Assembly (NCBI GenBank): GCA_949358305.1 | Contig: OX442314.1 | Span: 2,604,001-2,668,000 of the forward strand | Direction of reading: 5' to 3' | Length of the DNA stretch: 64,000 bases | DNA from: Strigamia acuminata | Lineage: Eukaryota | Shown here: piece after piece, positions 1 through 64,000 of the stretch | Numbering within the stretch: the first letter of the stretch is position 1 | Layout of the letters: the number at the start of each line of letters is the position of its first letter | Position numbers and translations under genes: made by a program | Notes under the pieces: generated by a model | Told to the model about the DNA's origin: nothing | Databases searched by the model: none | The model's input: only the letters and a program-made list of their open reading frames with translations

Positions 1-43
1 TTTACCAGAAGCGGAGAAAGCAGCGACCGCGAACCGTCTCAAG

Positions 44-706
44 TTGAGTGCGGAAAGATATGGGGCGACAGATAAGATTATGCGCCCTACTGAATATCTT
101 AGCGGTATAATGGAGCTGGCAGAAGCTAGCGTTGGTTTGCAAATAAAAAATAAACTGACATCCACGCTGCCTTCCAACCCTTTGGCCGCCCCTAAAAAGG
201 CACCGACAGCGTCAGCCATGCAAGCGACACTGGAGGAGGTCAAGGAGGGGGAGGAAGCCGGACAAGATGCCGGAAAATTAGACGAAAAAGAAGAAAAAGA
301 CGATTATTCGACGGACGAAGAAATACGAAGCTATCGCGATACCTTATCAACGGGTTGCGATGAGGAAGGACCGCTAGTACATCTCATCCATCGAGATAGA
401 GCGGTAGAAGAATTTCGCGCCAGGTTAAAACCAAATGCCGGCCGAATTCCGAAGTATTTTCGGAAAAATTACACGCCACCGTCGAAAGCAGACCCTGAAA
501 AGAAAAAATCGACTGAAGCCCCAAGAGACAAATCAAATATTCGCTGTTTCAAGTGTAACCAACCGGGCCACTACTCCAATGAGTGCCCAAGAACAGCGAA
601 AGAAGACGCTAAATTTGACGCAATAATGAAGCAAATGGCAGAGATTAAACTCGCCATGGCAAAAAACGAGTCAAAAAACGAGTCAGCGCAGGCGGCGAAG
701 AAATAA
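44..706 (+). CDS. gag: Gag C-terminal part (true start upstream of window)
   Basis: Zinc knuckle CFKCNQPGHYSNEC; lies directly upstream of pol. Confidence 0.88.
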   Translation: MSAERYGATDKIMRPTEYLSGIMELAEASVGLQIKNKLTSTLPSNPLAAPKKAPTASAMQATLEEVKEGEEAGQDAGKLDEKEEKDDYSTDEEIRSYRDTLSTGCDEEGPLVHLIHRDRAVEEFRARLKPNAGRIPKYFRKNYTPPSKADPEKKKSTEAPRDKSNIRCFKCNQPGHYSNECPRTAKEDAKFDAIMKQMAEIKLAMAKNESKNESAQAAKK

Positions 707-724
707 CTTCTCGACCGTCTGCGC
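661..724 (+). promoter_or_regulatory. -1 ribosomal frameshift signal at gag-pol junction
   Basis: AAAAAAC at 661-667 and 673-679 in gag phase; hairpin GCGCAGGCGG...CCGTCTGCGC at 686-724; -1 frame open into pol. Confidence 0.85.
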
Positions 725-729
725 CATTC

Positions 730-3700
730 ATGAAGAAGAAGGGGTTTAACAAAGGGTTCGATAAGCCGCCACCAGTCAAAGAAATGGGTAGTGACATAGC
801 TAACGCCCAAATTCAAGACAGGGCCAACAACGCTTTGCAGGTAATTACCGCAAACGCTGAGGCTGAGGCGGAAGAACCGAACCTACTGCTTGAAGAATTA
901 CCTCAAGTAGTCGAAGACACAGAAGAATTTCGTGTTTTCATGTGCAACGTGGCGGTCGAATACACCAACCGCCTATGTATGTTGCCCATGACAATAGAAC
1001 GTGAAAAAATTATGGGACTGCTAGACTCGGGAGCAGATCGCTCGTTCGTTTCCGAAGACATAGTAGCATCATTGGGTCTCACCGATAAGATAAAAGGCGT
1101 TAATAAAAATATACGTCTAAAAACCGCCAACGGAATGGCGCGTCCAAAAGGAGTTATATTATTGACCATGGAGTGGCTCGGAGGAGTAGAACAGCACCCT
1201 TTCCTGGTCCTGCCCACATGCGACAGAATTTTTCTGTTGGGCTTAGACCTCATGGCGTCAATGGAAATACAACCAAATCCAATAACGAAATCTTGGAATT
1301 ATATCAGAAATGATAAGGAAAGACCCGCAATTGTCGTGCCACCAGCTCTTGTAAAAGAAGCGGCCGACAAGACACAGGGGGAGAAAGGCCTAAAGAAATT
1401 CGTTCAAGACTACGATTTTAAAGCATTCGTAACAGAATTGCAACGGGACAATGTAGTGGAAACGCTTGTCGCCGACGCCGCTTTAGAATTAAACGAAGCG
1501 GCAGCCCTACGAAGGGTCCTACTTAAATATGAGGGGATCCTGTCGAAAAAACCGGGCCGAACGAATAAGGCTATTCACGAAATTAAATTGACGGATAATA
1601 AACCTATACGAGTTGCGTATAAGGGAATGAACCCGCAAAAACGTGAAATAGTGCAAAAAATGTGCCAAGAAATGCTAGACAGTGGCATTGTCTCCGAGGC
1701 CCAGGGAGAATACGCGACGCGAGTTGTACTCGTGATGCGCCCGGGCTCGGACCCACGCCTATGCATTGATTACCGCCCATTAAACGCGGTGACAGAGATA
1801 GATCCCATACAGATGCCGTCTATCGAATCCATTTTGAGAGAGCTTAGCCCCTTTTCTTGGGTTACGACGATGGATCTGTCGAAGGGGTACTGGCAAGTTG
1901 AGATGAGGCCAGAGGATAAGATAAAAACAGCATTTTACTCGCCAATTGGACGGTTGATGTTCAACGTCATGCCATTTGGTTTAGTGAATGCTCCCAGTAC
2001 CTTTCAGAGGCTAATCGAAAGCGTATTGGGTGATATCCTGCATCAGTTTGTATGGGCATACCTAGATGACATAGTTATTGCCTCTAAAACATTCGAAGAG
2101 CACATTGAGCACATCGACCAAGTGCTCACCCGGCTGGCAAAAGCTGGGTTACACGTGCATCCGGGCAAAAGCAAGTTCTGTCGAAAGGAGCTTGCCTTCC
2201 TGGGTTATCGCATTGGAGTCAATGGTTTAGCTATTGGCCCCGAAAAAATCGATGCGATTAATCGTTTCCCACCACCCGAGGACGTTAAAGGTGTCCAACG
2301 GTTTATGGGAATGATAAACTTCTTCGGCAGGTTGCTACTGGGTCTAGCTGAAGTGGCAGCCCCAGTTACCGACCTCCTGAAGAATGAAAACGAATTTGTA
2401 TGGTCAAATGAGTGCAACATCGCATTTAATGCGATAAAGAGGATGCTGACGGAAGTCGGCGTAATGCCTCTACCCGACCTAAACCGGCCGTTCATATTAC
2501 ATACGGACGCCAGCGGAGTTGGGTTGGGAGCCGCGTTGCTTCAAACACACGTGCGCGACGGAGTCGAACAAGACCTGCCGTGCATGTTTATAAGTCGCAA
2601 ACTCCAAGGCGCTGAAAAAAATTACAACGCCACAGAGTTGGAGTGTTTAGCCGTTGTGTGGGCCATAAGGAAATTCAGAGATTATCTCGAATATACCAAA
2701 TTTGTAGTCCACACAGATCATCAAGCGTTACAATGGCTGATGAAATTAAAGGAGCCAGCAGGTCGACTAGCCAGATGGCAGTTAGAACTGATGGCATGCG
2801 ACTTGACCATTCAATACAAGCCCGGCAAATATAACGTCGTGGCTGATGCTCTGTCACGGGCACCAGTGTCAGATCCTATCGACGCTGACGATGATGGCGA
2901 GGATGATTCCCGCATCATTTACTGCCCGACGAGTTGTCACCGTTGGGATTTAAGGAAGATGAATGAAATTCCCACCGCGTCTCCGGCAGATGTAAAATTC
3001 TGTGGATTTTGGACGCGGTTATACCAACCAGCTGCTGACAATTACCCAAATGCAAAGAAGGAATTTAAGCTAGAGCGGAGAATAAATGACCCGCTTCTAA
3101 GCGCCTTCCACGCTCATGTCGGCAAGCAGATGCAAAGCAATCCCCCGACAAGGGAGGAAATAATTGTGCAACAAAAATTAGACAAAAAATGTCAGGACAG
3201 AGCTAGATTCGTACTGACAGGAAAATATCCGCCCGACTTAACCAGAAGGCAGAAGCGTCGTTATGCGCACGAATCCATAGATTACCTATTGGATGACGGC
3301 CTTTTGGTGAAGCATCACCCAAATCACCAAGATGACTTGAGTGAATCGGACACCGCAGTAAAGGTAGTAATACCTGCTTCCTTAATCGGTCGCGTGCTGT
3401 GGTTGTTACACGGGCACCCGCTTGCGAGCCATGCGGGAGTAAGCAGAACACTCTATCGTGCTACACAGCTTTTTCACTGGACAGGGATGAAAAAAGATAT
3501 CGCTCTTTTTGTCCACCAATGTCAGCGATGTCAAGCGTGTAAGCCGAGGAGAAAATCACCATTCGAAACTATCTTCTTAGGGCCTTACGCGCCTTTTGAT
3601 TGTTTAAGTGTCGATGTGATGGGCCCAAAACCCGTTACGGGAAATAAAAATGCGTACATTATCGTAATAATGGACGTGGCGACTCGTTGGCCCGAGTTGT

Positions 3701-4800
3701 ACGCCGTCGCTAGACCTTCAGCAGAGAAAATCGTTGAATGTATCTACGACGTGGCGTTACGTTACGGATTTCCACGTAAAATAATATCCGATAACGGACC
3801 CCAATTTATCTCGAAAATTTGGGGTAAGTTTTGTGAGAAATTCGGGATTGTGGCGTCACATACCTCGACCTACAATCCCAGAACAAATCCCGTTGAGCGA
3901 CTCAACAGGGACATTAAATATGCACTAAGCATATTCACTGACATCCACAATAGGTGGGATGAATACTTGAGGGAGATCGCGTTCAGCATACGAACAACAG
4001 TCTCGAGGACGAGAGATTTTTCTCCGGCCTACCTCAACTTCGCCCGAGAGCTACGAGTGCCTTGGGACCCACGAGTGGCAGAGTCGGTAAATGTGGTGGA
4101 CCCAGAGAAACCACATGAGTATGTGTATAAATTGGAGCAAACAATTTCGAGCACATACAAACATATGATGGCGCACATTTTTAACATGCGCGACCGCATT
4201 TTACAAGATAAAAGCGGTGGAAAATTTGTGAATTTCGAGAACAATGATTTAGTGTGGAAGGACACACACATCCTCTCAAATGCAGCGAGAGGAATCACCG
4301 CCAGCTTGGCCGACAAGAGAGATGGTCCGTATGTGATCATCGGCAAGCATGGCGGTAACGCGTATAAATTACGCAAGCTCGAGGACAACACCGAGCATAA
4401 GTCGATACAAGTACGAGAGTTAACTCCGTACATTCCGGAATTCCCGCAAGAAATGTGGGCCAAAGGCCAAGTCAAGTCTAAAACTGACGGCCAAATCGTC
4501 GATATGTTCGCTGGCGAGTCGGAAAAAGCACCGCCAAGTGACAACGAGGAGTATTTCGACGCCCCTTCACCTCCGGTAAACGAGATAGTTGAATCCGTTC
4601 CGGATCCAATTTTGGTCGGGGGGGAAACAGGAGAAACTCCTGAAACAAACACAAAAAACACGGATAAAAAAGAAAACAATAATGAGGAGGTACAGACACA
4701 AAAAACAACAAAAAATATCGTACCTGCCTCGATCCGTAACCTGCGACCAAAAAGAGATAATCCGTTTATAAAAGGCGGAAAGGTCGTAGGAAAAAAGTAA
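730..4800 (+). CDS. pol: Pol polyprotein (protease, RT, RNase H, integrase)
   Basis: LLDSGA; DLSKGYWQ, MPFGL, YLDD; TDAS, ELE, TDH; HHCC zinc finger, DVMGP, SDNGPQF, VERLNR; GPY. Confidence 0.97.
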   Translation: MKKKGFNKGFDKPPPVKEMGSDIANAQIQDRANNALQVITANAEAEAEEPNLLLEELPQVVEDTEEFRVFMCNVAVEYTNRLCMLPMTIEREKIMGLLDSGADRSFVSEDIVASLGLTDKIKGVNKNIRLKTANGMARPKGVILLTMEWLGGVEQHPFLVLPTCDRIFLLGLDLMASMEIQPNPITKSWNYIRNDKERPAIVVPPALVKEAADKTQGEKGLKKFVQDYDFKAFVTELQRDNVVETLVADAALELNEAAALRRVLLKYEGILSKKPGRTNKAIHEIKLTDNKPIRVAYKGMNPQKREIVQKMCQEMLDSGIVSEAQGEYATRVVLVMRPGSDPRLCIDYRPLNAVTEIDPIQMPSIESILRELSPFSWVTTMDLSKGYWQVEMRPEDKIKTAFYSPIGRLMFNVMPFGLVNAPSTFQRLIESVLGDILHQFVWAYLDDIVIASKTFEEHIEHIDQVLTRLAKAGLHVHPGKSKFCRKELAFLGYRIGVNGLAIGPEKIDAINRFPPPEDVKGVQRFMGMINFFGRLLLGLAEVAAPVTDLLKNENEFVWSNECNIAFNAIKRMLTEVGVMPLPDLNRPFILHTDASGVGLGAALLQTHVRDGVEQDLPCMFISRKLQGAEKNYNATELECLAVVWAIRKFRDYLEYTKFVVHTDHQALQWLMKLKEPAGRLARWQLELMACDLTIQYKPGKYNVVADALSRAPVSDPIDADDDGEDDSRIIYCPTSCHRWDLRKMNEIPTASPADVKFCGFWTRLYQPAADNYPNAKKEFKLERRINDPLLSAFHAHVGKQMQSNPPTREEIIVQQKLDKKCQDRARFVLTGKYPPDLTRRQKRRYAHESIDYLLDDGLLVKHHPNHQDDLSESDTAVKVVIPASLIGRVLWLLHGHPLASHAGVSRTLYRATQLFHWTGMKKDIALFVHQCQRCQACKPRRKSPFETIFLGPYAPFDCLSVDVMGPKPVTGNKNAYIIVIMDVATRWPELYAVARPSAEKIVECIYDVALRYGFPRKIISDNGPQFISKIWGKFCEKFGIVASHTSTYNPRTNPVERLNRDIKYALSIFTDIHNRWDEYLREIAFSIRTTVSRTRDFSPAYLNFARELRVPWDPRVAESVNVVDPEKPHEYVYKLEQTISSTYKHMMAHIFNMRDRILQDKSGGKFVNFENNDLVWKDTHILSNAARGITASLADKRDGPYVIIGKHGGNAYKLRKLEDNTEHKSIQVRELTPYIPEFPQEMWAKGQVKSKTDGQIVDMFAGESEKAPPSDNEEYFDAPSPPVNEIVESVPDPILVGGETGETPETNTKNTDKKENNNEEVQTQKTTKNIVPASIRNLRPKRDNPFIKGGKVVGKK

Positions 4801-4939
4801 AATAAATTACGAGTCGATGGCGGCACTAAAAATAAATGTAATCGACCGATAGTGCAAGCCATCACGTCGCAGAAAATTTCGCTAAGTCCAACAAAGCGGA
4901 TATCGGTCGAATTCGCGTCACGAGATGGCGTGGAAACGC

Positions 4940-5100
4940 GGGACCCGTAGCAAAATTATCGGCACGGGTCGGATACCGCGTGCAAAAGACCCCGTAGCAG
5001 CAATCGCGCACGGGAGTGAAAACAAAAAAGACCCCGTAGCAGCAATCGCGCACGGGAGTGAGAACAAAGGAGACCCGTAGCGTAACATGCGCACGGGTAG
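4940..5100 (+). repeat. About 41-bp imperfect tandem repeats between pol and ORF3
   Basis: Repeated gacccc-gtagcagcaatcgcgcacgggagtga. Confidence 0.8.
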
Positions 5101-6243
5101 GTGCGCACTAGTCTCAAACACCCGGGTTCTGGAGTATATTACCCAGAATCCATCGCGATTACCTCGTGTTCACACGGACTTCCGCTTTTCACAGCTGATC
5201 GCTGCATTCGTGCGTGATCCTCGTTTTTAACGTTTTTACCGAGTTTTTTTTTAGATAGTTTTATCACCCTTTTTTCAATCGTGATTGAGCTTTTTGTGCG
5301 CGCTCCTCGCCATGGACGAGGAAGAGAACGACGTGCTGGCCATCGAGCACGAGGACGAGGAAAACTGGGACCGCGATGTAAACCAAGTCCAACCCGATCA
5401 GGTAGAAGTCGGCATCGGCACATGAGAATTATTTCCGTGCTGCTGAAAGAGAAATTTTGTTGACTAATACCTGACATGAGTGCTTTGCACTCGAAATAGC
5501 GTATAATTAATTATTAACCGCGATCGCTCACACGATCGTATTTTTTCCTTGTTAATTTGTTTTCGGGGTGCGAGCGCAGACTTCACGTCGCCTCGCGTCT
5601 CGAAAATTCCTCATGACTTGAGTCACGAGCGAGACAATGGGCTCGAGCCATAAATAATTTTATGACAAGGGGAGAATATTCTGTAAAAGAATATTTTTCT
5701 CCACAAGTAATTTGACGCATCAAATTGATGCAACTTAACATTCGTACGATGAATTTTTCGGTGTGTTGGATAAATTCAATTTGACTTTAACTTTTTTTAA
5801 AATGAGACAAAGTCCGACTTCGGAATAATTCTTTATTAGGTTTATTTATTTAATAAAATTTCGACAAGCACATTTATTGTGCAATTTTAGTAATAATTTA
5901 CACCCGACGAATTCTTTTTACGAATGACTGATAATTATTAATTTAATTATTAGTAATGTCCTAATTAATGTTAGAATTAATTTGAAGTAAAATCTGATGA
6001 TAAGAATCCAGATTAAAGGCTCGATTCCGTCTCGCTGTGCGTTTTGGACATGAGACAGATTTTTACGTGATGACTTCTCTTTTTCTATCCGACGAGGGAC
6101 AATTCGTCCTACGTTTGCACCGATAGACAGGAATCGGTCTCGACGGACGGCTGCACGTATCGGCAACGTCCCTCGAAACCAACCATTTATCTACGTATTT
6201 AATATTAACTTTTTATTAATCGTTTATTTCTCCACCCTTCCAG

Positions 6244-9009
6244 ATGGCATTACGTAAAACATGGGGACCATTAGACCCCGCTTGCATCACTCGTGGCGGG
6301 ATATTTCGAGGCGCGCTGCCCGATTTTTACCGACGATGTTTCGGCGAAGACGCCGACCCTTGGCGCCTGCGAATACTACATTCCCGATGCATCGCCCGAC
6401 GTTGGGTACGAGACTGCACGCTCCTGGATACGTTCCCGGAGGGAATGCGCGAAGGCATCGCCACAGAGTTAGCTCGTGACGATGACCCGAAATCGCCAAT
6501 TTTCCACCCCGGATTGTCAAGTCAGTACACTGGCAACCCGGCGGAGGAACACGTGCTGCATGCGTGGCGAGCAGCCGAGACAGAAGAGGCCCGTGAGGCC
6601 ATCTATCAGCATTATAGACAACAGCTGGTGGATACCGCTACGGCAGTGGCCGAGCGCATCCTCCAAAACGAGGGGATGACCGCGGATGATATTCATCTGT
6701 GGTTTGAGAGGCTGCGATTGGGAGAGAGTACGCCCCAGTGGAGACCTCGGATGGGAATTTTAACATCCCAAGCCGAGATGTGGCAGCTCCACTACCTGGG
6801 GATTTTGGGGCCCAAGAGCAGCTACCCGCGGAAGCGCAAGCGCTCCAAAGGCGCCGGGGACAGCCAGTCGCGTTCCCCAGCGACAACCAAGAAGCAGCGT
6901 GTCGCTCAAAACACGACTGAAGGCAACGAAGCTGGGCCATCCACTAGTACGGTGCGTGACCCTTCGCAGTATTCCCGACCGCTAATTTTCGTAAACCGTC
7001 AGATTAAAGACGGTAAGGAGTACAAGGAGGTTTGGATGTCTGGTGACGAAGAGCGAGTCTCTCGTCCCAGCACTTCTAGACGTCCGCTGACTCATCGCGA
7101 GCAGCGGAAAAAAGATCGCAAAGAGCAATACTTCGCGAGGTGCGAAGCTCGGGGCCGTCCCATCCCCGAACCCGCCTACGTCTCCAAGAGAGCGGGTCGA
7201 CGAAGTGGTAGCCAGTCAGGTGAGCGAAGCGTCCCAGCGGCAGATACGCGGGACCTTCGCGAGATTCTGACTCAGATGAAGCGGACGAAACTGACACGTT
7301 TCGATCCCGCGATGAAACACGCCAGGAAGATGGGTGTTGTCACCGACGGGAAGGTGACCCCACACGAGGTGGCAAGGTGGCTCGCAGACTACATAAATTC
7401 GCGACCACGACCCGATGGCATGCCAACCGCCATCGTGCAGCCTTCGGGCTCCGGACAACATCTCCCGGCGCCCCAAGTCGCAATGACTAGGGTGCAGACG
7501 ACGGAGACGCCACCACCGCCGACGCAGCCAACACCACCGCTGCCGACGCCAACGCTGCCGACCAAGACGCAGCCGCCTCCGAACCTGCCGCTGCCGTCGT
7601 TGTTGAATTCGAGCGATCCGCCGGATTTACTCACCGACCGCTCAGTCCTTCTCCCCGTCGGACAGAGCATTATGCAGGAATGTCGAGCCAATTTGACCGA
7701 CATTTACAGGCCGAGCCGACCCCGACCCGGTTCCTCGGCCCTGTTCTTCGAGAGGCGAGACGAAGAAGCGCGACTCGCGAGAGAAGCCGCCAACCCGACT
7801 ATCTCCGAGCTCTCAGCGTTTCGCTTCGTGATGGAAGACCCAAGAGTCTCCGCACCCGCCTTGCGAGGTGTGGATCAAGCCCAGCGATATTTCATCGAAT
7901 GGGCAACGGCGATGATGAGTAAGCTCTCGTGTGCCTTCACTGCGGATTCGGAGCGATCGAATCCAGTGAATCGTCGCAGCCTACAGCTATCATTGACCAA
8001 GGTCATGATGCAGCTGCTAACCCCAGCACTCTTCGGAGAAGGGCGTCAGGCGATGGCCGCATGGTCTGTCGTGGACAGAGAGGGTGTACAGGTTCCCCGT
8101 GCACTCCTCGCAGAGTGGAGCTCCATTCTGCCCGACCCTGTGTTGACTCGGTACGAGCTAACCAGGGATGTGGTAAACCCCGAATTTGAGGGGTACAAGT
8201 TGCGAAGCACGGCGTTTCGCTATACCTCCGCCACCTGGACAGCGGCGCCTACCCAACAACTGCGCGCCTTGACCATCCAGACGGAAGAATCGGCAGAGGA
8301 TGTAGAAATGGTGATCTCGCCGACGAGCGGAGTTCCGATTCCGCCACCGATGCCTGCGGAGATATCCCCGCAAGGACCCGCCCTGTTCGAAGTGGCGGGT
8401 AAGCCAAAGCGCTTACTGTGCCGAACGCCACCCGTCAGGTCCGTCGAGCAAACGAAGCCGACACCGCCCGGGACCCCACCGGCCCGAGCGGCGACAACGA
8501 CGCAAGCCGTGATTCCCGCGGCCACCCAGAAGCCGAAGCCGGCACCGCCTCCACCAGACTATTACGGGCGAATCATCGAAGAGTTTCCCCATCTTTCGAT
8601 GACAACGGCGACCAGGAGGTTTATCCTCGCACAACGGGATAAAGGCAAATCAGTCTTCATCTGGCTTCACAACCAGATCCGGAAGACTAGAGACCTCATC
8701 TTCCACCAGAGGTTGCTGAGAGCCCACCGTGTGCCAGTGACGCCAGCGGAAGCCAATGCCATCCGGCATACGAACACCGGCTTCTCCGCCTACATCCCGA
8801 GCGTTTGGTTACACGAGAGGACGCGTGCCCCGCATGAGCCAGTTGACGGCCATGCATTATGCTTCATTACGGAGCATGAGGACCCCCGAGATCGGTCCTC
8901 GGCGTTAGTAGGCGATCTACCCGCGCCACCCGGCACTCAACCGCCTGTCCCTGGAGTGAGTTACGCCCAGGTGACGGACTCAGTGTCGGGTCCCCCAGGA
9001 AAGAAGTGA
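6244..9009 (+). CDS. ORF3 of the Gypsy element, 921 aa, Pro/Arg-rich, function unknown
   Basis: Long intact ORF between pol and the PPT; pyrimidine tract plus CAG directly before the ATG; basic clusters RKRKRSK and KKQR. Confidence 0.8.
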   Translation: MALRKTWGPLDPACITRGGIFRGALPDFYRRCFGEDADPWRLRILHSRCIARRWVRDCTLLDTFPEGMREGIATELARDDDPKSPIFHPGLSSQYTGNPAEEHVLHAWRAAETEEAREAIYQHYRQQLVDTATAVAERILQNEGMTADDIHLWFERLRLGESTPQWRPRMGILTSQAEMWQLHYLGILGPKSSYPRKRKRSKGAGDSQSRSPATTKKQRVAQNTTEGNEAGPSTSTVRDPSQYSRPLIFVNRQIKDGKEYKEVWMSGDEERVSRPSTSRRPLTHREQRKKDRKEQYFARCEARGRPIPEPAYVSKRAGRRSGSQSGERSVPAADTRDLREILTQMKRTKLTRFDPAMKHARKMGVVTDGKVTPHEVARWLADYINSRPRPDGMPTAIVQPSGSGQHLPAPQVAMTRVQTTETPPPPTQPTPPLPTPTLPTKTQPPPNLPLPSLLNSSDPPDLLTDRSVLLPVGQSIMQECRANLTDIYRPSRPRPGSSALFFERRDEEARLAREAANPTISELSAFRFVMEDPRVSAPALRGVDQAQRYFIEWATAMMSKLSCAFTADSERSNPVNRRSLQLSLTKVMMQLLTPALFGEGRQAMAAWSVVDREGVQVPRALLAEWSSILPDPVLTRYELTRDVVNPEFEGYKLRSTAFRYTSATWTAAPTQQLRALTIQTEESAEDVEMVISPTSGVPIPPPMPAEISPQGPALFEVAGKPKRLLCRTPPVRSVEQTKPTPPGTPPARAATTTQAVIPAATQKPKPAPPPPDYYGRIIEEFPHLSMTTATRRFILAQRDKGKSVFIWLHNQIRKTRDLIFHQRLLRAHRVPVTPAEANAIRHTNTGFSAYIPSVWLHERTRAPHEPVDGHALCFITEHEDPRDRSSALVGDLPAPPGTQPPVPGVSYAQVTDSVSGPPGKK

Positions 9010-9045
9010 TCGCTCAGCCCCACGGTCTGAGCTCGGAGGGGGAAG

Positions 9046-10061
9046 TGTTGTGACCCGACTGGACCGGGGTCAACGAAGAGTTTCTCTCGTGACCTCGTTT
9101 CGGGTGTAAGGGGAGCCGCAAGCGCGTCTCCCTTCCCTCAGTGCATTGACATCTAGTCAATGGACAGGCGTCTGCCCTGAGGGAGTGGGGATGGCTCGTC
9201 CACCCCACCATTGGGTGATTCCGGTCACCTGTCAACCCCGCTTTGTGCAAAGAAATGTGCCTTGCACTGAGCGGGCAGAACCAACACAACCATCAAACGA
9301 GAAACACACGTAAACCCGTCGTCCTACAAGATCAGGCCCAAGTAAATATACTGGGATTGACCAAGGACAAAGGACAATTTACCGTGAGTACGTTTGGTCA
9401 GTGTCAAACTCCGCAGAGTAACCTGCGAGATAAGATTACCACACTATTTTAGCACACCAGCTAGAAATAGTAAAAACCACTCCAGTTTAGCGAGTTGTGC
9501 AGACAAACGGTCGCACAAGCCTAAACTGCAGTAAAACCACGACGAGCGTTCCCGCCGCTGTGTGACCGCCGGGAGCCAGAAGAGTCCGCCGCTGTGTGAT
9601 CGCCGGACACCACACAAAAACCTAGACAACAGCCCGAAGTAAGCCTTTTAACTAAGCATTCACTCGCGCCCGACCAGCGTGAGCCCGAAGGACCAGCCAG
9701 AGACGAGCCGAGGACGCCATATTGCCACGCCGGCCCAAGACGACATCGCGTTGCCACAACGAGGACGCCATCTTGGACGCGAACGAAACAAAGGACGACC
9801 TCGCCGATTCCAGCCAGCTTTCATCATACCTTTACATTTCCATTTCCCTTCACCCATTCCGATTTACCTTTTACCTACCTTTCATATATATATATAAGAT
9901 ATATCTGTATATTGTCCCACAGAATAAATCTATATTATATTTTACCTTTTATATCTGTGTAATCATTTCTTTGGGTAAACCGCTTGAGACAAAGCGGTAG
10001 TGAGTTAGTCGAATTAAGTAATCAACCCACGAGTTAGCGACGGTTAGAGTTGAGCGCGACA
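9046..10061 (+). repeat. 3' LTR of about 1.0 kb
   Basis: Follows PPT GGAGGGGGAAG; TGTTGTG...CGCGACA ends; AATAAA near 9923; host-derived sequence resumes at 10062. Confidence 0.72.
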
Positions 10062-10062
10062 C

Positions 10063-10421
10063 AAGGTATTGTACGAGGAAGAGCTGAACGTGCCGCTCGG
10101 GCTCTTCAACGAGGTGCTGGACCGCATCTTTCGGCAGTCGCAGGGTCAGTTATTGGTCGCTTGGATCAACGCGCTCACTGTGCTTCGGATCAAGGTACAC
10201 GACCGAGGACTTGGACGACGATTAGCGGCAAGTGCTGCACCGCACCGGCTGCAAGGACGAGAAGATTTGCTTCGTGATGGGCTCGAGTTTTCTCGAGCGA
10301 ATGAATACGCTGCTGGCGAACGGCGAAGTGGCCGGCCTGTTTGAGGGCGACGGACGACATCAAGGACGACGTGAGGGAGAAGATGCGGAGCAGATATTTG
10401 GATAATCCGGAGTACAACTTT
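10063..10421 (+). pseudogene. DYNC1H1: Internally deleted fragment of cytoplasmic dynein heavy chain (AAA4 plus microtubule-binding domain piece)
   Basis: [112 protein letters not shown]; stop and frameshifts. Confidence 0.88.
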
Positions 10422-10681
10422 TTTTGCTGAAATTTTTATAAAATGTATGCACATCGTTTCCCAACACCAGCGCTTTTTGTCGTTCGTAATTAGCGACGCT
10501 AAGAGTTTAATGCGCTAATAACCCAAAAAGATCTTTCGGATCACTGTACAATTTTACCCTGTCCAATTAAAATTCTCCTAAAATCTTTCGAATCTCAGAG
10601 AACTTGAAATATTTTAATTTCCGACATGTTGTGGATTTAGATTGTGTGGTGACATCTCGCGGCGAGTATTGTAGATGAGTA

Positions 10682-11470
10682 ATGGCGGCCAAAGGGACGG
10701 GCATGTGCGACTCGAAAGAAATAAGCGTGAAGCGACCGAGTGTTAAAGAAACGGATCAAGATTTATTGGCAGAACAAGAGAAATTTCTGACTAGTCATCC
10801 GGTTGCGTTGGCGAGTATTGTGAAGAAGAAAATCGAAGAAACGAAAGAAAGTTTGACCAAAATCAACGATAATGACTATAAAATCGGTTTGTTTTGAATA
10901 ATTCCTCGGTTTGATCGTGTTTTTTAAAATAATTTTTGTTATTAATTTTATCAGGCAACGACGAGAGATTTTTAATTTTGGCTGATAATTGTCGTAAGAT
11001 TTTTCACTTTAAAGTGTATATTTACTTCAAAAAGCGCCGAACATCACGTCGATAACATGAGGTTTTCCCGTCGTGCCAAAACTAACCAAAGCACAGGTGA
11101 ATTTCAATTTTATACCTCCAAAACATCCTTTTACGTATTCCAGTAGTGTTATGAATGCAAATTTCTGGTTCATCTCAGAACTAACCTGGGTTGAAACGTA
11201 ATTGGTATTCACAACCAAACTGGAATCGGTATTTTTGTATTCATCTTGTTTACAGTTTATAAATTATTTTAGTTGCAAGGTTCGTCCAAAAGAAGCTTGT
11301 TTGCTACGCAACTCGCAAATAAGAAACAAAAAGTCAACCTGATGAAAGAAAATGAATCCACAAATATAGAAAACAAGTTTGGTAACAAATTAATTCTTTT
11401 CGCACGGATAAAATAATAATATTAGAAAAATTGTATTTTATTTTTATAGGCGAAGAGAGTTTCGTTGTGG
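10682..11470 (+). pseudogene. RPAP1: 5' exons of RNA polymerase II-associated protein 1, truncated
   Basis: KRPSVKETDQDLLAEQEKFL, GFPVVP and KRSLFATQL in successive short exons; TGA at 11058 just before GFP; no later exons recognisable. Confidence 0.72.
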
Positions 11471-11479
11471 AATATCTTA

Positions 11480-12160
11480 CATTGGCTTTGGTGGGTTTTT
11501 GTGATTATGAGTTAATTTTTGGTGGTTTTGTGTGAGATTGAGTTGATTTTTAGTGATTTTGAGTGATTTGTGGTGATTTTGAGTTGATTTTTGGTGATTT
11601 TGAGTGATTTCTGGTGATTTTGAGTTGCTTGTGAATTGGTTTTTTTACGACTTTGTATTGATTTTTGTTCGTTTTTGTAGGTTTTGCAGCAGCAGGTGTT
11701 GTTGGAGCAGCAGATAACGGAGGAGGAGTAGTTGTCGCAGTGGCAGCAGGAAGCAACAGGACGAACAGCGCCAGATTGAACAGCAGTTGATCGCTCAGCA
11801 GCAGATGATGGAGGAGAAACAGAGCAAGGATGAGGAGTTGTTCCGGTTGCAGGAGAAGGCGTCGATGATGGTGAAACAATAAGCGCAGATCCAGCAGCAG
11901 ATGATACTCGAGAAACAACCGATACGATTGATACACTCTCAAATGGTGATGCATCAATTAATTTTTATTTTTTAATTTTTGATTTTTTTCAAATTATTTC
12001 GACTCATTTTAAAATCTTTCTAATTTTTTTCAATTTTTTTTATACTTATCTCAACTTATTTTATATTTTTTCGACTTATTTTAACTTATTTTAATTATTT
12101 CCACTTATTTCTCATTTTTTCCACTTATTTCAAACTTTTTTCGATTGACTTAAAATTTTT
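11480..12160. repeat. Low-complexity tracts, possibly transposon-derived
   Basis: Iterated tggtgattttgagt 10-mers, CAG/GAG-rich stretch, ttatttt repeats. Confidence 0.5.
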
Positions 12161-13399
12161 ATTACTCCGTAATTTTCTACCATAAATATTTATTCGTTTT
12201 TCTACGACGAGATATGCAAGACCCAAGATATGGATAACTTGCACGTATTGCTCAAAGATTTTTATCGACCAATTTCGCAATTGGCTCCCCAACAGTTTTG
12301 AAATTTTAATTCATCACTTGTTCCCACCAGTGCCGCTCTGCGCTCTGGTGGGAACAAGTGTTATTAACCATCTGATTCCTACCAATAGCGATGCATTTTT
12401 CGTCGCATAGCAACAGTCACGTGGTTGTGTTGTACGTTCCATTTCGCGCTTGGAGTCGTGCATTTTCGCTTCGTTTTCGCTTCGTTTTCGGTTCGGTTTG
12501 ATATTTTCCACAACGTCCATGCGTTTTTCGATCGTGTTTATGTCCAAGTAATAACTGGATTAACATTGGATTTTGACGGATGGTTTGGTACGAGTTAATA
12601 TCGAATTTAATTTTTTTGTTTCACGTTCCATTTTTCATTTTCGAATGCAAATTTCCTTTCTAATTTCTTTATTTACCTTGCTTTTCTATTTGTCAAACAT
12701 ACATATTTAGTGTGCACTACATTTGTGAATAAGCATCTTGAAATTTTAGATTCCATTTTAAGCCTAACCTTAATATAATTGAAATGTAAGTTGAAGGACA
12801 ACATATACATGGGTGACAAATGATTTGGTGTTTTAAGCCTGCATTTCATTACCAATATCTTTAGTTTAAAAATGCATTTGTCACTCCAGAATTAATGTTG
12901 TGATTCTATACTTCGTGGGGGTGTAAAATCCAACTCTCTACCTCCTTGTGGTCACCCCTGGGTCACGCTAAAAGAGCTCTGGTTGAAATAATGTTGGTAT
13001 TTGTAAGAGAGTAGCATTTACCAATTGTCCTGAATTTTGCTGTTTGAATTGCTTATCCACTACAATAATTCCACTTAATTGTTTTCTTGTCTTTTCCTTA
13101 TCTAAATGGTCACTTGGAAAACTCCCTTTTCTTTTGCTGTTTCTTGAATTCAAAATTGCCAAAATCCTTTTCCTTTGATTTGTGTCAAGATGCGATGACA
13201 GTTGCTGCTGAAGTTGTAGTTGCAGTTGTTGCTTTTGAAAATGATGGCCTAAAGATAACATCATCGTGTTTTAATCAATGCGAGAAATACATCTCAAGCA
13301 GGTGGTTGAAACCGAACTCATTTCTAGCTCAAAATGAAAATAGTAGATCATCAACATATCCAAAATGTAGCCTGATGCTGATTGATGAGTGTGCTTAGT

Positions 13400-14420
13400 T
13401 TTGATTCCTCCTTTAAATTCTCCATTGCAAATTCTTTATACAATGTACCTTTCCAAATTCGCCTTATTTGTGGTCTTTTTTGTTTTCTAACTGGATCAGC
13501 ACAAAGGCCATCTATTTGGTCTTTGCACCCTTTATACACCTTCACTCGGTTTGTGTGTTTGGATTGAGATGTGCTTGGCTAGCTCGACCGTTTTGGCGAT
13601 CAGATTACTTCACCTTGTAGTGAATTATTATATTATAATTACTGTACAGTTCTGTCAAACACTTGTACTGTAAATTTGATTAGTCTTGTAGTGGCTTGAT
13701 AATAACTAGCGGTATTTTAATTTCCAATTTCCAATAATTCAATATCTTTCAGCTTCTGTCCTTTTTAATTAGCAATTCAATACGACGACCCATTGAAAAA
13801 TTAAATAATTAATTTGTTCTATTTTTAAAAGAACTGGTTTTATTGCCCTTTTTTAAGCTTTCCCATTCAGATATTGGAATTTTGGCTGATACTATTTTTA
13901 AGTGACGTAGCAAAGTCAGCCCACTCATGAAGTGAAATTGGAATACTGAACCTCCTACTGAATACAAACAACAAAATACCTGCTAATTCTAACTTCAATC
14001 AGCAAAAAATCAGTGGTGTTCACTGAAATTTAAAATTAATAAATAAATATAGAAGCCGCTTCTGGGATGTAGCCGCAAGTTCGTCTGGTGGCTCTAGCAA
14101 ATGACCTGATTACTTCGTTCTCTTCCATGGTGTAAACGTGATGTCTTCGTTTGGTTAAAGCGTAGGATAGAACTAAAAAACTAAAAATGTTGCACACAAT
14201 TTTTTCCAATTTAAGTAATAACCTATATTTACGGCACCTAAGTGTCGACGGTTTTGGGAATAATAAGGTGAACGCTGCCATTTGGAGCAGCATCAGTTGT
14301 GAGTCTAAAATCCACTTTATTTCGGTTCCTTCCGAACATTGCAGCATGTCCTCAATGCAGCAAGTGCACTTTACCAATTTGCCTTCATCTTTGGCTGCTG
14401 CAATCTGCATCCCGCACTCC
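13400..14420 (-). pseudogene. Possible degraded RNF216/TRIAD3-like RBR E3 ligase
   Basis: KDEGKLVKCTCC-IEDMLQCSEG, EENEVIR..CGY, SEG and CKDQIDG-LCADP in the order expected for RNF216, with large deletions. Confidence 0.4.
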
Positions 14421-16479
14421 GCAAGAATAATTTAACAAAAGGAGAAGAAAAATAATGGCAAGGCATTTCGACATCGATCTTTGGATGTTGTGTTTTGAAG
14501 TTAAATAATTGGTTGTTGTTGTTGTGAGATGTTCATTCATTTGTTGTAGTATAAAAATACCTTTCAACAAATTTCCATGAGTTTGCTAGTTCATCTGTTC
14601 TATTGAAATATTGTTCTTGCTTATTATGGTCTCACTTTTTGGTTTATCGCTGATGTTTAACAAATTAAATTTTTAAAAAAATGACCGAAAATCGGCTGAA
14701 ATTCTTACCTCGCAGGCCGTATGCCTTTCCATACTGCAAATTTAAAATCAAACTTTTGGCTTGCCATTGTGTGATATCAGTACTAAAAAAAAAATACATT
14801 TATTCAGTCGCCAAGAATTAAACTCAATTTAGTCCTACCTAACGGAAAAACAAGACGATCTATTTTGCCGAAAAGATTGAAAAGAAAAAGAAAGAAAGAA
14901 CGCTCGTGGTGTCATGCCATCTGCAAATGGAAGCATAACAATCCTCTAACACTTTTTTTATAAGTATATTGGTCTATGAAACCCTTAATTTAATGTTGTG
15001 GACCGATACACATACAGGAAACCATCCCCAAGCCATTTTACTGTTGGGCTGGCTTAGTTCAAAGCTTTTTCCTCTGCCTCCTTTTGTTGGCCAGTAGATT
15101 TGGGTGCTCGATGTTTCGGTTGTCTTAGTTCTTCCCCGTGCAAATTTTTACGTATTTATATATCTGAATTAGAGTAGTGACTTTGCCAACATTTGTGACC
15201 TTAATCGCGAGCAGAATAAGTTTTAATACTTCAAATAACTCGTAAAACCACACGGTTTTCGCACGAAATTCGCGTCATTGGTTTCACTGCTTGTTCTTGT
15301 TCATGCAAATAATAGGCTTTCTGATGGGCGTCTTTTTGGTTCTAACACCCAACTTGCAAATAATTGCGAGCAAAGTAGGCACCGTTCTTGTTTTTCGTTC
15401 GGTATACAAGGACGACCGATGGCAATGATGATGGCTGCAATGATGATGCACTTCATAATGACTGAAATAAAGGAGATGGCAATTACCACGAGGTCATTTG
15501 ACTGATAAAAATGAGCAATTTACCTTCTTTTACGTGAAACTTGTGGTGCCGGCGTCCATCCTTGCCAAATCAGTACAATTAATCTATTAAGGAAGTCTCT
15601 GCTTTTTTTGTTCAGATTCATACAGCCTTTTACTTTTGGCTTCAGATATTTTAGAATGCTGCTTGTTTACAAAACCGATTTATTCTTGATAATTTCTTTG
15701 GTCCTACAAAACATTTTTTTCATAAAAACTCCTAGAAAAATGTGAAAACTGGCGTTTTACTGTTCACATTCCCTTTAATGTGTTGATTTTATTTGTTATT
15801 TTGTATTTTTATCCTACATTTAATATTTGTGTGTTTTTACTTCCTTTGATGTAATATTTCAGTGTTATTCATTTCATTTTATATTTCCTAACTTGATAAC
15901 TTTGCATTGGTGTTTGTGTATTTTTTATTCAATTATTCTAGTATTTTAATGTCATTTTATTTGATTTATATATTTTGATTTGGATATATTCCTTTTAATG
16001 TTCTATCATTTATTATTCTGTGAAATTCAATTTAATATTTGTATTCAATTTTAACATGTTTATCTTTCACATTTTGGTGTCATTAACCTTTTATTTAAAG
16101 AGGGTTTGATTATTGTCACATGACCTGGCTTCAGCTCTCCTTCTAGGAATGCAGCTGAAGCCAATTATCGGATTAGTGGTGCTCCAATAGGAGCGTTTTG
16201 TATATATCTTTTTGAAGACAATAAAGTTTAACCCCAGTGAGTGTACAAAATTCATGGTGGAAGCAAGCTGCAGATTTATTTAAAACATACACTTAAAATT
16301 ACAAAGAAGCCAGAGACTTTAGAAGACCAACTAAAAGCGATTGGAATCTACAAAAAAGATTATACAAAATCTCATCCGTTAAGGTTGATGTTGATAGGAG
16401 GGGACATAAAAATATATGATCGTGAACGCAACTATCGGGACGATGAATTTGATGAATCGTTCGAACATGGCTTGATTTA

Positions 16480-16930
16480 AACCGAAAATAGTTTTTTTCG
16501 GAGTTTTGTAGCAATATATCAGACACTTCGTCGTCTACATTTATAATACATATATTGTCCATTAAAGCATCTTTGTGCTAAACAAGAAGAAAAAAATAGA
16601 AAAAAAACTACAGGTGACCCTCAATCTACAAACATATATATAAATATATAAATATTACTTTAATTTACTTGGTGGTGCAATTTCTGCTTTTCGAACTCCA
16701 GCCTTTTTGTGATCGGCATGGAGAACACATTCGTCGTGTCAACGGTGGCTGCGGTTGCAGATTTGGAAAATTTCACGGCCGGTTTCTGTTTTAAAAAACA
16801 AAAACTTATATAATGAAATAATTGAAGGAATTTAATTGATGGGACTTTGGTGAGCAAAGTAGGCTTCACTTTGTTCTTCATTTTACTAGGTGCGCCAATC
16901 GCCGAATCCTACGTTGGATGGTGGCAGTGA
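16480..16930. repeat. Dispersed repeat; further copies at about 17730-18020 and 25140-25573
   Basis: Shared gggactttggtgagcaaagtaggcttcactttgttctt...gccgaatc..acgttggatgg and atatcagacacttcgtcgtctacattt blocks. Confidence 0.85.
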
Positions 16931-17537
16931 TGATGGACACAGTGATGCATTTCGTAATGGTTTCTATAATGTAGTAATTTGACTGATAAAAATGACCCTA
17001 AAATGAGCAGTTTGCCTTATTAAAAATAGTTTTAATTAACTTGATAGTTTTGTTAGTTTAAAACCAATTATAAGTGTTTACAATCCAAATGTAAAAAGAT
17101 AGCTAAGCTTACAATACTGCCGACATCACTTAGCAATTGAGGTGATGGATACGCTTGTATCTCGGTTATGGTCTGAATGAAACTGTCTGCTAAATTTCAC
17201 CTCCACAACTGTGTAAAACTCGTAATCCAATTTTACATCATGCACAGAAATTTGGTTAAAAAAAATTTGCACAAAGTCATTTGCATCTACATCGTTTTTG
17301 ATTCGAGTCATAATTGTTTAAAAACATGAAATGGACTCGAGTAATGTCTTGTGTAGTGTTGCAATCTGGCAAAGCAGATGTTGGCATGTAAGGCAAGCTG
17401 AAACAAGCAGTTGTTGGATCAAAATGATTTGTCAAATACGGTGTTACAAGTACCTGATGCAATTAATCATTTGATATAAATTATTCTGCGTGCAAGCAGA
17501 TCGACACTTTGCATAAGCATCTGTACTACTTGTAGAA

Positions 17538-17604
17538 TAAGCACACAAATGGTAATTGAAAGCTTTTTCTCCAGTATGGGTTAATAAATGTTTTTTTAAA
17601 GACC
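17538..17604 (-). pseudogene. C2H2 zinc-finger gene fragment
   Basis: SLKKHLLTHTGEKAFNYHLCA with TGEK linker. Confidence 0.65.
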
Positions 17605-18822
17605 ATTTTGACTGCAGATTTCGAAAATTTGCAAAGCTCTTAAATAACTAATTACACTCAAAAGTAACCTACAGAACCTTTTTTATTAAAAAATGTGAAT
17701 TTTCGAAGCGGCGCTAGGTGTAATCGGCTCGTTTTACGCTTCTTGGACCAAGAACAGTGTCGGGGCAAAGATGGCTGCGGTTGCAAATTTGGCAAATTTC
17801 ACCTCCGGTTGGAGTTTCTGTTTTAAAAAACAAAAAATTATATAATAAAATAATTGAAGGAATTTAATTAATGGGACTTTGGTGAGCAAAGTAGGCTTCA
17901 CTTTGTTCTTCAGTTTAGTAAGTGCGCCCATCGCCGAATCCCACGTTGGATGGCGATCACAGTGATGGTGGACTTGAGTGTGGTAATGGTTTCTGTAATG
18001 TAGTAATTTGACTGATAAAAATGAGGGTCACTACTAAACAAGGGGTACACCCCAAATGGGGTACCCTATTTGGGGTGCACTATCAATTGGCCCTGCCAAA
18101 TGAGTATAATCAATATTGGACTGCAGCTGATCAGACTCAGTGCAAGGGGTTTGGAATATGTTCAGCAGCCATCTTGGATCATGTAGTGGGTTTTCATAAT
18201 TGTATTCTAAGTATGAATGCTTTCCAACCTTGCTCATCTGAATTAATCCCATTTGAAGTGGCTGAGTTGATTCTCTCTCATAGAATCAATCCACGGTGAA
18301 GTGGTCTGCTGAAGAATAATTTATTTATTATTTTATTATAATTCATGTTGTCCTGGCTTTCTGCCATGTTTCTACAAGTAGAGCTGCTTTGTCCAGAATC
18401 AATCACAGAAATGAACAGAATGTTAAAGAAATGTTGCTTTATTATGCTGCTCTATTATGATGAAATCTCGCCCATTCTAATGTAAGCATTTTCTGGTGTT
18501 TGAGGTGGGTGTTTTTTTTATTTCTCGATTTGTAAATCCAGCAATAATGCAAGACAGCGTAATACAGTTGTGTACAGACTGTGTTCTTTCATATTTTATT
18601 TATTCATCAATTATTGCTTGCAGCATTATTAGCATCACTATTGCTTGACTTCCGTTATAAATAATGGTGCAACATATGACTTACCTACTTAAAACTTTAA
18701 ATGTCTTTCGGGTCTTGCACAAAATTAAAAATTTCGGCATTATCTCGATCTCAACCACCACACTATTGATCAGACGGGTATTTCGAACGTTACCTGTAGT
18801 TTTTTGTTTTGTATAAGCACTA

Positions 18823-18980
18823 GGTGCATTCAATAAGTCTAAAACGTATGCAAAACTCGTTTCGTGTTTGCACCTGACGTCATTCCCATTGAATAACATG
18901 TTATTCAATAGGAATGGGAATGATGTCACGTGCAAACACGAAACGAGTTTTGCATACGTTTTAGACTTATTGAATGCACC
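18823..18980. mobile_element. Palindromic MITE with TA flanks (Tc1/mariner-like)
   Basis: ta|GGTGCATTCAATAAGTCTAAAACG...CGTTTTAGACTTATTGAATGCACC|ta; long near-perfect arms. Confidence 0.8.
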
Positions 18981-21900
18981 TACTGTGCCATTTGGTAATT
19001 TTTTCACCATTTCCTTTTTCAAAAGACTTCTAATTAAAAAAAATGAAAATTATTATTGAGATATTGAAAGTGTTTATTCAATTCACTTATATCATTCAGA
19101 TATAAATGTATAAGCCGATCGTACACTTTAAGATTAAGAAAATAGACATCTGCTGTTACTTCCTCCCCTTTCTCATCTAAATAAAACTAAACGCGAATTG
19201 TATTGTTCCACTTCTGCGGTGATGTGTTGCTCAGACATGATTGTGCGCCAAATAGGTTGATCGTTTCGCCAATATGTCTGCTCGAACACCGATTTTATCA
19301 CTTGCTTTCTTCCAAATCTTTCGTTTAGTTGGTGTATCTCCTGTGTTGCTGTCACAGTGGCATTTTACTAAACAAATGTAAATGTAAAAATATGAATGGA
19401 TTATATTATTCAACGCAGTATACTCCCGACACGCTTATTTTGTGCATTTATGCAACAAAAATGCATTTGAAATGCAAATTGAAATTGAAATCTCTTTTTT
19501 GACTTGTAAAATGACTTATCTCTTCTGCGTCTACATTTCTTCAACTTGCCTTTCTGCATTTTCCAATTTATGCACTTGTAGTTCATATCCTAACCTAGCT
19601 TAAAACGAGAAATATGGTATGTACCTTCTTTAAAATTTCAAAAAGATTGGCGCAAACTGGCTTTATAGTTTGTGGGGGTGTAAAATCCAACTCTCTACCT
19701 CCTTGCGGTCAAAAAGAGAGCTCTGGTTGATATTTGTGGGACTGCACTCCATACGCAATTTAACAATTGTCATGAATTTTGCTGTTTGACATAATTGGAA
19801 AATTTGCCAATTTAATAACACTCTTCCTTTTGCAGTTTGCAATATTTTAAAAATATTCAACTATTTAAATGTTTAAAAATATTTTAGAAGGCTGAAGCTA
19901 ATTTTAACTCTATTTTCTATTTATAAATATACAGTATCACCTGGGGGACCAATGCTCAAATAGGTACACTGATCATCAGAATCTTTCCACTTCTTGAAAA
20001 CGGGAACTGGATAACCAAGATGTAGCTTTCTTTTAGGGAAAGACAGGAAGTGGATACACAGGGCACATTCAGGATTAAGTCTTCTGTCTAAATCCGAATG
20101 TGGTCTGAACTCTCTGGGTGGCGAGAGACAGTTTAATCCATGGGTCAAGTTTATATTAAATTCAAGAGACTGATAAAGGGTTACTAAGGGCATATTACAT
20201 CTGTATAACATGTCATATCGACGGTACTTAATATATAAAACCTTGGTTTTATACATTAAACTGGTTTATTTAATTTTACGTTCAAACTCATTGCTAAAAT
20301 GAATTATCGCGCCATCTATTGATACAATTTTAGTCTTTTATTTAATCTTACGTCACTACCACATACATTTTCCACCAATAGTGATGCTTTTCCGTCGGCA
20401 TAGCAACAGTGACGTGTTTTGTGTTGATATCATTCCATTTCGCGAGACGTTTACAGTCGTTGTTTTCTCTCGGGACGTGCATTTTCTCTTCGATATTTTT
20501 CGCATTTTTCATTCGTTTTTCGATCGTATTCGTGCAGAATTGTATCGATGCATGTCAAACGAGCTGGATTCAGGTTGGATTTTGAGTCGATGGTTAGTTT
20601 CTTGATGAATATTTCTAGGTTTTTCACGTATCGAATGTGTTTGGATTCCATTTTAGGCCTAATCGTAATTGAAAATGAAATATTTTTAATGTTTGACTGT
20701 GAGTTTACAATGGGCTGGAAAACAACTTTTTTTTATGGTTTTAATTTCTTTTTTTTTTTTTTTTTCCTTTGTTTTTCCATTTCTTTCATGCAGTTTATTT
20801 GGAACAAAGTGGCTACGTGAGACGAAGTTTTGTTGGTGTGAAATGACCCCATGAATGCTTTCCAACTTCCTATTTTGCGTCTTGCTCGACCAATTACAAT
20901 CTTATTTTTCGTTTTTCTCTCATCATAAGCGAATGCCCATTTAAAAAAAATGTATTTGGGGGCAGCAAATCCAACTCTCTACTTCCTCGTGGTTGCCCCT
21001 GGACCCTGGCCGTCGTTCCAGTGGTACTGAATGAGAGCTCTGGTATTGGTATTTGGATTCTTTACTTTTGTTTCAATGTGGATTGATCTTAGCCATTTCT
21101 TGAAAATACTGGTTTGAAGTTTTCATGTTCTTCTTCAATCTCTTTATTTTTTCTGGTAACTTGATAACTCTTGTTTCACTTTTTATGCATTTTGTGTCTT
21201 AATTTGACACAATGATGTGGGTTCTATAAGACTGCATTCCATTAAATGAGTGTACCGATTACAAGAGTCGAAATTTCATGCCTAAAATTTGGTATTGTAA
21301 GCCTGCATGAGTGTAGCATTTGCCAAAAATGAAATTTAATCAAGGCTTGGTGAATTCACAATTTGTATCTTTTTGTATCCACCAGCTTTGTTCATACTTG
21401 AGGTTGAATTCTCGTTTCTAACACCTTCAACTTGGTGTTTACTGTATTACCAGTACCAAGGCTTGGTGAATTCTCAATTTGGTCATATGTATCTTTGTAT
21501 TCACCAGCTATTTTCATATTTTAGGTTGAATTCTTGTTTCTAACACCTTCAACTTGGTGCTGTATTTGCTGTATTACTTCAATTTGGATTAACGAAATCT
21601 TTATGAATTTATTTCTTAAGCTGGGCGTAACTCTATGTCGGGTCGTTTTATGAATACCCTAAACATACTTCACCTAAACATAAGTTTGGTTGGGTTTCTG
21701 ACCAGAGCCTTGCGTTCCACGAGAGCCAATGGATAGGATTCCACCCAAAGTATCCAGTCAGTATCAGTCTTCCCTAAATGGGACACAAGCGCCACATAGC
21801 TGGATCCAGTTCCACTTGGTGAAGCCATTCCGGTCACACTTGTGATGCTAACTCCAGCAACAACTTCTACAATGTCACTGTCGTCGCTGTCTGTCTTCCT

Positions 21901-23618
21901 TCGGCTTAAATCCATGATTACTGTTTGGAATTTCCAACAACTTTTGTAGGATTCCACAAGAGATCCAATTATTGCTCTTGTAACCCGGATCTATCTGTCC
22001 TGACCCACTTTTCAATAAATGCTTCTGTGAACAGATAAGCTGGGTTCAACGTTCCCACGCTCTCCTTTGGTGTGCGTAGCACAAATTCTGCAGTTGAATT
22101 CTCTATTCTTTATGCCTCTGCTTAATGGTTATTGCTAAAAATAGAATATAACTTCTCATTCATTTTTTAGACTTGAGTGGAATTGCTGAAATGGTTTAAT
22201 TTAAAAAATTAATTAAATATGACAGTGTGTTATTCAAGGCAACAAGCACACATCTATTCGTTAAAGGCGGGAAAAAGGAAATCAGTTTGAAAATTTAAAA
22301 AAGTTGATGTTTTTGAACGAGTTAAGTGTGGAATTCAACAGCAGAATAATGGGCCGCCTTTGTAAATGTTTGTATTATACGTTGGTTTGTAATTGTATAC
22401 TTGATGGGGCCTTCGGTTTGGTTCCAGTTGTATTTTGACTTCACCATCAGACGACGAATTTTCAAGAGTCGCTTCACATCGTTTGTTTATCTTTTGCAAA
22501 AAGCATCCTTGGATGAGTTTTCTAATACTCTATTATAATATCTATCTTTGAATTCATCTGTTCTGGTGAATAATTGTTCTTGCTCATCATGGTCTCACTT
22601 TTTGGTGTATGAAAGATGATTACTGAAGCACTTTTCCTCTACTTGAGAATGACAAAATAACAAACAAAAAACCAATGTGGAAAATCTATCATCTATCTAT
22701 CAATATCAATATGGTTTTTGTTCTTTTTGCTAACACTGGTAAATACTAAGTGAATGAATGATGACACCCTTTTCTTATTTTGTTTGATTACACTGTTCAG
22801 CCTGAATAATCTTTTTCATAATGTGCTCCTTCGAAAAGATTAAAATTTATTTACAACGCAATTGATTATCCTTTATCTTCCGCTTAGGTTGTGATCTAAT
22901 TTAAATGACTGTAGTTTAATTTAATGATATAAAATTAAATTATTATAAAGGTGATTCGATCTCCACGGACAGGAGCGTGTTGGTGGTGGCCCCCTTGCTG
23001 CTGTTGATTTGCGCGTTGTTTCTTTTGCAACTGCAGTGGTGTCGGCAGTGGAATTGGCATCGTTTTCTTTTTGATTTGTTCTTTTTTTGGGCTTTAGTTT
23101 CCAGTAGGCAATTATTATTTTTCTTAAATAGTCTTTGTTTTTGCTTTTCAGGCCAGTTGCGTAATAACTTTTCTCCTTGTCCTCTAAGTTAAAAACATAT
23201 CGCGGATGGAAATTTCGGATTTTGCGGCGCGATTGGGAATGAAATGAAAAATGTGAGTAATGGCATATCTCTGTCTGAAACAAATCCTCTCTCTCCTGGT
23301 ATTCTCTATACACGAAACCTCACTCTCCTCGTATTAGCCATTTCGCTGTTACCATCTGCTTTCAGTTTCTTTGATTTTCTTTCTTCTGAAAACTCTGCAC
23401 ATTTTCTCTTTGCTCCAGTTTGTTGTTGGGTTGTCGATCGATTTCTTCCTCCTGAACACTTCGAGTGGTTTCCTTTTGCTCCAGTTTGTTGTTTCGTTGT
23501 CGATTTTCTTTAAAACTTCCTGGGCTAACCTTCCGAATGTCTTTCTATTTGTATTTATATTTCTTGTTCAATATTAATAACTTGTGCTACTATTGCCTAT
23601 CTGATACAAAACCCTGTC

Positions 23619-24224
23619 TCATTGTGGATTTCTTTGATTCCAAAAAGATCCATTGATATTTTGCTGACCTCTATTATTTTGCTGTCCTCTATTATTAAAA
23701 TTTGCTTCTGCTGTGTTGTTAATCTGAACATAAAACGGAGAAGCCTCAGTCAAAGAGGGACTCGCAGCCAATGCGGGAGGCACAGCCGAAGAGGGGTGCG
23801 CAGCCAATACGGGAGCCACAGCATACTTAAAGATATTTCCAATAAGAGCACACAATGCTAGCAATTTTCCGATCTTGTCTTTATTAACCATTAGAGTTCT
23901 TCTTGTAGTTTTTGACATGCTCAAATAGATGTTTATTCTGCTTCTCAAATATTTGAATAATATGGCATCACTGATGAAGTCGTGGTTCAATATTTGACGA
24001 AATTCGCAGGAAAAATTTAAGATATCTGTCACCAAACGACCTTTTGGACAAGACTGTGTCACGTCTTGGTTCGTTCTCGATTTGTAAATTTGGGAAAGTG
24101 TTGAAACGGTTAAACTCTCTAAAAACTCTTTGATTTTCTTTTTTTCCACTTTTGTAAATCCTTTTACAAAAGTCGAAAAGTGGCCAAAATGGACAAAAAT
24201 AGACCAAAGACCAAAATAGACCAA
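23619..24224 (-). CDS. ORF with possible C3orf38/DUF4518-like N-terminal domain
   Basis: EKKKIKEFLESL..TNQDV..VTDILNFS..ILFKYL matches my recollection of the C3orf38 pattern; start codon uncertain. Confidence 0.4.
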   Translation of the reverse strand: MVYFGLWSIFVHFGHFSTFVKGFTKVEKKKIKEFLESLTVSTLSQIYKSRTNQDVTQSCPKGRLVTDILNFSCEFRQILNHDFISDAILFKYLRSRINIYLSMSKTTRRTLMVNKDKIGKLLALCALIGNIFKYAVAPVLAAHPSSAVPPALAASPSLTEASPFYVQINNTAEANFNNRGQQNNRGQQNINGSFWNQRNPQ

Positions 24225-24244
24225 AAATACCCAACAATTACAAC

Positions 24245-24420
24245 AGCTGTCGCGGGTGAGAATACTATTACTATTCTTAACCGCGACGTCGCTGTTAAGA
24301 ATTAGTTGATCTCATGGTGTCGCGGTTATGAATGCGCGCGATATTCTTATCCGCGAATCGCGTTTATGAATGGACGTGATATTTATAACCACGACGTCGC
24401 GGATAAGAATATCGCGCGTA
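24245..24420. repeat. Cluster of short palindromic repeats, possible DNA-transposon subterminus
   Basis: attcttaaccgcga / tcgcggataagaat units in alternating orientation. Confidence 0.65.
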
Positions 24421-25573
24421 TTATAGAGTCCCATTGATATTGATAACTTCACAGCAAAATCATTATATTTTGCAACTCTTTCTTTGGTTTCTTTTGAATT
24501 TTGATTCTCGTTTTTAACTTAACTAGATAAGCTAACAAAATCTGTTTTTTAATGCAAGCCCTGTTTAATATGTCCGAGTAAGTTTCCATCTTTCTCATGA
24601 TCAGTGTTGACAAGTTCGGAATATATTTTCTTGTCTTTGACGATGATGATGTGGTGGATTCCTCGAAAATGCATGGGAAATGTGAAATTCCACTGCACGG
24701 TCCTTTTCGTACGTACGTTCACGTGTTTGCACCCAATATAGAGGAGAATTTGCAAATTTAATAACTCTTCCTTTTGCAGTTTGCAATATTTTAAAAATAT
24801 TCAAATATTTAAATGTTTAAAAATATTTTAGAATGCTGCTTGTTTACAAAACCGATTTATTCTTGTTAATTTCTTTGTATAACGGATTTGAGCTGGACCT
24901 GGGATCATCCCTTGTCGGGAACTGTGTGGGAGAAGCCGATTTTGTAGAATTTAAAAACAATAATTTGGGTTTGTTTTTATAGCGTTTTGTTTGGTTGCAA
25001 AATCAAGAAATATTTATTTATTTATTTATCTCCAACAATACAATATACAATACAAAATGCAATTTTTATTCAATTTAGAAAGTAAAACATTCTTTCTAAA
25101 AAAATTCTGGTCCAAAATATGCAGTGTTTCAACTGTGTTGCGAGATGAAATATATCAGACACTTCGTCGTCTACATTTATAATACATATATTGTCCATTA
25201 AAGCATCTTTGTGCTAAACAAGAAGAAAAAAATAGAAAAAAACTACAGGTGACCCTCAATCTACAAACATCTTATATATAAATATATAAATATATAAATA
25301 TTACTTTAATTTACTTGGTGGTGCAATTTCTGCTTTTTGCCATTTTAATGTACCCTTTTCAATTTTCACTAAGAACACAGTCGGATCAACAGTTGCTAAT
25401 TCGGCCGGTTGTGGTTTCTGTTTTAAAAAACAAAATCTTATATAATGAAATAATTGAAGGAATTTAATTGATGGGACTTTAGTGAGCAAAGTAGGCTTCA
25501 CTTTGTTCTTCATTTTAGTAGATGCGCCTATCGCCGAATCCCACGTTGGATGGTGATCACAGTGATGATGAAC

Positions 25574-25669
25574 GTGTTGTAGTAAAATATGAGATCTATG
25601 AATACGCATTTAAGATGCAATTCTTCATTTCTACCTCAAGGAGGGATTTAAAGGGATGAAGGAGGAAAT
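25574..25669 (+). repeat. Left TIR (96 bp)
   Basis: Reverse complement of 42703-42798 with one mismatch. Confidence 0.9.
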
Positions 25670-25884
25670 GGCCCGATGGTATGAAGATGGATGAATGAAA
25701 AACAAAGAAAGAAAAGACTCAGATGGATTTCAGGAGCATAAAAAAATGATGCTTACCCTTCAATTTTTAAATAAATAAATAAATAAATTATATTAATTTA
25801 TTTAATTTATAAATAAATAAATAACTAATAAATTATATTAATTTAATTAATTAAAATAAATAACTACAAGTAATTCAATTCATT

Positions 25885-26138
25885 TACAAGTAATTCATTT
25901 ATTTGTAAATATTTAATAAAAAATCTTAAATGTGTAATTCAATTAATTTACAAGTAATTCATTTATTTGTAAATATTTAATAGAAAATGCTAAATGTGTA
26001 ATTCAATTAATTTACAAGTAATTCATTTATTTGTAAATATTTAATAGAAAATGCTAAATGTGTAATTCAATTAATTTACAAGTAATTCATTTATTTGTAA
26101 ATATTTAATAGAAAATGCTAAATGTGTAATTCAATTCA
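25885..26138. repeat. Left subterminal tandem repeat, 62-bp unit, about 4 copies
   Basis: tacaagtaattcatttatttgtaaatatttaatagaaaatgctaaatgtgtaattcaattaatt iterated. Confidence 0.9.
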
Positions 26139-26262
26139 TTAATTAATTAATTAATAAATAAAAAAATTCCTAAAAGTATGTTTCATTCTTAATCAATTTT
26201 CCTTTTTTTTTAAAATTTATTTTTCTTTTATATAAAAAAGAATAATGATTTAGATTCATTCT

Positions 26263-29200
26263 GTGCTCAGAATGAATAGATACAAATTCAGAAAATGTGT
26301 CGAGTTTTTAAAAGGAAAAAGAAAAAGGGGCGATTTATCTAGGGCTTTCAAGTTTAATGTCGGTTTGGATCAACTTTTGAAGAAATGCGGCGAATATAAA
26401 GATTTTGAGAAGATTATCTCAGTTCCGTATTATCTTCATAAAGGTATCTTTAATGGACAATCGCGCGAGTACATGGTCAATTTCGATGAAAGGATTTGTG
26501 AAATAGAAGATGTGATTAAAGATGCCGCTCCAAATATCCGTGCTTTGGTGGCGGAAGTTGCAGCCGACATGAATTCGTGCAAAGTGAGTGTTATGATGCA
26601 ATTGAGATATCGGCATTCCGTGAAATTGTCGCCAGCTCTTTTTTGGTACCGGGCCGGGCCGTTCGTGATGTTAACGGATGATGTTGATCCAATTTTGGAT
26701 TTGGCTGCGAGGCAACTGGCCGAAGAAAGTGCTGAATATGTAGAAACTCACGACTACTTCTGTTTAGTATGTGTAGAGGCTCTTAAAATTGATTTTGATA
26801 TTTTAAAACAGAAAGGTGAATGGGGCAAAGATGCCATCTTCTTTCCATTGGGTTCGAATATTGATTTATCGGCCGTCATTCGCAATAAGAAAGCGGTTTT
26901 GACTTTTAAAATGGATTTGCGAAAGTCTTTTGTTTGGGCCATTCTTGCATCTTTACATCCGGTAGCTATTAATGCCGAACGCATATCTAATTACTTGAAG
27001 TATGAGCACGAATTGAACTTGCAAGGCTTAGAATTTCCGCTGCCTTACAGAAACCTAGAAAAATTCCAGTCGCAGAATCCCGATATCGAAGTAACTATTT
27101 ATTATTGCAATGGCGATCGCGTGGAAAGATACGTTACCGTTCACAGAAACAGGAAACATCACGTAGATCTATTCTTCTACGGAAAGAATAGCTACGGACT
27201 TGTGAGGGATCCAAAACGGTTGCTGGGTTATTTTCCGTGTCACTACTGCGATAACCAATTCAAGAGCTGCGTGGGAAGAGACAAACATGCGTCGATATTC
27301 CACTCCGTTCCCGAAAAATCGTCGTATCAGGAACTGGACGAATGTCTGCAGAAAAAAAAGGCCGTTGTAAATGTCCAGAACTCGGATCAAAAAAGTTTTT
27401 TATGGTCTGTATTAGCTGCCTTGTATCCAGCCCCCGTTCATGTTTGCAGAGCGGATTATTACGAACAGTTTATGAATAAACTCAATCTCGAAGGGCTAGT
27501 TTTTCCCGTGGGGCCGAAAGAAGTGCTTACGTTCGAAAGACAGAATGTAAGTTTGAACATTAATGTATTCGAGTTGCTGCCCAAGTCCCGCATTGTTCCG
27601 ATTAAAGTAGATATTCTGACGAACCGCCTTATCACTATTAACCTACTGAAGAAACAAAATCATTACATGTGGATCAGGGATTTCTCGCGACTCTTGAGCG
27701 CCGGCAATAAACATAAGCGGTATTATTGCATGAACTGTATGAACGGGTTTTCCAGTGCCATAGTGCTCGTTAGGCATAAACGATACTGCGGGAAATATAA
27801 AGCCTGCAGCACTAAATGTCCCGACGAAGGAGCTATCTGTACGTTCAAAAGTGAGAAAAAAAAATATCCTTTACCGTACGTTTGTTACGCCGATTTCGAG
27901 GCATTCTTAGTACCTGATGCGGAGAGCGAACCCACTTTACATTCGATCATCATTAATTCTCACGAGCCGTGCGGTTATTCGTTTAAAGTAGTGTGCACTG
28001 AGAACGAAGCTTATTCCAGACCGTTACAGCTGTATAGAGGTCCGGATGCCGTCGATCATTTTTTGCAATCGTTGCGTGCGGAAATTAAAGCCGTGGTTCA
28101 GCAATTTTCCGAATTGGAACATAAACAATTCAATTCCAAAACGATGACTTCGCTTCAATGGATCGCTTATAGAAATGCAACAACGTGTTACTTATGCGGT
28201 GATGAATTCTTGGAAGAATTAAAAGGCTTGACAAAAGTCTTGGATCATAACCATTTCACCGGGAAGTTTCGTGGGGCCGCACACGCTAATTGTAACCTCA
28301 ACTACCATTGGCGGAAATCTGTGCCTATAATTTTCCATAATGGAAAAAAGTATGATTTTCATCTAATATTGCCGCATTTGACCGTCGCGTCAGAAAAAGT
28401 GACGATGATCGCCGAAAACTCGGAATTATACAAATCGTTCACGTTGAAAATCAAGACCGGTGATGATCCAAAACAGGTCGTAACGTTAAAATTCATGGAT
28501 AGTTTCCAATTTCTCGCGAGCAGTTTATCCAATTTGGCAAAAAATCTAGAGAAGTCGCAGTTCGCTGTCTTTCGAAGCGAGTTTAAAGGCGAGGAAATTG
28601 ATCTTCTGTTGAGGAAAGGAGTGTACCCTTACAGATATATGACCGGTTGGTCAAAATTTCAAGAAGATAAACTTCCGCCGAAAGAAGAATTTGAGAACAT
28701 AACCGACGACGAATACCAATATGCCCAGTTAGTTTGGAAAACGTTCGGAATTAAAAACATGGGCGAATATCACGATTTGTATCTGAAGACCGACACTCTG
28801 TTGTTGGCGGATATATTCGAACAGTTCAGAAAAATGTGTTTAAATCATTACAAGCTAGACCCCTGTCATTACATCACGTTTCCAAGTCTTTCTTGGGACG
28901 CTGCGCTGCTCATCACCGAAGTTAAATTGGAGCTTCTGTCTGATCCAGATATGTACATGTTTGTCGAACAAGGAATAAGAGGCGGTGTTGCCACTATCAG
29001 TCAACGCTACGCCAAAGCCAATAATCCTCTTCTGGCATCGGGATACGATTGCGAGAAACCAGAGAGTTACATCGTCTATTTGGATGCGAATTCCATGTAT
29101 TCCTGGGCAATGAGCAAACCGCTACCAGTTGGCAAGTTTGCCTTCGACGATAATGTAGCCGAATGGTCACAAGAACGGATTTTAAAAATGGGAGAGAACG

Positions 29201-30288
29201 ATACGATGGGATGCATCTTGGAAGTGGATTTGGGATATCCGCAAGAACTGCATTCGTCCCACAATTGTTTGCCTTTGGCTCCGGAAATGATACGTTCTGG
29301 GGATGACACTTCTCCCAGATTAATCCCGCATTTGCAAGCTCGTTGTAATTACATTCTGCATTACAGAGCTCTGCAATTGTACTTGTCCCTGGGCATGACG
29401 TTGATGAAAATAAAAAGAGTGCTGACGTTTGAGCAAAAACCGTGGCTGGCCAAGTATATCAAATTGAATATTGAGAAACGGAAGTCAGCTACCAGTGATT
29501 TTGAGCAGGAATTGGCGAAATTAGCTAACAATTCGGTCTTTGGAAAAACCTTGCAGGACGTGAGGAAATATAGACAATTTTATCTGGTAAACAATGCAAA
29601 AGACTTGAATACTCACGTCAACCACGTCGGTTTCAAAGGAAAAAAAAAATTAAACAAAAAACTGGTGTTGGTTGAACGGCGAAAGCTGGAATTGACGTTA
29701 GACAAACCTATTTACAGCGGTTTAACTATCCTGGACTTGTCTAAATGCTTGCTCTACGACTTTCATTACAACGTCATGAAAAAAAAATTCTCAGACAAGC
29801 TGAGATTGCTGATGACAGATACGGATAGTTTGATGTACGAAATAGAAGCTCCGTCAGTCTACTCGTTCTTCAGAGAAGAAATACCACAAGTGATGGATCT
29901 GTCTAATTACCACCCACCCGATGGCAGAAACAGGCGTGTCATAGGATGCTTCAAAGACGAGACTGCCGGCGAGCCGATAGAAGAGTTTGTAGGGCTAAGA
30001 GCCAAATGTTACGCTTATAACGTGAACGGGAAAACGAACATGCGATGTAAAGGCATAAAGAAGGCTGTCGTGGAGCAAGAGCTGGACTTGGAGGCGTACA
30101 AGAAGATATTGTTCGGTGAACGGGAGGCCCACAGATTGAAATTTGAAACGATCAAATCAAAACTGCACGATCTCACAACGGTCAAGGTGGACAAATTGGC
30201 ATTGTCGGCGAAAGACAAGAAACGAGTGATATTAGATGATTGTATTCATACTTTGGCTTATGGATACGTAAGCTTGGCGGAGGATTAA
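26263..30288 (+). CDS. pPolB: Protein-primed family B DNA polymerase with duplicated vOTU-like/zinc-finger module and EndoVII-like insert (first ATG 26272)
   Basis: YADFE, FHNGKKYD, DSFQFL, YLKTD, YLDANSMY, KLANNSVFGK, TDTDS; TATA-like tatataaaaa near 26230. Confidence 0.97.
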   Translation: MLRMNRYKFRKCVEFLKGKRKRGDLSRAFKFNVGLDQLLKKCGEYKDFEKIISVPYYLHKGIFNGQSREYMVNFDERICEIEDVIKDAAPNIRALVAEVAADMNSCKVSVMMQLRYRHSVKLSPALFWYRAGPFVMLTDDVDPILDLAARQLAEESAEYVETHDYFCLVCVEALKIDFDILKQKGEWGKDAIFFPLGSNIDLSAVIRNKKAVLTFKMDLRKSFVWAILASLHPVAINAERISNYLKYEHELNLQGLEFPLPYRNLEKFQSQNPDIEVTIYYCNGDRVERYVTVHRNRKHHVDLFFYGKNSYGLVRDPKRLLGYFPCHYCDNQFKSCVGRDKHASIFHSVPEKSSYQELDECLQKKKAVVNVQNSDQKSFLWSVLAALYPAPVHVCRADYYEQFMNKLNLEGLVFPVGPKEVLTFERQNVSLNINVFELLPKSRIVPIKVDILTNRLITINLLKKQNHYMWIRDFSRLLSAGNKHKRYYCMNCMNGFSSAIVLVRHKRYCGKYKACSTKCPDEGAICTFKSEKKKYPLPYVCYADFEAFLVPDAESEPTLHSIIINSHEPCGYSFKVVCTENEAYSRPLQLYRGPDAVDHFLQSLRAEIKAVVQQFSELEHKQFNSKTMTSLQWIAYRNATTCYLCGDEFLEELKGLTKVLDHNHFTGKFRGAAHANCNLNYHWRKSVPIIFHNGKKYDFHLILPHLTVASEKVTMIAENSELYKSFTLKIKTGDDPKQVVTLKFMDSFQFLASSLSNLAKNLEKSQFAVFRSEFKGEEIDLLLRKGVYPYRYMTGWSKFQEDKLPPKEEFENITDDEYQYAQLVWKTFGIKNMGEYHDLYLKTDTLLLADIFEQFRKMCLNHYKLDPCHYITFPSLSWDAALLITEVKLELLSDPDMYMFVEQGIRGGVATISQRYAKANNPLLASGYDCEKPESYIVYLDANSMYSWAMSKPLPVGKFAFDDNVAEWSQERILKMGENDTMGCILEVDLGYPQELHSSHNCLPLAPEMIRSGDDTSPRLIPHLQARCNYILHYRALQLYLSLGMTLMKIKRVLTFEQKPWLAKYIKLNIEKRKSATSDFEQELAKLANNSVFGKTLQDVRKYRQFYLVNNAKDLNTHVNHVGFKGKKKLNKKLVLVERRKLELTLDKPIYSGLTILDLSKCLLYDFHYNVMKKKFSDKLRLLMTDTDSLMYEIEAPSVYSFFREEIPQVMDLSNYHPPDGRNRRVIGCFKDETAGEPIEEFVGLRAKCYAYNVNGKTNMRCKGIKKAVVEQELDLEAYKKILFGEREAHRLKFETIKSKLHDLTTVKVDKLALSAKDKKRVILDDCIHTLAYGYVSLAED

Positions 30289-30304
30289 TATGACGATGGT
30301 TAGT

Positions 30305-31945
30305 TTAATCGTCCCATTTACTACGATCGAATCTGCAATACACGAGGGCGTAAACTTTTATTTCCGGACTCCAATCGGTGACAGTAGATATTCTAATGTG
30401 ATCGTTATCATCAAAATCTACTTTTTTCTCTAAATTGTACGTTCTAAAACATACCGGCATTTTACGTGGTGTTTTTGTAACATCTGTACGTGGAATATGG
30501 AACGTTCGACCATGCCCGTTAATAGACAAGATAAACTCAAACTCGTTAGGTATTACTGTGTATTCTGCTGTAGTAGCATACATGAATAAACTGATTCGCG
30601 TTATATGCCCGTAATGAGGAGTATAAAACTTCCCATTATGTGCAAATAATTTCCATTCTTCGGACACCTTCAAAAACCAATCGGTCCGTTGCGAATGTAG
30701 GAACCCTAGCACTAAATCGGCCTGTTCTTCTACTTCGGGAATATTTAGATTTGATATTTTGTCTTCTAATTCCGTCAATTTCTTATTAACTTCTATTTTG
30801 TTCGCTTCGATGTTAGAATTTAACGTGGCTTCTACCGTATCGACAGTGCCGGCCAAAGCAGCGGGAGCAAAACTTGATTCGTCAACGCTCGGAATTGCGC
30901 TAATTTTTGATATTTCTTCTTGAACGGATGTCAAAATGGACAACATGTTTTCCTGCAACGTTATTATTTGTTCGTTGGCTAATTTGATTTTATCGGTAAC
31001 CTCGTTGACGCTCGTTTGCATTTTATCTGACTTTACGGAATTTTCGTCTACGTACTCGTTTAATTTAAGTTTAGTCTCGTCCAGATCTTTTTGAATGGCA
31101 GTACTGACTGTGTCTAGCTCCGCTTTCGCCGCTTCAATTTTGGTTTTTAAGTCTTCCGTACTTTCGCTACTAACACCAAATTTTGCGGGTAAAGCTTTGA
31201 TTTTGGTTTCCAAGGCTTTAACCTCATTTTCCACACTTTTTTCTAACTTTTTTATATCATCCTGTGCTTGTTTTATCTTGTCATTTGATGCCTCGATGTT
31301 GGTTCTGATTTTGTCCACGTCTAAGTTCTGGATTTTGGTTTCTACTTCATCCAATGCTTCGTTTATTTTTGTATCATAATCGGTTTTATTCTGGATTAAG
31401 CTATTAGTCAACGTCTCCAACCCAGTCTTTAAATCTTCGATCGCAGATTCCAACTCGGATTTAACGTCATTTATCAAGTCTTTGATTTTGATTTCTAATG
31501 CGCTTATTTGTTTTTCGTCAACTTCTACACCACCGGAAGCAGTCGCATTATCTACTAATATCTTAATGTTCGCTTCTAATTCTTTAATTTTCTTAATCAA
31601 ATCTTGTTCCAACGTTCCATATTTTATAGTAGCATAGGCAATATCATTTTTGAGTTTATCAATATCCTTCGTATCAATTCCTTCGCCTTGCCCCGTTAGC
31701 TTACTAGCTTGATCTTGTACGGTACGTTTTAATGCGTTCAAATCGTTAATTATAGAATCGCAAGCAGCTTTCAGGGCATTTTTAGTCTTTGTGATCTCGT
31801 CAAAAATTTTTTTTTCTAGATCGGATAATGCATCGTAACCAACGTGATCTGCGAGAACCTCATCTACTTCTCGACGTTGACGTTTGCCCAATTTATGCAC
31901 TGCGTTAAGACGATAATCGTCTCCTAGTTTATTTACGCTTACCAT
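30305..31945 (-). CDS. Coiled-coil protein with globular C-terminus, putative fibre/spike
   Basis: About 400 aa heptad-rich stalk plus about 130 aa aromatic, beta-like head; last gene of the structural cassette. Confidence 0.55.
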   Translation of the reverse strand: MVSVNKLGDDYRLNAVHKLGKRQRREVDEVLADHVGYDALSDLEKKIFDEITKTKNALKAACDSIINDLNALKRTVQDQASKLTGQGEGIDTKDIDKLKNDIAYATIKYGTLEQDLIKKIKELEANIKILVDNATASGGVEVDEKQISALEIKIKDLINDVKSELESAIEDLKTGLETLTNSLIQNKTDYDTKINEALDEVETKIQNLDVDKIRTNIEASNDKIKQAQDDIKKLEKSVENEVKALETKIKALPAKFGVSSESTEDLKTKIEAAKAELDTVSTAIQKDLDETKLKLNEYVDENSVKSDKMQTSVNEVTDKIKLANEQIITLQENMLSILTSVQEEISKISAIPSVDESSFAPAALAGTVDTVEATLNSNIEANKIEVNKKLTELEDKISNLNIPEVEEQADLVLGFLHSQRTDWFLKVSEEWKLFAHNGKFYTPHYGHITRISLFMYATTAEYTVIPNEFEFILSINGHGRTFHIPRTDVTKTPRKMPVCFRTYNLEKKVDFDDNDHIRISTVTDWSPEIKVYALVYCRFDRSKWDD

Positions 31946-31979
31946 TTTTTTAATAGAAGGGAAAAAAACTATTTTTTAA

Positions 31980-32339
31980 TTATTTTTTTTCTTCTTTCCT
32001 CCATTTTTTTAAAACATATAAGCACAAATGGCCGCAAGTAATTTCGTCAAAATTTTGATACTGATTGTAATTGTATTTTATGTTGTCTCCCAGATAATCG
32101 TATAATTCCAACGGGGGTGGCAAGTCTCCGAAACTATCGAAGTACAGCTTCTTATTTCCAATTTTACTGTATGCCACCCAATGACTTCCGCTTTCGTGGT
32201 GCGTGTTCAAATTAACAATTCCACATTCTTTCGATCGTGGTTTGACGGGTAAAGTATCTCTCGAAAACACTCCTCTAAAAAATGAAATTTTCATTCGTCT
32301 GGCCAGTTCCTCCAACTGCAACGAATCTAGCGGTTTTAT
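31980..32339 (-). CDS. Adenain-like cysteine protease 1 (no ATG at the expected start)
   Basis: FRGVFSRD, VNLN..GSHWV, YFDSFG, Q..CGHLC; frame extends upstream as IKPLDSLQLEE. Confidence 0.9.
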   Translation of the reverse strand: MKPLDSLQLEELARRMKISFFRGVFSRDTLPVKPRSKECGIVNLNTHHESGSHWVAYSKIGNKKLYFDSFGDLPPPLELYDYLGDNIKYNYNQYQNFDEITCGHLCLYVLKKWRKEEKK

Positions 32340-32803
32340 TTTTTTGTCACCAGTGAGCCGTAAGGTTTCAAGTAAAAACCTTTTCCAGACTTGCGTTTCC
32401 GCGATTTTTTTTTTGCGAATTGCATTCCTTTACCTTCTGAAACTGCATTATGACGTTTTGTCTCATCGAGCATTCTCTTGTTGGTTTTTGCCTCATCGAC
32501 AGCTTTGGCAATTCCTGCCGCACCGCCAGCGAGACCGCCTAAAGCCCCCAATAGTGGAAGTAATAAAGGGAAAAATCCGCCAGATTGTTTAATTTGATTC
32601 GAAGGTATACTCAAAGTCATGCCTTTCTTTTTAGAACCGGCTTTTTTGATCTTGTTTATTTGTCTATCCGTAAGAGACAAGCCATGATTGCCGTTTAATT
32701 GTTCGTATTTCAATCTTAAATGCAAGGGTATCTTTTTTTTGACAGACTTGGATATTTTTCGTTGTTGATTCGGAGATAGATTCACTTTATGTATCTTATA
32801 CAT
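32336..32803 (-). CDS. Basic core protein with Gly-rich hydrophobic, possibly membrane-active segment
   Basis: Lys-rich; QSGGFFPLLLPLLGALGGLAGGAAGIAKAV..ETKRHN as seen in Polinton core proteins. Confidence 0.75.
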   Translation of the reverse strand: MYKIHKVNLSPNQQRKISKSVKKKIPLHLRLKYEQLNGNHGLSLTDRQINKIKKAGSKKKGMTLSIPSNQIKQSGGFFPLLLPLLGALGGLAGGAAGIAKAVDEAKTNKRMLDETKRHNAVSEGKGMQFAKKKSRKRKSGKGFYLKPYGSLVTKK

Positions 32804-32809
32804 TTTTAT

Positions 32810-32970
32810 TTCTTTTTTTATATACGTATATATTATTTTATATATATTTATTTATATATATTATATATTATATATTATATATATTATATATATATTATAT
32901 ATATATATATATTATATATATATTATATATTATATATATTTATATATATTTTATATACGTATATATTATT
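32810..32970. repeat. Degenerate (TA)n microsatellite
   Basis: Almost pure A/T alternation. Confidence 0.9.
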
Positions 32971-32977
32971 TTAAAAT

Positions 32978-34297
32978 CTAATATAATACTTCGATTTTAC
33001 CCTTGTCTAATTTCATAGTCATTAGTCTATCGCTTATTATCAAAGCGTAGGCTTTAGTGTCGGCAGGAACGGTTTCCGCAAATTTCATTTTTATTTGCAC
33101 GTCCATTATTCCGGTTTTCATTCTTTCGCTTTGTTTCGTGCAATCTATTACGATGAGCGGGTATATATTTCCGTACTCGTAAGTATTAAACGGTAAATCG
33201 TCGGCACCGTAATAGTCTTTTCTAAATTGAATGCAACTTTCTAAGAATTTACAGAAATTGGCTTTCTTAAAATCATTGTTACTGTCCAGATAAGGATATC
33301 GTTCCGAATTTAAGTAGGCATGAACTTCCGTTACATTGCAGTTATCAAATGTGGCTGGATTTTTTAATTGGTCGTCTCTTTTATTCGTTTGTAAAGCCAC
33401 GATGATGTAACGTGGTTTTTCTGACGTGCTGGTTGTTACCACTCTCCACGCGTGTTCCTTACTTTGTGGCACGTCTGTCATTTCGAACGACCAATGTCGA
33501 AAAGCTAATGGAACGTTCACCCCTCTATCTATGGCAGTGAGTAATCTATTCTTTTGGATATCGGACGGTAAGACGTGCGGCATCAACCAATATAACTGTT
33601 CGATGATAATTTTTCCAACGGGGGTGTTTACTTTTGGGGCGGGACCGGACTGTATCGCTTTAAAAATGGCATCGTTGTCGTGAGTTCGCATTAAGGTCAA
33701 AACTTGTTTGGCACCATATATGATTTTCGTATAGTCTTCGAAAAATCCCATTAAATGTGTTAACGGTACTAACAAAGAGAACGATCCTTTGGGCGTTGGC
33801 ATTATGTTGTAAAATATTCTACGTTCTAGAAAAGCGGGATTAAGAGTATCCGATGCTTCGCCCTTGTGATGATCTACTATCCATCCCATATTTCCGCTCG
33901 AATTTTGGAGCTGTTTGTACGTTAGTAAGCCCTTAATAGTGGTAGCATAACCCGGATAATTTATTTCGTCTATTAATTTATCACCTATGTGATATTTCAT
34001 GTTGCTGAACAAAAATGGCATAAAGTTATTTCCTAACGTTATTATATGGTCTTGTTCATCAGCTTGAGCGATAAGGTCTGTACCATCCGCTTTCACTAAT
34101 CTTCCTGTTATGCAGACGTAACTTTTATGAGGGTGAGTCCATACATCTTCGTTTTGAATGATTAATCGAATTTCGGAATTCACATTATTTAAATTAGTTC
34201 CTATAATAGGATAATATTCGTGGTAGTTGTAGGCATTAACAGATTCATCGACGACGAATGGTTGTTCGACATCCAAATAATTCTCGGAGACTTGCAT
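32978..34297 (-). CDS. Double jelly-roll major capsid protein
   Basis: 439 aa; THPHKSY, LMGFFEDYTKII, EKPRYIIVALQT, LNSERYPY, PLIVIDCTKQ. Confidence 0.92.
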   Translation of the reverse strand: MQVSENYLDVEQPFVVDESVNAYNYHEYYPIIGTNLNNVNSEIRLIIQNEDVWTHPHKSYVCITGRLVKADGTDLIAQADEQDHIITLGNNFMPFLFSNMKYHIGDKLIDEINYPGYATTIKGLLTYKQLQNSSGNMGWIVDHHKGEASDTLNPAFLERRIFYNIMPTPKGSFSLLVPLTHLMGFFEDYTKIIYGAKQVLTLMRTHDNDAIFKAIQSGPAPKVNTPVGKIIIEQLYWLMPHVLPSDIQKNRLLTAIDRGVNVPLAFRHWSFEMTDVPQSKEHAWRVVTTSTSEKPRYIIVALQTNKRDDQLKNPATFDNCNVTEVHAYLNSERYPYLDSNNDFKKANFCKFLESCIQFRKDYYGADDLPFNTYEYGNIYPLIVIDCTKQSERMKTGIMDVQIKMKFAETVPADTKAYALIISDRLMTMKLDKGKIEVLY

Positions 34298-34309
34298 CGT
34301 CGCTATTTT

Positions 34310-34512
34310 TTAATTACTTAATATATATATATTTTTTAAAAAGAATTACTTAATTAATTACTTAATATATATATTTTTTTAAAAAGAATTACTTAATTAA
34401 TTACTTAATATATATATATTTTTTAAAAGAGAATTACTTAATTAATTACTTAATATATATTTTTTTTAAAAAGAATTACGGTATTTAATTAATTACTTAA
34501 TATATATTTTTT
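34310..34512. repeat. About 42-bp AT-rich tandem repeat upstream of the MCP gene
   Basis: taattaattacttaatatatatattttttaaaaagaattac, about 5 copies. Confidence 0.88.
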
Positions 34513-34674
34513 TTAAAAAGAATTTATATATTCTCGATTATCTGGCCGTATCGAAGACTTTATAATTTTTATATTTCCACCTCTAATCGACGAGGGTGTC
34601 TTGACAGTGGCAGTGTTGGAGCTGGTGCTGGGGGTATTACTTGCCGTTACGTTCTTATTAAAAATTAACGGCAT
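34513..34674 (-). CDS. Small 53-aa ORF between penton and MCP (not in ORF track)
   Basis: aaaaacATG context; MPLIFNKN...SIRGGNIKIIKSSIRPDNREYINSF*; begins 10 nt after the penton stop. Confidence 0.55.
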   Translation of the reverse strand: MPLIFNKNVTASNTPSTSSNTATVKTPSSIRGGNIKIIKSSIRPDNREYINSF

Positions 34675-34684
34675 GTTTTTTTAA

Positions 34685-35455
34685 TTACGCTTTAATTAAT
34701 TTTCGTAAGTGTAAACGTGTAGTAAAAATTTCTCCTCTCAGATTCAGTGGTTTATCGTCTTGATCGGTCAACCAGATCCTGACTTCGTGTATTTTAGATT
34801 GATTTTTCACCGGCAAGTAAACTATGTTATACGGCATTTCTACTATTTTGAAGCCTGGCGGGACATTAGGAAAAAATGCGTATATGATCGGAGCCGTCTT
34901 CCCGTTTTTATAAGAGTCGGTAATAAGATCACAATGGACCAGGATAGTGTTAATGTGAAAAATGTTCACCGGATTAATGGATTCGCTTCTACCTACACCG
35001 TATTTCTTTGTTTTGAGACCGAATAATTTAGCCATACTTCTATTTTCCGAAAAATTGGCCCCGTAACTGGCATCGCTAATCACTAATGTCGTGGACAGAG
35101 TATTATAATTGGCCACGATGTCGATGAAAGGTGCGTCGTCTTTCATATTCCAGTGTCCTCTGGATTTCATTTCGGTATGTATGTACGAGATAATGTCGGC
35201 AAGTTCGTAACAACCCACGGGAACGATGATGTCGTAGTTGAGCGTACCTATAATACGAGCGGGGACGTTCACATCTACTTCAACAGTGTAGTATTTGAAC
35301 ACGTTGTTGTCCTCGGTTATATTTGGCATTGTGTAAAATGTCTCGAGGCTCACTAATCCCAATTCGTATTCGTCGTCACCCAAAATTAAAGGTGAGCTAA
35401 AAGTAGTGAGGAAATCCGATTTCGTACTGCTTAGTACGATAGACATGGTAATCAC
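34685..35455 (-). CDS. Minor capsid protein (penton)
   Basis: YELGLVSL, PNITEDNN, VPVGCYE, INTILVHCDLITDSY, PPGFKIVE, DQDDKPLNLRGE. Confidence 0.9.
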   Translation of the reverse strand: MITMSIVLSSTKSDFLTTFSSPLILGDDEYELGLVSLETFYTMPNITEDNNVFKYYTVEVDVNVPARIIGTLNYDIIVPVGCYELADIISYIHTEMKSRGHWNMKDDAPFIDIVANYNTLSTTLVISDASYGANFSENRSMAKLFGLKTKKYGVGRSESINPVNIFHINTILVHCDLITDSYKNGKTAPIIYAFFPNVPPGFKIVEMPYNIVYLPVKNQSKIHEVRIWLTDQDDKPLNLRGEIFTTRLHLRKLIKA

Positions 35456-35473
35456 GATTATTATTACTTTTTT

Positions 35474-36697
35474 TTAATTCGCGAGAATTTTCTTTCGCAT
35501 GTTTTCAAACTTGGTTTTATCGAGGATTCTTTCCTCTTTCAGTTCCATAAGTATTTCCACAATTTCGTTGTCGTGAGACTGGTTTCCAGCATCCCGTGAT
35601 GCATGCAACAATCGCAGCCTGTCTATTAATTCGTCCGGGTTATTGTAATACTTGTAGTCTACGGAGTTGTGCGGCCGAAACGTTTTCGTGACACCTTTGC
35701 CAGCTTGGGGTGTGTTCTTGCCAGCTTGGGATGTTGTCTTTGGACGATTTTTATACAGTTCCCAAATTCGTTTAACCACTGTCATATACTTTTCTCCTTT
35801 ACTAGACTTTGGCATATTAGTTGCCGAATTGTTCTTTTTAAATAACCCTTGACTAGAAATGAGAATCCTGCCGTAATCCACAAAATTTTGGTCTGTCATA
35901 GTTCCTTCAATCGGTGGAAGTTTTTGCATGAGGAGATGCATTAATGTTGGAGTTCGTGGATACTTTACGTTTTTCACAAGTATATGAGTTGGAAAGAATT
36001 TAACTTCTTCGACTCCTATTTTAAATTTTGAATCATACGGGTCATATCTAATTCCAAACACCGTATCTAAATGAGCCGCATTTTCGGCGTAATATTTCAA
36101 GAACTCTTGCTGTACTGCGTTTTCCGATTCTTTGTCCGTCATTTTTAATTCGAGACTTTTTCTTATGTCGCGTTGATATTTTATATTTGGAAGCACATGA
36201 GCAAATTGCCAATCATCATCATCAACATCATCTTCTACGAGGCTCGTCTCTCCCTCTCTTTGAAATGAAACATTTTCCTCTTCATTCCCATCATCCCGGC
36301 CAAACTTAAGTCGAGGAGTTTCAATTTTACTCGAGGACAAGCTTTGGCGACTGAACTGCCTTTTTAAGGATGAACTTTCCCAAGGTAAGAGCGGTGATTC
36401 TAGATCCATTTCGTACTTTAAATTATGGGACTTACTTGTAATGGGTGTGAAAGATGACAACTCTCTTTTAATGGGAGTGGAAGGTGAGGATTTGAAAGTC
36501 GTAGGTGGTAGAGCAAGGGGTGGAGATAGTTGCTGCTGCTGCTGCGGCAGGCTATGCAATGCAGCAGTTACAGGTTTGAAGAATGCACCGAGCGCTTCAT
36601 CTTCGGATCCTCTGTTTAACTTATCTTGCAGAAACTTTTTTTTCAAGCTCTGTTTTAATTTCTCGTAATTTCCACGCTGCTGTTTATTCATGTTCAT
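35474..36697 (-). CDS. Conserved Polinton protein (PZ-like)
   Basis: FKPVT, DTVFGIR, C-terminal YYNNPDELIDRLRLLHASRDAGNQSHDNEIVEILMEL. Confidence 0.75.
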   Translation of the reverse strand: MNMNKQQRGNYEKLKQSLKKKFLQDKLNRGSEDEALGAFFKPVTAALHSLPQQQQQLSPPLALPPTTFKSSPSTPIKRELSSFTPITSKSHNLKYEMDLESPLLPWESSSLKRQFSRQSLSSSKIETPRLKFGRDDGNEEENVSFQREGETSLVEDDVDDDDWQFAHVLPNIKYQRDIRKSLELKMTDKESENAVQQEFLKYYAENAAHLDTVFGIRYDPYDSKFKIGVEEVKFFPTHILVKNVKYPRTPTLMHLLMQKLPPIEGTMTDQNFVDYGRILISSQGLFKKNNSATNMPKSSKGEKYMTVVKRIWELYKNRPKTTSQAGKNTPQAGKGVTKTFRPHNSVDYKYYNNPDELIDRLRLLHASRDAGNQSHDNEIVEILMELKEERILDKTKFENMRKKILAN

Positions 36698-37361
36698 TTT
36701 TTAAAAATGGGGAAAATTTATTTTTATATCTCCCGCTCGACATAGACTTGGTCTTGTCAATGGTGAGAAAGCCAAACGTATCATCATCCCAACACGACTT
36801 ACACATGTCTCTGAATCGAACGTACGTCATGTCCGTTCCAACATGGTTGTCAAAAACGTGTTTCATGTTTCTTTCGTCTTGTCTGAACATGATTATTAAA
36901 TTGGCATTGTCTCTTATCACCTGTTTTGGGATTCGGCTATAAGTCTGACACAAGTAAAAAGAGTCTACGTTACTATGACGGCCCTGGGCAAAATATTTCT
37001 CAATATTATGTTGCTTGTCGGTCATCACATCATCAAACACAAAAATAGACTTGTTCACGGATTTATCAAAAAGTTGTTCGGGAGACGGCACATCCTCGTT
37101 GCTCGGGAAGAAATGAGCTACCTGTTTGCCCAATTCCGATTCTAGATCCTCGAACAACTCTCTTAACCGCTCGTATTTTGGTTGAAATAAAGTTTTAGAA
37201 AACACCATCAGCTTGTCGAACCGTAGCCAATGCAGGAAGTTTAGCAACAGATTCGTTTTCCCACATTCAGCCGGGCCACACATGATGCATCTTATGTTTT
37301 TTGGCAGAATCGACTTATCACATTTATCCAAACGCCCCGTGTCAAAATTTATGACATTCAT
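36684..37361 (-). CDS. A32/FtsK-like packaging ATPase
   Basis: Walker A GPAECGKT, Walker B FVFDD, GRH, IRDNAN. Confidence 0.93.
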   Translation of the reverse strand: MNVINFDTGRLDKCDKSILPKNIRCIMCGPAECGKTNLLLNFLHWLRFDKLMVFSKTLFQPKYERLRELFEDLESELGKQVAHFFPSNEDVPSPEQLFDKSVNKSIFVFDDVMTDKQHNIEKYFAQGRHSNVDSFYLCQTYSRIPKQVIRDNANLIIMFRQDERNMKHVFDNHVGTDMTYVRFRDMCKSCWDDDTFGFLTIDKTKSMSSGRYKNKFSPFLKNEHE

Positions 37362-37397
37362 TTTTTATATTCCCGTAATAAAAAAAAGAAGACAAAC

Positions 37398-37562
37398 ATG
37401 TTTTGCGTTAAATGTAAAAAGTCTACTCCTACCGGCACGTTGGAAATGGGAGTCACTAAAAACAACAGAGCCTACAAAAGAGGTAAATGCTTGGCATGCG
37501 GGACCTTGAAATATCAGTTCATAAAAAAAAAAAATCTCCAGCAACCGGAAAAGGACTTTTGA
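37398..37562 (+). CDS. 54-aa zinc-ribbon protein, DUF5679-like (not in ORF track)
   Basis: MFCVKCKK...KNNR..RGKCLACGTLKYQFI; caaacATG context. Confidence 0.75.
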   Translation: MFCVKCKKSTPTGTLEMGVTKNNRAYKRGKCLACGTLKYQFIKKKNLQQPEKDF

Positions 37563-37891
37563 ATAAACTAATCAATAAATTACCGGTAGAAATGCATATC
37601 CCTGGGTACAATTATTGCGGTCCAGGCACAAAATTAGATAAGCGTTTAGCTAGAGGTGATAAAGGCATAAACCCATTGGATGAAGCGTGCAAGCTGCACG
37701 ACATTGCTTACATAAATGAGAACTTAGAAGCCAGACACGAAGCAGACAGAAAGTTGGTCGAAGCATGTGTTTTAATCATCTCCGATCCAACAGTCAGTTT
37801 AAGCACAAAATTAGCCGCCAAAGCAATCAAAGCAACGTTCAATACCAAACTTAAACTGGGAATGGGACTAAAAAAAAAAAAAAATGCCTGA
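37520..37891 (+). CDS. Parvovirus VP1u-type phospholipase A2 domain protein
   Basis: PGYNYCGPGT calcium loop and NPLDEACKLHDIAY catalytic HD. Confidence 0.9.
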   Translation, partial: HKKKKSPATGKGLLNKLINKLPVEMHIPGYNYCGPGTKLDKRLARGDKGINPLDEACKLHDIAYINENLEARHEADRKLVEACVLIISDPTVSLSTKLAAKAIKATFNTKLKLGMGLKKKKNA

Positions 37892-38837
37892 CATAGAACA
37901 ACTGGTATCTGAATTACATAAGCCGGCACGTAGGCATTACGTCAGACGTCCGGTCGTATCTTTTGCAATCAACGACTTATGGCAGATCGATTTAGTCGAA
38001 TTGATACCTTTTTCCCGTGTAAACAAAGGTTATAAATACTTATTAACGGTTATAGATGCGTTCTCTAAATATGCGTATGCGGTTCCCATCAAATCAAAGA
38101 CTGGCAAAGAGGTAACCGCTGCATTTGAAAAGGTGCTTGTCAAAGCGGGGAATAAGGGGCCGGTCAACATGGCATCCGATTGGGGGAAAGAATTCTACAA
38201 TTCCCATTTCAAGGCACTGGTCAAAAAGTTCAACATCAACCATTTTTCCACACACTCGCCGTTGAAAGCGAGCATGGTCGAGCGGTTCAATCGCACGCTC
38301 AAAGAGCGCATGTACAGGCATTTTACTTTGAAAGGTTCGAGGAATTGGATTACTATCTTACCCCAATTGATGACCCGTTATAACTCTTCGGTTCACCGTA
38401 CGACCAACATGAAACCCAAAGATGTGGCTCCCAAACATGAAAAGGCGCTCAGACTAAAATTACTTCCCGAACCAGCAACGTCCAAGCCTAAATTCAAAGT
38501 GGGCGACCGAGTGCGTATTTCCAAATCCAAATCCATATTTGACAAAGGGTTTTTGCAAAATTGGACTAATGAAATCTTTACAATTGATAAAGTGGACACG
38601 ACGTATGAACCTCCAATTTTCAAATTGAAAGACAGTTTGGGAGAATCGATCGAAGGTTCCTTTTACCGTGAAGAACTCCAAAAAACTGAAACCAGGGTAG
38701 ATGATCCCTACTTGATCGAGAAAGTCATTAGAAAAAAGAAAAACAGCGATGGATCATGGAAGTACCTAGTGAAATGGGTCGGCTACGATCAGAAGCATAA
38801 TTCATGGGTGGATGATCTCATCGACATTAAAAAATGA
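37884..38837 (+). CDS. Retroviral-type integrase with C-terminal chromo-like domain
   Basis: WQIDLV, IDAFSKY, SDWGKEF, VERFNRTLK; IEKVI..YLVKWVGY..NSWV. Confidence 0.96.
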   Translation: MPDIEQLVSELHKPARRHYVRRPVVSFAINDLWQIDLVELIPFSRVNKGYKYLLTVIDAFSKYAYAVPIKSKTGKEVTAAFEKVLVKAGNKGPVNMASDWGKEFYNSHFKALVKKFNINHFSTHSPLKASMVERFNRTLKERMYRHFTLKGSRNWITILPQLMTRYNSSVHRTTNMKPKDVAPKHEKALRLKLLPEPATSKPKFKVGDRVRISKSKSIFDKGFLQNWTNEIFTIDKVDTTYEPPIFKLKDSLGESIEGSFYREELQKTETRVDDPYLIEKVIRKKKNSDGSWKYLVKWVGYDQKHNSWVDDLIDIKK

Positions 38838-39253
38838 ATAACGTGGAAATTTACAACTGGGCGAAGAATAAACTACGTATCGCTCACTTCAACAACGTGT
38901 TGCCCATCGATTGCTTGAAACCGCTCGCGAATCACCGGGGCAAGAATGAAAGCTTCGTCATCAATTTAGACCCATCGACGGGTGGTGGTACCCATTGGGT
39001 CAGCTTGTATCTTTGCAATGACAGAGGCATATACTTTGATAATTTGGGAAACGTTCCACCTAAAGAGATCATTGATTTTGTCGGAAGAGACGTTACCCTA
39101 GATTATGCTACAAAAGAAATGTATTCGTTGACAAAAGAAGATTCTTGCGGGATGTTTTGCCTCTTTGCGCTCTATTTAGCAGCCAATCTTAATCTCAGGC
39201 AGAATACAATCATTAAAATCATTCGAGGAATGAATAATCTTGAGTTGTTGTAA
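38834..39253 (+). CDS. Adenain-like cysteine protease 2
   Basis: INLD..GGTHWV, YFDNLG..PP, CGMFC; ATGA overlap with the integrase stop. Confidence 0.85.
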   Translation: MNNVEIYNWAKNKLRIAHFNNVLPIDCLKPLANHRGKNESFVINLDPSTGGGTHWVSLYLCNDRGIYFDNLGNVPPKEIIDFVGRDVTLDYATKEMYSLTKEDSCGMFCLFALYLAANLNLRQNTIIKIIRGMNNLELL

Positions 39254-39485
39254 AGTAAACCCAATTTCCATTTTTCTCAAAAAAATGAAATTATTTAAGA
39301 AGTTAAAACAATCCTAATTTGAAATCAACAAAGATTCGCACAAAACCTTGCGGAAAGTCTGCAAACAAGCACGGGCATGTGTTAAAGTCCGTGTCAAATC
39401 AAAAATGAAACCGTAACAAAAATTTTCTATATATAAAAAAGCAACATTATTATATTCACTTCAATTTGAGAAAGAAAAGAATTAA

Positions 39486-39767
39486 ATGTATCTCTTTCAA
39501 CTCCAACAGAACAAAACTACCGATGAAAAGAAAATAATTTTGAAACATTTATCCTTATTTTTATTGGTCCATTATGGTGGCTCAATAGATCAGAGAACCG
39601 ATTCGTTACTTTTGTGGCGACCGGCATTTCAGATCAAGATTCAAACTCTGGTGGAGAAACTTGGAAGATTTTCCAGTGAGAATATTGAACACGTCAAATA
39701 CGTACACGACAATGTAACTATCGCCGAAATCCAGGAATTGGCTGAAATAAGTCATTTATTCGGCTAA
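39486..39767 (+). CDS. Hypothetical 93-aa Polinton accessory protein
   Basis: ATG ORF with tatataaaaa box about 55 nt upstream. Confidence 0.55.
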   Translation: MYLFQLQQNKTTDEKKIILKHLSLFLLVHYGGSIDQRTDSLLLWRPAFQIKIQTLVEKLGRFSSENIEHVKYVHDNVTIAEIQELAEISHLFG

Positions 39768-40166
39768 ATGCTACTCTATATATATAATGCGGCATTATGT
39801 AATTAATTATCACAAGTTTTTAAAATAATATTTATATTGTTAATTTTACTGTTTTTTCTCTGAATAAGGAAATAGTCTTTTGATTAATTGGGTGTAATTA
39901 CAAATTATATTTCACATATTAAATCTGGAAATAAAAATGAATATGTGAATAAACACCTGATTTAATTCAAAACACGTGACCATGTAATTATATTAAAGCA
40001 GCGTGACTCATCCGGCAAATGCATAATAAATAAATAAATTTTAAAAAATATAAATAAAATTGCTTTTAAATAAATTTTCAATTAAAAATAAATTAAAAAT
40101 ATAGTATGTAAACATCATTTTAATTAAATTTTCAATTAAAAATAAATTATTTCTCAGCTGAATAAC

Positions 40167-40457
40167 ATGGAATTTTTTTGTGCAACTTATGAAAAAAGTG
40201 AGAAAATATTACTGCAAATAATCTTTGAACTTATAAGTAGATGGGGGGCTGAAATTACAGATATAAATAATTTTGCATTTGTATTTCGCATTGATGGACA
40301 ATTTCCTGAACTAAGCAAAATAATAAAAAGAGCAAGAATAATACATGATTCTCTCAACTCAGAAACAAGAGTACACATAAGGCAGTTGTATCAAATTATT
40401 CCGGGCAAGAAAATTAAGGATATAGATTTTTTTGATGAAGAGAATGAATGTTTATAA
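40167..40457 (+). CDS. Hypothetical 96-aa Polinton accessory protein
   Basis: aacATGG context; open frame within very AT-rich flanks. Confidence 0.55.
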   Translation: MEFFCATYEKSEKILLQIIFELISRWGAEITDINNFAFVFRIDGQFPELSKIIKRARIIHDSLNSETRVHIRQLYQIIPGKKIKDIDFFDEENECL

Positions 40458-40460
40458 AAA

Positions 40461-40637
40461 ATGGAGTTTTATGAACATACTAGAGCATTCTTACGCCATT
40501 CATTTAACAGTGTCTTGTTTAATTGTGACGTATGTAATCATTGCAGTGCCCCCTGTTCTGCTAACTCGTTTGTCAATGTAAAAAAAAATTTTGAAAAACA
40601 AATAAAATGTGTAAAAGAATTTTTAATTAAAAGCTGA
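40461..40637 (+). CDS. Hypothetical 58-aa Cys-rich protein
   Basis: aaaATGG 3 nt after previous stop; CDVCNHCSAPC; AATAAA overlaps the stop. Confidence 0.45.
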   Translation: MEFYEHTRAFLRHSFNSVLFNCDVCNHCSAPCSANSFVNVKKNFEKQIKCVKEFLIKS

Positions 40638-41414
40638 ATAAAATTATTTTTCTTTACAATTTATTATTCATTTATTTCTGATTGAGTCACTTTGAAAACC
40701 TGTTTTTCTGACTCATTAAAAAAAAATCTCTAAAGGCTATTTTTGTTTTTAAAGAGCAAAAGCCTTCGGGGGGGGGGAAATTTAATTGCTGGTGAGGAAA
40801 AAAATATTTTCATTCGACTGTTTAACATTTTTTTTTTGTTTTTTTTTGTTTTGATAAATGTTTATCAATTTGTTTGTTTGATCACATATCCGTTTTTCCT
40901 ACAAGATATATTACATGCTGTCACATGGCTTACTTTTAACACAGCTGGTTTTGGAAAGTTCCATTACTTAGAAGGAATAAAATTTTCATTTGTAAATGAA
41001 AATTATTAATTATAAAAGTTAAAATGGAATTAAAAAGAATCAAATGAGAATTCATTTGATTTTTTCTAATGGATAGTTTTAATTCTAATTCCATTTCATT
41101 TTTAAATTGGTTTAATAAATTCCAACTTTAATATCTATTAACAAATAAAAACTTTCTTTCAATTAACTTTTTCTTATTTAAAAATAAGTTTTATTTTTTT
41201 TTGTAAATAGAATTAAAATAAGGAATTAATAACAACACACAGGACAAAAAAATCAAACGAATTCTCATTTTAAATTGTGTTAATACATTTCAACTCTTTT
41301 GCAATTAAACTGGTCTTTCAACTAGGTCACATTTCATTTGTGAATAAAAAAAATTTCCCCAGGGGCAATTGAATTTTTATTTAAAATGAAATTGTTTTTA
41401 GGTCAAATAAAGAT

Positions 41415-41614
41415 AATTCAATTTATTTGCAGATAAATGTATTAAGATTTTTTAATAAAAAAGTCAATTGAAATGTTTAATAGGAAATGTAAAAATTCTT
41501 AATACATTTATTTGTAAATGAAATGAATTAGACATTTTACATTTCCTATTAAACATTTCAATTGACTTTTTTATTAAAAAATCTTAATACATTTATTTAC
41601 AAATGAATTGAATT
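41415..41614. repeat. Inverted repeat with about 80-bp arms and 40-bp spacer
   Basis: 41415-41494 complementary to 41535-41614. Confidence 0.85.
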
Positions 41615-41684
41615 TTAATTAAAATAAGAAATAATTGCAAATATAAATACATGAAATAAGAAATAAGTACAAATATAAATATAG

Positions 41685-42270
41685 AAGCTTGTGGAACTTA
41701 GTCAAAATATCGAACCAAGCGTGATGGACATAGCCGGAATATCAAACCAAGCTTGTGGAACTTAGTCAAAATATCGAACCAAGCGTGATGGACATAGTCA
41801 AAATATCAAACCAAGCTTGTGGAACATAGCCGAAATATCAAACCAAGCTTGTGGCACATAGTCAAAATATCAAACCAAGCTTGTGGAACATAGCCGAAAT
41901 ATCAAACCAAGCTTGTGGAACATAGCCGAAATATCAAACCAAGCTTGTGGAACATAGCCGACAGTGCTGGACTGGCCCGGCGGGCTACCGGGAGTTTCCC
42001 GGTGGCCCGTGGCCGCTGTGGCCTGTCGCGGCCCGCTGTAGCCTGTCCCGCCTTCATTATTTGTGGCCCGGACACCCAGATTTCCCGGCCATAAATTTGA
42101 TCCCAGTCCAGCCCTGATAGCCGAAATATCAAACCAAGCTTGTGGAACATAGTCAAAATATCACCAACGAAGCGTGTTGGACATAGCCAAATTTCACCAA
42201 CAAAGCGTGTTGGACATAGCCAAAATTTCACCAATGAAGCGTGTTGGACATAGCCAAAATTTCACCAAGT
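41685..42270. repeat. Right subterminal minisatellite, 32-bp unit drifting to 29-30 bp
   Basis: aagcttgtggaacatagccgaaatatcaaacc iterated. Confidence 0.92.
41962..42116. mobile_element. 155-bp hAT-type MITE
   Basis: 14-bp TIRs CAGTGCTGGACTGG / CCAGTCCAGCCCTG; perfect 8-bp TSD ATAGCCGA. Confidence 0.92.
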
Positions 42271-42702
42271 GCAGATTCAACATGTGATCAAACACCCTGA
42301 CCCATACGTGCAATATAGCATTCGACTCACCATCTCGAGACAAACCGTTTAAAATTACCCCCACTTTTAATTTTGCCGTAACCCCCACTTCCAATACCCT
42401 CAGAAAACTTTAAACAATGGCAAATGTTGCCCACTGTCATTGGAAGTCCATACGATTTACCCCCACTTTCACTTTAATTACCTCCCACTTTCCTAAAAAT
42501 GGTTAATATGTGTGATTTTGCCAACAAAGTACATGTAAACAAATCACGTCATTTATTCATTTTCCCTCCAGTAAAATGAAACGTTCCAAAAAAACCAGTT
42601 GTGATAGAAGCAGGTGAAGTCAATGACCTACTTCCTTTTAAAACTCTTTAATTCAAACAGCAGAATAATTTAATGCACTTTCCCATGGCCTTGCCTCGGG
42701 TG

Positions 42703-42798
42703 ATTTCCTCCTTCATCCCTTTAAATCCCTCCTTGAGGTAGAAATCAAGAATTGCATCTTAAATGCGTATTCATAGATCTCATATTTTACTACAACAC
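42703..42798 (-). repeat. Right TIR (96 bp)
   Basis: Reverse complement of 25574-25669. Confidence 0.9.
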
Positions 42799-43103
42799 AC
42801 TCTCAAACACTGCAACTTTTTTCGAACATTTCAGCTTTTTCCGAAATCGCAACCCGATTTCAAACACCCATAAAAAGAAAACCATACACAGGAAACTTCC
42901 CAAACTTTTTTGGCACTTCCTTGACTCACCCCTAAGACACTCACCAAGTTTCAGCACCTCGCACCTTCTGATACTTAAGTAACACACTCTCAAACACTGC
43001 AACTTTTTCTAACACTGCAACTTTTTCCGAAATTGCTACCCGACTTCAAACACCCATAAAAAGAAAACCATACACAGGAAACTTCCCAAACCTTTTTTGG
43101 CAC
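42794..43103. repeat. About 187-bp tandem repeat running into the gap
   Basis: aacacactctcaaacactgcaacttt at 42794 and 42981. Confidence 0.8.
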
Positions 43104-43303
43104 NNNNNNNNNNNNNNNNNNNNNNNNNNNNNNNNNNNNNNNNNNNNNNNNNNNNNNNNNNNNNNNNNNNNNNNNNNNNNNNNNNNNNNNNNNNNNNNNN
43201 NNNNNNNNNNNNNNNNNNNNNNNNNNNNNNNNNNNNNNNNNNNNNNNNNNNNNNNNNNNNNNNNNNNNNNNNNNNNNNNNNNNNNNNNNNNNNNNNNNNN
43301 NNN
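43104..43303. other. Assembly gap (200 N)
   Basis: Run of N. Confidence 1.
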
Positions 43304-44227
43304 AAGCGCTGGAGGGAGCTCCACCTGCGCTTCGAGGATGCCAGGGGAAGTGACATTCGAATGACCCGGGCGGTGGCACTGATACGGCAGAGAATGTGGA
43401 TCATTCTCAGTATCCCCTCTGTCGCGTCGGCGGCAGCAAGGAGGCTCAGGTGGTTCGAGACGGTCCGGATCGTCGCGTGGACGGTCGGGTCGGCAATGAA
43501 CGCCTGGTAACTCCATCTGCCATCACCGTTCGCGGTTCAAGAATGGACGCTAGAAGAGACTGTCGGGGCGGATTTCGCCGACATCGACCCATCAGTCTGT
43601 AGCGGCTACGTGGAGACGCTGGCGAGTCTGCCCAAACTGGTGGACAACCATGGCCATCAGCGGGTGTTCAGACCGGCATCCCACGAGCCCACCCCGATCG
43701 AGATGCCTCCGGAGCTGGCAGCACTATCGCCACCACCCCCACCTACTTACGAGGAGGTGATCGTCAAGCGGGTGCATAGGCGGAAGGCCTACAAGGACGA
43801 CTTCAGCGCCGAAGTTTGGGACCCGGTGGAGGCCGAGTACAATGAGCACAGGAAGGAGGTGGAACGCGAGCGGAAGAAGAAGGGAAAGGGGAAGAAGTCC
43901 CGCAAGGCCGCACCCGGTTCCACTCCAACGAAGGGCGAGAAGGGAGCGCACTGCGCACCACTTCCGCCAGTGTCGACGGCTGCTGCGCCGATGGTGGAGA
44001 AGGTTCGATCGCATCCTCCCCCATCGACGTCAGCAGCTGAAGCGGAGGGCAGGCGACTGATGCCACCGCCACCATCCATACGGTCCGTGCTGGAGGCAGC
44101 GAGAACTTCTCCAGCCCCAGCAAGGCCCGCACGAGAGATCGCACCGGAGGTCGCGACTGCGTCTGAAGAGGAGCTCCATGGCCCCTCTCAACCGCAGCCG
44201 CCGTCCGAGGATGCGCCGGAGCCGTGA
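43304..44227 (+). pseudogene. Accessory ORF of the second LTR element, one in-frame stop
   Basis: Track ORFs ending 43510 and starting 43610 share a frame, separated only by TAA at 43508. Confidence 0.55.
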
Positions 44228-45547
44228 AAAGCCCGGATCGTCGTCCTTAGACGCCAGAATTGTACAAACGACGGACCTCTGGTCCCGATAATATTTTTTC
44301 CCTAAACAGGATTCCATGAGATGCCTGCCCCAAGACATGGACGCCGAGCCAGGGCGAGTGACGAGACGGTGACGCCGCGCCACGCGCTCAGATGCCCGAC
44401 GAAAGAAGACGTTGGAGGCTTCCAATGTTCCTGGAACCTCCCAACCTTGGGTCTTGGTCAGATCCCGGTTGATGTACATAGTTATTTATTTTTTCTTTTT
44501 TTTTCCTTTTCCTCGTTTGTTTAACGTAATTGTTTTGGAACATTCTTGAGAGGCTTGACCAACCTCTCCCATCCTTGTTTTACCTTTTAATTTAATTCGT
44601 TTATTATTATTTTATGTCAATATTTTTCTTTCTGTTTTGTTTTATGGTTTGCTCCCGGGCTTGTTACGTTCAGGCCCGGTGAATTATTATTTGCATTGTA
44701 ATACCATCAATAGTTTGTTTTGTTTTCGGCCAGTCTAGGGTTGGGTGTTTTCCGTTGCCCAACGTTGCTCGAACAGCGTGGACCGACGGTGCGGTGATCC
44801 TTTGGACAACCGGCACCGGAAGTCAGCGCCGGTAGCCCGACAGTGTGTGGTCTTTGACCGACACTATTGCCGTGCTTGCCTCGACTTGCGTGTCCCCGTT
44901 GGTGTTGTGTGTGGCCCCTTGGAACCTACCTTTTTCGAGGGGGGGGGAGATGTGACCGTCAGGCCACCTGGGTGACCTGCGGCACTGCCACACACCACCA
45001 TACGGCCCCAAAGGTCAACCCCTCTGTGGGTGATTGACCTAGCCCGGGGAGGAGGGAGTGGAGTAGTGTGGTGAGGAGGGAGTGGAGTGTGTGAGGAGAG
45101 TTGAGAGTTGGACACGGCCTGAGAAGGACGTGTCTGCAGCAGCTCCCAGAGAGGAGAAGTAGTCATCGAGAGGGACGAGAAGTGTCCCAGGTTGAACCCC
45201 ACACTCCTCACCATTCACCACGTTGATCCTCAGTGCTATGGCGGAGTCCGTAGTGCAGCCTCCATGAGCGGATACGCGGGTCGCAGGTAAGCGCGACATG
45301 AATGTTAAGTCGAACCGACCACGTCACACATTGGACTTCTGCCCAGTGTGTGACGGGCCGGTTGCCGGTGCGGCGCGCCTTCATGGTGCCCCTGCAACGG
45401 GTAGCGGGATTCCCCATACCCCTAGACAACGACAATAAAGGCCAACCAACCAATATTGTGGGAATCTTGTTATTATTACGTGATGTATGCGTCCCTACCC
45501 AGTGTGATTAGTCCCCTAGTTACATTGGCGAGACCATACCAGTCACA
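43304..45547 (+). mobile_element. 3' end of a second LTR retrotransposon; LTR about 44951-45547
   Basis: PPT GAGGGGGGGGGAGA then TGTGAC...GTCACA; AATAAA near 45434; alternative LTR end at 45523. Confidence 0.7.
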
Positions 45548-45883
45548 ATGAGTACTAGGCTTTAAATAGGACACTGACACCAGACAGGCACGCTGCCAAA
45601 GGGCCATGCTAACTTGTAAGTGTCACATCACACACACCTGTCACCCTCCTTGTAGACTTAGGCTATTGAGGTTGACAGAGTTCCATGCAGCAGTAATAAA
45701 CATACCGATAATGAATAATAGTCATTTGACTTCAGAATATCTTTGAAACTGTTGATAAGGTTTGTTTTTTATATAATAAAATCAGTTATTGCACCCATTT
45801 ATCGCTGATAAAGTCTAAATTTAAACATTTTGTTTGATATTTGATTGTTTCGTAGACAGGAATTATTTTATACAAACATGTAC

Positions 45884-46448
45884 CATTAATTGTGGTTCCA
45901 GACTAGTTTTGCCCATTCCAACATCTTTGAAAGTTGAAAGAATGAAGCGACGGTGCTGACTCGCTGTTTCGCCTTCTGCCACCATAAGACCTGGAACCAA
46001 AATGATAAAATTAATATAACATTACGTAATTAAGTAAATCATTACCTTTAGCTATTTTACTGGTACGAAAAATATTCTCTTTGGGTTTCCCCGAAAATAT
46101 GTTTCCCTGCTTTACAAAAGCTTCTTTAATGGCGTTGTAGTCACCCAACACTATCACCAACACATTCCCCAAATAAAAACTGAGCAAGTATTTAATAATT
46201 TAATAATGAAATTTTTATTTGGTATTAAATATTTACCTAATGACGTTTCCATACTTTTCTCCCAATTTCGTCACTTCTTTATAATGAGGTTGTTTTAAGA
46301 ATGGGAGATATCCAAATATTGGCAATCCCCATGGTCCAGGTGGTAAATTTTTTCTCGGTTTTAAATATAGCAATATAGTTATAAATGCTATCAAAATAAT
46401 ACTTTGATAGTATTCAAACATGATGTTTGTGAAACTCTTTAGTTCCAT
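45884..46448 (-). CDS. Cytochrome P450 (CYP2 clan) copy B, exons 1-3 only
   Basis: N-terminal anchor, LPPGPWGLPIFGYLPFL; exons 46236-46448, about 46046-46180, 45884-45990. Confidence 0.85.
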
Positions 46449-46584
46449 ACTTATACCAAGGAGATAATGTGCGGCTGTGTGGCTACCTAATGCTGTGTTA
46501 TCCAGAAGTGGTTTTGTGATTTACCTTGTCAGTAGCTGATAAGGTTGAACTCATCCAATAACATTGAAATGACATTGTGGTAAT

Positions 46585-46790
46585 TTTAGCTGCTACGGCT
46601 ATGACTCTTCCTTTACCAATCTTCCTTAACCAATTTCATTTTATATTTTTTTCCCTACTTTTGGATATTTCAACATATATACAATACTCAAAAGCAAATA
46701 ATTTGTTGAGGTTTCACCACCATTGACATTTTTTGCATTGGGTAAGAAATCGTGGACTATTTTGCAATAAACAATAAATGAGTTTGTATG
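46585..46790 (-). pseudogene. Degenerate copy of the P450 I-helix exon
   Basis: Clear similarity to 48330-48550 with indels and a stop. Confidence 0.75.
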
Positions 46791-47253
46791 GAAATTGAAA
46801 TTTATGTTTTCACTTTTTTCACAAGATAAGAAAAGATAACAATAAGATTTAAAAGTGTATACAAGGTATTGACTAAAAAAAATGGTGCGCTACAACTTTG
46901 CAATTGACTTTTTTTTTTCTGTCTCAAAGAGTTTATAAGTCAGGAAGTGAATGACCTTGATACTAGTGCTCAAGGTCAAGTTCGGAATCACTATTAATTT
47001 TAGCATGGCCAACTTCGTATATGACCCAATTATAAATTCAAGAAATATTCTTCTCTTCTGAAATATTGTTGGGGGAACAGACTTTTCTGTATAATGCTAG
47101 CAAAATCGCTTGCAAGTCGATAAATGAACGGCAAAATGAGTTTAACGGTTGAACATAAAACATGTGTTTACTCTATGAAGTACACGAATCGAATTGAATT
47201 CGAAATTTTCAACAATACATGAGTGCACGCAACACACGTTTTAAAACTTGTTA

Positions 47254-47311
47254 TATAAATATAACAACTTAAAACTAACCTTAAGGTTAGTTTTAAGTTG
47301 TTATATTTATA
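47254..47311. repeat. Perfect 58-bp palindrome
   Basis: tataaatataacaacttaaaactaacctt|aaggttagttttaagttgttatatttata. Confidence 0.95.
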
Positions 47312-47503
47312 ACATTTATATTTATTTATTAATTAATAAATGAGAAAACATGTCACAAACTTATCGAAAAAATATTCTTTCCATTCGATTGAATGTTTTG
47401 TGGTCATACATCACCTAAAGTTTTTACTACATATATTTATATTTAGTTGGTGGTTCTTTTTAAAAAAAAAGAATTTTTTTAAAAAAATTTATTGAGGTAA
47501 TGT

Positions 47504-50500
47504 TTAAAACAATGCGCACACTTTGAATGGTTTTGGCTGCCAGGATATGCCTAGACATGCTTCCAGCGCGGCAACATGTCCTTTTGGTAATTGAATATTG
47601 AATTGTTGAAACAATGAGACGAAATACAGAAAGGTTGTTGTAGTAGCTAACCTCTCACCAATACAATTTCTTTTACCTAAAATGTGCATATATTATTAAA
47701 AAAAAATGTCAATATACTGTAGCTTATCATCAGATTCTGATGGTATATTACCCATTGAAAATTGAATCAAGTATTCTGGTTTAATGATTTTGTCATTATC
47801 ACCAATAAACCTTTCTGGCTTGAATTCTTCTGGATCTTTCCACAGAGTTTTATCGTGATGAACGGCCCACAGGTTGGCTATAACATAACTATGTTTTGGA
47901 ATATCATAGTCAAACAATTTCGTTTCTTCCATGTTGCTGTGTTACAAAAATTATGAAAATCATTATCTCTACTATTCTATTCTGATATATGAATTTTTCC
48001 AAAGAAAAGACTTTGGCGATTGAAATTTTGCCAACAACTGTAAAAAAAAACACGAGCATTGCCTGTTAATTTTTGGAATGCCATGCCATCTGCAAATCAA
48101 TAAAAAGGGTGAATAAAATTTTTAAATTAGCTCCGTCTGAATATTTTCCATTTCCATTTCCATTCGCTTTAATTGCGTACTGGGTTGTTATTTATTATGC
48201 TTCTGTCTTTTTCTTTTGAAAATATTCAATCATCATTATATTACAACCTATGAACCAAACTAAAAGGGAGTACAGTGCACATCCTATGCACTTCCAGCAT
48301 TGTTGCCTCAGTGTATGGCATATTCATTTTATCTGCCACGACCGGATCTCTTCCTTTACCAATTACTTCATCAATTTCGTTTTGAACTTTTTTCCTTACT
48401 TCTGGATATTTCAACATATATAGAATACTCCAAAGCAAATAACTTGTCGAGGTTTCGACACCAGCTCCATACAAATTTCTTGCATTGGGTAAGAGATCCT
48501 GCACTATTTTCAAATAAACAATAGTGTACTTGTAAGTGAGTTTCTATGGAAATTGCTGCAACTTCACGAGTTGGAGCTTTTTGTAGGGCAGATAATTTAT
48601 ATCTGATGCTCTGTATTATTTTGAACTTTAAACTTACTATCAAAATAGCCTTCAGATCCAGTTTTCTCAATTAGTTGCTTTCTTTCTGTTATGTAGGAAT
48701 CTATGTAATTGGTCTTCCATCCTTCGATGTAATTTTCTTCTTTGTTTTTAATTACTCTGCTTAAATAGGTCTCAATAATTCCAGCTGCTTTTCTGGAAAA
48801 AAGAATGACATAAAAAATGGTATGGTAATAATATTAAAGGAAATGTAGCACCTGAACTGTTTAATTCCTGTGAGGGAATCAGTGAATGGAATATGAACCA
48901 ACCAGGGCAGAAACACCCTCAAAGCAAGTGGACCTACATATTTTGACGAATCTAGAATTGTTGTTGATACAGTTTGAAGGAACGGATCTGTGTATTCCAA
49001 TCTATCTCCAAATTGCAACAAAGCTACAATATTAGCAACACTTAAGCCTATTGCGTATTTTAGATCAGTCGGCTGTCCATTTGTCTTTTTTATTTCGTTT
49101 AAAAAATGTCTGATTTCATTCTGAAAAACAAAAGTATATTCTTAAAATCTCCGGAGTAGAAAACATATTAACCTTCCCATAGCCAAGCCTAATTTCCACC
49201 ATTGCTAGCTGAGATCGGTCAAATCGGCCTTCTTTTAAAATGCTTCTGCGCATGTGCAGAATCTTATTTCTCCAGGTGCAATCGCATTTTTCCTGGCCTC
49301 AGCACATGTTTTAATGTGCTCAAACCAGAAAAAATGCGATTGCACCTGGAAAAGTAAGATTGTGCACATGCGCAGAATTGTTTCAATAAACTGCCTAGTG
49401 CTAAAAAGTGGCAAAACAGTGTACGGCGCTCGCGTAATGGTATTTTGTGTTGTAAATGTTATTGTTATTATTAGTTTATCTTATTCCTAATCGAAATAAT
49501 ATTAAAACTTAATTAATATAAATTTAGAAAAAATATTTTTGGAGGAATTAAAGCTGGTTTCCTAAATTAATTTTCAGGAAAAACAGAGTTACAGTTATTA
49601 TTGTGTATTTATCGTTGATGTGGTTAGTGGTCAAGAAAGCGACATGTCAGGTAAGTTGAACTAAAAATGACTGATTTATTCTCGAATTACAATATAGGTG
49701 GCGCTGCTCTTAAAAGCGCCAAAACATAACGATTGGTCAGGATTGACCGATGGAGTAGGACACTCCAACATCCCCTTTAATTGGGAGAAACACCAATTAT
49801 ATAATCAAGAAAGGGATAAAACAATTTAAACATTAAACACATGTATATAAAAGTTAATAAAGAACAAAGTTGGAAATTTAAACTAACACAAAATGAAATC
49901 AATTAATTTAAAACACAAACACAAACATCAATTCGGTGGGAAGCCATAAAAGTCCGTTTGTTTCCTGTTTCGGACTGGTCGAGGGCTAAGCGCTGGAGGA
50001 ACTGGAGCACTCGAGCCAGCAATTGCAGGTGGCGATGGCGCACGAACGGGCAACGGCGGTGCGTGTGTCGGAGCAACGTTTTGAGGAACGACAGCTTGAG
50101 GAACGGTGAGTACTGGATCAGGCACGGGCACAGGCGGTGTAGTTGGTTGAGAAGTGATGGCAAAAGGAAGAAGAGAACTTCTACAATCTTTCCCCCCATT
50201 TTGTGGCAACAAACTCGGATCTGCGCGACGTCGCAACTGGTCAATGTGTCGATTCCACGTCACGTCGAGAGCGACTTCAATATCGTAAGTGGACGAAGAA
50301 GTCTTCTTTTTAACTATACCGGGTATCCACTTGGGAGTGCCACGGTAATCCCGCGCGAACACGAGGTCCCCAACTTCAAAACGGCGCGGAATGTCAATTT
50401 GGTCGACATCTGGCAGAAGTCGTGGGTTCAATAGATGTAAGCGCGTCCGCATCTCACGCTGAAGGAAGGCGACAGCTGGTGAAACTTTCGTCGTAGCGTG

Positions 50501-53500
50501 TGGCGTTGAGCGATACGATGCGATGAAACGGGAGACGGCATCCGACAAGGAAAAATTCAAGGTTAGAAATTTATCAACTTGGGTTTTAAAAGTCTTCACA
50601 AAACCCTCAACCGCGCCATTTGTAGCTGGATGGTACGGCGGTGAGAGAGTGTGACGAATTCCATTTATCGCCAAGAACTGGCGAAATTCCTGCGAGGTGA
50701 ACTGTGGTCCGTTGTCGGTATGAAAATGCAGTGGCAAACCGTGATTTTCGAACCAAGACTTGATAACTTCAATGGTGGCGGCAGCAGTAGTTGTGGACAT
50801 CTTACGAATCTCGCACCACTTGGTTTTAGCGTCAACCGCCAACAGGAACATCGAATTATGAAACGGGCCGGCGAAATCGAGATGTACCCGTCCCCACACC
50901 TGGTCTGGAACTGGCCAACTGACGGTGTTTGATTTCGGCGGATCGGGTAAGCTTCGCTGGCAGACGTCGCAGTTCTTGACTGTGCGCTCGATGTCAGCGT
51001 CGATTCCAGGCCACCAAACCGTGGCTCGCGCCAACGATTTGGTACGGACAATGCCGTAATGACCCGCATGGAGCTCGACCAACACCGAACGACGAACAGC
51101 TTTCGGAATCACCAACCTATCAGAGAGAAATAAAAATTCGTCAAAAGTTGAGAACGAGTCCCGGTGTTTATAAAATTCAGCGGTGTCCGGCGTGCGTGAT
51201 TTCCATCCAGTGCGAACATGTCGCATAACATCTTGCAGTACTTCGTCAGCTGCGTACGCAGCTTTTAAAGAAGTAGCTGACATGGGGAAATCTGAAATTG
51301 AAGCAGAATAAATTTTGTTAATGCCGACTTCCAAATCTTCTGTGCTGTCCACACTCGGTTGTGGATTACGAGACAAGCCATCGGCAATGGCGTTGTCCAC
51401 AGCAGGCACGTGTTCAATAATAAAATCGTAGGCGGACAGAAATACTGCCCAACGATGCAGTCGTGCAGCCACGATCTGGTTACATCCCTTTTTCTCTCCA
51501 AATATAGAAACAAAGGGTTTGTGGTCCGTACGCAGGAAGAAACGACGCCCAAACAGGTAGTGATGGAATTTCCTGATGCCATAAATAATGGCGAATCCCT
51601 CACGCTCTATCTGTGCGTAATTCTTCTGCGCGGCCGACAAAAGAGAACTCGCAAAGGCAATTGGCCTGTGAGTACCGTCTGGATCGAGGTGCGACAAGAA
51701 CGCTCCCACGCCTACCGGGGAAGCATCGACTGTCAAAAACAATTTTTTAGACTGATCAAAGTGAACCAACGCTGACTCTGTGGATACAGCAACCTTAACC
51801 TTTTTCCAGGTGGACTCGTGCTCCTCTGTCCACTTCCACTCGACATCGTCACGTGTTAAACGATATAACGGTTCGAGCAGAGTAGACAAATTTGCAACAA
51901 AGCGACCGTAGTAATTGATGAGACCAAGGAACGATTTCAAAGAGGTTACATCACTGGGGCGCCTTGCATCTCTGAGTGGAGCGAGCTTCGAATCTATCGG
52001 GGAAATACCTAGTTTGGAAATGTTTAAACCTAAAAACTGGATCGATTGCTGTAAAAAGTGACACTTCCGGCGATTCAACGTGAGACCGGCTCCACCGAAC
52101 GTCGTCAAAAGCACGTCCAAATTTTGCAGGTGAACCGCGTTGGTCGCACCTGTCACGGCGGAGTCATCGATAAACGGCTGAGCGCTGTTCACCTTGGCGG
52201 TCAACTGGTCCATCGTTTGTTGGAATAGAGCGGGAGCGGACGAAATACCATAAAAGAGCCTATTTACCCTGAAAAGGCCCAAATGAGTGTTAATCGTGCA
52301 GAACATTTTGCTCTCCTCATCTAATTCCAATTGATTGAAAGCTGAATTCATATCCAATACTGAATAAGTTTCCCCTCCCGACAATTTGGCGGTCACATCT
52401 GCAAATAAAGGCAAAGGATATGAGTTGGGAAAAATAGCTTTGTTAATTGTCCGGTTATAGCAACCAGCCAATTTGATGGTGCCATCAGACTTTTTAACAT
52501 GCATCACGGGCGTTGCCCAACGTGATGATGCAACCGGGGTTATAATACCCAGCGCTTGCAAACGCGCCAACTCAGCCTCGACCAATGGCTTAACTGCTAT
52601 GGGGACTGGATAAGCTTTTAGAAAAATCGGCTGTACCGCCGGATCAACGTCAATGTGAACAGTGGACTTGTTAAAGCAACCGATTTCATCTCGGAAAGTG
52701 TGCTCGTGCTTCAGCAACAACGTTTCCAAAGCTTTGGCGGAAGTGGAATCGAGAACCTCGGACTGGGGAGCAACGGAATCGGCCTTGTAAATTTTCGCGC
52801 CGACCGCTTCAGCAGTTTTCGAAAGGAGCCCGAACATGCATAACCAACCTCTGCCCAACAACGGAACTGGACCATCCCGTGCGACACAGAGTGGCAATAA
52901 AAAATTTCGATTTTTGAACCTGACTGGAACCTCAATAACTCCCTCCATCTGTATTTGATCGCCTGTATACGTGTACATGTTGCACGGGATGGTCTGCAAT
53001 GGAAAATGGGAAAAATGTTTTAGATATAAATCAAGAGCAATAATTGAAGCACCTGCCCCCGTGTCCATCTCCATATCGAGATTGACACCATCGATACAAA
53101 TGGTAATCATGACAGGTTTCACACGTGGCAAATGCACGGAATTGACTGCAGTTGCGGGACCAGTGTGAACTCGATAGAAATCCATGTCCTCGTTAAAACG
53201 AACAACGTGAGTGGAATCCGATGCTGGAACACGAGAACGACACACCGGACGAATATGTCCAGTTTTACCACAGCCGTGGCACTTGGCGTCCCGAAAACGA
53301 CACGAATCGCGAGAGTGGTTCGATTTACCACAAGCCGAGCACCCCGACGCATTTCCTTTACTGGATGGTTGGTGTGGAGTTGGAAAAGCAACATTTTTCT
53401 TCGTGAAACGCTTTCCGCCTCGTCTGTTCGGCTCGTATCGCGGCTTTGACTCGTGGAGTTTATGCACAGGAGTGGCGGCAGTATTCTGGGCAGCAATAGT

Positions 53501-55679
53501 CGAAAATTCCTTCGATGACACCTCAGCGGAAGCCGCAAAAGCAACGGCGTCGTCGAAAGTCAGATCAGTTTTCAGGGTTAACGCATGTTGGACTTGCTCG
53601 TTTTGCAAGCCACATAAAAAGCGATTTCGCAGCTCGTCCGATTTATTTTCACCAAAGTCGCAATTCTCAGCAAGATCTTGGAGAGCCAACGAGTATTCGG
53701 TGACAGTCTCACCTGCCTGGCGATCGCGCCGATGAAATCGACGTATTTCGGCCAAAACGAGCGGCTTCGGGCGGGCGTTCTTCTGCATGAGCGCTACCAA
53801 TTCGGCGTACTTGAATTCGGCCGGCTTCTTGGGTGCTGTAAGCGACACCAATAACTTCAACGTCGGCATGCCCACGTACGCGAGCAGCGTGTGAACCTGC
53901 TCCAAATCGTCAACTATTTTGTTGCAGGCGAAAATACTCGCCATACGCAAACAATAAAGTTCCCAATCGTCACTGGAATCGTATTCGCGAAGCGTGCCTT
54001 TCAACGTCGACATCTTGATGGCAAGGAGGCGGAATATGGCACAAAAAACGCGAAAATTCGAAGCACAAAACGACTAGGCCTACTTCGGGGACGGCGTGGT
54101 CAGCGACGGTCAAAAACGGCCAAAAAGTTCATCAAACGATCAAAAAAAAACTCACAAAAAGTAGATACGAAGCTGCATCTGGTTGTGGGTCGTCGATTGC
54201 GATCCTCCTCGTCGCCAATTATTGTGTATTTATCGTTGATGTGGTTAGTGGTCAAGAAAGCGACATGTCAGGTAAGTTGAACTAAAAATGACTGATTTAT
54301 TCTCGAATTACAATATAGGTGGCGCTGCTCTTAAAAGCGCCAAAACATAACGATTGGTCAGGATTGACCGATGGAGTAGGACACTCCAGTTATTTTGCTA
54401 CTTTTGTTATTTTTCTGACCCACCATGGCTATGGGAAGGTTAAGAATACGGGTGCAACACGAATTTTTGCAAAAGACAGATCAGGATCATTTCGGTTCTG
54501 ATTCAGGAAAAGAAATAAAATTGATTGGGATGCCAGTATTTAATGAGATATCTGCGGTCAAACATCGCAAATTAACTTTGAAGATCTCGTGTAATGAGAA
54601 GCGCTTGGCGACAGGGGGCTCCGACCAATGAAATTACAGATACAAACCAGGAATGACTAAAAAACCAATCCAGGTGAGGTTTGCAGAGGGTGGGATGATA
54701 AAAAAAACCCAAGAACATGCGTAAAAGCAAGAAACAGCATTAAGGTGGGTTCACATGTGGTGCTTTGTGCTTGCACGTTAAAGCACGAACATGATGCGCG
54801 CACATGATGCAGCACTGCCAGCTGTTAGCAAAGCACGAACAATGAGCAGAGCGCTGTTCACATGCATGCACGAACACAAAGCACCAATCGTGCTTTAAAG
54901 CTGCTTTAAAGCAGACATGTGAACCCATCTTTAGTCACTCCTGGCTGAGGAGCTTCCTGTTCACAACGCCTACTCATGTAATGGCTTGATATAATGCAAT
55001 GCAGTCAAGCTCTTCTTGGAGCATAAAGGGTTTCACATTGTTCAAACCTTGCTGTCGAGCCTTTTTTGCAGGAGAAAGGGAATTTAAATAATAACACCCA
55101 CCATTATATGTGGTTCCAGGCTTGATTTACCCATCCCCAAATCTTTAAACGTTGAAAGAATAAAACGCCGGTGATGACTGGCTTTTTCTCCCTCGGCATT
55201 TGACAAACCTAAAGTTGAAGTAAAGTTTGCATTATATGAGTAAGCAATATGTGAACATTGAATGTACCTGAAGGATTTCCAGTTTTCAGGTGATTGGCGT
55301 GGGGTTTTCCAGAAAACAAATATCCTTGCTTCACAAAAGCTTCTTTTATTGCATTGTAATCGTTTAGAACAATAACTAAAACACCACCCAAATAAATACT
55401 GAAATACAAAAGAAAGGAATTGTAATTTCACTTTTTTATTGATTTGAAAAAATAATAATAATACCTCATTACATTTCCATACTTTTTACTTAATTTTGTG
55501 ATGGTTAAATGGTGTGGATCTTTCAAAAAGGGAATATAACCAAATATTGGCAATCTCCATGGACCAGGCGGAAGATTTTTTACATTTTTCTTCCAGTGTA
55601 TTAACAAACTTACAATTGCAAGTAAGACAAGTGGCTGGTAGTATTCCATCAAGAAATTGAGCACTTTGGATGACTCCAT
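47504..55679 (-). CDS. Cytochrome P450 (CYP2 clan) copy A, about 8 exons
   Basis: LPPGPW, AGVETS, EVHR, PERF, FSMG-KRNCIG; GT-AG introns; exon boundaries approximate. Confidence 0.92.
49599..54388 (-). mobile_element. Full-length Mag-like Gypsy LTR retrotransposon
   Basis: Identical LTRs 49599-49767 and 54220-54388; TSD GTTAT; PBS TGGCGACGAGG; purine tract next to the 3' LTR. Confidence 0.96.
49928..54013 (-). CDS. Single-ORF Gag-Pol polyprotein
   Basis: Two Cys/His knuckles, DTGA, YGISSAPALFQ, FIDD, VDAS, HLDFAGP, TDNGPQF. Confidence 0.96.
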   Translation of the reverse strand: MSTLKGTLREYDSSDDWELYCLRMASIFACNKIVDDLEQVHTLLAYVGMPTLKLLVSLTAPKKPAEFKYAELVALMQKNARPKPLVLAEIRRFHRRDRQAGETVTEYSLALQDLAENCDFGENKSDELRNRFLCGLQNEQVQHALTLKTDLTFDDAVAFAASAEVSSKEFSTIAAQNTAATPVHKLHESKPRYEPNRRGGKRFTKKNVAFPTPHQPSSKGNASGCSACGKSNHSRDSCRFRDAKCHGCGKTGHIRPVCRSRVPASDSTHVVRFNEDMDFYRVHTGPATAVNSVHLPRVKPVMITICIDGVNLDMEMDTGAGASIIALDLYLKHFSHFPLQTIPCNMYTYTGDQIQMEGVIEVPVRFKNRNFLLPLCVARDGPVPLLGRGWLCMFGLLSKTAEAVGAKIYKADSVAPQSEVLDSTSAKALETLLLKHEHTFRDEIGCFNKSTVHIDVDPAVQPIFLKAYPVPIAVKPLVEAELARLQALGIITPVASSRWATPVMHVKKSDGTIKLAGCYNRTINKAIFPNSYPLPLFADVTAKLSGGETYSVLDMNSAFNQLELDEESKMFCTINTHLGLFRVNRLFYGISSAPALFQQTMDQLTAKVNSAQPFIDDSAVTGATNAVHLQNLDVLLTTFGGAGLTLNRRKCHFLQQSIQFLGLNISKLGISPIDSKLAPLRDARRPSDVTSLKSFLGLINYYGRFVANLSTLLEPLYRLTRDDVEWKWTEEHESTWKKVKVAVSTESALVHFDQSKKLFLTVDASPVGVGAFLSHLDPDGTHRPIAFASSLLSAAQKNYAQIEREGFAIIYGIRKFHHYLFGRRFFLRTDHKPFVSIFGEKKGCNQIVAARLHRWAVFLSAYDFIIEHVPAVDNAIADGLSRNPQPSVDSTEDLEVGINKIYSASISDFPMSATSLKAAYAADEVLQDVMRHVRTGWKSRTPDTAEFYKHRDSFSTFDEFLFLSDRLVIPKAVRRSVLVELHAGHYGIVRTKSLARATVWWPGIDADIERTVKNCDVCQRSLPDPPKSNTVSWPVPDQVWGRVHLDFAGPFHNSMFLLAVDAKTKWCEIRKMSTTTAAATIEVIKSWFENHGLPLHFHTDNGPQFTSQEFRQFLAINGIRHTLSPPYHPATNGAVEGFVKTFKTQVDKFLTLNFSLSDAVSRFIASYRSTPHATTKVSPAVAFLQREMRTRLHLLNPRLLPDVDQIDIPRRFEVGDLVFARDYRGTPKWIPGIVKKKTSSSTYDIEVALDVTWNRHIDQLRRRADPSLLPQNGGKDCRSSLLPFAITSQPTTPPVPVPDPVLTVPQAVVPQNVAPTHAPPLPVRAPSPPAIAGSSAPVPPALSPRPVRNRKQTDFYGFPPN
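54743..54930. mobile_element. PIF/Harbinger-type MITE
   Basis: TTA|AGGTGGGTTCACATGT...ACATGTGAACCCATCT|TTA. Confidence 0.75.
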
Positions 55680-56719
55680 TGATAATTAGATAGCAGCAGT
55701 GAAAATTGTTTGCACAAATCTGTGGTTTCTGTGAGAAAGTTTTCTACTTATCTCTTTGTGCATATCCAGCTCCTAAAGAAAATATCCGGTCCACATATTA
55801 AGAGATAACAGATCACGAAATGTATTTACACGTTGATAAGTTATCCGTGGTTAGGATTTGTAGTAAACGTAATCAAATTGGGGATGGAGGAACGATTCAT
55901 TTTTGCCTGGGTGTGCTTAGTCAAAATGATGACTCTGTGAAACGATACTATAGTAGGCTTAATTTTTTTTAAAAGTATTATCACAGAGATGAAATTTTTA
56001 TAAATATAGAATGTTGTTTTGCACACAGGATGATTACTCTCAAGATTTTAACCTTGGTCTTTGATTTTGAGTGCAACCGTTACATCTTTTCAAATGAGAT
56101 GTATTTTTTGGCACTAAATTCGCTTTCACAGGCGACGCCGATATTAATTCAAAACCGTCGTCAGAGTCAACTCAAGGATATCAATGTTTGGTATCAAATT
56201 ACCACAAATGCTCTGATAGAATAGCCTCGTTCTATTGACAAAACCCAAATTTTTTCCACATACTATCATAGACCTGCACAGCAATAGATAGCAATTCCTC
56301 AGAATTTTTAATGTTTTTGTTGTTTCGAGGCCCCGGACATTGACACTGAGACTCGAGATGACAAGAAAAAGTGACTGAAGCGTCGCAAAAATTATGTTGG
56401 GTAAACATAACACAAACCCAAAATATGAAAGTGTGTGTGGGATTTAATTTTTGGGCTTTTAGAATTAATGGTAACTAAAATTCCTTCATTTGCACTCAAT
56501 TAAGTATCTATGACTCACTTCTTTGAACACAATTTTTTTTTCTGGTAGTTTTACATAAATTCTTTCATTTTTTATTGTATATTCTAAAACCAGATGCTTA
56601 AATCGTTAATAATTACGTTGGACATTTATCATAATGTCTCCCCCTAATGTCTTCCTTTAAAATTAGTATAAATATTGGTCTCAAACTCCAACTGGTCTCA
56701 TTGAGGTGCACACACAACG

Positions 56720-57293
56720 ATGAAGTTCGTTCTCTGTATTTCCCTCATATTCTATTTTTGCAATTCAATTTGCGCACAACAATCATGGGTCGATTCCGCA
56801 ACTAGTAATCCCAATACTGGCAGCATTGGAAAGCAAGGGATTAAAGGGCCTGATGAATCCAATGAACCTAAGCCTAACAATCCTCCTAGCAAACCTTGGC
56901 GCCGAAGACCTGGCAGACGAAACAGACCAATCAGACCTCAATATCCAGGTATCGGCAACCAAGTCGGAGATGCTATTCAAGAAAGATTAATATTTAATAA
57001 GAAAAAGGACAAGGGCAAGGAAAAGGAAGAAGAAAAACCCAAAAAGAAGGGAAGTTACAAACGAAAAGGGTGCAGATCGGCTCATATAGATCCTGACGAT
57101 GTACATCATGAACATCATGGAGATCATGAAATGGTATTTTCTTGAGCCTAAAATTAAATTAATTTAGTTGTTCTTTAAACTAGGATACCTTAGTTCAACA
57201 TGTTGTTTTTTGTTGTTGTAGGAGGAGTCTGTCGTGACGTCCTTGCCAAATGAATCTATGCCAAGAGCAAGTCCCATTATTCCTGCAATATGA
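56720..57293 (+). CDS. Secreted basic Pro/Arg- and His-rich protein, 2 exons (56720-57133, 57222-57293)
   Basis: TATAAATA near 56668; signal peptide MKFVLCISLIFYFCNSICA; in-frame GT-AG splice; AATAAA near 57364. Confidence 0.72.
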
Positions 57294-57574
57294 AGGATAG
57301 ATTAGTTTGGTCAACAAATATATGACTTTGAAAAAAATTAATGTATCTTAGTCCCAGTTCCTGAATAAATGTATCACAAGCAAATGTCTCATCAATCTTC
57401 ATTTACCAATATTAAACAGATCTACAAAATTAGTTTCAGTTTCTGTTGTCATTAGGGATGGAAATAAATCATCGATGTAAACCATGTCAGCAATACTATT
57501 TTTCCATATATATGTGGGTGAATTTATTTCTTCTGTATTGAAAACTATTTCCAGTGAACGAGAAATTATTCAAC

Positions 57575-58058
57575 ATGAAAGTCTTCTTGTTATTGGTTGG
57601 TCTGTCACTGATGGTTATTGCGGTGCTTGCCACTCAAGTTGACGAAGCAGAAGTGGTGCAAAATGATGTAAGTTGTGAGTTGTGAGTTGAGTAGAAAACA
57701 ATTTGTGTTATCTGGGGAAAATAAGTAACTTAGCTTAATTTAACTCATTTGAACCTTTCGTGAATGCAGTAACGGACATTTTGTGTATACGGCAATAGTT
57801 TGGTTGTGTTTCCTGTTGCTGTGTGCGCTAATTGTAAACTGTAAACTGATAATTACATTTTTTTTATTGGTTTTGCAGCGTCAGAAGGAAATGCGATTTG
57901 GTAACAAATGGGGTGGACGCCCAGGATTTGGAGGCCCAGGATTTGGAGGAAATGGTTTAGGTGGTTTTGGTTTGGGGTTACTTAACGGAGCTGTACTGTC
58001 GGAACTATTCAGACAATTTTTGAATTCGATAAGGAATAATAATTCAACTGTCGGCTAA
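57575..58058 (+). CDS. Secreted Gly-rich peptide precursor, 90 aa (exons 57575-57667, 57879-58058)
   Basis: caacATG; signal MKVFLLLVGLSLMVIAVLA; GTAAGT donor and TTTTGCAG acceptor in phase 0. Confidence 0.82.
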
Positions 58059-58685
58059 GAAAGGTTTTTGACGGATGTAACGGAAGAATGAAGAGAGTAG
58101 TGTATTGTACCTGCTTTTATTCTTAGTACCGCGTCTTTTGTTATACAAGTAGTTACAGTAATTAGTAATTAAATAACAGTGTCACTGGCCTAAGCATGAT
58201 TATGTACAATGATAATTACACCTCGCTTTTATCCCAATCAACCATTACAAAATTGTAATTATAATTGTTATGAAAGATGTATTTGTTTGAGATCTGCACA
58301 ACATTTGCACTGTATAATAAAACCCAAGTATGAAAACTAAAAATTATATCTACACTTATTAATGGCATAATTTAACTAAATACCTGTATTTAAAATAGTT
58401 TGAATTTGAAGGCAACTGATTTTTTTTTAAATCATTAGCATATTTACTCAGACTTGTGGTATCTTGTATTAGGTACCGGTATTTCAATTTCCATTACTTT
58501 CAAGGATAATAAGTCAATTTAGACATTTGGAATTTCACCTACTGTACGTCGTAGTCTCATATTTGTTGAAATCTTTACACACACTAGCTGCATTCAAAAA
58601 GTCATTTAGACTAAAAAATTTCAACACACTTTTCGAATGCAGCTACTTTATTCTCTTCCCGCCTCGTTTAAACTGTAAATAAGAT

Positions 58686-59085
58686 CACAGACCTAAATAC
58701 AACTGGACTGCGCACTGCAAATGGCGCCAAGCTTGCGAGAGGAAGAGGGATTGTTGGGGTGAAGTGACATCATAAATGCTCTCCAACTTCCTGTCTTGCG
58801 TCTTACTCCACCAAATTCAATACTATTTTTCGTTTTTCTCTGGGTTTATCGTTATTCTCGCAATTTGCATTTTTTTTTCTTAGTTAAATTTAAATAAATA
58901 CATCTGGCTTGTGACATCTCACAATTCAAAACGACGCAGTGTTTGCTAACCATCATTCAGAAATTTTGTTTGTAAGCTGATTTTAGGCAGCCATAACATT
59001 AACAGGAAGTGAAAGCGAATCAAGTGTTGCATACGCTTCTTACCCACAATCCCTCAGTTTGTAGTCTAGTGTATTTAGGTCTGTG
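58686..59085. mobile_element. MITE, possibly hAT-derived
   Basis: TIRs CACAGACCTAAATACA / TGTATTTAGGTCTGTG; imperfect TAAGAT flanks; interior resembles about 20830-20920. Confidence 0.7.
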
Positions 59086-59286
59086 CTAAGATCTATCGGA
59101 AGCTTTATAGACCGGAAGTAACGTCATTAATAAAATGCAAGCACAAATTCACACTTGTTGTAATACTAAAAACCATTTGAGAGTAAAAAAAACTTAATAA
59201 TTCATATAAAAAGACTCGAAGGCTGATACGTGTGATTTGATTTGTATGTTAATTCCCCATCCATCTGCACACCGTGTTCTAGTTTT

Positions 59287-62200
59287 CTACACATCAGTAC
59301 TTTTGGAATAACTAGTTGCAGTGTCGGAAGACAAGCTTGTGCTGTGATTTCTACCATTTCTGCTACTAAGACTTGGTACACTACAGTCTAAATCTGATTC
59401 ATCATTATGCGACGGTTTGTAGGCGTTATTTCGGTAACCGGCTTTGCGCGGTTTTGGTGGTCTCGTCTTAGGTTTGGGCTCCGGCTGCTGAATATCAACG
59501 TCTTCTAAGTACTGCATGCTCTTCCTATTTCCAGGTTCACTTAAATTGTCATGTGTTACCGGTAAAGTGTTGCCGTACTCGTATTTTGGAAGAGTGTACG
59601 GCTTTGTTTGTGGTCCATTAGAATGTGGTTTTCCACTTTCACTTGTAACAGATATAGGAAATATTTTGGTCTCTTGTTGTTTGTCAACAGAATCGGTTGC
59701 TGGAGATGTCATATGAAAGCCTGGATTGTGTAAACCACTGCTGTATCCATTTGTTTTATCTATCTTGGTCAGAGACACGTTGGGGAATTTTTTTCCAATG
59801 TAGTACTCCATAAGGGCAGATATGAATAGAAAGATTTGAAGTATTACAACAACAACCTGAAATAAGAGATGCGAGTAAGTTGATTTGTTAATTTGTGATA
59901 TACGCATTGATACTCAGTACTTGTAATCCAAATGACCAGCCTTTTGGTATTTCGTAATACGGTTTTGTGTGGATGCCAATTAAAACAGCAGCAGTCATGC
60001 CGCTTGCAGCTGAAAAATGTGAACAAAATATGTTATTTATATTTTCAAGTGAGGGTTTGAATTGCTGAGAGATAATCAGTGCTATTTTGATTTGCATGGA
60101 TTTATGTTATCATCATCTCCACTTGTGTGGCTGAGCATCTAATTACTAGTTGAAATTCTATAGAATTTCTCATTAGTGGGGTTTTCAAGTTGTGTAATTA
60201 TCTGTAGTCGGTCTCAAAAGAATTAGCGGTTTAAGAATATTGGGTAATTGAGTTGGGAAATGTTTGAACAACCATGCAATCAAACTGGTGCATTGGGCTA
60301 TTCAATTACTTAAACAAATTTTTGTTTTTTTTGCAAAAAGTTTTGAGAAAATTTTAAATTTAAGTTTATAAATGGTTAAAGAAAGCGAACAAAAGGTTTA
60401 AATTCTTTACAGAAATGTGTATATTGACTTTAATATTATTTTTTTTTATTTTTTTTCAATTGTGATGCCAAGCAAACCGTAAATTGACCTGGATGTATTG
60501 CAGGAAAATGAACACATTTGAAAACAACAAATTTCCTGTTTCATTGCATCAAATTTAAAATAAGGGATATAAATAACGACCAATTATCTAAATTACTACA
60601 TTTGAATAATTTATAGCCTAAAATGTTACTTTTAGGACTGAAAATTTCTAAATTTGATAAGATGCTTTCGGATTTCCACTGAATAAAACATTGAATTCAG
60701 AATGAAAGCGAGATGCAGTTGTGACAAGTTCCTTCAAGTGTCTGCTTAGTGTTCACTTAAGATGCAAATAATAATTAAAATCATACAAGAGTTAATGGAA
60801 AGAGAACTGTCCATTAAATCTGTCAATGTGTCATTTTTTCCCACACACATCAAACTCACCTCCAAATACAATTGAGATCACTTTTGTAAGTGCTAGAGCT
60901 CTGTATGATATATTGACAATTCCTTTGTTTTTGTAGAGATACATTAGTTGAGCAGGAACAGGGAATAAGAAAACGAGGAGTAAAACGATGTCCGCTAAAG
61001 CGAAAGCTCCCGCATAATATCTTAACACTGCAAAAATAAAATTAAAAGAATAAAATTAATAAAATATGAATCAATCCACCATGAATTTAATACAAACGAA
61101 AATGTTATTTCAATTTTTTTTTCCCATTTTCTGATATTTAAAAAAAAAATTGAATAACTTTTTCTTCCTATTTTCAATCATGTAATAAAAATATACTGCT
61201 TGGTTGAATTCCAATGAATAATTTCATATGTCGCAACCAGCATTGACCAAACTTTAATACATTTTTTAAAAATGTGATGACGTTTGTGGACTAGAAAGTG
61301 ATAAGCAAAATTGTCTCCATTCAGGCACATCCACCTGTGCCCTCTCCACACGCTCCATACTGGTTGTAATAACAAATTTGACGCATGATTGAAATCCACA
61401 TGTAATTGTGTATTTTTTATTTACTTCCTGGATCAAATCTTGGCTTCATCGCATCACATTTCGGTCTAGCAAGCGTAATTCCTTCGTAGATTGTAAGACA
61501 CAGGTTCCATAATCCGTAATGTCCCTTCTCCGCAGGGTGACCTGTTGGGATTAAAATTCAACAACAAAATTAAAATTTTATTTATCATTCAAGACTAGTT
61601 TTTTGACCAACATTTATTGAATAAAAAACATAACAACCCCGAAATAGCTTCACTATTACACTAATAAACACAAATGGCGATGTTTACCCGTCATTTACTG
61701 AATTAAGCGAATTGATTGTGACATGCAAACCGAAGGAAAAAATATGACTGCCACGAACTCTGTAATTTTCCTCGACGTTTTATTACTACAGTGACAAATA
61801 GAATTATATAAATTTTCTAAAGATTGGTCAAAAACTCAAATTCAGGTTTCCCTTCTATTTGTTTGTTTGTTAAGTGAAGTGTGACGGAGTGAAAAGCGAA
61901 AACAATGTTGAAGAACACTAAAAATAAATGTCAACATTTCCGACACGCCATTTGTCGAATCCTTGACTTTAATTTTTGTTCTATTTGTCAAGGTAAATAA
62001 ACGAATTTCCTGTCCTGGTTGAAATATTCTATCTGCTAATCAGTGTCAACGAATATTGATTTTATTTATCACAAGTTGGGATCGGCTGGGTGAAGGGTGT
62101 CAACTGAAAAAAGGGTGGAGTTGAGTTTTAAAAAATAAAAAGATAATTATTTTCAACGACTAATACTTAATTTTTATGTGCCAAGGTTAGTCGGCGAGTT

Positions 62201-63125
62201 GTTAATAAAATGTGTAAATAAAACGTGTTTATTGTTTTTCCAGTGCATATTATTCTTAGTTCATTTTTAATACATGTCTCATGTGATATAATATGGCGCC
62301 CTAAGAATGCAGACGAGATATGAATATGGGAAAACCGTTAAATAACTTATCTTTTTAATTTAATTTTTTTTTTTTGGATATCTAGTGCAATTTTTACTAA
62401 AGTTTGCGACGCATTTTTCAAAGAGTTATTTCGCAACTTTCGTAATTCTAAGTGATTAAAATCTGATTCGCAAGTTGCCTATTAAAAGTATAATGAAATT
62501 ATGAAATATTTGTGTATAAAGGGCGGGAAATGATTTTCCCAACATGTGATTTCTTTTTTATACATTTTTTTTATTAATATTTAATTTCCTCAGAAATTTT
62601 TTCTGATTCTAAAAATATTTTTAATCTGATTTAAATTTTATTTTATTTTTTTTAATAAATAATAATTACACAAAAGAAATAATTGTTATCTAAAACAAAG
62701 GTTATAAAAAAATGACCCTGGGAATCTTATTCTGCACTTAACATGCTATCCAGTGCACAAATTGCAAAGAAAACACACGATTATATTTCATTTTTCTCAT
62801 GGATCACCATCTGTTATTGACCCTTCCACCTTTCTAACCCACAATGAACTCATCTAGTATTTTTTTTTCAAAATGATAAAAATCATGAACAGGACTTTGA
62901 ACCTTAAACAAACACTTTTTACACCAGGATTAAAAATAATACTAAAAAAAATTGAAAAATAAAATTTTACTTGCCAACACCAAAAGGATAATTTCCATTT
63001 CCCATCGGATCATCGCTGAAAAATTGCGCCCAGTGTGGTGTTGCCACTGCAGTCACCTGTAGAGCCAAACTGATAACACCCAGCACACCTGAGCACAAAG
63101 GCAAAAGGGCTTTTCTGTTTTCCAT
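59287..63125 (-). CDS. Claudin/PMP22-superfamily four-TM protein, 5 exons
   Basis: AVATPHW, GHYGLWNLC..C, GWSFGLQ, four hydrophobic segments, long tail ending TDV (class I PDZ motif); exons about 62971-63125, 61426-61542, 60857-61028, 59918-60010, 59287-59856. Confidence 0.85.
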
Positions 63126-64000
63126 TGTCCTCACATGTCTCAGGCATTTGACCTTCGAAATTCCATTATTTCTCCGCCCGGCGACGATTTCTGCCCAGTT
63201 CAGGTGCGCTTTCAGTTGCGAACAAGTGTAAACAACATCTGTTGATAGATACGGTGAGCCTGGAGTCGGTGATTACGTAATGTTGAATATTGCGAGTTCG
63301 TGCTGAATCGGTCAAAGTCAAAGGTGTCTGCGCCGAGTTAGGTGCTGCCAAACTACTCGGTGAATAGCATTTGGGGGAAGGAGGGTTGGCAGGTAAAACT
63401 CGCTTGTTCTGTTTGATACGTCAGTTCCTACTAAGCTCCGGAAACTGAGGAATGTGGATAGATGGGCTTGGTTTTTATGATAATGTTGTAAATTTGATAA
63501 GATTAAACCCACAACTTTCTTCTTTTGGGGGATGTTGGGTTTTTATTTTATTTTATTCTATTTTATTTTATTTTTTTTTATTTATTTAATATTTTTTAAT
63601 TAGATGGGTTTTTATTGAGTTGATATGGTATTATACTATTTTGTAGCTTTTAATTTTAATTGCAGCTTTTATTTCGGTGGTAATTAATTTTATTTGTAAC
63701 GATGTTGTTGATGCTCATTAGCCGTAATTGAAAGATGTCACTTATCCCTAATTTTTCTTGTTGGTAAACTAGATGGGATTAGTGCGCCATCTGTTGGATT
63801 AGTTTCTAACTTTAAAAAACATGGTGAGTTCGGTATACATTTTTTTAACTATAATTTTTTTTTGAAATGAAATAAATAAAATGGCAGTTAAACTGATGGG
63901 GAATATTCTCTTGGATTAAAACTGCATTTGTAGAGAACAGAAATTATATATTAAAATTGCTCATTCAGTTTCCAGGGGAGTTGTGTCAATGAACATCAGT

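What the first reader, a model, noticed from the sequence alone, without database searches (positions are those of the whole stretch)
5312..9009. Gypsy element with a large non-Env ORF3, probably spliced to a hidden acidic exon
Seen: a 921-aa intact ORF in the env position with no evident signal peptide or TM anchor, but NLS-like basic clusters, Pro-rich linkers and roughly three globular-looking blocks. A strong acceptor (tttctccacccttccag) abuts its ATG. Upstream, gccATGG at 5312 encodes MDEEENDVLAIEHEDEENWDRDVNQVQPDQ followed by GT at 5402, which would splice in phase 0; this donor is weak. Inference: an element-encoded nuclear regulator, such as a transactivator or anti-silencing factor.
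Basis: partly seen in the sequence, partly recalled or inferred. Interest (0 to 1): 0.75.

Follow-up and report, generated by a model that had tools for sequence, protein, structure and literature searches.

The report
Retrotransposon's large orphan nuclear-type gene
A multi-copy jumping gene in an invertebrate carries, where retroviruses keep their envelope gene, an intact and conserved 921-codon gene with no relative in the databases searched; it is likely spliced to a short acidic upstream exon and may regulate how the element's own RNA is spliced and exported from the nucleus.

Summary
A Ty3/gypsy element (gag, -1 frameshifted pol, PPT, 1,018-bp 3' LTR) carries an intact 921-aa ORF3 at 6244-9009. 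It has no hydrophobic segment (best 19-residue hydropathy 1.07) and no hit among 1.84 billion cluster representatives, Pfam, PHROGs or PDB. It is a real gene of the element. Among contigs of two public runs (one study), 17 of 29 listed ORF3 variants are synonymous (expected 25-30%; p about 0.001), 0 of 12 listed indels fall in coding DNA, a sister family at about 80% identity keeps the frame, and another contig joins the ORF3 end to the LTR. The splice is inferred, not seen. It is supported by the element's best-scoring acceptor directly before the ATG, a phase-0 donor, divergent contigs that align across the donor, and a new finding: the donor lies in the most stable hairpin of 61 donor-like sites. 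Function is unproven. Best guess: a nuclear regulator of the element's RNA, working like CERV of C. elegans Cer1 but with no detected homology; a transactivator is the main rival. Non-Env ORF3s are a known kind; this is an unusually large orphan variant.

The parts
2..706 (+). 3' part of gag with CCHC zinc knuckle; the 5' part and 5' LTR lie before the window
   Evidence: zf-CCHC E 9e-7
661..679 (+). two A_AAA_AAC slippery heptamers in the gag frame; predicted -1 frameshift into pol
   Evidence: heptamer rule from established knowledge
649..4800 (+). intact pol ORF, 1,383 aa stop to stop: protease, RT, RNase H, integrase, weak SH3-like tail (gypsy domain order)
   Evidence: best RT/RH relatives about 45% identical
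4767..4774 (+). TATAAAAG, the only TATAWAWR match outside the LTR; possible internal promoter (weak, chance about 0.16 per kb). AATAAA follows at 4801 and 4831
4984..5097 (+). three tandem copies of a 24-42-nt repeat, within a structured stretch (4960-5200, z -3.9)
5172..5194 (+). second-best acceptor-like site in 4800-6400; could join an LTR-derived leader to the acidic exon (inferred)
5312..5401 (+). predicted first coding exon: strong-context ATG, 30 codons, net charge -12
   Evidence: divergent contigs align from 5342 onward
5398..5474 (+). predicted RNA hairpin pairing the donor (5398-5404 with 5468-5474); 28 pairs, 4 of them G-U
   Evidence: z -4.6 on +, -2.8 on -; lowest z of 61 donor-like sites
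5402..6243 (+). predicted 842-nt GT-AG intron; its 5' half is an array of hairpins (5395-5780, z -6.55) with no listed substitution in 5402-5803
6221..6243 (+). polypyrimidine tract and CAG acceptor, after an AG-free zone of about 110 nt (previous AG at 6129)
6244..9009 (+). ORF3, 921 aa (951 aa if spliced): helical blocks, basic region, Pro-rich linkers, no membrane segment, no detected homologue
9035..9045 (+). polypurine tract
   Evidence: sequence
9046..10063 (+). 3' LTR, TG...CA, with a TATA-like run at 9885-9898, AATAAA at 9923 and donor-like GTGAGT at 9384 and 10000
   Evidence: summed contig depth falls several-hundred-fold beyond 10063

Best explanation
ORF3 is an intact, selected accessory gene of a multi-copy Ty3/gypsy retrotransposon with no membrane segment, likely made as a 951-aa protein from a spliced RNA (acidic exon 5312-5401 joined to 6244), and it probably acts in the nucleus as a Rev/CERV-like regulator of the element's own RNA. 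Proposed steps: (1) the hairpin at 5398-5474 would hide the donor from U1 and so keep most transcripts unspliced as genomic and gag-pol RNA; (2) a minority would splice to the strong acceptor and be exported by the normal route; (3) the protein would enter the nucleus through its KRKR cluster; (4) its Arg-rich middle region would bind the hairpin array in the intron, which only unspliced RNA carries, and license its export or protect it. Shown: intact gene, selection, linkage to the LTR, no hydrophobic segment. Predicted: hairpins. Inferred: splicing (about 0.7), nuclear location (about 0.65), RNA-export role.
For: Selection: 17 synonymous and 12 non-synonymous of 29 listed ORF3 variants against an expected synonymous share of 0.25-0.30 (p 1e-4 to 1.5e-3, pN/pS 0.24-0.31); read in the two shifted frames only 4 and 5 of 29 are synonymous. 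Worst case with all 5 hidden rows non-synonymous: p 0.001-0.013. 0 of 12 listed indel rows (15 in all) lie in ORF3 or 5312-5425 (worst case p 5e-5). A 1,219-nt contig at 79-83% identity matches aa 300-364, 407-435, 497-537 and 591-636, with offsets that differ by 12 and 0 nt. A divergent contig runs from 8904 to 9094, across the ORF3 end, PPT and LTR start. Splice: best acceptor of 671 AG sites; the ORF's own ATG has C at -3 whereas 5312 is gccATGG; a divergent contig aligns up to 5183 and again from 5342 for 98 nt or more, across the donor. In one single-contig loose end over 5367-5396, 7 of 10 third positions but 6 of 20 first/second positions differ, without a gap (by-eye count; p 0.045). 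The donor hairpin has the lowest z of 61 donor-like sites and pairing probability 1.0; the two indels inside it (5448, 5450) fall in its unpaired bulge. Precedents: CERV (PMC10309623, sections read) and donor attenuation by RNA structure in MLV (PMC2794156, abstract only).
Against: Nothing here measures function or location; the RNA-export role rests on analogy and architecture. No homology to CERV, Rev or any RNA-binding family was detected, and ORF3 lacks CERV's cysteine cluster (9 scattered Cys). The donor is ordinary by consensus (8 of 73 sites score as well). Within the family the exon has the highest variant density (5 in 90 nt) and 3 of the 5 are non-synonymous. The whole element is more structured than host DNA (mean window z -1.5 to -2.5 against -0.35 and -1.0), and over the intron both strands fold equally well (-2.18 and -2.10), so the hairpin array need not be an RNA signal; one hairpin (6120-6200) is better on the minus strand. 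Regions were chosen after looking. NES-like, PPxY and PxVxL matches exist but are common by chance. An acidic N-terminus plus NLS plus Pro-rich linkers fits a transcription factor as well. Both runs come from one study and may include the window's own source.
Confidence: 0.36

Rival explanations
1. ORF3 is a transcriptional transactivator of the LTR or an internal promoter, like foamy virus Tas. The acidic exon would be the activation domain, a helical block would bind DNA, and the intergenic repeats or palindromes would be its sites.
For: Exon net charge -12 in 30 aa with W, L, I and V; KRKR cluster; Pro-rich linkers. TATAAAAG at 4767 and tandem repeats at 4984-5097 upstream of the exon. Palindromes fold on both strands. 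Internal promoters are described for Tas/Bet (PMC8003144, passages) and Tor env (PMC4402516, passages).
Against: No DNA-binding family is recognised. The TATA match arises by chance about 16% of the time per kb. It does not explain why the donor itself is base-paired, in a hairpin that is more stable on the sense strand.
Confidence: 0.25
2. ORF3 is an anti-silencing or anti-restriction factor (a piRNA/RNAi or chromatin antagonist) that recruits host proteins through motifs in its Pro-rich linkers.
For: Large, linker-rich, fast-changing orphan in a family that appears to have reached high copy number (single contigs at depth 11,000-18,600 against 87 on the flank in run X2). Bet is a spliced two-part accessory protein that counters restriction (PMC8003144).
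Against: No motif beyond chance. Within-family variation shows purifying, not positive, selection. It does not account for the donor hairpin.
Confidence: 0.15
3. ORF3 is a cytoplasmic or particle-associated protein (RNA granule scaffold, assembly or trafficking factor), and the upstream frame is a 37-aa uORF or a localisation tag rather than an activation domain.
For: Arg- and Pro-rich low-complexity linkers and one PPxY at aa 770. The unspliced 5312 frame is a complete 37-aa ORF.
Against: It has a classical KRKR cluster. A strong acceptor directly before the ATG argues for splicing.
Confidence: 0.17
4. ORF3 is a highly diverged Env/fusogen, or belongs to a nested or passively captured sequence.
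For: It sits in the env position behind an acceptor. GC at fourfold sites is higher than in pol (0.635 against 0.505), which suggests a separate origin.
Against: No segment exceeds hydropathy 1.07, there are only 9 Cys and 3 N-glycosylation sequons, and no R-X-K/R-R site. No terminal repeats flank the ORF. It ends 25 nt before the PPT, is joined to the LTR in a divergent family, and is under purifying selection.
Confidence: 0.05

Closest known systems
CERV of C. elegans Cer1 (Ty3/gypsy; PMC10309623; abstract, introduction and sections 9 and 15 read)
   Same: [quoted passage not shown]
   Different: CERV is 517 aa, its first exons share the gag frame, it has a Cys loop and a G-protein-like domain, and Cer1 has no stop between gag and pol. 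Here the protein is 921/951 aa, the predicted first exon is a separate acidic frame between pol and ORF3, gag and pol are frameshifted, there is no Cys cluster, and no sequence similarity was detected.
Non-env ORF3s of bdelloid Juno/Vesta elements (PMC5408684; abstract and part 1 of 2 of Results read) and sense additional ORFs of plant LTR elements (PMC7264820; main text read)
   Same: Family-specific extra ORF in the env position, kept in the copies.
   Different: Those are recognisable enzymes (DEDDy, GDSL) or TM-bearing proteins; this one has no recognised domain and no TM segment.
Foamy virus Tas/Bet (PMC8003144; passages)
   Same: Accessory genes just before the 3' LTR; Bet is a short upstream frame spliced to a larger downstream ORF.
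   Different: Those are retroviruses with env and a proven internal promoter; no homology detected; an internal promoter here is only a weak candidate.
MDG1-group sORF1/sORF2 of Drosophila (bioRxiv 10.1101/2025.03.14.642691; passages)
   Same: Accessory ORFs of animal gypsy elements; sORF1 shows nuclear staining.
   Different: They are about 110 and 70 aa and lie upstream of gag; sORF2 is a membrane protein.

Membership tests
Ty3/gypsy LTR retrotransposon | pol order protease-RT-RNase H-integrase | tested here: met
Ty3/gypsy LTR retrotransposon | gag upstream of pol; PPT next to a TG...CA LTR | tested here: met
   zf-CCHC; PPT 9035-9045 and LTR 9046-10063
Ty3/gypsy LTR retrotransposon | two matching LTRs, PBS and target-site duplication | not testable with these tools
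   the 5' end lies outside the window and no genome is held
Ty3/gypsy LTR retrotransposon | assignment to a named clade by an RT tree | not tested
   best hits are about 45% identical and carry no clade labels
Env / viral fusion glycoprotein | C-terminal TM anchor and hydrophobic signal or fusion peptide | tested here: not met
   best 19-aa hydropathy 1.07; dedicated predictors were not available
Env / viral fusion glycoprotein | furin site R-X-K/R-R | tested here: not met
   no match
Env / viral fusion glycoprotein | fusion-protein fold | tested here: inconclusive
   single-sequence models have pLDDT 40 and 49
CERV (Cer1) | [quoted passage not shown] | tested here: met
CERV (Cer1) | made from a spliced mRNA | tested here: inconclusive
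   signals and conservation support it; the junction could not be tested
CERV (Cer1) | upstream exons in the gag frame | not testable with these tools
   the 5' part of gag is outside the window; the candidate exon here lies after pol
CERV (Cer1) | Cys-rich loop (possible C4 zinc finger) | tested here: not met
   9 Cys at aa 14, 32, 49, 58, 300, 480, 563, 726 and 873, none close together
CERV (Cer1) | sequence homology or G-protein-like domain | tested here: inconclusive
   no phmmer hit, but whether CERV is in that library was not checked; models are low-confidence
CERV (Cer1) | nuclear, and required for genomic RNA export | not testable with these tools
   needs experiment
Nested independent element | own terminal repeats or TSD, and absence from sister elements | tested here: not met
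   no flanking repeats; a divergent contig joins the ORF3 end to the LTR

The most novel reading that the evidence does not exclude
An invertebrate gypsy lineage evolved, independently of lentiviruses and of Cer1, a complete Rev/RRE-type switch: a 951-aa orphan nuclear protein, made by splicing from a donor locked in a hairpin, binds a hairpin array in its own intron and so controls the balance between spliced and full-length element RNA.
Probability: 0.25. Interest if true: 0.8.

Novelty: new variant of a known kind. Interest (0 to 1): 0.55.

Why it matters
How LTR retrotransposons export intron-containing genomic RNA and avoid host silencing is poorly known; in the searches run here (listings) CERV was the only element-encoded export factor that came up for an animal gypsy element. 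A second, apparently unrelated, much larger protein in the same position, paired with a defined hairpin over its splice donor, would suggest that complex-retrovirus-style regulation arose more than once in retrotransposons, and it gives a clear test. If it is a transactivator or silencing antagonist instead, it is still a new protein family. Orphan ORF3s as such are not rare (PMC5408684, PMC7264820, and unchecked notes of this scan), which limits the score.

Tried and rejected
Homologue searches of ORF3 found nothing: 5.8-billion set, near length (7,994 candidates scored) and shorter (7,999); 'longer' was not searched. Also blank: phmmer over 1.84 billion representatives (0 hits); exact look-up; ESM Atlas, whole protein and aa 460-680; Pfam, whole and six pieces (best E 0.047); PHROGs (best E 0.036); PDB sequences (best E 0.2); viral and metagenome contigs for ORF3 and for pol. 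A SWIB-like look of aa 373-385, recalled from memory, was not supported. Fold searches gave nothing usable: full model against PDB (no E <= 0.001) and BFVD (one E 2e-5 row with TM 0.05 and rmsd 54, disregarded); aa 1-195 against PDB representatives (best Z 4.5) and BFVD. The middle and C-terminal blocks were not folded alone, so an unknown fold is not established. No RNA holder listed, so the lack of a 5401/6244 joint says nothing. Summed contig depth is lower over ORF3 than over pol, but the tool says depth cannot rank parts, so it was not used. Rfam: one chance row (E 0.24). No tRNA genes. NES, PPxY and PxVxL motif matches were set aside as chance-level. A second single-contig codon-position count, in ORF3 at 7315-7344, was 6 of 10 against 6 of 20 (p 0.12, not significant). 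An Osvaldo-clade identity (recalled) could not be tested; the paper search gave one listing. No paper supplements were read; those of the bioRxiv preprint are closed.
Full report
Context. The window starts inside the gag gene of a plus-strand Ty3/gypsy element. Gag ends at 706 with a CCHC knuckle; pol (649-4800) is intact, in the -1 frame, with two A_AAA_AAC heptamers at 661 and 673, and has protease, RT, RNase H and integrase in gypsy order. After a 1.44-kb spacer comes ORF3 (6244-9009), a polypurine tract (9035-9045) and a TG...CA LTR (9046-10063). The host is AT-rich DNA with a fragmented P450 gene, a Polinton and a second gypsy element; I read it as an invertebrate (inference). No genome is held, so the 5' LTR cannot be seen.

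The observation. All sequence facts in the finding check out. A 921-codon ORF is far beyond chance (longest 338 in 1,000 shuffles). The best 19-residue hydropathy is 1.07, with 9 scattered cysteines and no furin site, so it is not an Env by sequence. AlphaFold2 without an alignment gives helical blocks separated by basic and Pro-rich linkers, at low confidence (pLDDT 40; 49 for aa 1-195).

Is it a real gene of the element? Yes. Two public runs of one study hold the element as contigs; they may include the window's own source and are not independent support for the assembly. They cover the unique flank and contain records up to 37 kb, so I read them as genomic DNA. Single element contigs have depths of 11,000-18,600 against 87 on the flank in run X2, which suggests many copies, although the tool warns that depth is not a copy number. 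One search listed 40 of 45 substitution rows for 5050-9060; 29 lie in ORF3, 17 synonymous, 12 non-synonymous, none a stop. The neutral expectation is 25-30% synonymous (p 1e-4 to 1.5e-3; pN/pS about 0.3); in the shifted frames only 4 and 5 are synonymous. The result survives counting all 5 hidden rows against it (p up to 0.013) or dropping one cluster of 8 rows (11 of 21, p up to 0.03). None of 12 listed indel rows (of 15) lies in ORF3 or the upstream frame, which together make up 72% of the stretch; indels do favour homopolymer runs in non-coding DNA, so this test is lenient. A sister family is present: a 1,219-nt contig at 79-83% identity matches four blocks between 7141 and 8149 with offsets differing by 12 and 0 nt (two gap letters inside the first block cancel out), and another divergent contig runs across the ORF3 end, PPT and LTR start (8904-9094). 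A nested or passive insert is therefore rejected. The higher GC at fourfold sites (0.635 against 0.505 in pol) hints at a separate origin.

What is it related to? Nothing found. phmmer over 1.84 billion cluster representatives returned no hit; the word-indexed searches, Pfam, PHROGs, PDB, the Atlas and the fold searches were also blank or at chance level. The models are too weak to exclude a known fold.

The splice. It could not be tested directly. For it: the acceptor at 6243 has the best crude score of 671 AG sites and follows an AG-free zone of about 110 nt; the ORF's own ATG has a poor -3 base whereas 5312 is gccATGG; the donor is in phase 0. A divergent contig aligns up to 5183 and again from 5342 for at least 98 nt, across the donor, and others begin to align at 5366, 5392 and 5397, so the DNA around and just after the donor is conserved between families. 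In one single-contig loose end over 5367-5396, 7 of 10 third codon positions but 6 of 20 other positions differ from the window, with no gap (by-eye count; p 0.045), as expected of coding DNA. Against it: the donor is average by consensus (8 of 73 sites score as well); 3 of 5 within-family exon variants are non-synonymous; and the frame could be a 37-aa uORF. I put the splice at about 0.7.

The donor lies in a 28-pair hairpin (5398-5474; z -4.6 on the sense strand, -2.8 on the other; 4 G-U pairs). Among 61 donor-like GT sites in the element it has the lowest z and pairing probability 1.0. No substitution is listed in 5402-5803 (0 of 40 rows in 10% of the stretch; p 0.015), and the two indels within the hairpin fall in its unpaired bulge. 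The hairpin opens a structured array (5395-5780; z -6.55). Caveats: the regions were picked after looking; the whole element is more structured than host DNA; and over the intron both strands fold equally well. Attenuation of a retroviral donor by RNA structure is documented for MLV (PMC2794156, abstract).

Mechanism. An LTR element with a strong internal acceptor must keep most of its RNA unspliced and export it. I propose that the hairpin throttles the donor, that the spliced minority makes a 951-aa acidic-headed, NLS-bearing protein, and that this protein binds the intronic hairpin array, present only in unspliced RNA, and licenses its export. [quoted passage not shown] The functional step is analogy only (0.36). 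Rivals are a transactivator (0.25; acidic exon, TATA match at 4767, tandem repeats), a cytoplasmic scaffold (0.17), an anti-silencing factor (0.15), and Env or a nested element (0.05).

Membership and novelty. The element is a Ty3/gypsy retrotransposon. ORF3 is not an Env by the tested sequence features and should not be filed as CERV (no Cys loop, different exon source, no detected similarity), though it may work like it. Non-env ORF3s are known in rotifers and plants (PMC5408684, PMC7264820), and this scan holds unchecked notes of other orphan gypsy ORF3s, none matching this sequence. What is distinctive is its size, its orphan status, and the conserved hairpin-enclosed donor. Verdict: new variant of a known kind; interest 0.55.

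Noticed in passing
window 49597-54388 (-): A second, complete gypsy element with two identical 171-bp LTRs, a single gag-pol ORF of 1,381 aa and no ORF3; a very recent insertion.
   Followed up: partly
window 26254-38837: Polinton/Maverick-type element: protein-primed DNA polymerase B with an Endonuclease VII-like match, double jelly-roll capsid, A32-type ATPase and an integrase with a chromodomain.
   Followed up: partly
window 4801 and 4831: Two AATAAA signals directly after the pol stop; if used, they would end transcripts before ORF3 and the 3' LTR. AATAAA is frequent in this element, so chance is likely.
   Followed up: no
window 6120-6200: A hairpin upstream of the acceptor that is more stable on the minus strand (z -5.7) than on the plus strand (z -3.0).
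   Followed up: no
window 4801-6243: The spacer between pol and ORF3 is CpG-rich (observed/expected 1.73 against 0.81 in host DNA).
   Followed up: no
window 10064-10400: The flank at the insertion site resembles a decayed dynein heavy chain fragment with deletions (recalled resemblance; one 32-aa piece gave no Pfam hit; contigs show a joint at 10155-10195).
   Followed up: partly
window 48244-49141 (-): Cytochrome P450 coding pieces next to the second gypsy element.
   Followed up: partly
window 4450-4800: Pol ends in an acidic, low-complexity tail of about 115 aa after the SH3-like domain, closing with a basic end; no chromodomain match.
   Followed up: no

Follow-up and report, generated by a model that had tools for sequence, protein, structure and literature searches.

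In the window analysed here, a 64,000-nt stretch of contig OX442314.1 from Strigamia acuminata, a Polinton/Maverick element encodes a DNA polymerase (pPolB) with two tandem vOTU-zinc-finger units, and in both of them Ser stands in the place of the catalytic Cys. Our favoured reading, held with moderate confidence, is that these are retained pseudo-proteases that do not cut, and that release of the terminal protein (TP) is done elsewhere or not at all. We are more confident that both units are non-catalytic and kept by selection, and put forward only tentatively the part of the explanation in which they would tether a primer that stays uncleaved. The first-pass annotation had proposed pseudo-proteases after nucleophile loss in an intact ORF, with Ser in both copies and the His lost in copy 1, and this proposal survives. 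Two observations go beyond it: as read from sequences, several other elements related to this one also show doubling with Ser, and the TP domain has lost its predicted priming Ser.

The polymerase is 1338 aa long from its first ATG and 1344 aa from stop to stop, and reads as a TP-like domain, two vOTU-plus-zinc-finger units, exonuclease and polymerase. The ORF is intact, as first reported, although not at the 1341 aa then given. The units (aa ~195-344 and ~350-506) lie in frame and share 29% identity across 150 aa (E 6e-19). Both copies are matched by a profile built from the units of relatives (i-E 3.9e-20 and 2e-27), so the similarity is not due to chance. The tandem arrangement therefore stands, with one correction: unit 2 had been started at 27348, whereas its frame begins at 27349.

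Alignment places both Ser residues, first noticed as SF for CF, in the catalytic Cys column, and the middle residue of NSY (27187, copy 1) and NHY (27658, copy 2) in the catalytic His column. The two Ser codons are as originally read (Table 1). In terms of active OTU enzymes, the Cys expected on helix 1 is Ser219 or Ser375, and the His expected on strand 4 is His464 in copy 2 and Ser307 in copy 1. Copy 2 keeps N367, N370, D372, F376, H464 and Y465, and its near-invariant active-site motif columns differ at the nucleophile only. Copy 1 lacks the conserved N-x-x-N-x-x-D ahead of the nucleophile.

Pfam and PDB sequence searches detected the zinc finger alone and not the vOTU, and the identity of the units comes from predicted structure. 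AlphaFold models have a mean pLDDT of 81.6 (the model including TP and copy 1) and 91.6 (copy 2). Copy 1 matches CCHFV OTU (Z 6.2, rmsd 4.4, 107 aligned), the best among ~20 OTU rows; copy 2 matches OTUD1 (Z 7.4, rmsd 3.4, 104 aligned), and every one of the 26 rows reaching Z 5 is an OTU entry. The Z scores are middling and the consistency of the matches carries the case, but the models predict an OTU fold for both copies, in line with the first assignment. The pairing of an N-terminal OTU-like domain with pfam03175, by which alpha adintovirus PolB is defined in PMC8502044, is present in the protein.

Ser at this position is rare among relatives, and its being common in the clade had been named beforehand as a result that would speak against the pseudo-protease reading. 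Among the best 120 of 5519 matches to the polymerase region (41-48% identity), the nucleophile column is Cys in 107 of the 107 proteins covering it and the His column is His in all 109; 113 carry one vOTU unit, seven carry none and none carries two. All 21 aligned rows from viral and metagenome loci likewise have Cys. The related-locus scan found no close relative of the element in viral contigs, and metagenome contigs gave two single-unit Cys elements. No full-length protein matched the two-unit region in a word-based search.

Table 1. Features of the Polinton in the window (positions are those of the window)
Feature	Position	Strand	Basis or remark
pPolB ORF	26272..30288	+	PF03175, E 4e-28; DFE, YLDANS, DTDS motifs
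TP-like (D1) domain, PAD/little-finger fold, aa ~57-177	26440..26802	+	profile and fold match; strongly diverged
Predicted priming loop T-H-D-Y-F, aa 159-163	26746..26760	+	replaces GSGW-type loop; between the domain's last helix and last strand
TP-vOTU1 linker	26803..26853	+	~12-aa insertion; pLDDT under 50 at aa 181-194
vOTU copy 1, aa 195-317	26854..27222	+	Ser219 in nucleophile column, Ser307 in His column
Ser219 codon TCT	26926..26928	+	sequence
Zinc finger 1, C2H2 type (C323, C326, H339, H344)	27238..27303	+	sequence; last ligand Cys in relatives
vOTU copy 2, aa 350-475	27319..27696	+	Ser375 in nucleophile column
Ser375 codon AGT	27394..27396	+	sequence
Zinc finger 2 (C486, C489, H502, C506)	27727..27789	+	sequence
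Adenain/Ulp1-like protease 1	31980..32294	-	His, Asp and Cys kept, as is the Gln ahead of Cys
Double-jelly-roll (DJR) major capsid protein	32978..34297	-	PF21738, E 3e-64
A32-like packaging ATPase	36684..37361	-	PF04665
Phospholipase A2-like protein	37487..37891	+	PF08398
rve integrase with chromodomain	37884..38837	+	PF00665, PF00385
Second adenain/Ulp1-like protease	38834..39253	+	directly 3' of integrase; His, Asp, Cys present; Gln column Ser

The element spans ~17.2 kb (25574..42798) between TIRs at 25574-25676 and 42696-42798 that are 97% identical over 103 nt, consistent with the TIR-bounded 15-20 kb expected of a Polinton. The Polinton gene set of pPolB, rve integrase, A32 ATPase, adenain-like protease and DJR capsid is complete, and these genes, the phospholipase A2-like gene and the second adenain-like gene are all uninterrupted. 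Polintons have a 6-bp target-site duplication; no direct repeat was found at the element's ends, and on the right side the flank consists of a tandem repeat adjoining an N gap. The two adenain-like proteases are 30% identical; in 10 viral loci that gave a match, all of them partial, only one such gene was found per locus. The first ATG of protease 1 (31980-32420, minus strand) excludes a conserved N-terminal helix encoded in frame upstream, overlapping the neighbouring ORF, which suggests splicing or a non-ATG start. A 546-aa long coiled-coil protein of no clear family (30305-31945, minus strand) is possibly a fibre or envelope protein.

Inside the right end lies a long, near-perfect hairpin (41415-41614; -74 kcal/mol, z -18), followed by 32-bp tandem repeats (41621-42004). 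Within the window, one 14-nt AT-rich motif occurs only in this hairpin (twice, 41421-41519) and in left-hand 64-bp tandem repeats (four times, 25897-26102), and may mark origin or promoter sites. The left end of the Polinton breaks the last of several repeated exon-like blocks (16513-16938, 17805-17986, 25149-25576) in host sequence at 14886-25576. Elsewhere in the flanks are LTR retrotransposon pol ORFs (649-4800 and 49597-54388, the latter bounded by 171-nt repeats that are identical), together with an ORF of 929 aa at 6220-9009 without a Pfam match. The LTR elements and the N gap by themselves point to a eukaryotic and probably an animal assembly.

The domain ahead of the vOTU units is strongly altered as well. 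It is the sole significant match to a TP profile among the 479 ORFs of the window (i-E 2.6e-4), and the same search found no separate TP gene. Its model resembles Pol eta (Z 9.3, rmsd 3.0, 110 aligned), in the PAD/little finger of Y-family polymerases, and has the four-stranded PAD-like alpha/beta fold of PRD1-like TP (D1) domains; a fold of this type is described for Polinton terminal proteins (PMC11161782). Its score is 21.9 bits, compared to a 5th percentile of 48.7 among relatives, a comparison that is partly circular as the profile was trained on them. In the priming-Ser column, 225 other proteins have Ser (221), Thr (3) or Ala (1), and Asp161 is found only in the window protein. Tyr162 adjoins it and Thr159 lies two residues before; the linking residue in the TP loop is given as Ser or Tyr in PMC11161782. 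One related locus (L009, upstream of 5674) has Ala in this column with Tyr beside it, and a single vOTU with intact Cys.

The TP domain may be dead as a primer too, with TP and protease supplied in trans by Cys-bearing Polintons of the same genome or with priming from a hairpin. The low score and missing priming Ser, the lack of a separate TP gene among the window ORFs and the hairpin near the right end all fit. Counter to this, the PAD fold is predicted with good confidence, Tyr and Thr are present in the loop, the viral genes are all intact, and the hairpin lies ~1.2 kb inside the element end. We consider this explanation unlikely.

The junction between TP and vOTU also differs with the state of the nucleophile. 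Cys units are preceded by a linker of the form P-[LI]-[RK]-G-S-S-Y, which we take to resemble the ubiquitin C-terminus. Its Gly is present before 150 of 181 Cys units versus 3 of 10 Ser units. Inner Ser units, copy 2 included, lack the Gly linker, and copy 1 has a shortened P-L-G-S after the 12-aa insertion. From these sequences, loss of the linker before inner Ser units may reflect either selection or the duplication boundary.

Doubling of the unit is not confined to Strigamia. The two-unit region was used as query against 1.84 billion representatives; of its 4424 matches, the best 150 were examined. Across 281 proteins with the column covered, the window protein included, 251 have a single Cys unit, 19 a single Ser unit (mostly one cluster of decayed fragments) and one a single Arg unit; the others are Cys+Cys (1), Cys+Ser (6), Ser+Ser (2) and three Ser (1). 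After 70% dereplication and addition of viral loci (196 proteins), Ser is present in 5 of 6 multi-unit versus 3 of 190 single-unit proteins, an association that a Fisher p of 1e-7 overstates because the Ser-bearing two-unit query favours such matches and the rows are related. Without the window protein the count is 4 of 5 multi-unit proteins, and the copies of the exception (Cys+Cys) are 97% identical.

In two of these proteins, P0272 (the Nilaparvata lugens LOC120355032 family, annotated as uncharacterized) and P0238, the TP retains GSGW, the TP-adjacent unit has Cys, His and the Gly linker but lacks a zinc finger, and Ser is found in the inner unit. Their copies are 59-66% identical, and the two units of each protein pair together in the tree (99/92 and 99/95), which on these sequences means that either the duplications were separate or gene conversion has acted. 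P0140 carries three units, all Ser with His, in an ORF without TP on a 2.8-kb contig. The nearest relative of copy 1 is P0121 (153 aa; 44% identity, support 100/94), which lacks both Cys and His. With the catalytic columns masked, a tree of 48 units selected from 183 requires at least seven Cys/Ser changes. Non-Cys units have Ser in all but one case. In the dereplicated set, the His is kept in all 178 Cys units covering its column and lost in three of nine Ser units, as expected if the latter are dead enzymes. P0122 and P0125 differ at the nucleophile residue, so Ser also arises in decayed copies. Units with Ser occur outside polymerases in P0121, P0273 and P0153, the last two being, respectively, a 691-aa low-complexity protein with two units and a protein with one unit between zinc fingers and an ATPase-like region; domestication or accessory genes are possible.

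Whether the two Ser residues of the window protein arose separately, as first proposed from their codons, is less clear-cut. The free tree puts the two copies apart, but a clade of both with P0121 is not rejected (p-AU 0.51), and the tree constrained to hold the copies together scored slightly higher. With copies only ~28% identical, the TCN/AGY difference could post-date a single ancestral Ser. Two independent changes (TCT versus AGT) remain plausible and would fit the Cys+Ser intermediates.

Sister copies bear on whether Ser is fixed. The element and copies 80-100% alike were found in four runs (contig sets) from three studies, and contigs from three of the runs are identical to the window across the copy 2 Ser codon. 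At that codon the sole listed variant is a synonymous third-position change, and over the surrounding 111 bases 9 of 11 differences are synonymous versus 20-31% expected (P under 0.001), in contigs that lose rare variants and leave out copies under 80% alike, so that rarer Cys sisters are possible. Since Ser varies only synonymously there, copy 2 is not a case of private decay, which bears out the check on sister copies suggested at the outset. Among 40 of the 494 differences, none falls in the copy 1 Ser codon; synonymous changes are 4 of 13 in copy 1, near neutral, versus 7 of 11 in copy 2, and the other 9 of 13 in copy 1 alter the amino acid. From these counts copy 1 may be less constrained and drifting. 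Joints that skip part of copy 1 were each seen in single contigs and were left out of account. No RNA data set was listed as carrying the element.

The main rival to retained pseudo-proteases is that copy 2 is an active OTU with a serine nucleophile (Asp372/Ser375/His464), processing the polyprotein or ubiquitin chains, with copy 1 as a dead accessory. It is the main rival because D372 and H464 are kept and because the activity of Drosophila Otu is disputed. The nucleophile is the sole near-invariant active-site column changed in copy 2, Ser is fixed there in sister copies, non-Cys units are nearly always Ser, and all three units of P0140 combine Ser with His. Drosophila Otu (D37/S40/H143) was active in vitro according to one group, as cited in PMC12012553. 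Against this, PMC4654579 reports the enzyme as inactive, and S40 could be dispensed with in vivo (PMC4654579; PMC12012553). Several Ser units but none of the Cys units have lost the His, and copy 2 has no preceding Gly linker and lies away from the TP. Ser is in general also a fold-preserving substitution. We give an active copy 2 a low probability.

Both units could instead be ubiquitin-binding decoys that trap substrates to counter host defence and have no part in replication, which on the sequences we find slightly less probable still. Repeated tandem multiplication would suit avid binding of chains, related Ser units occur outside polymerases (P0121 and P0273), and viral OTUs oppose antiviral defences (PMC11161782); yet CG3251, which also bears Ser, showed no binding of ubiquitin chains (PMC4654579). 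A decoy role is compatible with the preferred explanation as an added role. Neutral decay or assembly error in one dead copy is very improbable: both Ser codons are one base from a Cys codon and decayed Ser alleles exist elsewhere, but three runs' contigs match the window at the copy 2 codon, diverged sisters keep Ser, the ORFs are all intact and synonymous changes are in excess around the site, so that for copy 2 this explanation is largely refuted.

Under the preferred reading of retained pseudo-proteases, the protease unit would have been duplicated in an ancestor. Only the TP-adjacent copy would be needed to cut the TP junction, leaving the inner copy free to relax to Ser, the substitution that would best preserve the fold; the resulting Cys+Ser state is present in two other lineages. 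In the lineage of the window element the outer copy would then have lost its Cys and His and so been disarmed, while the TP loop was remodelled, and the dead pair may be retained to act as tether and binding surface linking priming domain and polymerase. Priming may have moved to Tyr162 (or Thr159), judging by position and analogy. The TP may stay attached during synthesis, as proposed for bidnaviruses. Alternatively, it may be removed by the second adenain-like protease or by a host enzyme, candidates being a 5'-tyrosyl phosphodiesterase or a flap nuclease. The role of one such enzyme, TDP2, in HBV is reportedly an open question. The polymerase's first 900 aa contain no match to the adenovirus-type protease site pattern, and the second-adenain idea thus lacks sequence support. 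The Tyr that L009 has in the column of Tyr162, together with an intact Cys, is a point against Tyr priming. Also to be set against a non-catalytic reading are Asp372 and His464 in copy 2 and the His kept in 3 of 3 Ser units of P0140. Arguing for it, dead vOTUs are described as never lost in adenovirids and bidnavirids, where they are thought structural (PMC11161782), and in vitro no activity was seen for Drosophila Otu or CG3251, both of which bear Ser (PMC4654579).

The closest known system is the Polinton/Alpha-adintovirus pPolB, TP-vOTU-EXO-PALM (PMC11161782; PMC8502044), which shares the domain order, folds, PF03175 and full gene set. It has one vOTU-zinc-finger unit, whereas the window protein has two, a TP loop without Ser, and two adenain-like genes in its element; and the vOTU Cys and His described as conserved in polintons (PMC11161782) contrast with the lack of a catalytic Cys in either unit. 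Cutting of TP from the Polinton polymerase by the vOTU is itself a proposal resting on modelling, and TP removal in integrating Polintons is called unclear (PMC11161782). Bidnavirid pPolB resembles the window protein in its fused TP and inactivated vOTU, and that polymerase is thought to stay on the DNA (PMC11161782). Bidnavirids, however, have one vOTU and unrelated capsids, whereas the window element combines a DJR capsid with an integrase and must therefore have its 5' protein removed for integration. Adenovirids likewise keep an inactivated, probably structural vOTU, with a proteolytically processed pTP (PMC11161782), but their TP is a separate gene. In the insect OTUD4 family (Drosophila Otu and CG3251), repeated duplication, Cys-to-Ser change, kept Asp and His and disputed activity are all described (PMC4654579; PMC12012553); these are cellular whole-gene duplications, unlike tandem domains within a viral polymerase. 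Nearest in form are P0272 and P0238, Polinton pPolBs with tandem vOTUs and an inner Ser copy, which differ in the Cys/His of the outer copy, the GSGW of the TP and a first unit without a zinc finger. In literature that largely excludes subscription journals, we found no Polinton polymerase described with a vOTU that is duplicated or carries Ser, and the recurrent pattern is apparently not in print. The string 'duplicat' occurs 0 times in the available main text of PMC11161782, whose supplementary alignment figures may hold such cases.

It is possible, although we think it doubtful, that the lineage gave up vOTU self-processing altogether, with the whole polymerase of this integrating virus tethered via Tyr to the genome end, the twin dead units as spacer, and a host enzyme or a second adenain dedicated to the task taking off the 5' protein, or else that copy 2 and the Ser-His units of P0140 represent natural OTU proteases with a serine nucleophile. 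The natural series of one Cys unit, Cys+Ser, Ser+Ser and three Ser amounts to a comparative experiment, which would say that the activity of the TP-adjacent copy is the one that matters and which makes the conserved P-[LI]-[RK]-G/S-S-Y linker a candidate cut site. Whether a serine OTU can be catalytic is disputed, and these proteins offer compact Ser-His-Asp OTU domains with which to address it. The window element itself is intact, present in multiple copies, and seems to manage without vOTU activity.

What the first reader, a model, noticed from the sequence alone, without database searches (positions are those of the whole stretch)
31980..39253. Two divergent adenain-like proteases in opposite transcription units
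Seen: protease 1 (31980-32339, minus) lies in the capsid cassette; protease 2 (38834-39253, plus) overlaps the integrase stop. Both keep His-Asp-Cys, but protease 2 lacks an obvious oxyanion Gln. Known: Polintons typically have one such protease, and adenoviruses use adenain to process the terminal protein precursor. Inference: division of labour, with protease 2 possibly replacing the inactivated vOTU.
Basis: partly seen in the sequence, partly recalled or inferred. Interest (0 to 1): 0.72.

Follow-up and report, generated by a model that had tools for sequence, protein, structure and literature searches.

The report
Polinton with second, remodelled protease
A virus-like jumping element carries the usual capsid-maturation protease plus a second, strongly changed one next to its integrase, while both protease domains built into its DNA polymerase lack their cutting residue; the second protease likely took over a job outside capsid building, possibly freeing the polymerase from the DNA ends.

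Summary
Observation confirmed, with corrections. The window holds a 17-kb Polinton (alpha-adintovirus type) with two clan CE proteases, 29% identical. PRO1 is a typical adenain (His-Asp-Gln-Cys) but has no ATG at the stated start. PRO2 keeps His54-Asp69-Cys105 and the fold (pLDDT 91.6) and has Ser98 at the oxyanion Gln position. This is a lineage trait, not decay: PRO2 and three relatives about 50% identical form a 100/99 branch. Those three are the only 3 of 261 scorable homologs without the Gln, and the only ones with Asn after the catalytic Asp, possibly a substitute amide. The polymerase has not one but two tandem vOTU domains, both with Ser for Cys, behind a degenerate fused TP-like domain. 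In relatives, 43 of 44 distinct vOTUs keep Cys/His and none of 56 is doubled. None of 96 related loci has two different proteases. The one dead-vOTU relative has a separate TP gene and one protease. Replacement of vOTU by PRO2 is the best single reading (about 0.38) but rests on one element; no substrate or activity is shown.

The parts
25560..25676 (.). left terminal inverted repeat region of the Polinton
   Evidence: 117-nt inverted pair with 42696-42812, 92% complementary; no 6-bp target duplication seen by eye
26272..30288 (+). protein-primed family B polymerase, 1338 aa, open frame, polymerase and exonuclease motifs present
   Evidence: PF03175 E 4e-28; motif scan
26272..26844 (+). fused N-terminal TP-like domain, strongly diverged; the loop that reads GS-x-W in most relatives reads T-H-D-Y-F (aa 159-163)
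   Evidence: position before vOTU; 3.0 bits on a TP profile of 35 relatives, 2 of 409 scored shuffles as high; hhalign probability 0.4%, E 0.16: weak
26845..27249 (+). vOTU-like repeat 1, Ser219 at the catalytic Cys position and Ser307 at the His position
27301..27708 (+). vOTU-like repeat 2, Ser375 at the catalytic Cys position, His464 kept; 30% identical to repeat 1, a zinc-finger-like stretch between them
   Evidence: blastp repeat 1 vs 2 E 1e-17
30305..31945 (-). 546-aa coiled-coil protein
   Evidence: only sub-threshold coiled-coil Pfam hits
31980..32339 (-). PRO1, canonical adenain-like maturation protease (H53, D68, Q95, C102); first in-frame ATG only at 32294
   Evidence: 1153 homologs; Gln in 119 of the best 120; tree
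32336..32803 (-). basic core / pX-like protein with three Gly-Gly sites, likely PRO1 substrate
   Evidence: Adeno_PX E 0.064; GG at 75, 89, 93
32978..34297 (-). double jelly-roll major capsid protein
   Evidence: PF21738 E 3e-64
34685..35446 (-). likely minor capsid protein (penton)
   Evidence: conserved in related elements; the name is inferred from size and position, no family hit
35474..36697 (-). 407-aa conserved Polinton protein of unknown function
   Evidence: homologs in related loci
36684..37361 (-). A32-like packaging ATPase
   Evidence: PF04665 E 1e-6
37487..37891 (+). PLA2-like protein
   Evidence: PF08398 E 1e-12
37884..38837 (+). retrovirus-like integrase with chromodomain
   Evidence: rve E 1e-13, Chromo E 2e-7
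38834..39253 (+). PRO2, divergent clan CE protease (H54, W55, D69, N70, C105; S98 at the oxyanion Gln position)
39486..39767 (+). 93-aa orphan ORF, kept behind PRO2 in a diverged sister family
   Evidence: no family hit; contig pieces and joint 38982/39513
40167..40457 (+). 96-aa orphan ORF
   Evidence: no family hit
42696..42812 (.). right terminal inverted repeat region

Best explanation
This Polinton encodes an ordinary adenain (PRO1) and a second clan CE protease (PRO2) of a small conserved lineage with a remodelled active site, and PRO2 likely works outside capsid maturation, most likely by cutting the polymerase's fused N-terminal part in place of the two vOTU domains that lack their catalytic Cys. 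Shown: two proteases; the PRO2 triad and fold; Gln loss and Asn70 shared by the whole PRO2 branch; two Cys-less vOTU repeats behind a fused TP-like domain. Inferred: PRO1 cuts Gly-Gly sites in the core protein; PRO2 is active, with Asn70 (or the branch-invariant Lys101) standing in for the oxyanion Gln; PRO2 is made together with the integrase and releases the 150-kDa polymerase from the 5' ends so that genomes can be packaged or integrated.
For: Two rare traits meet in one element: Cys-less vOTU on a polymerase that still carries its N-terminal domain (43 of 44 distinct related vOTUs keep Cys+His, and the exception has a separate TP gene) and a second, different protease (0 of 96 loci; one protease in each of 7 loci holding pPolB, integrase, ATPase, MCP and penton). 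PRO2 is under constraint: triad kept in 4 of 4 branch members at 50-63% pairwise identity between subgroups; branch support 100/99; confident CE fold; a 1258-nt contig joins integrase to an unchanged PRO2 protein, and a roughly 80% identical sister family keeps the integrase-PRO2-ORF93 spacing. Gln loss and Asn after the catalytic Asp occur only together (3 of 261 and 3 of 271); in a model of poxvirus I7L the oxyanion Gln contacts the residue after the catalytic Asp (PMC10138331). The first 903 residues of pPolB hold no Gly-Gly or [MIL]xGxG, so a canonical adenain has no obvious site there. Integrating pPolB elements should remove TP before integration, mechanism unclear (PMC11161782).
Against: One element only: the contigs of the three PRO2 relatives could not be fetched, so their vOTU state is unknown. 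A dead vOTU does not need a second protease (L099 family: Cys to Asn, one protease per 17.7-kb unit). The post-integrase slot also holds an ordinary sole protease in L011. PRO2 keeps the Trp after the catalytic His, which in this clan clamps small P1/P2 residues (PMC10138331), yet no GG lies near the TP junction. The TP-like domain lacks the linking-Ser motif and barely scores as TP. Bidnavirids have dead vOTU and leave the polymerase uncut (PMC11161782). P0122/P0271 have Phe, not a small residue, at the Gln position, so the amide swap is not reciprocal in all members. The oxyanion loop is the least confident part of the core of the model (block 91-100, pLDDT 78), and no atomic contact was measured. 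The AU test does not reject PRO1 and PRO2 as sisters (p 0.129). Related polymerases are only about 26-48% identical, so the local clade was not sampled.
Confidence: 0.38

Rival explanations
1. PRO2 is an active, host-directed accessory enzyme (a deconjugase for ubiquitin or a ubiquitin-like modifier, or a cutter of a defence protein). It would replace the vOTU's anti-defence role, or be unrelated to it; the polymerase stays uncut or is released by a host enzyme.
For: Nearest folds include bacterial CE deubiquitinases and SUMO/NEDD8 proteases alongside adenain. The Trp clamp for Gly-Gly tails is kept. vOTUs act as deubiquitinases against antiviral defence (PMC11161782). Tyr162 sits beside the lost linking Ser, and Tyr is a known TP linker; host TDP2 removes 5'-phosphotyrosyl adducts (abstract starts).
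Against: At 139 aa PRO2 has no extra ubiquitin-like-binding regions seen in the larger hits (sizes; inference). The fold hits are generic to the clan, 10-24% identical.
Confidence: 0.25
2. PRO2 is a weak or non-proteolytic relative (pseudo-protease, substrate trap, regulator of PRO1, or acyl-transfer enzyme) kept for binding.
For: The oxyanion Gln is present in 258 of 261 scorable homologs and is listed among the four catalytic residues of adenain (PMC4246237). The CE fold also hosts acetyltransferases such as PopP2 and AvrA.
Against: His, Asp and Cys are all kept in 4 of 4 branch members across about 50% divergence; pseudo-enzymes usually lose the nucleophile, as both vOTU repeats here did.
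Confidence: 0.17
3. Both enzymes serve virion maturation: PRO2 is the old post-integrase protease kept after a second was gained, now cutting non-GG sites in capsid or entry proteins, or backing up a PRO1 with a defective start.
For: L011 has its sole protease in the same PLA2-integrase-protease slot. PRO1 has no ATG before its conserved first helix. MCP, penton, PLA2 and integrase hold no GG site.
Against: PRO2 does not group with the L011 protease. PRO1 is otherwise fully canonical, and its sister P0001 is called from the same Met, so the short or alternative start looks like a lineage trait. Does not explain the dead vOTUs.
Confidence: 0.15
4. PRO2 is a decaying duplicate of PRO1.
For: AU test does not reject a sister relation (p 0.129); long branch.
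Against: Open frame, strong A-rich start context like the other genes, only 29% identity to PRO1, triad and private motifs shared with relatives at 50% identity.
Confidence: 0.05

Closest known systems
Alpha adintoviruses / Polintons-Mavericks of animals (Starrett et al. 2021, PMC8502044, passages; Barreat and Katzourakis 2021, PMC8097293, passages)
   Same: PF03175 pPolB with N-terminal OTU-like region, rve integrase, packaging ATPase, DJR capsid, PLA2, pX-like protein, adenain, terminal inverted repeats.
   Different: Two non-identical proteases instead of one; OTU region doubled and Cys-less; PLA2 and pX-like parts are separate genes.
TP-vOTU-pPolB architecture and its variants (Krupovic et al. 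2024, PMC11161782, passages and sections 6-7)
   Same: TP-like domain followed by vOTU before the polymerase; vOTU inactivation is known.
   Different: The paper reports Cys/His conserved in polintons and inactivation in adenovirids (TP separate) and bidnavirids (TP fused, no cleavage, no integrase). Here an integrase-bearing polinton has fused N-terminus plus two dead vOTUs plus an extra protease.
Adenovirus adenain (MEROPS C5) and clan CE relatives ASFV pS273R, poxvirus I7L, SENP/NEDP1, SseL (PMC4246237, PMC10138331, passages)
   Same: His-acid-Cys order, fold, Trp after His; adenain processes pre-terminal protein.
   Different: PRO2 lacks the Gln seven residues before Cys and has Asn after the catalytic Asp; in adenovirus one enzyme does both jobs.
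Butterfly polintons with two adenain copies inside 2-kb TIRs (bioRxiv 10.1101/2025.02.07.637071, passages)
   Same: Two adenain genes per element.
   Different: There the copies come from the inverted repeat; here they are 29% identical and outside the TIRs.
Nematode Mavericks with cargo proteases (Widen et al.; seen as search listing, and as cited in PMC11131425)
   Same: An extra protease carried by a Maverick.
   Different: Those are described as nematode genes taken up as cargo; PRO2 belongs to the element's own adenain-like family.

Membership tests
Polinton/Maverick (alpha adintovirus type) | protein-primed PolB of PF03175 type | tested here: met
Polinton/Maverick (alpha adintovirus type) | rve integrase, ATPase, DJR major capsid protein, adenain | tested here: met
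Polinton/Maverick (alpha adintovirus type) | terminal inverted repeats | tested here: met
   pair I1
Polinton/Maverick (alpha adintovirus type) | 6-bp target site duplication | tested here: not met
   none seen by eye at the repeat ends; may be a rearranged insertion
Polinton/Maverick (alpha adintovirus type) | single vOTU with catalytic Cys and His in pPolB | tested here: not met
   two repeats, Ser219 and Ser375
Polinton/Maverick (alpha adintovirus type) | fused TP domain with Ser or Tyr linking residue near Gly/Pro | tested here: inconclusive
   weak profile score; Asp161 at the Ser position, Tyr162 beside it, no Gly/Pro
Adenain-like protease (C5), PRO1 | His-Asp/Glu-Cys triad and oxyanion Gln | tested here: met
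Adenain-like protease (C5), PRO1 | full-length translation including the first helix | tested here: inconclusive
   first in-frame ATG lies after it
Clan CE protease, PRO2 | clan CE fold | tested here: met
   AF2 model pLDDT 91.6 built on 135 homologs; Foldseek probability 1.0 to SseL, adenain, NEDP1
Clan CE protease, PRO2 | His-Asp-Cys triad | tested here: met
   H54, D69, C105
Clan CE protease, PRO2 | oxyanion-hole Gln | tested here: not met
   Ser98; also absent in its three relatives
Clan CE protease, PRO2 | proteolytic activity and substrate | not testable with these tools
   needs an assay
Adenovirus-like split TP plus dead vOTU | TP as a separate gene | tested here: not met
   a TP profile that finds the separate TP of the L099 family (E about 1e-4 to 1e-5) finds no TP ORF in window 25001-43000

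The most novel reading that the evidence does not exclude
An integrating Polinton lineage outsourced release of its genome-linked polymerase to a dedicated second adenain. That enzyme rebuilt its oxyanion hole by moving the amide from the usual Gln to an Asn beside the catalytic Asp, and the freed vOTU doubled into a pair of catalytically dead ubiquitin-binding or docking modules: a third solution to the terminal-protein problem besides adenoviral splitting and bidnaviral non-cleavage.
Probability: 0.25. Interest if true: 0.8.

Novelty: new variant of a known kind. Interest (0 to 1): 0.58.

Why it matters
How Polintons free their genome ends from the fused primer-polymerase before integration is stated as unresolved (PMC11161782), and vOTU self-cleavage is itself a hypothesis. 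An element with near-identical, deeply covered copies, two dead vOTUs and an extra protease is a natural test case. PRO2 is also a small, confidently folded clan CE enzyme without the near-invariant oxyanion Gln, which can be assayed directly. I found no report of two divergent adenains or of a doubled vOTU in the searches; supplements (annotated adintovirus maps of PMC8502044, SI figures of PMC11161782) were not read and could hold such cases.

Tried and rejected
No whole genome is held. Word-index protein search found no PRO2 relative and none for pPolB 190-520; the exhaustive search did for PRO2. Single-protein locus scans with PRO1 and PRO2 in viral contigs gave nothing. Scans with the PRO2-branch alignment gave only canonical proteases of other elements (17 loci) or nothing, so no PRO2-branch locus with neighbours was obtained. 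A degenerate DNA pattern for the PRO2 motif gave 15 loci, none with a protease; these 15 are left out of the count of 96. The single-sequence fold of the vOTU region failed (pLDDT 32) and is not used. No RNA holder was listed. Reads were laid only on 34700-39770, so it is open whether the PRO1 start and the vOTU serines are shared by other copies. A -1 frameshift from the core gene into PRO1 was considered: the A-run is there, but the RNA behind it folds no better than shuffles (-20.6 vs -19.0 +/- 3.1 kcal/mol), so it stays unsupported. NCBIfam gave nothing useful. ESM Atlas placed PRO2 with Peptidase_C5 clusters (0.97-0.98) and gave only unnamed, mostly arthropod clusters for the pPolB N-terminus (0.91). 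No complex prediction was run (enzyme-substrate pair). Earlier-finding look-ups by sequence and place were blank.
Full report
1. The element. ORFs between about 26.3 and 40.5 kb lie inside a 117-nt inverted repeat pair, 25560-25676 and 42696-42812. Pfam finds a PF03175 polymerase, DJR capsid protein, A32-like ATPase, PLA2, and rve integrase with chromodomain. This is a Polinton of the alpha-adintovirus type (PMC8502044, passages). The flanks hold LTR-retrotransposon pol genes. An animal, probably arthropod, host is inferred from this and from weak Atlas taxa; it is not shown.

2. The observation. Both proteases exist at the stated places. They are 29% identical. PRO1 has H53, D68, Q95, C102. 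Of its 1153 homologs, the best 120 were aligned: 119 have the Gln. PRO1 has no ATG at 32339; the first in-frame ATG is at 32294, after a stretch that is conserved in homologs. Its closest relative P0001 is called from the same Met. PRO2 starts in an ATGA overlap with the integrase stop and has H54, W55, D69, C105. Ser98 stands seven residues before the Cys, where adenain has Gln115 (PMC4246237, passages); MAFFT put the Gln column on neighbouring Tyr97 in one alignment, and neither residue is Gln.

3. PRO2 is a lineage, not a ruin. The exhaustive search gave 1963 hits, best 150 listed. The top two, P0121 and P0122, and P0122's cluster mate P0271 are 50-53% identical to PRO2; P0121 and P0271 share 62 of 98 aligned residues. 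P0121 and P0122 carry the same run accession, so they are not independent for host. In a tree of 76 rows (both window proteins, 16 locus proteases, 25 of 37 dereplicated PRO1 homologs, 33 PRO2 hits; 129 columns) the four form a 100/99 branch outside the 41-row group that holds PRO1 and the insect-type adenains. The AU test does not reject PRO1+P0001 and the PRO2 branch as one clade (p 0.129), so duplication versus capture is open. Of 271 fetched homologs, 261 could be scored (10 lacked the anchor motifs); 258 have Gln 6-9 residues before the Cys, and the three without are P0121, P0122 and P0271. The same three are the only ones of 271 with Asn after the catalytic Asp. These sets are best hits, not a random sample. 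In an AlphaFold model of poxvirus I7L, Gln322 contacts Ser259, the residue after catalytic Asp258 (PMC10138331, passages). Asn70 may therefore supply the missing amide; this is inference, no contact was measured, and P0122/P0271 have Phe at the Gln position. The PRO2 model is confident (pLDDT 91.6, pTM 0.86) and matches SseL, adenain, NEDP1, I7L and pS273R; the family profile hits pS273R and adenain at about 1e-12.

4. Copies. Three runs of one organism code hold 75-84% of the region's words (one may be the window's source). On 34700-39770 a 1258-nt contig runs from integrase through PRO2 with two differences, the one inside PRO2 at a third codon position; another listed difference alters residue 96. 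No listed change hits residues 54, 69, 70, 98 or 105, but 324 difference rows and 11 indel rows were not shown. A diverged contig in two runs aligns at 38712-38982 (50 differences) and again from 39513 with 517 letters in place of 530, so integrase, PRO2 and the 93-aa ORF keep their spacing in a sister family. Depths are in the thousands, but the tool warns that they are not copy numbers.

5. The polymerase N-terminus. It holds two vOTU-like repeats, 30% identical. Both have Ser at the catalytic Cys (219, 375); repeat 1 also has Ser for His. From loci fetched with protease and polymerase queries, 56 full vOTU domains were read (partial hits in L012, L051 and L102 dropped), 44 distinct at 80%. 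Of these, 43 have Cys+His and one has Asn; none of the 56 ORFs has two. This agrees with PMC11161782 (passages), which reports the residues conserved in polintons. In front lies a domain in the TP position that scores only 3.0 bits on a TP profile (2 of 409 scored shuffles as high) and 0.4% by hhalign. By eye 41 of 43 fused relatives have Ser in the linking loop; the window has T-H-D-Y-F, and L060 has a similar Tyr. Tyr is a known linker (section 6). The junction to vOTU carries a 12-residue insertion, and the x-L-x-G-[GS] text common in relatives is shortened. No GG or [MIL]xGxG (adenain consensus, recalled) occurs before residue 904, while the core protein has three GG sites. No separate TP ORF was found in the element.

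6. Is a second protease routine, and is it tied to vOTU loss? None of 96 loci (L001-L030, L046-L111; many are fragments, some overlap) has two different proteases. Seven that hold pPolB, integrase, ATPase, MCP and penton (L002, L004, L007, L011, L047, L078, L081) have one each. L099 has two near-identical hits 17.7 kb apart, from tandem copies. That family is a control: vOTU Cys to Asn, TP in its own gene with an intact linking motif, one adenain per unit. So vOTU loss alone does not call for a second protease; it does so at most when the N-terminal domain stays fused. L011 has its only, canonical protease right after the integrase, so the slot is not special. The related polymerases are only about 26-48% identical, so the window's own clade is unsampled.

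7. Mechanism. PRO1 is likely the virion maturation enzyme. For PRO2 I favour release of the polymerase from the genome ends in place of vOTU (0.38), because two traits each absent from dozens of relatives meet here and the element must deal with its 5' protein before integration. Rivals: host-directed deconjugase with an uncut or host-released polymerase (0.25; TDP2 seen only as abstract starts), non-catalytic or weak partner (0.17), second virion protease (0.15), decay (0.05).

8. Literature. Passages read in PMC8097293, bioRxiv 10.1101/2023.08.22.554363, PMC11131425 and bioRxiv 10.64898/2026.10.13.758929 speak of one maturation protease or do not address number. Two adenain copies are reported only through gene-containing TIRs (bioRxiv 10.1101/2025.02.07.637071). 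Searches showed no report of two divergent adenains, a Gln-less adenain branch, or a doubled vOTU; supplements were not read. Earlier AI notes describe other Polintons with dead vOTU and split TP; they are leads only.

9. Verdict. Real, conserved and unusual: a new variant of a known kind of element. The division of labour is plausible and directly testable, but not shown.

Noticed in passing
window 26845-27708: Tandem duplication of the vOTU domain in pPolB, both copies with Ser for the catalytic Cys; no doubled vOTU in 56 related ORFs. Could be a ubiquitin-binding or docking pair.
   Followed up: partly
window 32294-32345: PRO1's conserved first helix lies before its first ATG and overlaps the A-rich end of the core gene in the -1 frame. 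In L001 and L006 PLA2, pX-like and protease regions are one open frame. A non-ATG start or a core-protease fusion is possible; no stimulatory RNA structure was seen.
   Followed up: partly
L091-L103 (for example L099:8712-10564): A tandemly repeated 17.7-kb Polinton-like family on contigs binned in a bacterial MAG: separate TP gene with an N-terminal zinc finger, vOTU with Asn for Cys, split polymerase, two capsid-like genes in a row, TFIIB-like and TBP-like ORFs by eye. The same bin has 49 adenain-like matches, so it looks like a bin of eukaryotic viral elements.
   Followed up: partly
L011:7063-8983: Same divergent ATPase / PLA2-integrase-protease layout as the window, with a single canonical protease.
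   Followed up: yes
window 25572-25583 and 42789-42804: Element ends read TGTAGT...ACTACA, one base off the AGTAGT motif of vertebrate Mavericks; no target duplication seen; both ends abut other repeats.
   Followed up: partly
window 25806-26189 and 41621-42261: Subterminal tandem arrays of 64-nt (left) and 32-nt (right) units, and a 106-nt-arm hairpin at 41408-41621.
   Followed up: no
window 39486-39767, 40167-40457, about 40461-40617: Three small orphan ORFs after PRO2; the last has Cys pairs; the first is kept in a sister family.
   Followed up: partly
window 80-4800 and 49597-54388: Two LTR retrotransposons; the second has identical 171-nt terminal repeats and an open 1361-aa frame, so it is a recent insertion.
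   Followed up: no
window 6244-9009: 921-aa GC-rich ORF without a Pfam hit.
   Followed up: no

Follow-up and report, generated by a model that had tools for sequence, protein, structure and literature searches.

The DNA analysed here is a 64,000-nt stretch of the Strigamia acuminata genome (GCA_949358305.1, contig OX442314.1, positions 2,604,001 to 2,668,000; hereafter the window, to which all coordinates refer), in which a 17 kb Polinton/Maverick (alpha-adintovirus-like) element occupies positions 25560..42812, surrounded by LTR retrotransposons. The element is bounded by terminal inverted repeats of 117 nt (25560-25676 and 42696-42812, 92% complementary), and inspection by eye of the arm ends as detected, which may not be the true ends, revealed no 6-bp target-site duplication. 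Pfam matches identified the hallmark genes of Polintons, namely PolB (PF03175), an rve integrase (PF00665) with a chromodomain (PF00385) and an A32-like ATPase (PF04665), and the element also encodes a PLA2 domain and a second adenain-like protease. The gene for the double jelly roll major capsid protein (32978..34297, minus strand; PF21738, E 3e-64) is the upstream neighbour of the core gene, and a penton candidate at 34685-35446 has no meaningful Pfam match and is assigned by the atlas to unnamed viral clusters at 0.98. Directly downstream of the core-linked protease is a 546-aa coiled-coil protein (30305-31945, minus strand) with only sub-threshold Pfam matches, possibly a fibre or cement protein. 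An array of ~31-nt repeats (41680-42230), broken by a GC-rich palindromic insert, was noted by eye near the right end of the element, and there is an inverted repeat at 41408-41621.

Two further features of the gene complement were observed. PLA2 and pX, usually a single gene (PLA2X), are here split onto opposite strands, and two adenain-like proteases occur within the one element. The second of these proteases (38834..39253, plus strand; PF00770, E 0.001, below the cut-off) has its own ATG, and its start and the stop of the integrase gene (37884-38837, plus strand) share 4 nt; the A6 run ahead of this overlap is out of slippery phase. With its ordinary start, this protease is an internal contrast to the core-linked one. 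A separate -1 junction was also noted on the plus strand, where a DUF5679 zinc-ribbon ORF (37398-37562, 54 aa, E 2e-9) overlaps the PLA2 frame (37487-37891) at an in-phase A12 run. This may be a frameshift, a run-length mutation or an assembly error; among the loci from relatives, DUF5679 was found upstream of 0 of 33 PLA2 motifs. Judged by eye, some published PLA2X proteins (PMC11071296) appear to have a Cys-pair domain of this kind at their start, in one frame.

The core gene (32336..32803, minus strand) encodes 155 aa, of which residues 74-99 form a putative pX-like segment; the tail is rich in K/R, and the gene is not fused to PLA2. The adenovirus protein X family PF05829 matches 11 of 12 aligned core members (best E 9e-6), and the core matches the PDB PX chain 9lr9_E with an E value of 0.015. 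The window's own PF05829 score (E 0.064, 13.6 bits) does not reach the Pfam threshold of 25, and its protein is put forward as adenovirus protein X (pX/pre-mu)-like. Starrett et al. (PMC8502044) describe PLA2X genes, to whose X portion the pX segment corresponds; in the window it stands apart from PLA2.

The adenain-like cysteine protease domain (31980..32339, minus strand; 119 aa counted from an Ile codon) lies in the -1 frame relative to the core. The catalytic residues His53, Asp68, Gln95 and Cys102 are invariant in 24/24 aligned rows, and the features that define adenain, a His-Asp/Glu-Cys triad, an oxyanion Gln and the fold, were all found, with a profile match to 1avp (E 9e-5) and a PF00770 score below the Pfam cut-off. 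A predicted model (pLDDT 89) has a helix at residues 6-15 and resembles the adenovirus protease (TMq 0.75-0.81; Z 12.5, rmsd 2.3, 113 residues aligned), model residues 2-119 being superimposed on adenain 1-139, with the residues ahead of the first Met aligned to adenain from its residue 1. The closest core homologue (P0242, 60%) and the closest protease homologue (P0001, 72%) have a longest contig of 1507 nt each; P0001 was called from the same internal Met as is present here and the P0242 core ends in a lysine run and a short tail, which suggests that they have the same layout as the window. Among the 120 longer protease homologues listed (P0121-P0240), counted by hand, 86 carry an integrase domain and 82 have the protease N-terminal, and in-frame protease-integrase fusions appear to be common in another lineage.

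At its 3' end the core ORF reads GTG ACA AAA AAA TAA on the minus strand, and the protease frame, open from 32429 to 31980, reads ATA AAA CCG CTA GAT from 32339, the core stop TAA (32336..32338) overlapping the first protease-frame codon ATA (32339-32337). Directly before the stop lies a heptamer A_AAA_AAA (32339..32345, minus strand), which conforms to the X_XXY_YYZ slippery pattern in the phase of the core gene and inside the overlap of the two frames, and which we regard as the likely shift site. The first in-frame ATG of the protease (32292..32294, minus strand; first letter at 32294) is residue 16 from the Ile codon and stands behind helix 1, after the segment PLDSLQLEE and with no ATG before it. 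The first-pass annotation of this DNA had reported these letters, the fit of the heptamer and the missing start codon, all of which were confirmed when the minus strand was re-read. A second candidate for the shift, a distal A10 tract with two in-phase heptamers (32405..32414, minus strand) that the first-pass annotation had not noted, lies 22-23 codons before the core stop, and the protease frame is also open from there, for which the chance of 23 open codons is about 0.15. Runs of at least seven A are frequent in the element (17 and 20 on its two strands) and the protease ORF's own end is an in-phase A7, so that sequence alone proves nothing; the excess over chance lies in the conservation among relatives described below and not in the A7 itself.

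Contigs from four public sequencing runs span the junction, at depths of 2635 (X1, record 4), 3006 (X2, record 9), 8782 (X3, record 19) and 4.1 (X4, record 28), and in the 40 of 43 difference rows covered there was no other letter or indel at 32336-32345. The length of the A7 run had been singled out beforehand for checking, and it is unchanged in the contigs of all four runs, where a form with core and protease in frame was not seen. Because high-depth contigs of public runs carry it, the junction cannot be put down to misassembly or to a private mutation. The four runs come from at most three studies and may include the source of the window itself; sister copies were read as contigs, which drop rare variants. 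The A10 tract has a length variant at a depth of 167 of 6201 in X1, which is the sole form in X4 (depth 4.1), and such variants may be sequencing noise.

In order to compare the junction among relatives we assembled 13 loci from viral contigs and, out of 464 metagenome hits to an insect-type protease profile, the best 80, giving 90 anchored loci including the window after removal of two duplicates (L018 and L040, from the same contigs as L001 and L006) and two loci without an anchor (L013, L068). A single-sequence scan of the viral contigs gave no match, a scan with the core alignment gave one contig that was already among the loci, and a second protease scan gave nine repeats and one partial match (L103); rows L014, L095-L102 (repeats) and L103 were excluded. 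Lineages were counted as one locus per 75% cluster (n=36), with a stricter set at 65% clustering (n=22). The sample is skewed to insect-type proteases, and shared ancestry inflates the counts, the lineages not being fully independent. A tree built by a fast method from 101 columns, with one too-short row omitted and 36 of its 84 forks open, placed the window outside all starred groups, and since the window is thus unplaced no order of events is claimed.

A core gene was found upstream of the protease in 70 of the 90 anchored loci, with the protease in the -1 frame in 51, in frame in 10 and in +1 in nine; the other 20 show no upstream core, six of these having <200 nt of upstream DNA. The search for the same -1 overlap in related Polintons, proposed in the first-pass annotation, was therefore positive in 51/70 core-linked loci. 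Within the overlap an in-phase X_XXY_YYZ heptamer is present in 50 of the 51 -1 loci, the exception being a broken copy, at a median protease identity among -1 loci of 54%. When counted by lineage, 32/36 carry a heptamer in the last 10 core codons, compared with 6/74 other ORF ends, 7/36 protease ends, 17/134 internal core windows and 13-14/36 when the phase was slid, and at 65% clustering the count is 20/22 for the last 10 core codons and 22/22 for anywhere in the overlap. The window's proximal A7 belongs to the same class of position as these heptamers. The commonest heptamer in the family is A_AAA_AAC, where the window has A_AAA_AAA, and runs of exactly six A are in slippery phase in 17/18 cases. 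Codon choice in the terminal X-K-N motif is similarly biased: the third base of the four-fold codon is A in 16/16 (background 129/365), Lys is AAA in 20/21 (background 589/845) and Asn is AAC in 19/21 (background 97/276), the two exceptions to the Asn AAC pattern carrying U-rich heptamers. Such U-rich heptamers (T_TTT_TTA/G) were observed in L032, L046, L052 and L078, in two separate parts of the tree. A clade of four further loci (L011, L087, L090, L091) has its sole slippery site farther upstream, 22-25 codons ahead of the core stop; the -1 frame is open from this site, and the dual-coding overlap conserves C-I-(I/L)-N in the protease frame. The distal placement is like that of the window's A10.

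The distribution of Met codons follows the presence of the core gene. No Met precedes helix 1 in 29/36 lineages and one is found near the junction in 7/36, whilst the proteases without an upstream core have one in 14/14. Of the Met-less lineages, 18 have their first Met no earlier than strand 1, eight have it within helix 1 or its linker, and three have none before the catalytic His. Core and protease form one continuous ORF in seven loci, which makes a fusion a plausible product; some of these continuous ORFs are likely run-length errors or dead copies. Runs of at least nine A occur in 16 of the 19 core-linked loci that are not in -1 and in 17 of the 51 that are, from which it follows that long runs are unstable in DNA or assembly, and L008 and L009 have identical protease rows and differ in frame relation and run length.

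RNA structure that might stimulate a shift was sought downstream of the sites. In the window a weak hairpin (32293..32326, minus strand) starts 12 nt after the A7; it is neither conserved nor above shuffled sequences (z -0.5 and -1.1), and its pseudoknot-like score was reached by 25/500 shuffles. Across 32 sites the mean z for 3' structure was +0.24, with 1/32 below -2, stem and pseudoknot scores in relatives were no better than those of downstream windows, and consensus folds were empty. A 3' hairpin or pseudoknot lying 5-9 nt past the slip site, which marks the canonical type, was thus not found in the local structure searched. The other canonical marks of a -1 site, an in-phase heptamer in the overlap, a downstream -1 ORF with no usable start other than perhaps the near-cognate ATA of this copy, and silent-site conservation, were all found. 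The site would therefore be expected to work like a canonical -1 site, and for want of the 3' structure we do not class it as one. Two features that accompany the heptamers, and that are candidate pause signals, are a 0-frame stop 0-3 codons past the site in 25/32 lineages and a basic tail with a mean of 7.3 K+R in 30 codons.

Taken together, the comparative evidence in relatives strongly favours the proposal of the first-pass annotation that the protease is expressed from the core gene by a -1 shift, and we consider it probable that ribosomal frameshifting yields a minor core-protease fusion. The junction itself appears real and conserved, and is likely to be functional. On this reading translation would usually terminate at the stop codon of the pX-like core gene, and at the A-run a minority of ribosomes would move back by one base and read on into the protease. 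As to where they slip, the A7 at 32345-32339 is somewhat favoured, with two tRNA-Lys slipping on A_AAA_AAA and a predicted product of about 274 aa, and the upstream A10 tract is a considerably less likely site. The pause would be caused by the neighbouring stop codon or by the basic tail of the nascent chain, and not by RNA structure. By analogy with retroviral Gag-Pro, the fusion would keep the protease scarce relative to the core protein and bring it into the particle together with the core, a packaging role that fits the fusions of this protease family to other proteins (the integrase-bearing 86/120 above). Set against frameshifting are that the A7 run is not phase-informative, that 19/70 core-linked loci are not in -1 and that the second protease has a normal start.

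One form of the adenain-type cleavage site is (MIL)xGG. The form given in 10.1101/341131 is (MIL)xGxG. Either motif occurs between pX and the junction in 7/36 lineages, and no such self-release motif was found between pX and the junction in the window's tail, so that release of the protease from the fusion is not accounted for.

Near-cognate initiation would offer a different route to the same protease, with terminating ribosomes, or ribosomes scanning a separate message, starting at the overlapping ATA and the A-run serving as start context. The ATA stands at the Met position of the free-standing homologues, the element's ordinary starts come after runs of A5-A13 and the ATA has such an A-rich context, and a 4-nt stop/start overlap of the same kind is present between integrase and protease 2. 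Moreover, an A6 run before a start codon has the phase of a slippery heptamer, so that the phase test (17/18) cannot separate initiation from a shift. What separates them is the codon that follows the in-phase A6 in relatives, which is CTA in eight, CTG in three, CTC in two, CGA in two, CGG in one and CTT in one; 14 of these 17 cannot initiate, and the initiation reading fails in relatives. Over all Met-less sites the codon is not near-cognate in 20/25, and the four loci with U-rich heptamers also count against it. As the window's own codon is ATA, initiation there keeps a small chance for this copy, and overall we judge it improbable.

About equally improbable is transcriptional slippage, whereby stuttering of the polymerase at the A7 or A10 would join the two frames in a minority of messages, giving the same fusion by another mechanism. 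The long runs (≥9 A) present in a third of the -1 loci (17/51), the failure to find an RNA stimulator and the A10 length variants in contigs, possibly sequencing noise, would all suit a slipping polymerase. However, the commonest class of site has only A6 and then C, and the exact-six runs keep codon phase (17/18) with AAC preferred (19/21); a polymerase should not read codon phase, though phase can be inherited.

Initiation at the internal Met16, giving a 104-aa protein, has in its favour a real in-frame ATG and the calling of P0001, the closest database homologue, from the same Met. Since helix 6-15 precedes this Met and is aligned to the adenain N-terminus, a start there would, on the predicted model, remove a structural part of the fold; in addition Leu4, ahead of Met16, is conserved in at least 90% of rows, eight other ATGs lie between the core start and Met16 (nine including Met16), and most relatives have no Met at this position. 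We regard such a start, which had been named beforehand as a finding that would speak against frameshifting, as very unlikely. Likewise, of the other outcomes so named, neither an in-frame form at the A7 nor a conserved splice acceptor was seen.

Scarcely credible is a dead gene or an assembly error, in which the start was lost or a homopolymer misread, leaving the work to protease 2: degradation is common in endogenous Polintons (PMC8097293), the element does have a second protease and the L008/L009 pair differs as described, but the same junction is found in the deepest contigs of four runs from up to three studies, the catalytic residues are intact and the layout is kept across 22-36 lineages at a median protease identity of 54%. 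Loss of the start codon in a single copy was rejected on the evidence of the run contigs and the family-wide layout, and so was splicing, the commonest AG offset near the site occurring in only 9/32 lineages in a region that is A-rich.

The retroviral gag-pro -1 frameshift (MMTV, HTLV/BLV) uses A_AAA_AAC sites. The Polinton arrangement is alike in having a structural core gene with X_XXY_YYZ near its end, the protease in the -1 frame and a predicted minority fusion that would be packaged; it differs in belonging to a dsDNA element, in having an adenain-type cysteine protease, in the close 0-frame stop (25/32 lineages) and in that no 3' hairpin or pseudoknot was detected. In adenoviruses protein X and adenain are encoded by separate genes with their own starts. 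The likeness to these viruses lies in the pX-like segment, the adenain fold from residue 1 and the catalytic residues, whereas the Polinton domain covers only adenain 1-139. The adenain entry for AC_000008 begins with Met (supplement of PMC11071296). As in the alpha adintoviruses and Polintons described in PMC8502044, the element has PolB, an rve integrase with chromodomain, a packaging ATPase, a double jelly roll capsid protein, adenain, PLA2/pX modules and terminal inverted repeats; unlike those elements, as presented there, it has PLA2 and pX in separate genes on opposite strands and two proteases. The single 'frameshift' in the text of PMC8502044 concerns a degraded human relic.

The first-pass annotation had suggested that the strategy may already be described for some adintoviruses, and this stands in part. 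The supplement of a 2024 preprint (PMC11071296) labels proteins 'PLA2X-Adenain' for Adinto3309, Adinto12800, Adinto8540 and AdintoBK011003, entries that likewise have a pX-bearing core gene joined to adenain, and so the fusion has been annotated; the labels stand in the protein list only, with no description, comment, statistics or test accompanying them there. For Adinto3309 the list gives both a short PLA2X ending K-N and a PLA2X-Adenain continuing from that point, which implies a shift at the same motif, and for Adinto12800 too it gives a short form and a fusion. Five of the 30 adenain entries listed are pX-linked, and each of these is truncated, lacks a Met or is fused. The window differs from these entries in that its pX is separate from PLA2 and its site is an A7 plus stop. 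Where the preprint's text speaks of slippage, it is of a hypothetical -1 slippage for Penton and Hexon-Adenain, with PLA2 not mentioned. No paper on a core/pX-to-protease frameshift in Polintons was found in our search, outside which lay subscription journals, some supplements and GenBank features, and a fuller earlier description may exist. The arrangement has thus been annotated before and, as far as we found, not described; new here are the evidence from silent sites across the family and the apparent absence of a stimulator.

More broadly, we suggest tentatively, at slightly less than even chances, that a branch of animal Polintons and adintoviruses has conserved a structure-free -1 shift at a bare heptamer next to the core stop, with the pause arising from termination or the basic tail and the site rebuilt repeatedly as A6C, A7 or longer, U-rich or distal forms, i.e. 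a gag-pro strategy in eukaryotic dsDNA elements. Gene models of Polinton proteases often begin at an internal Met or have no start, and a conserved frameshift, if true, would correct them and predict the core-protease fusion as the real protein. It would also be evidence from selection for continued production of virion proteins in fixed ratios by these elements and, for the biology of recoding, would provide dozens of natural compact -1 sites with no detectable stimulator, ready for use in reporters.
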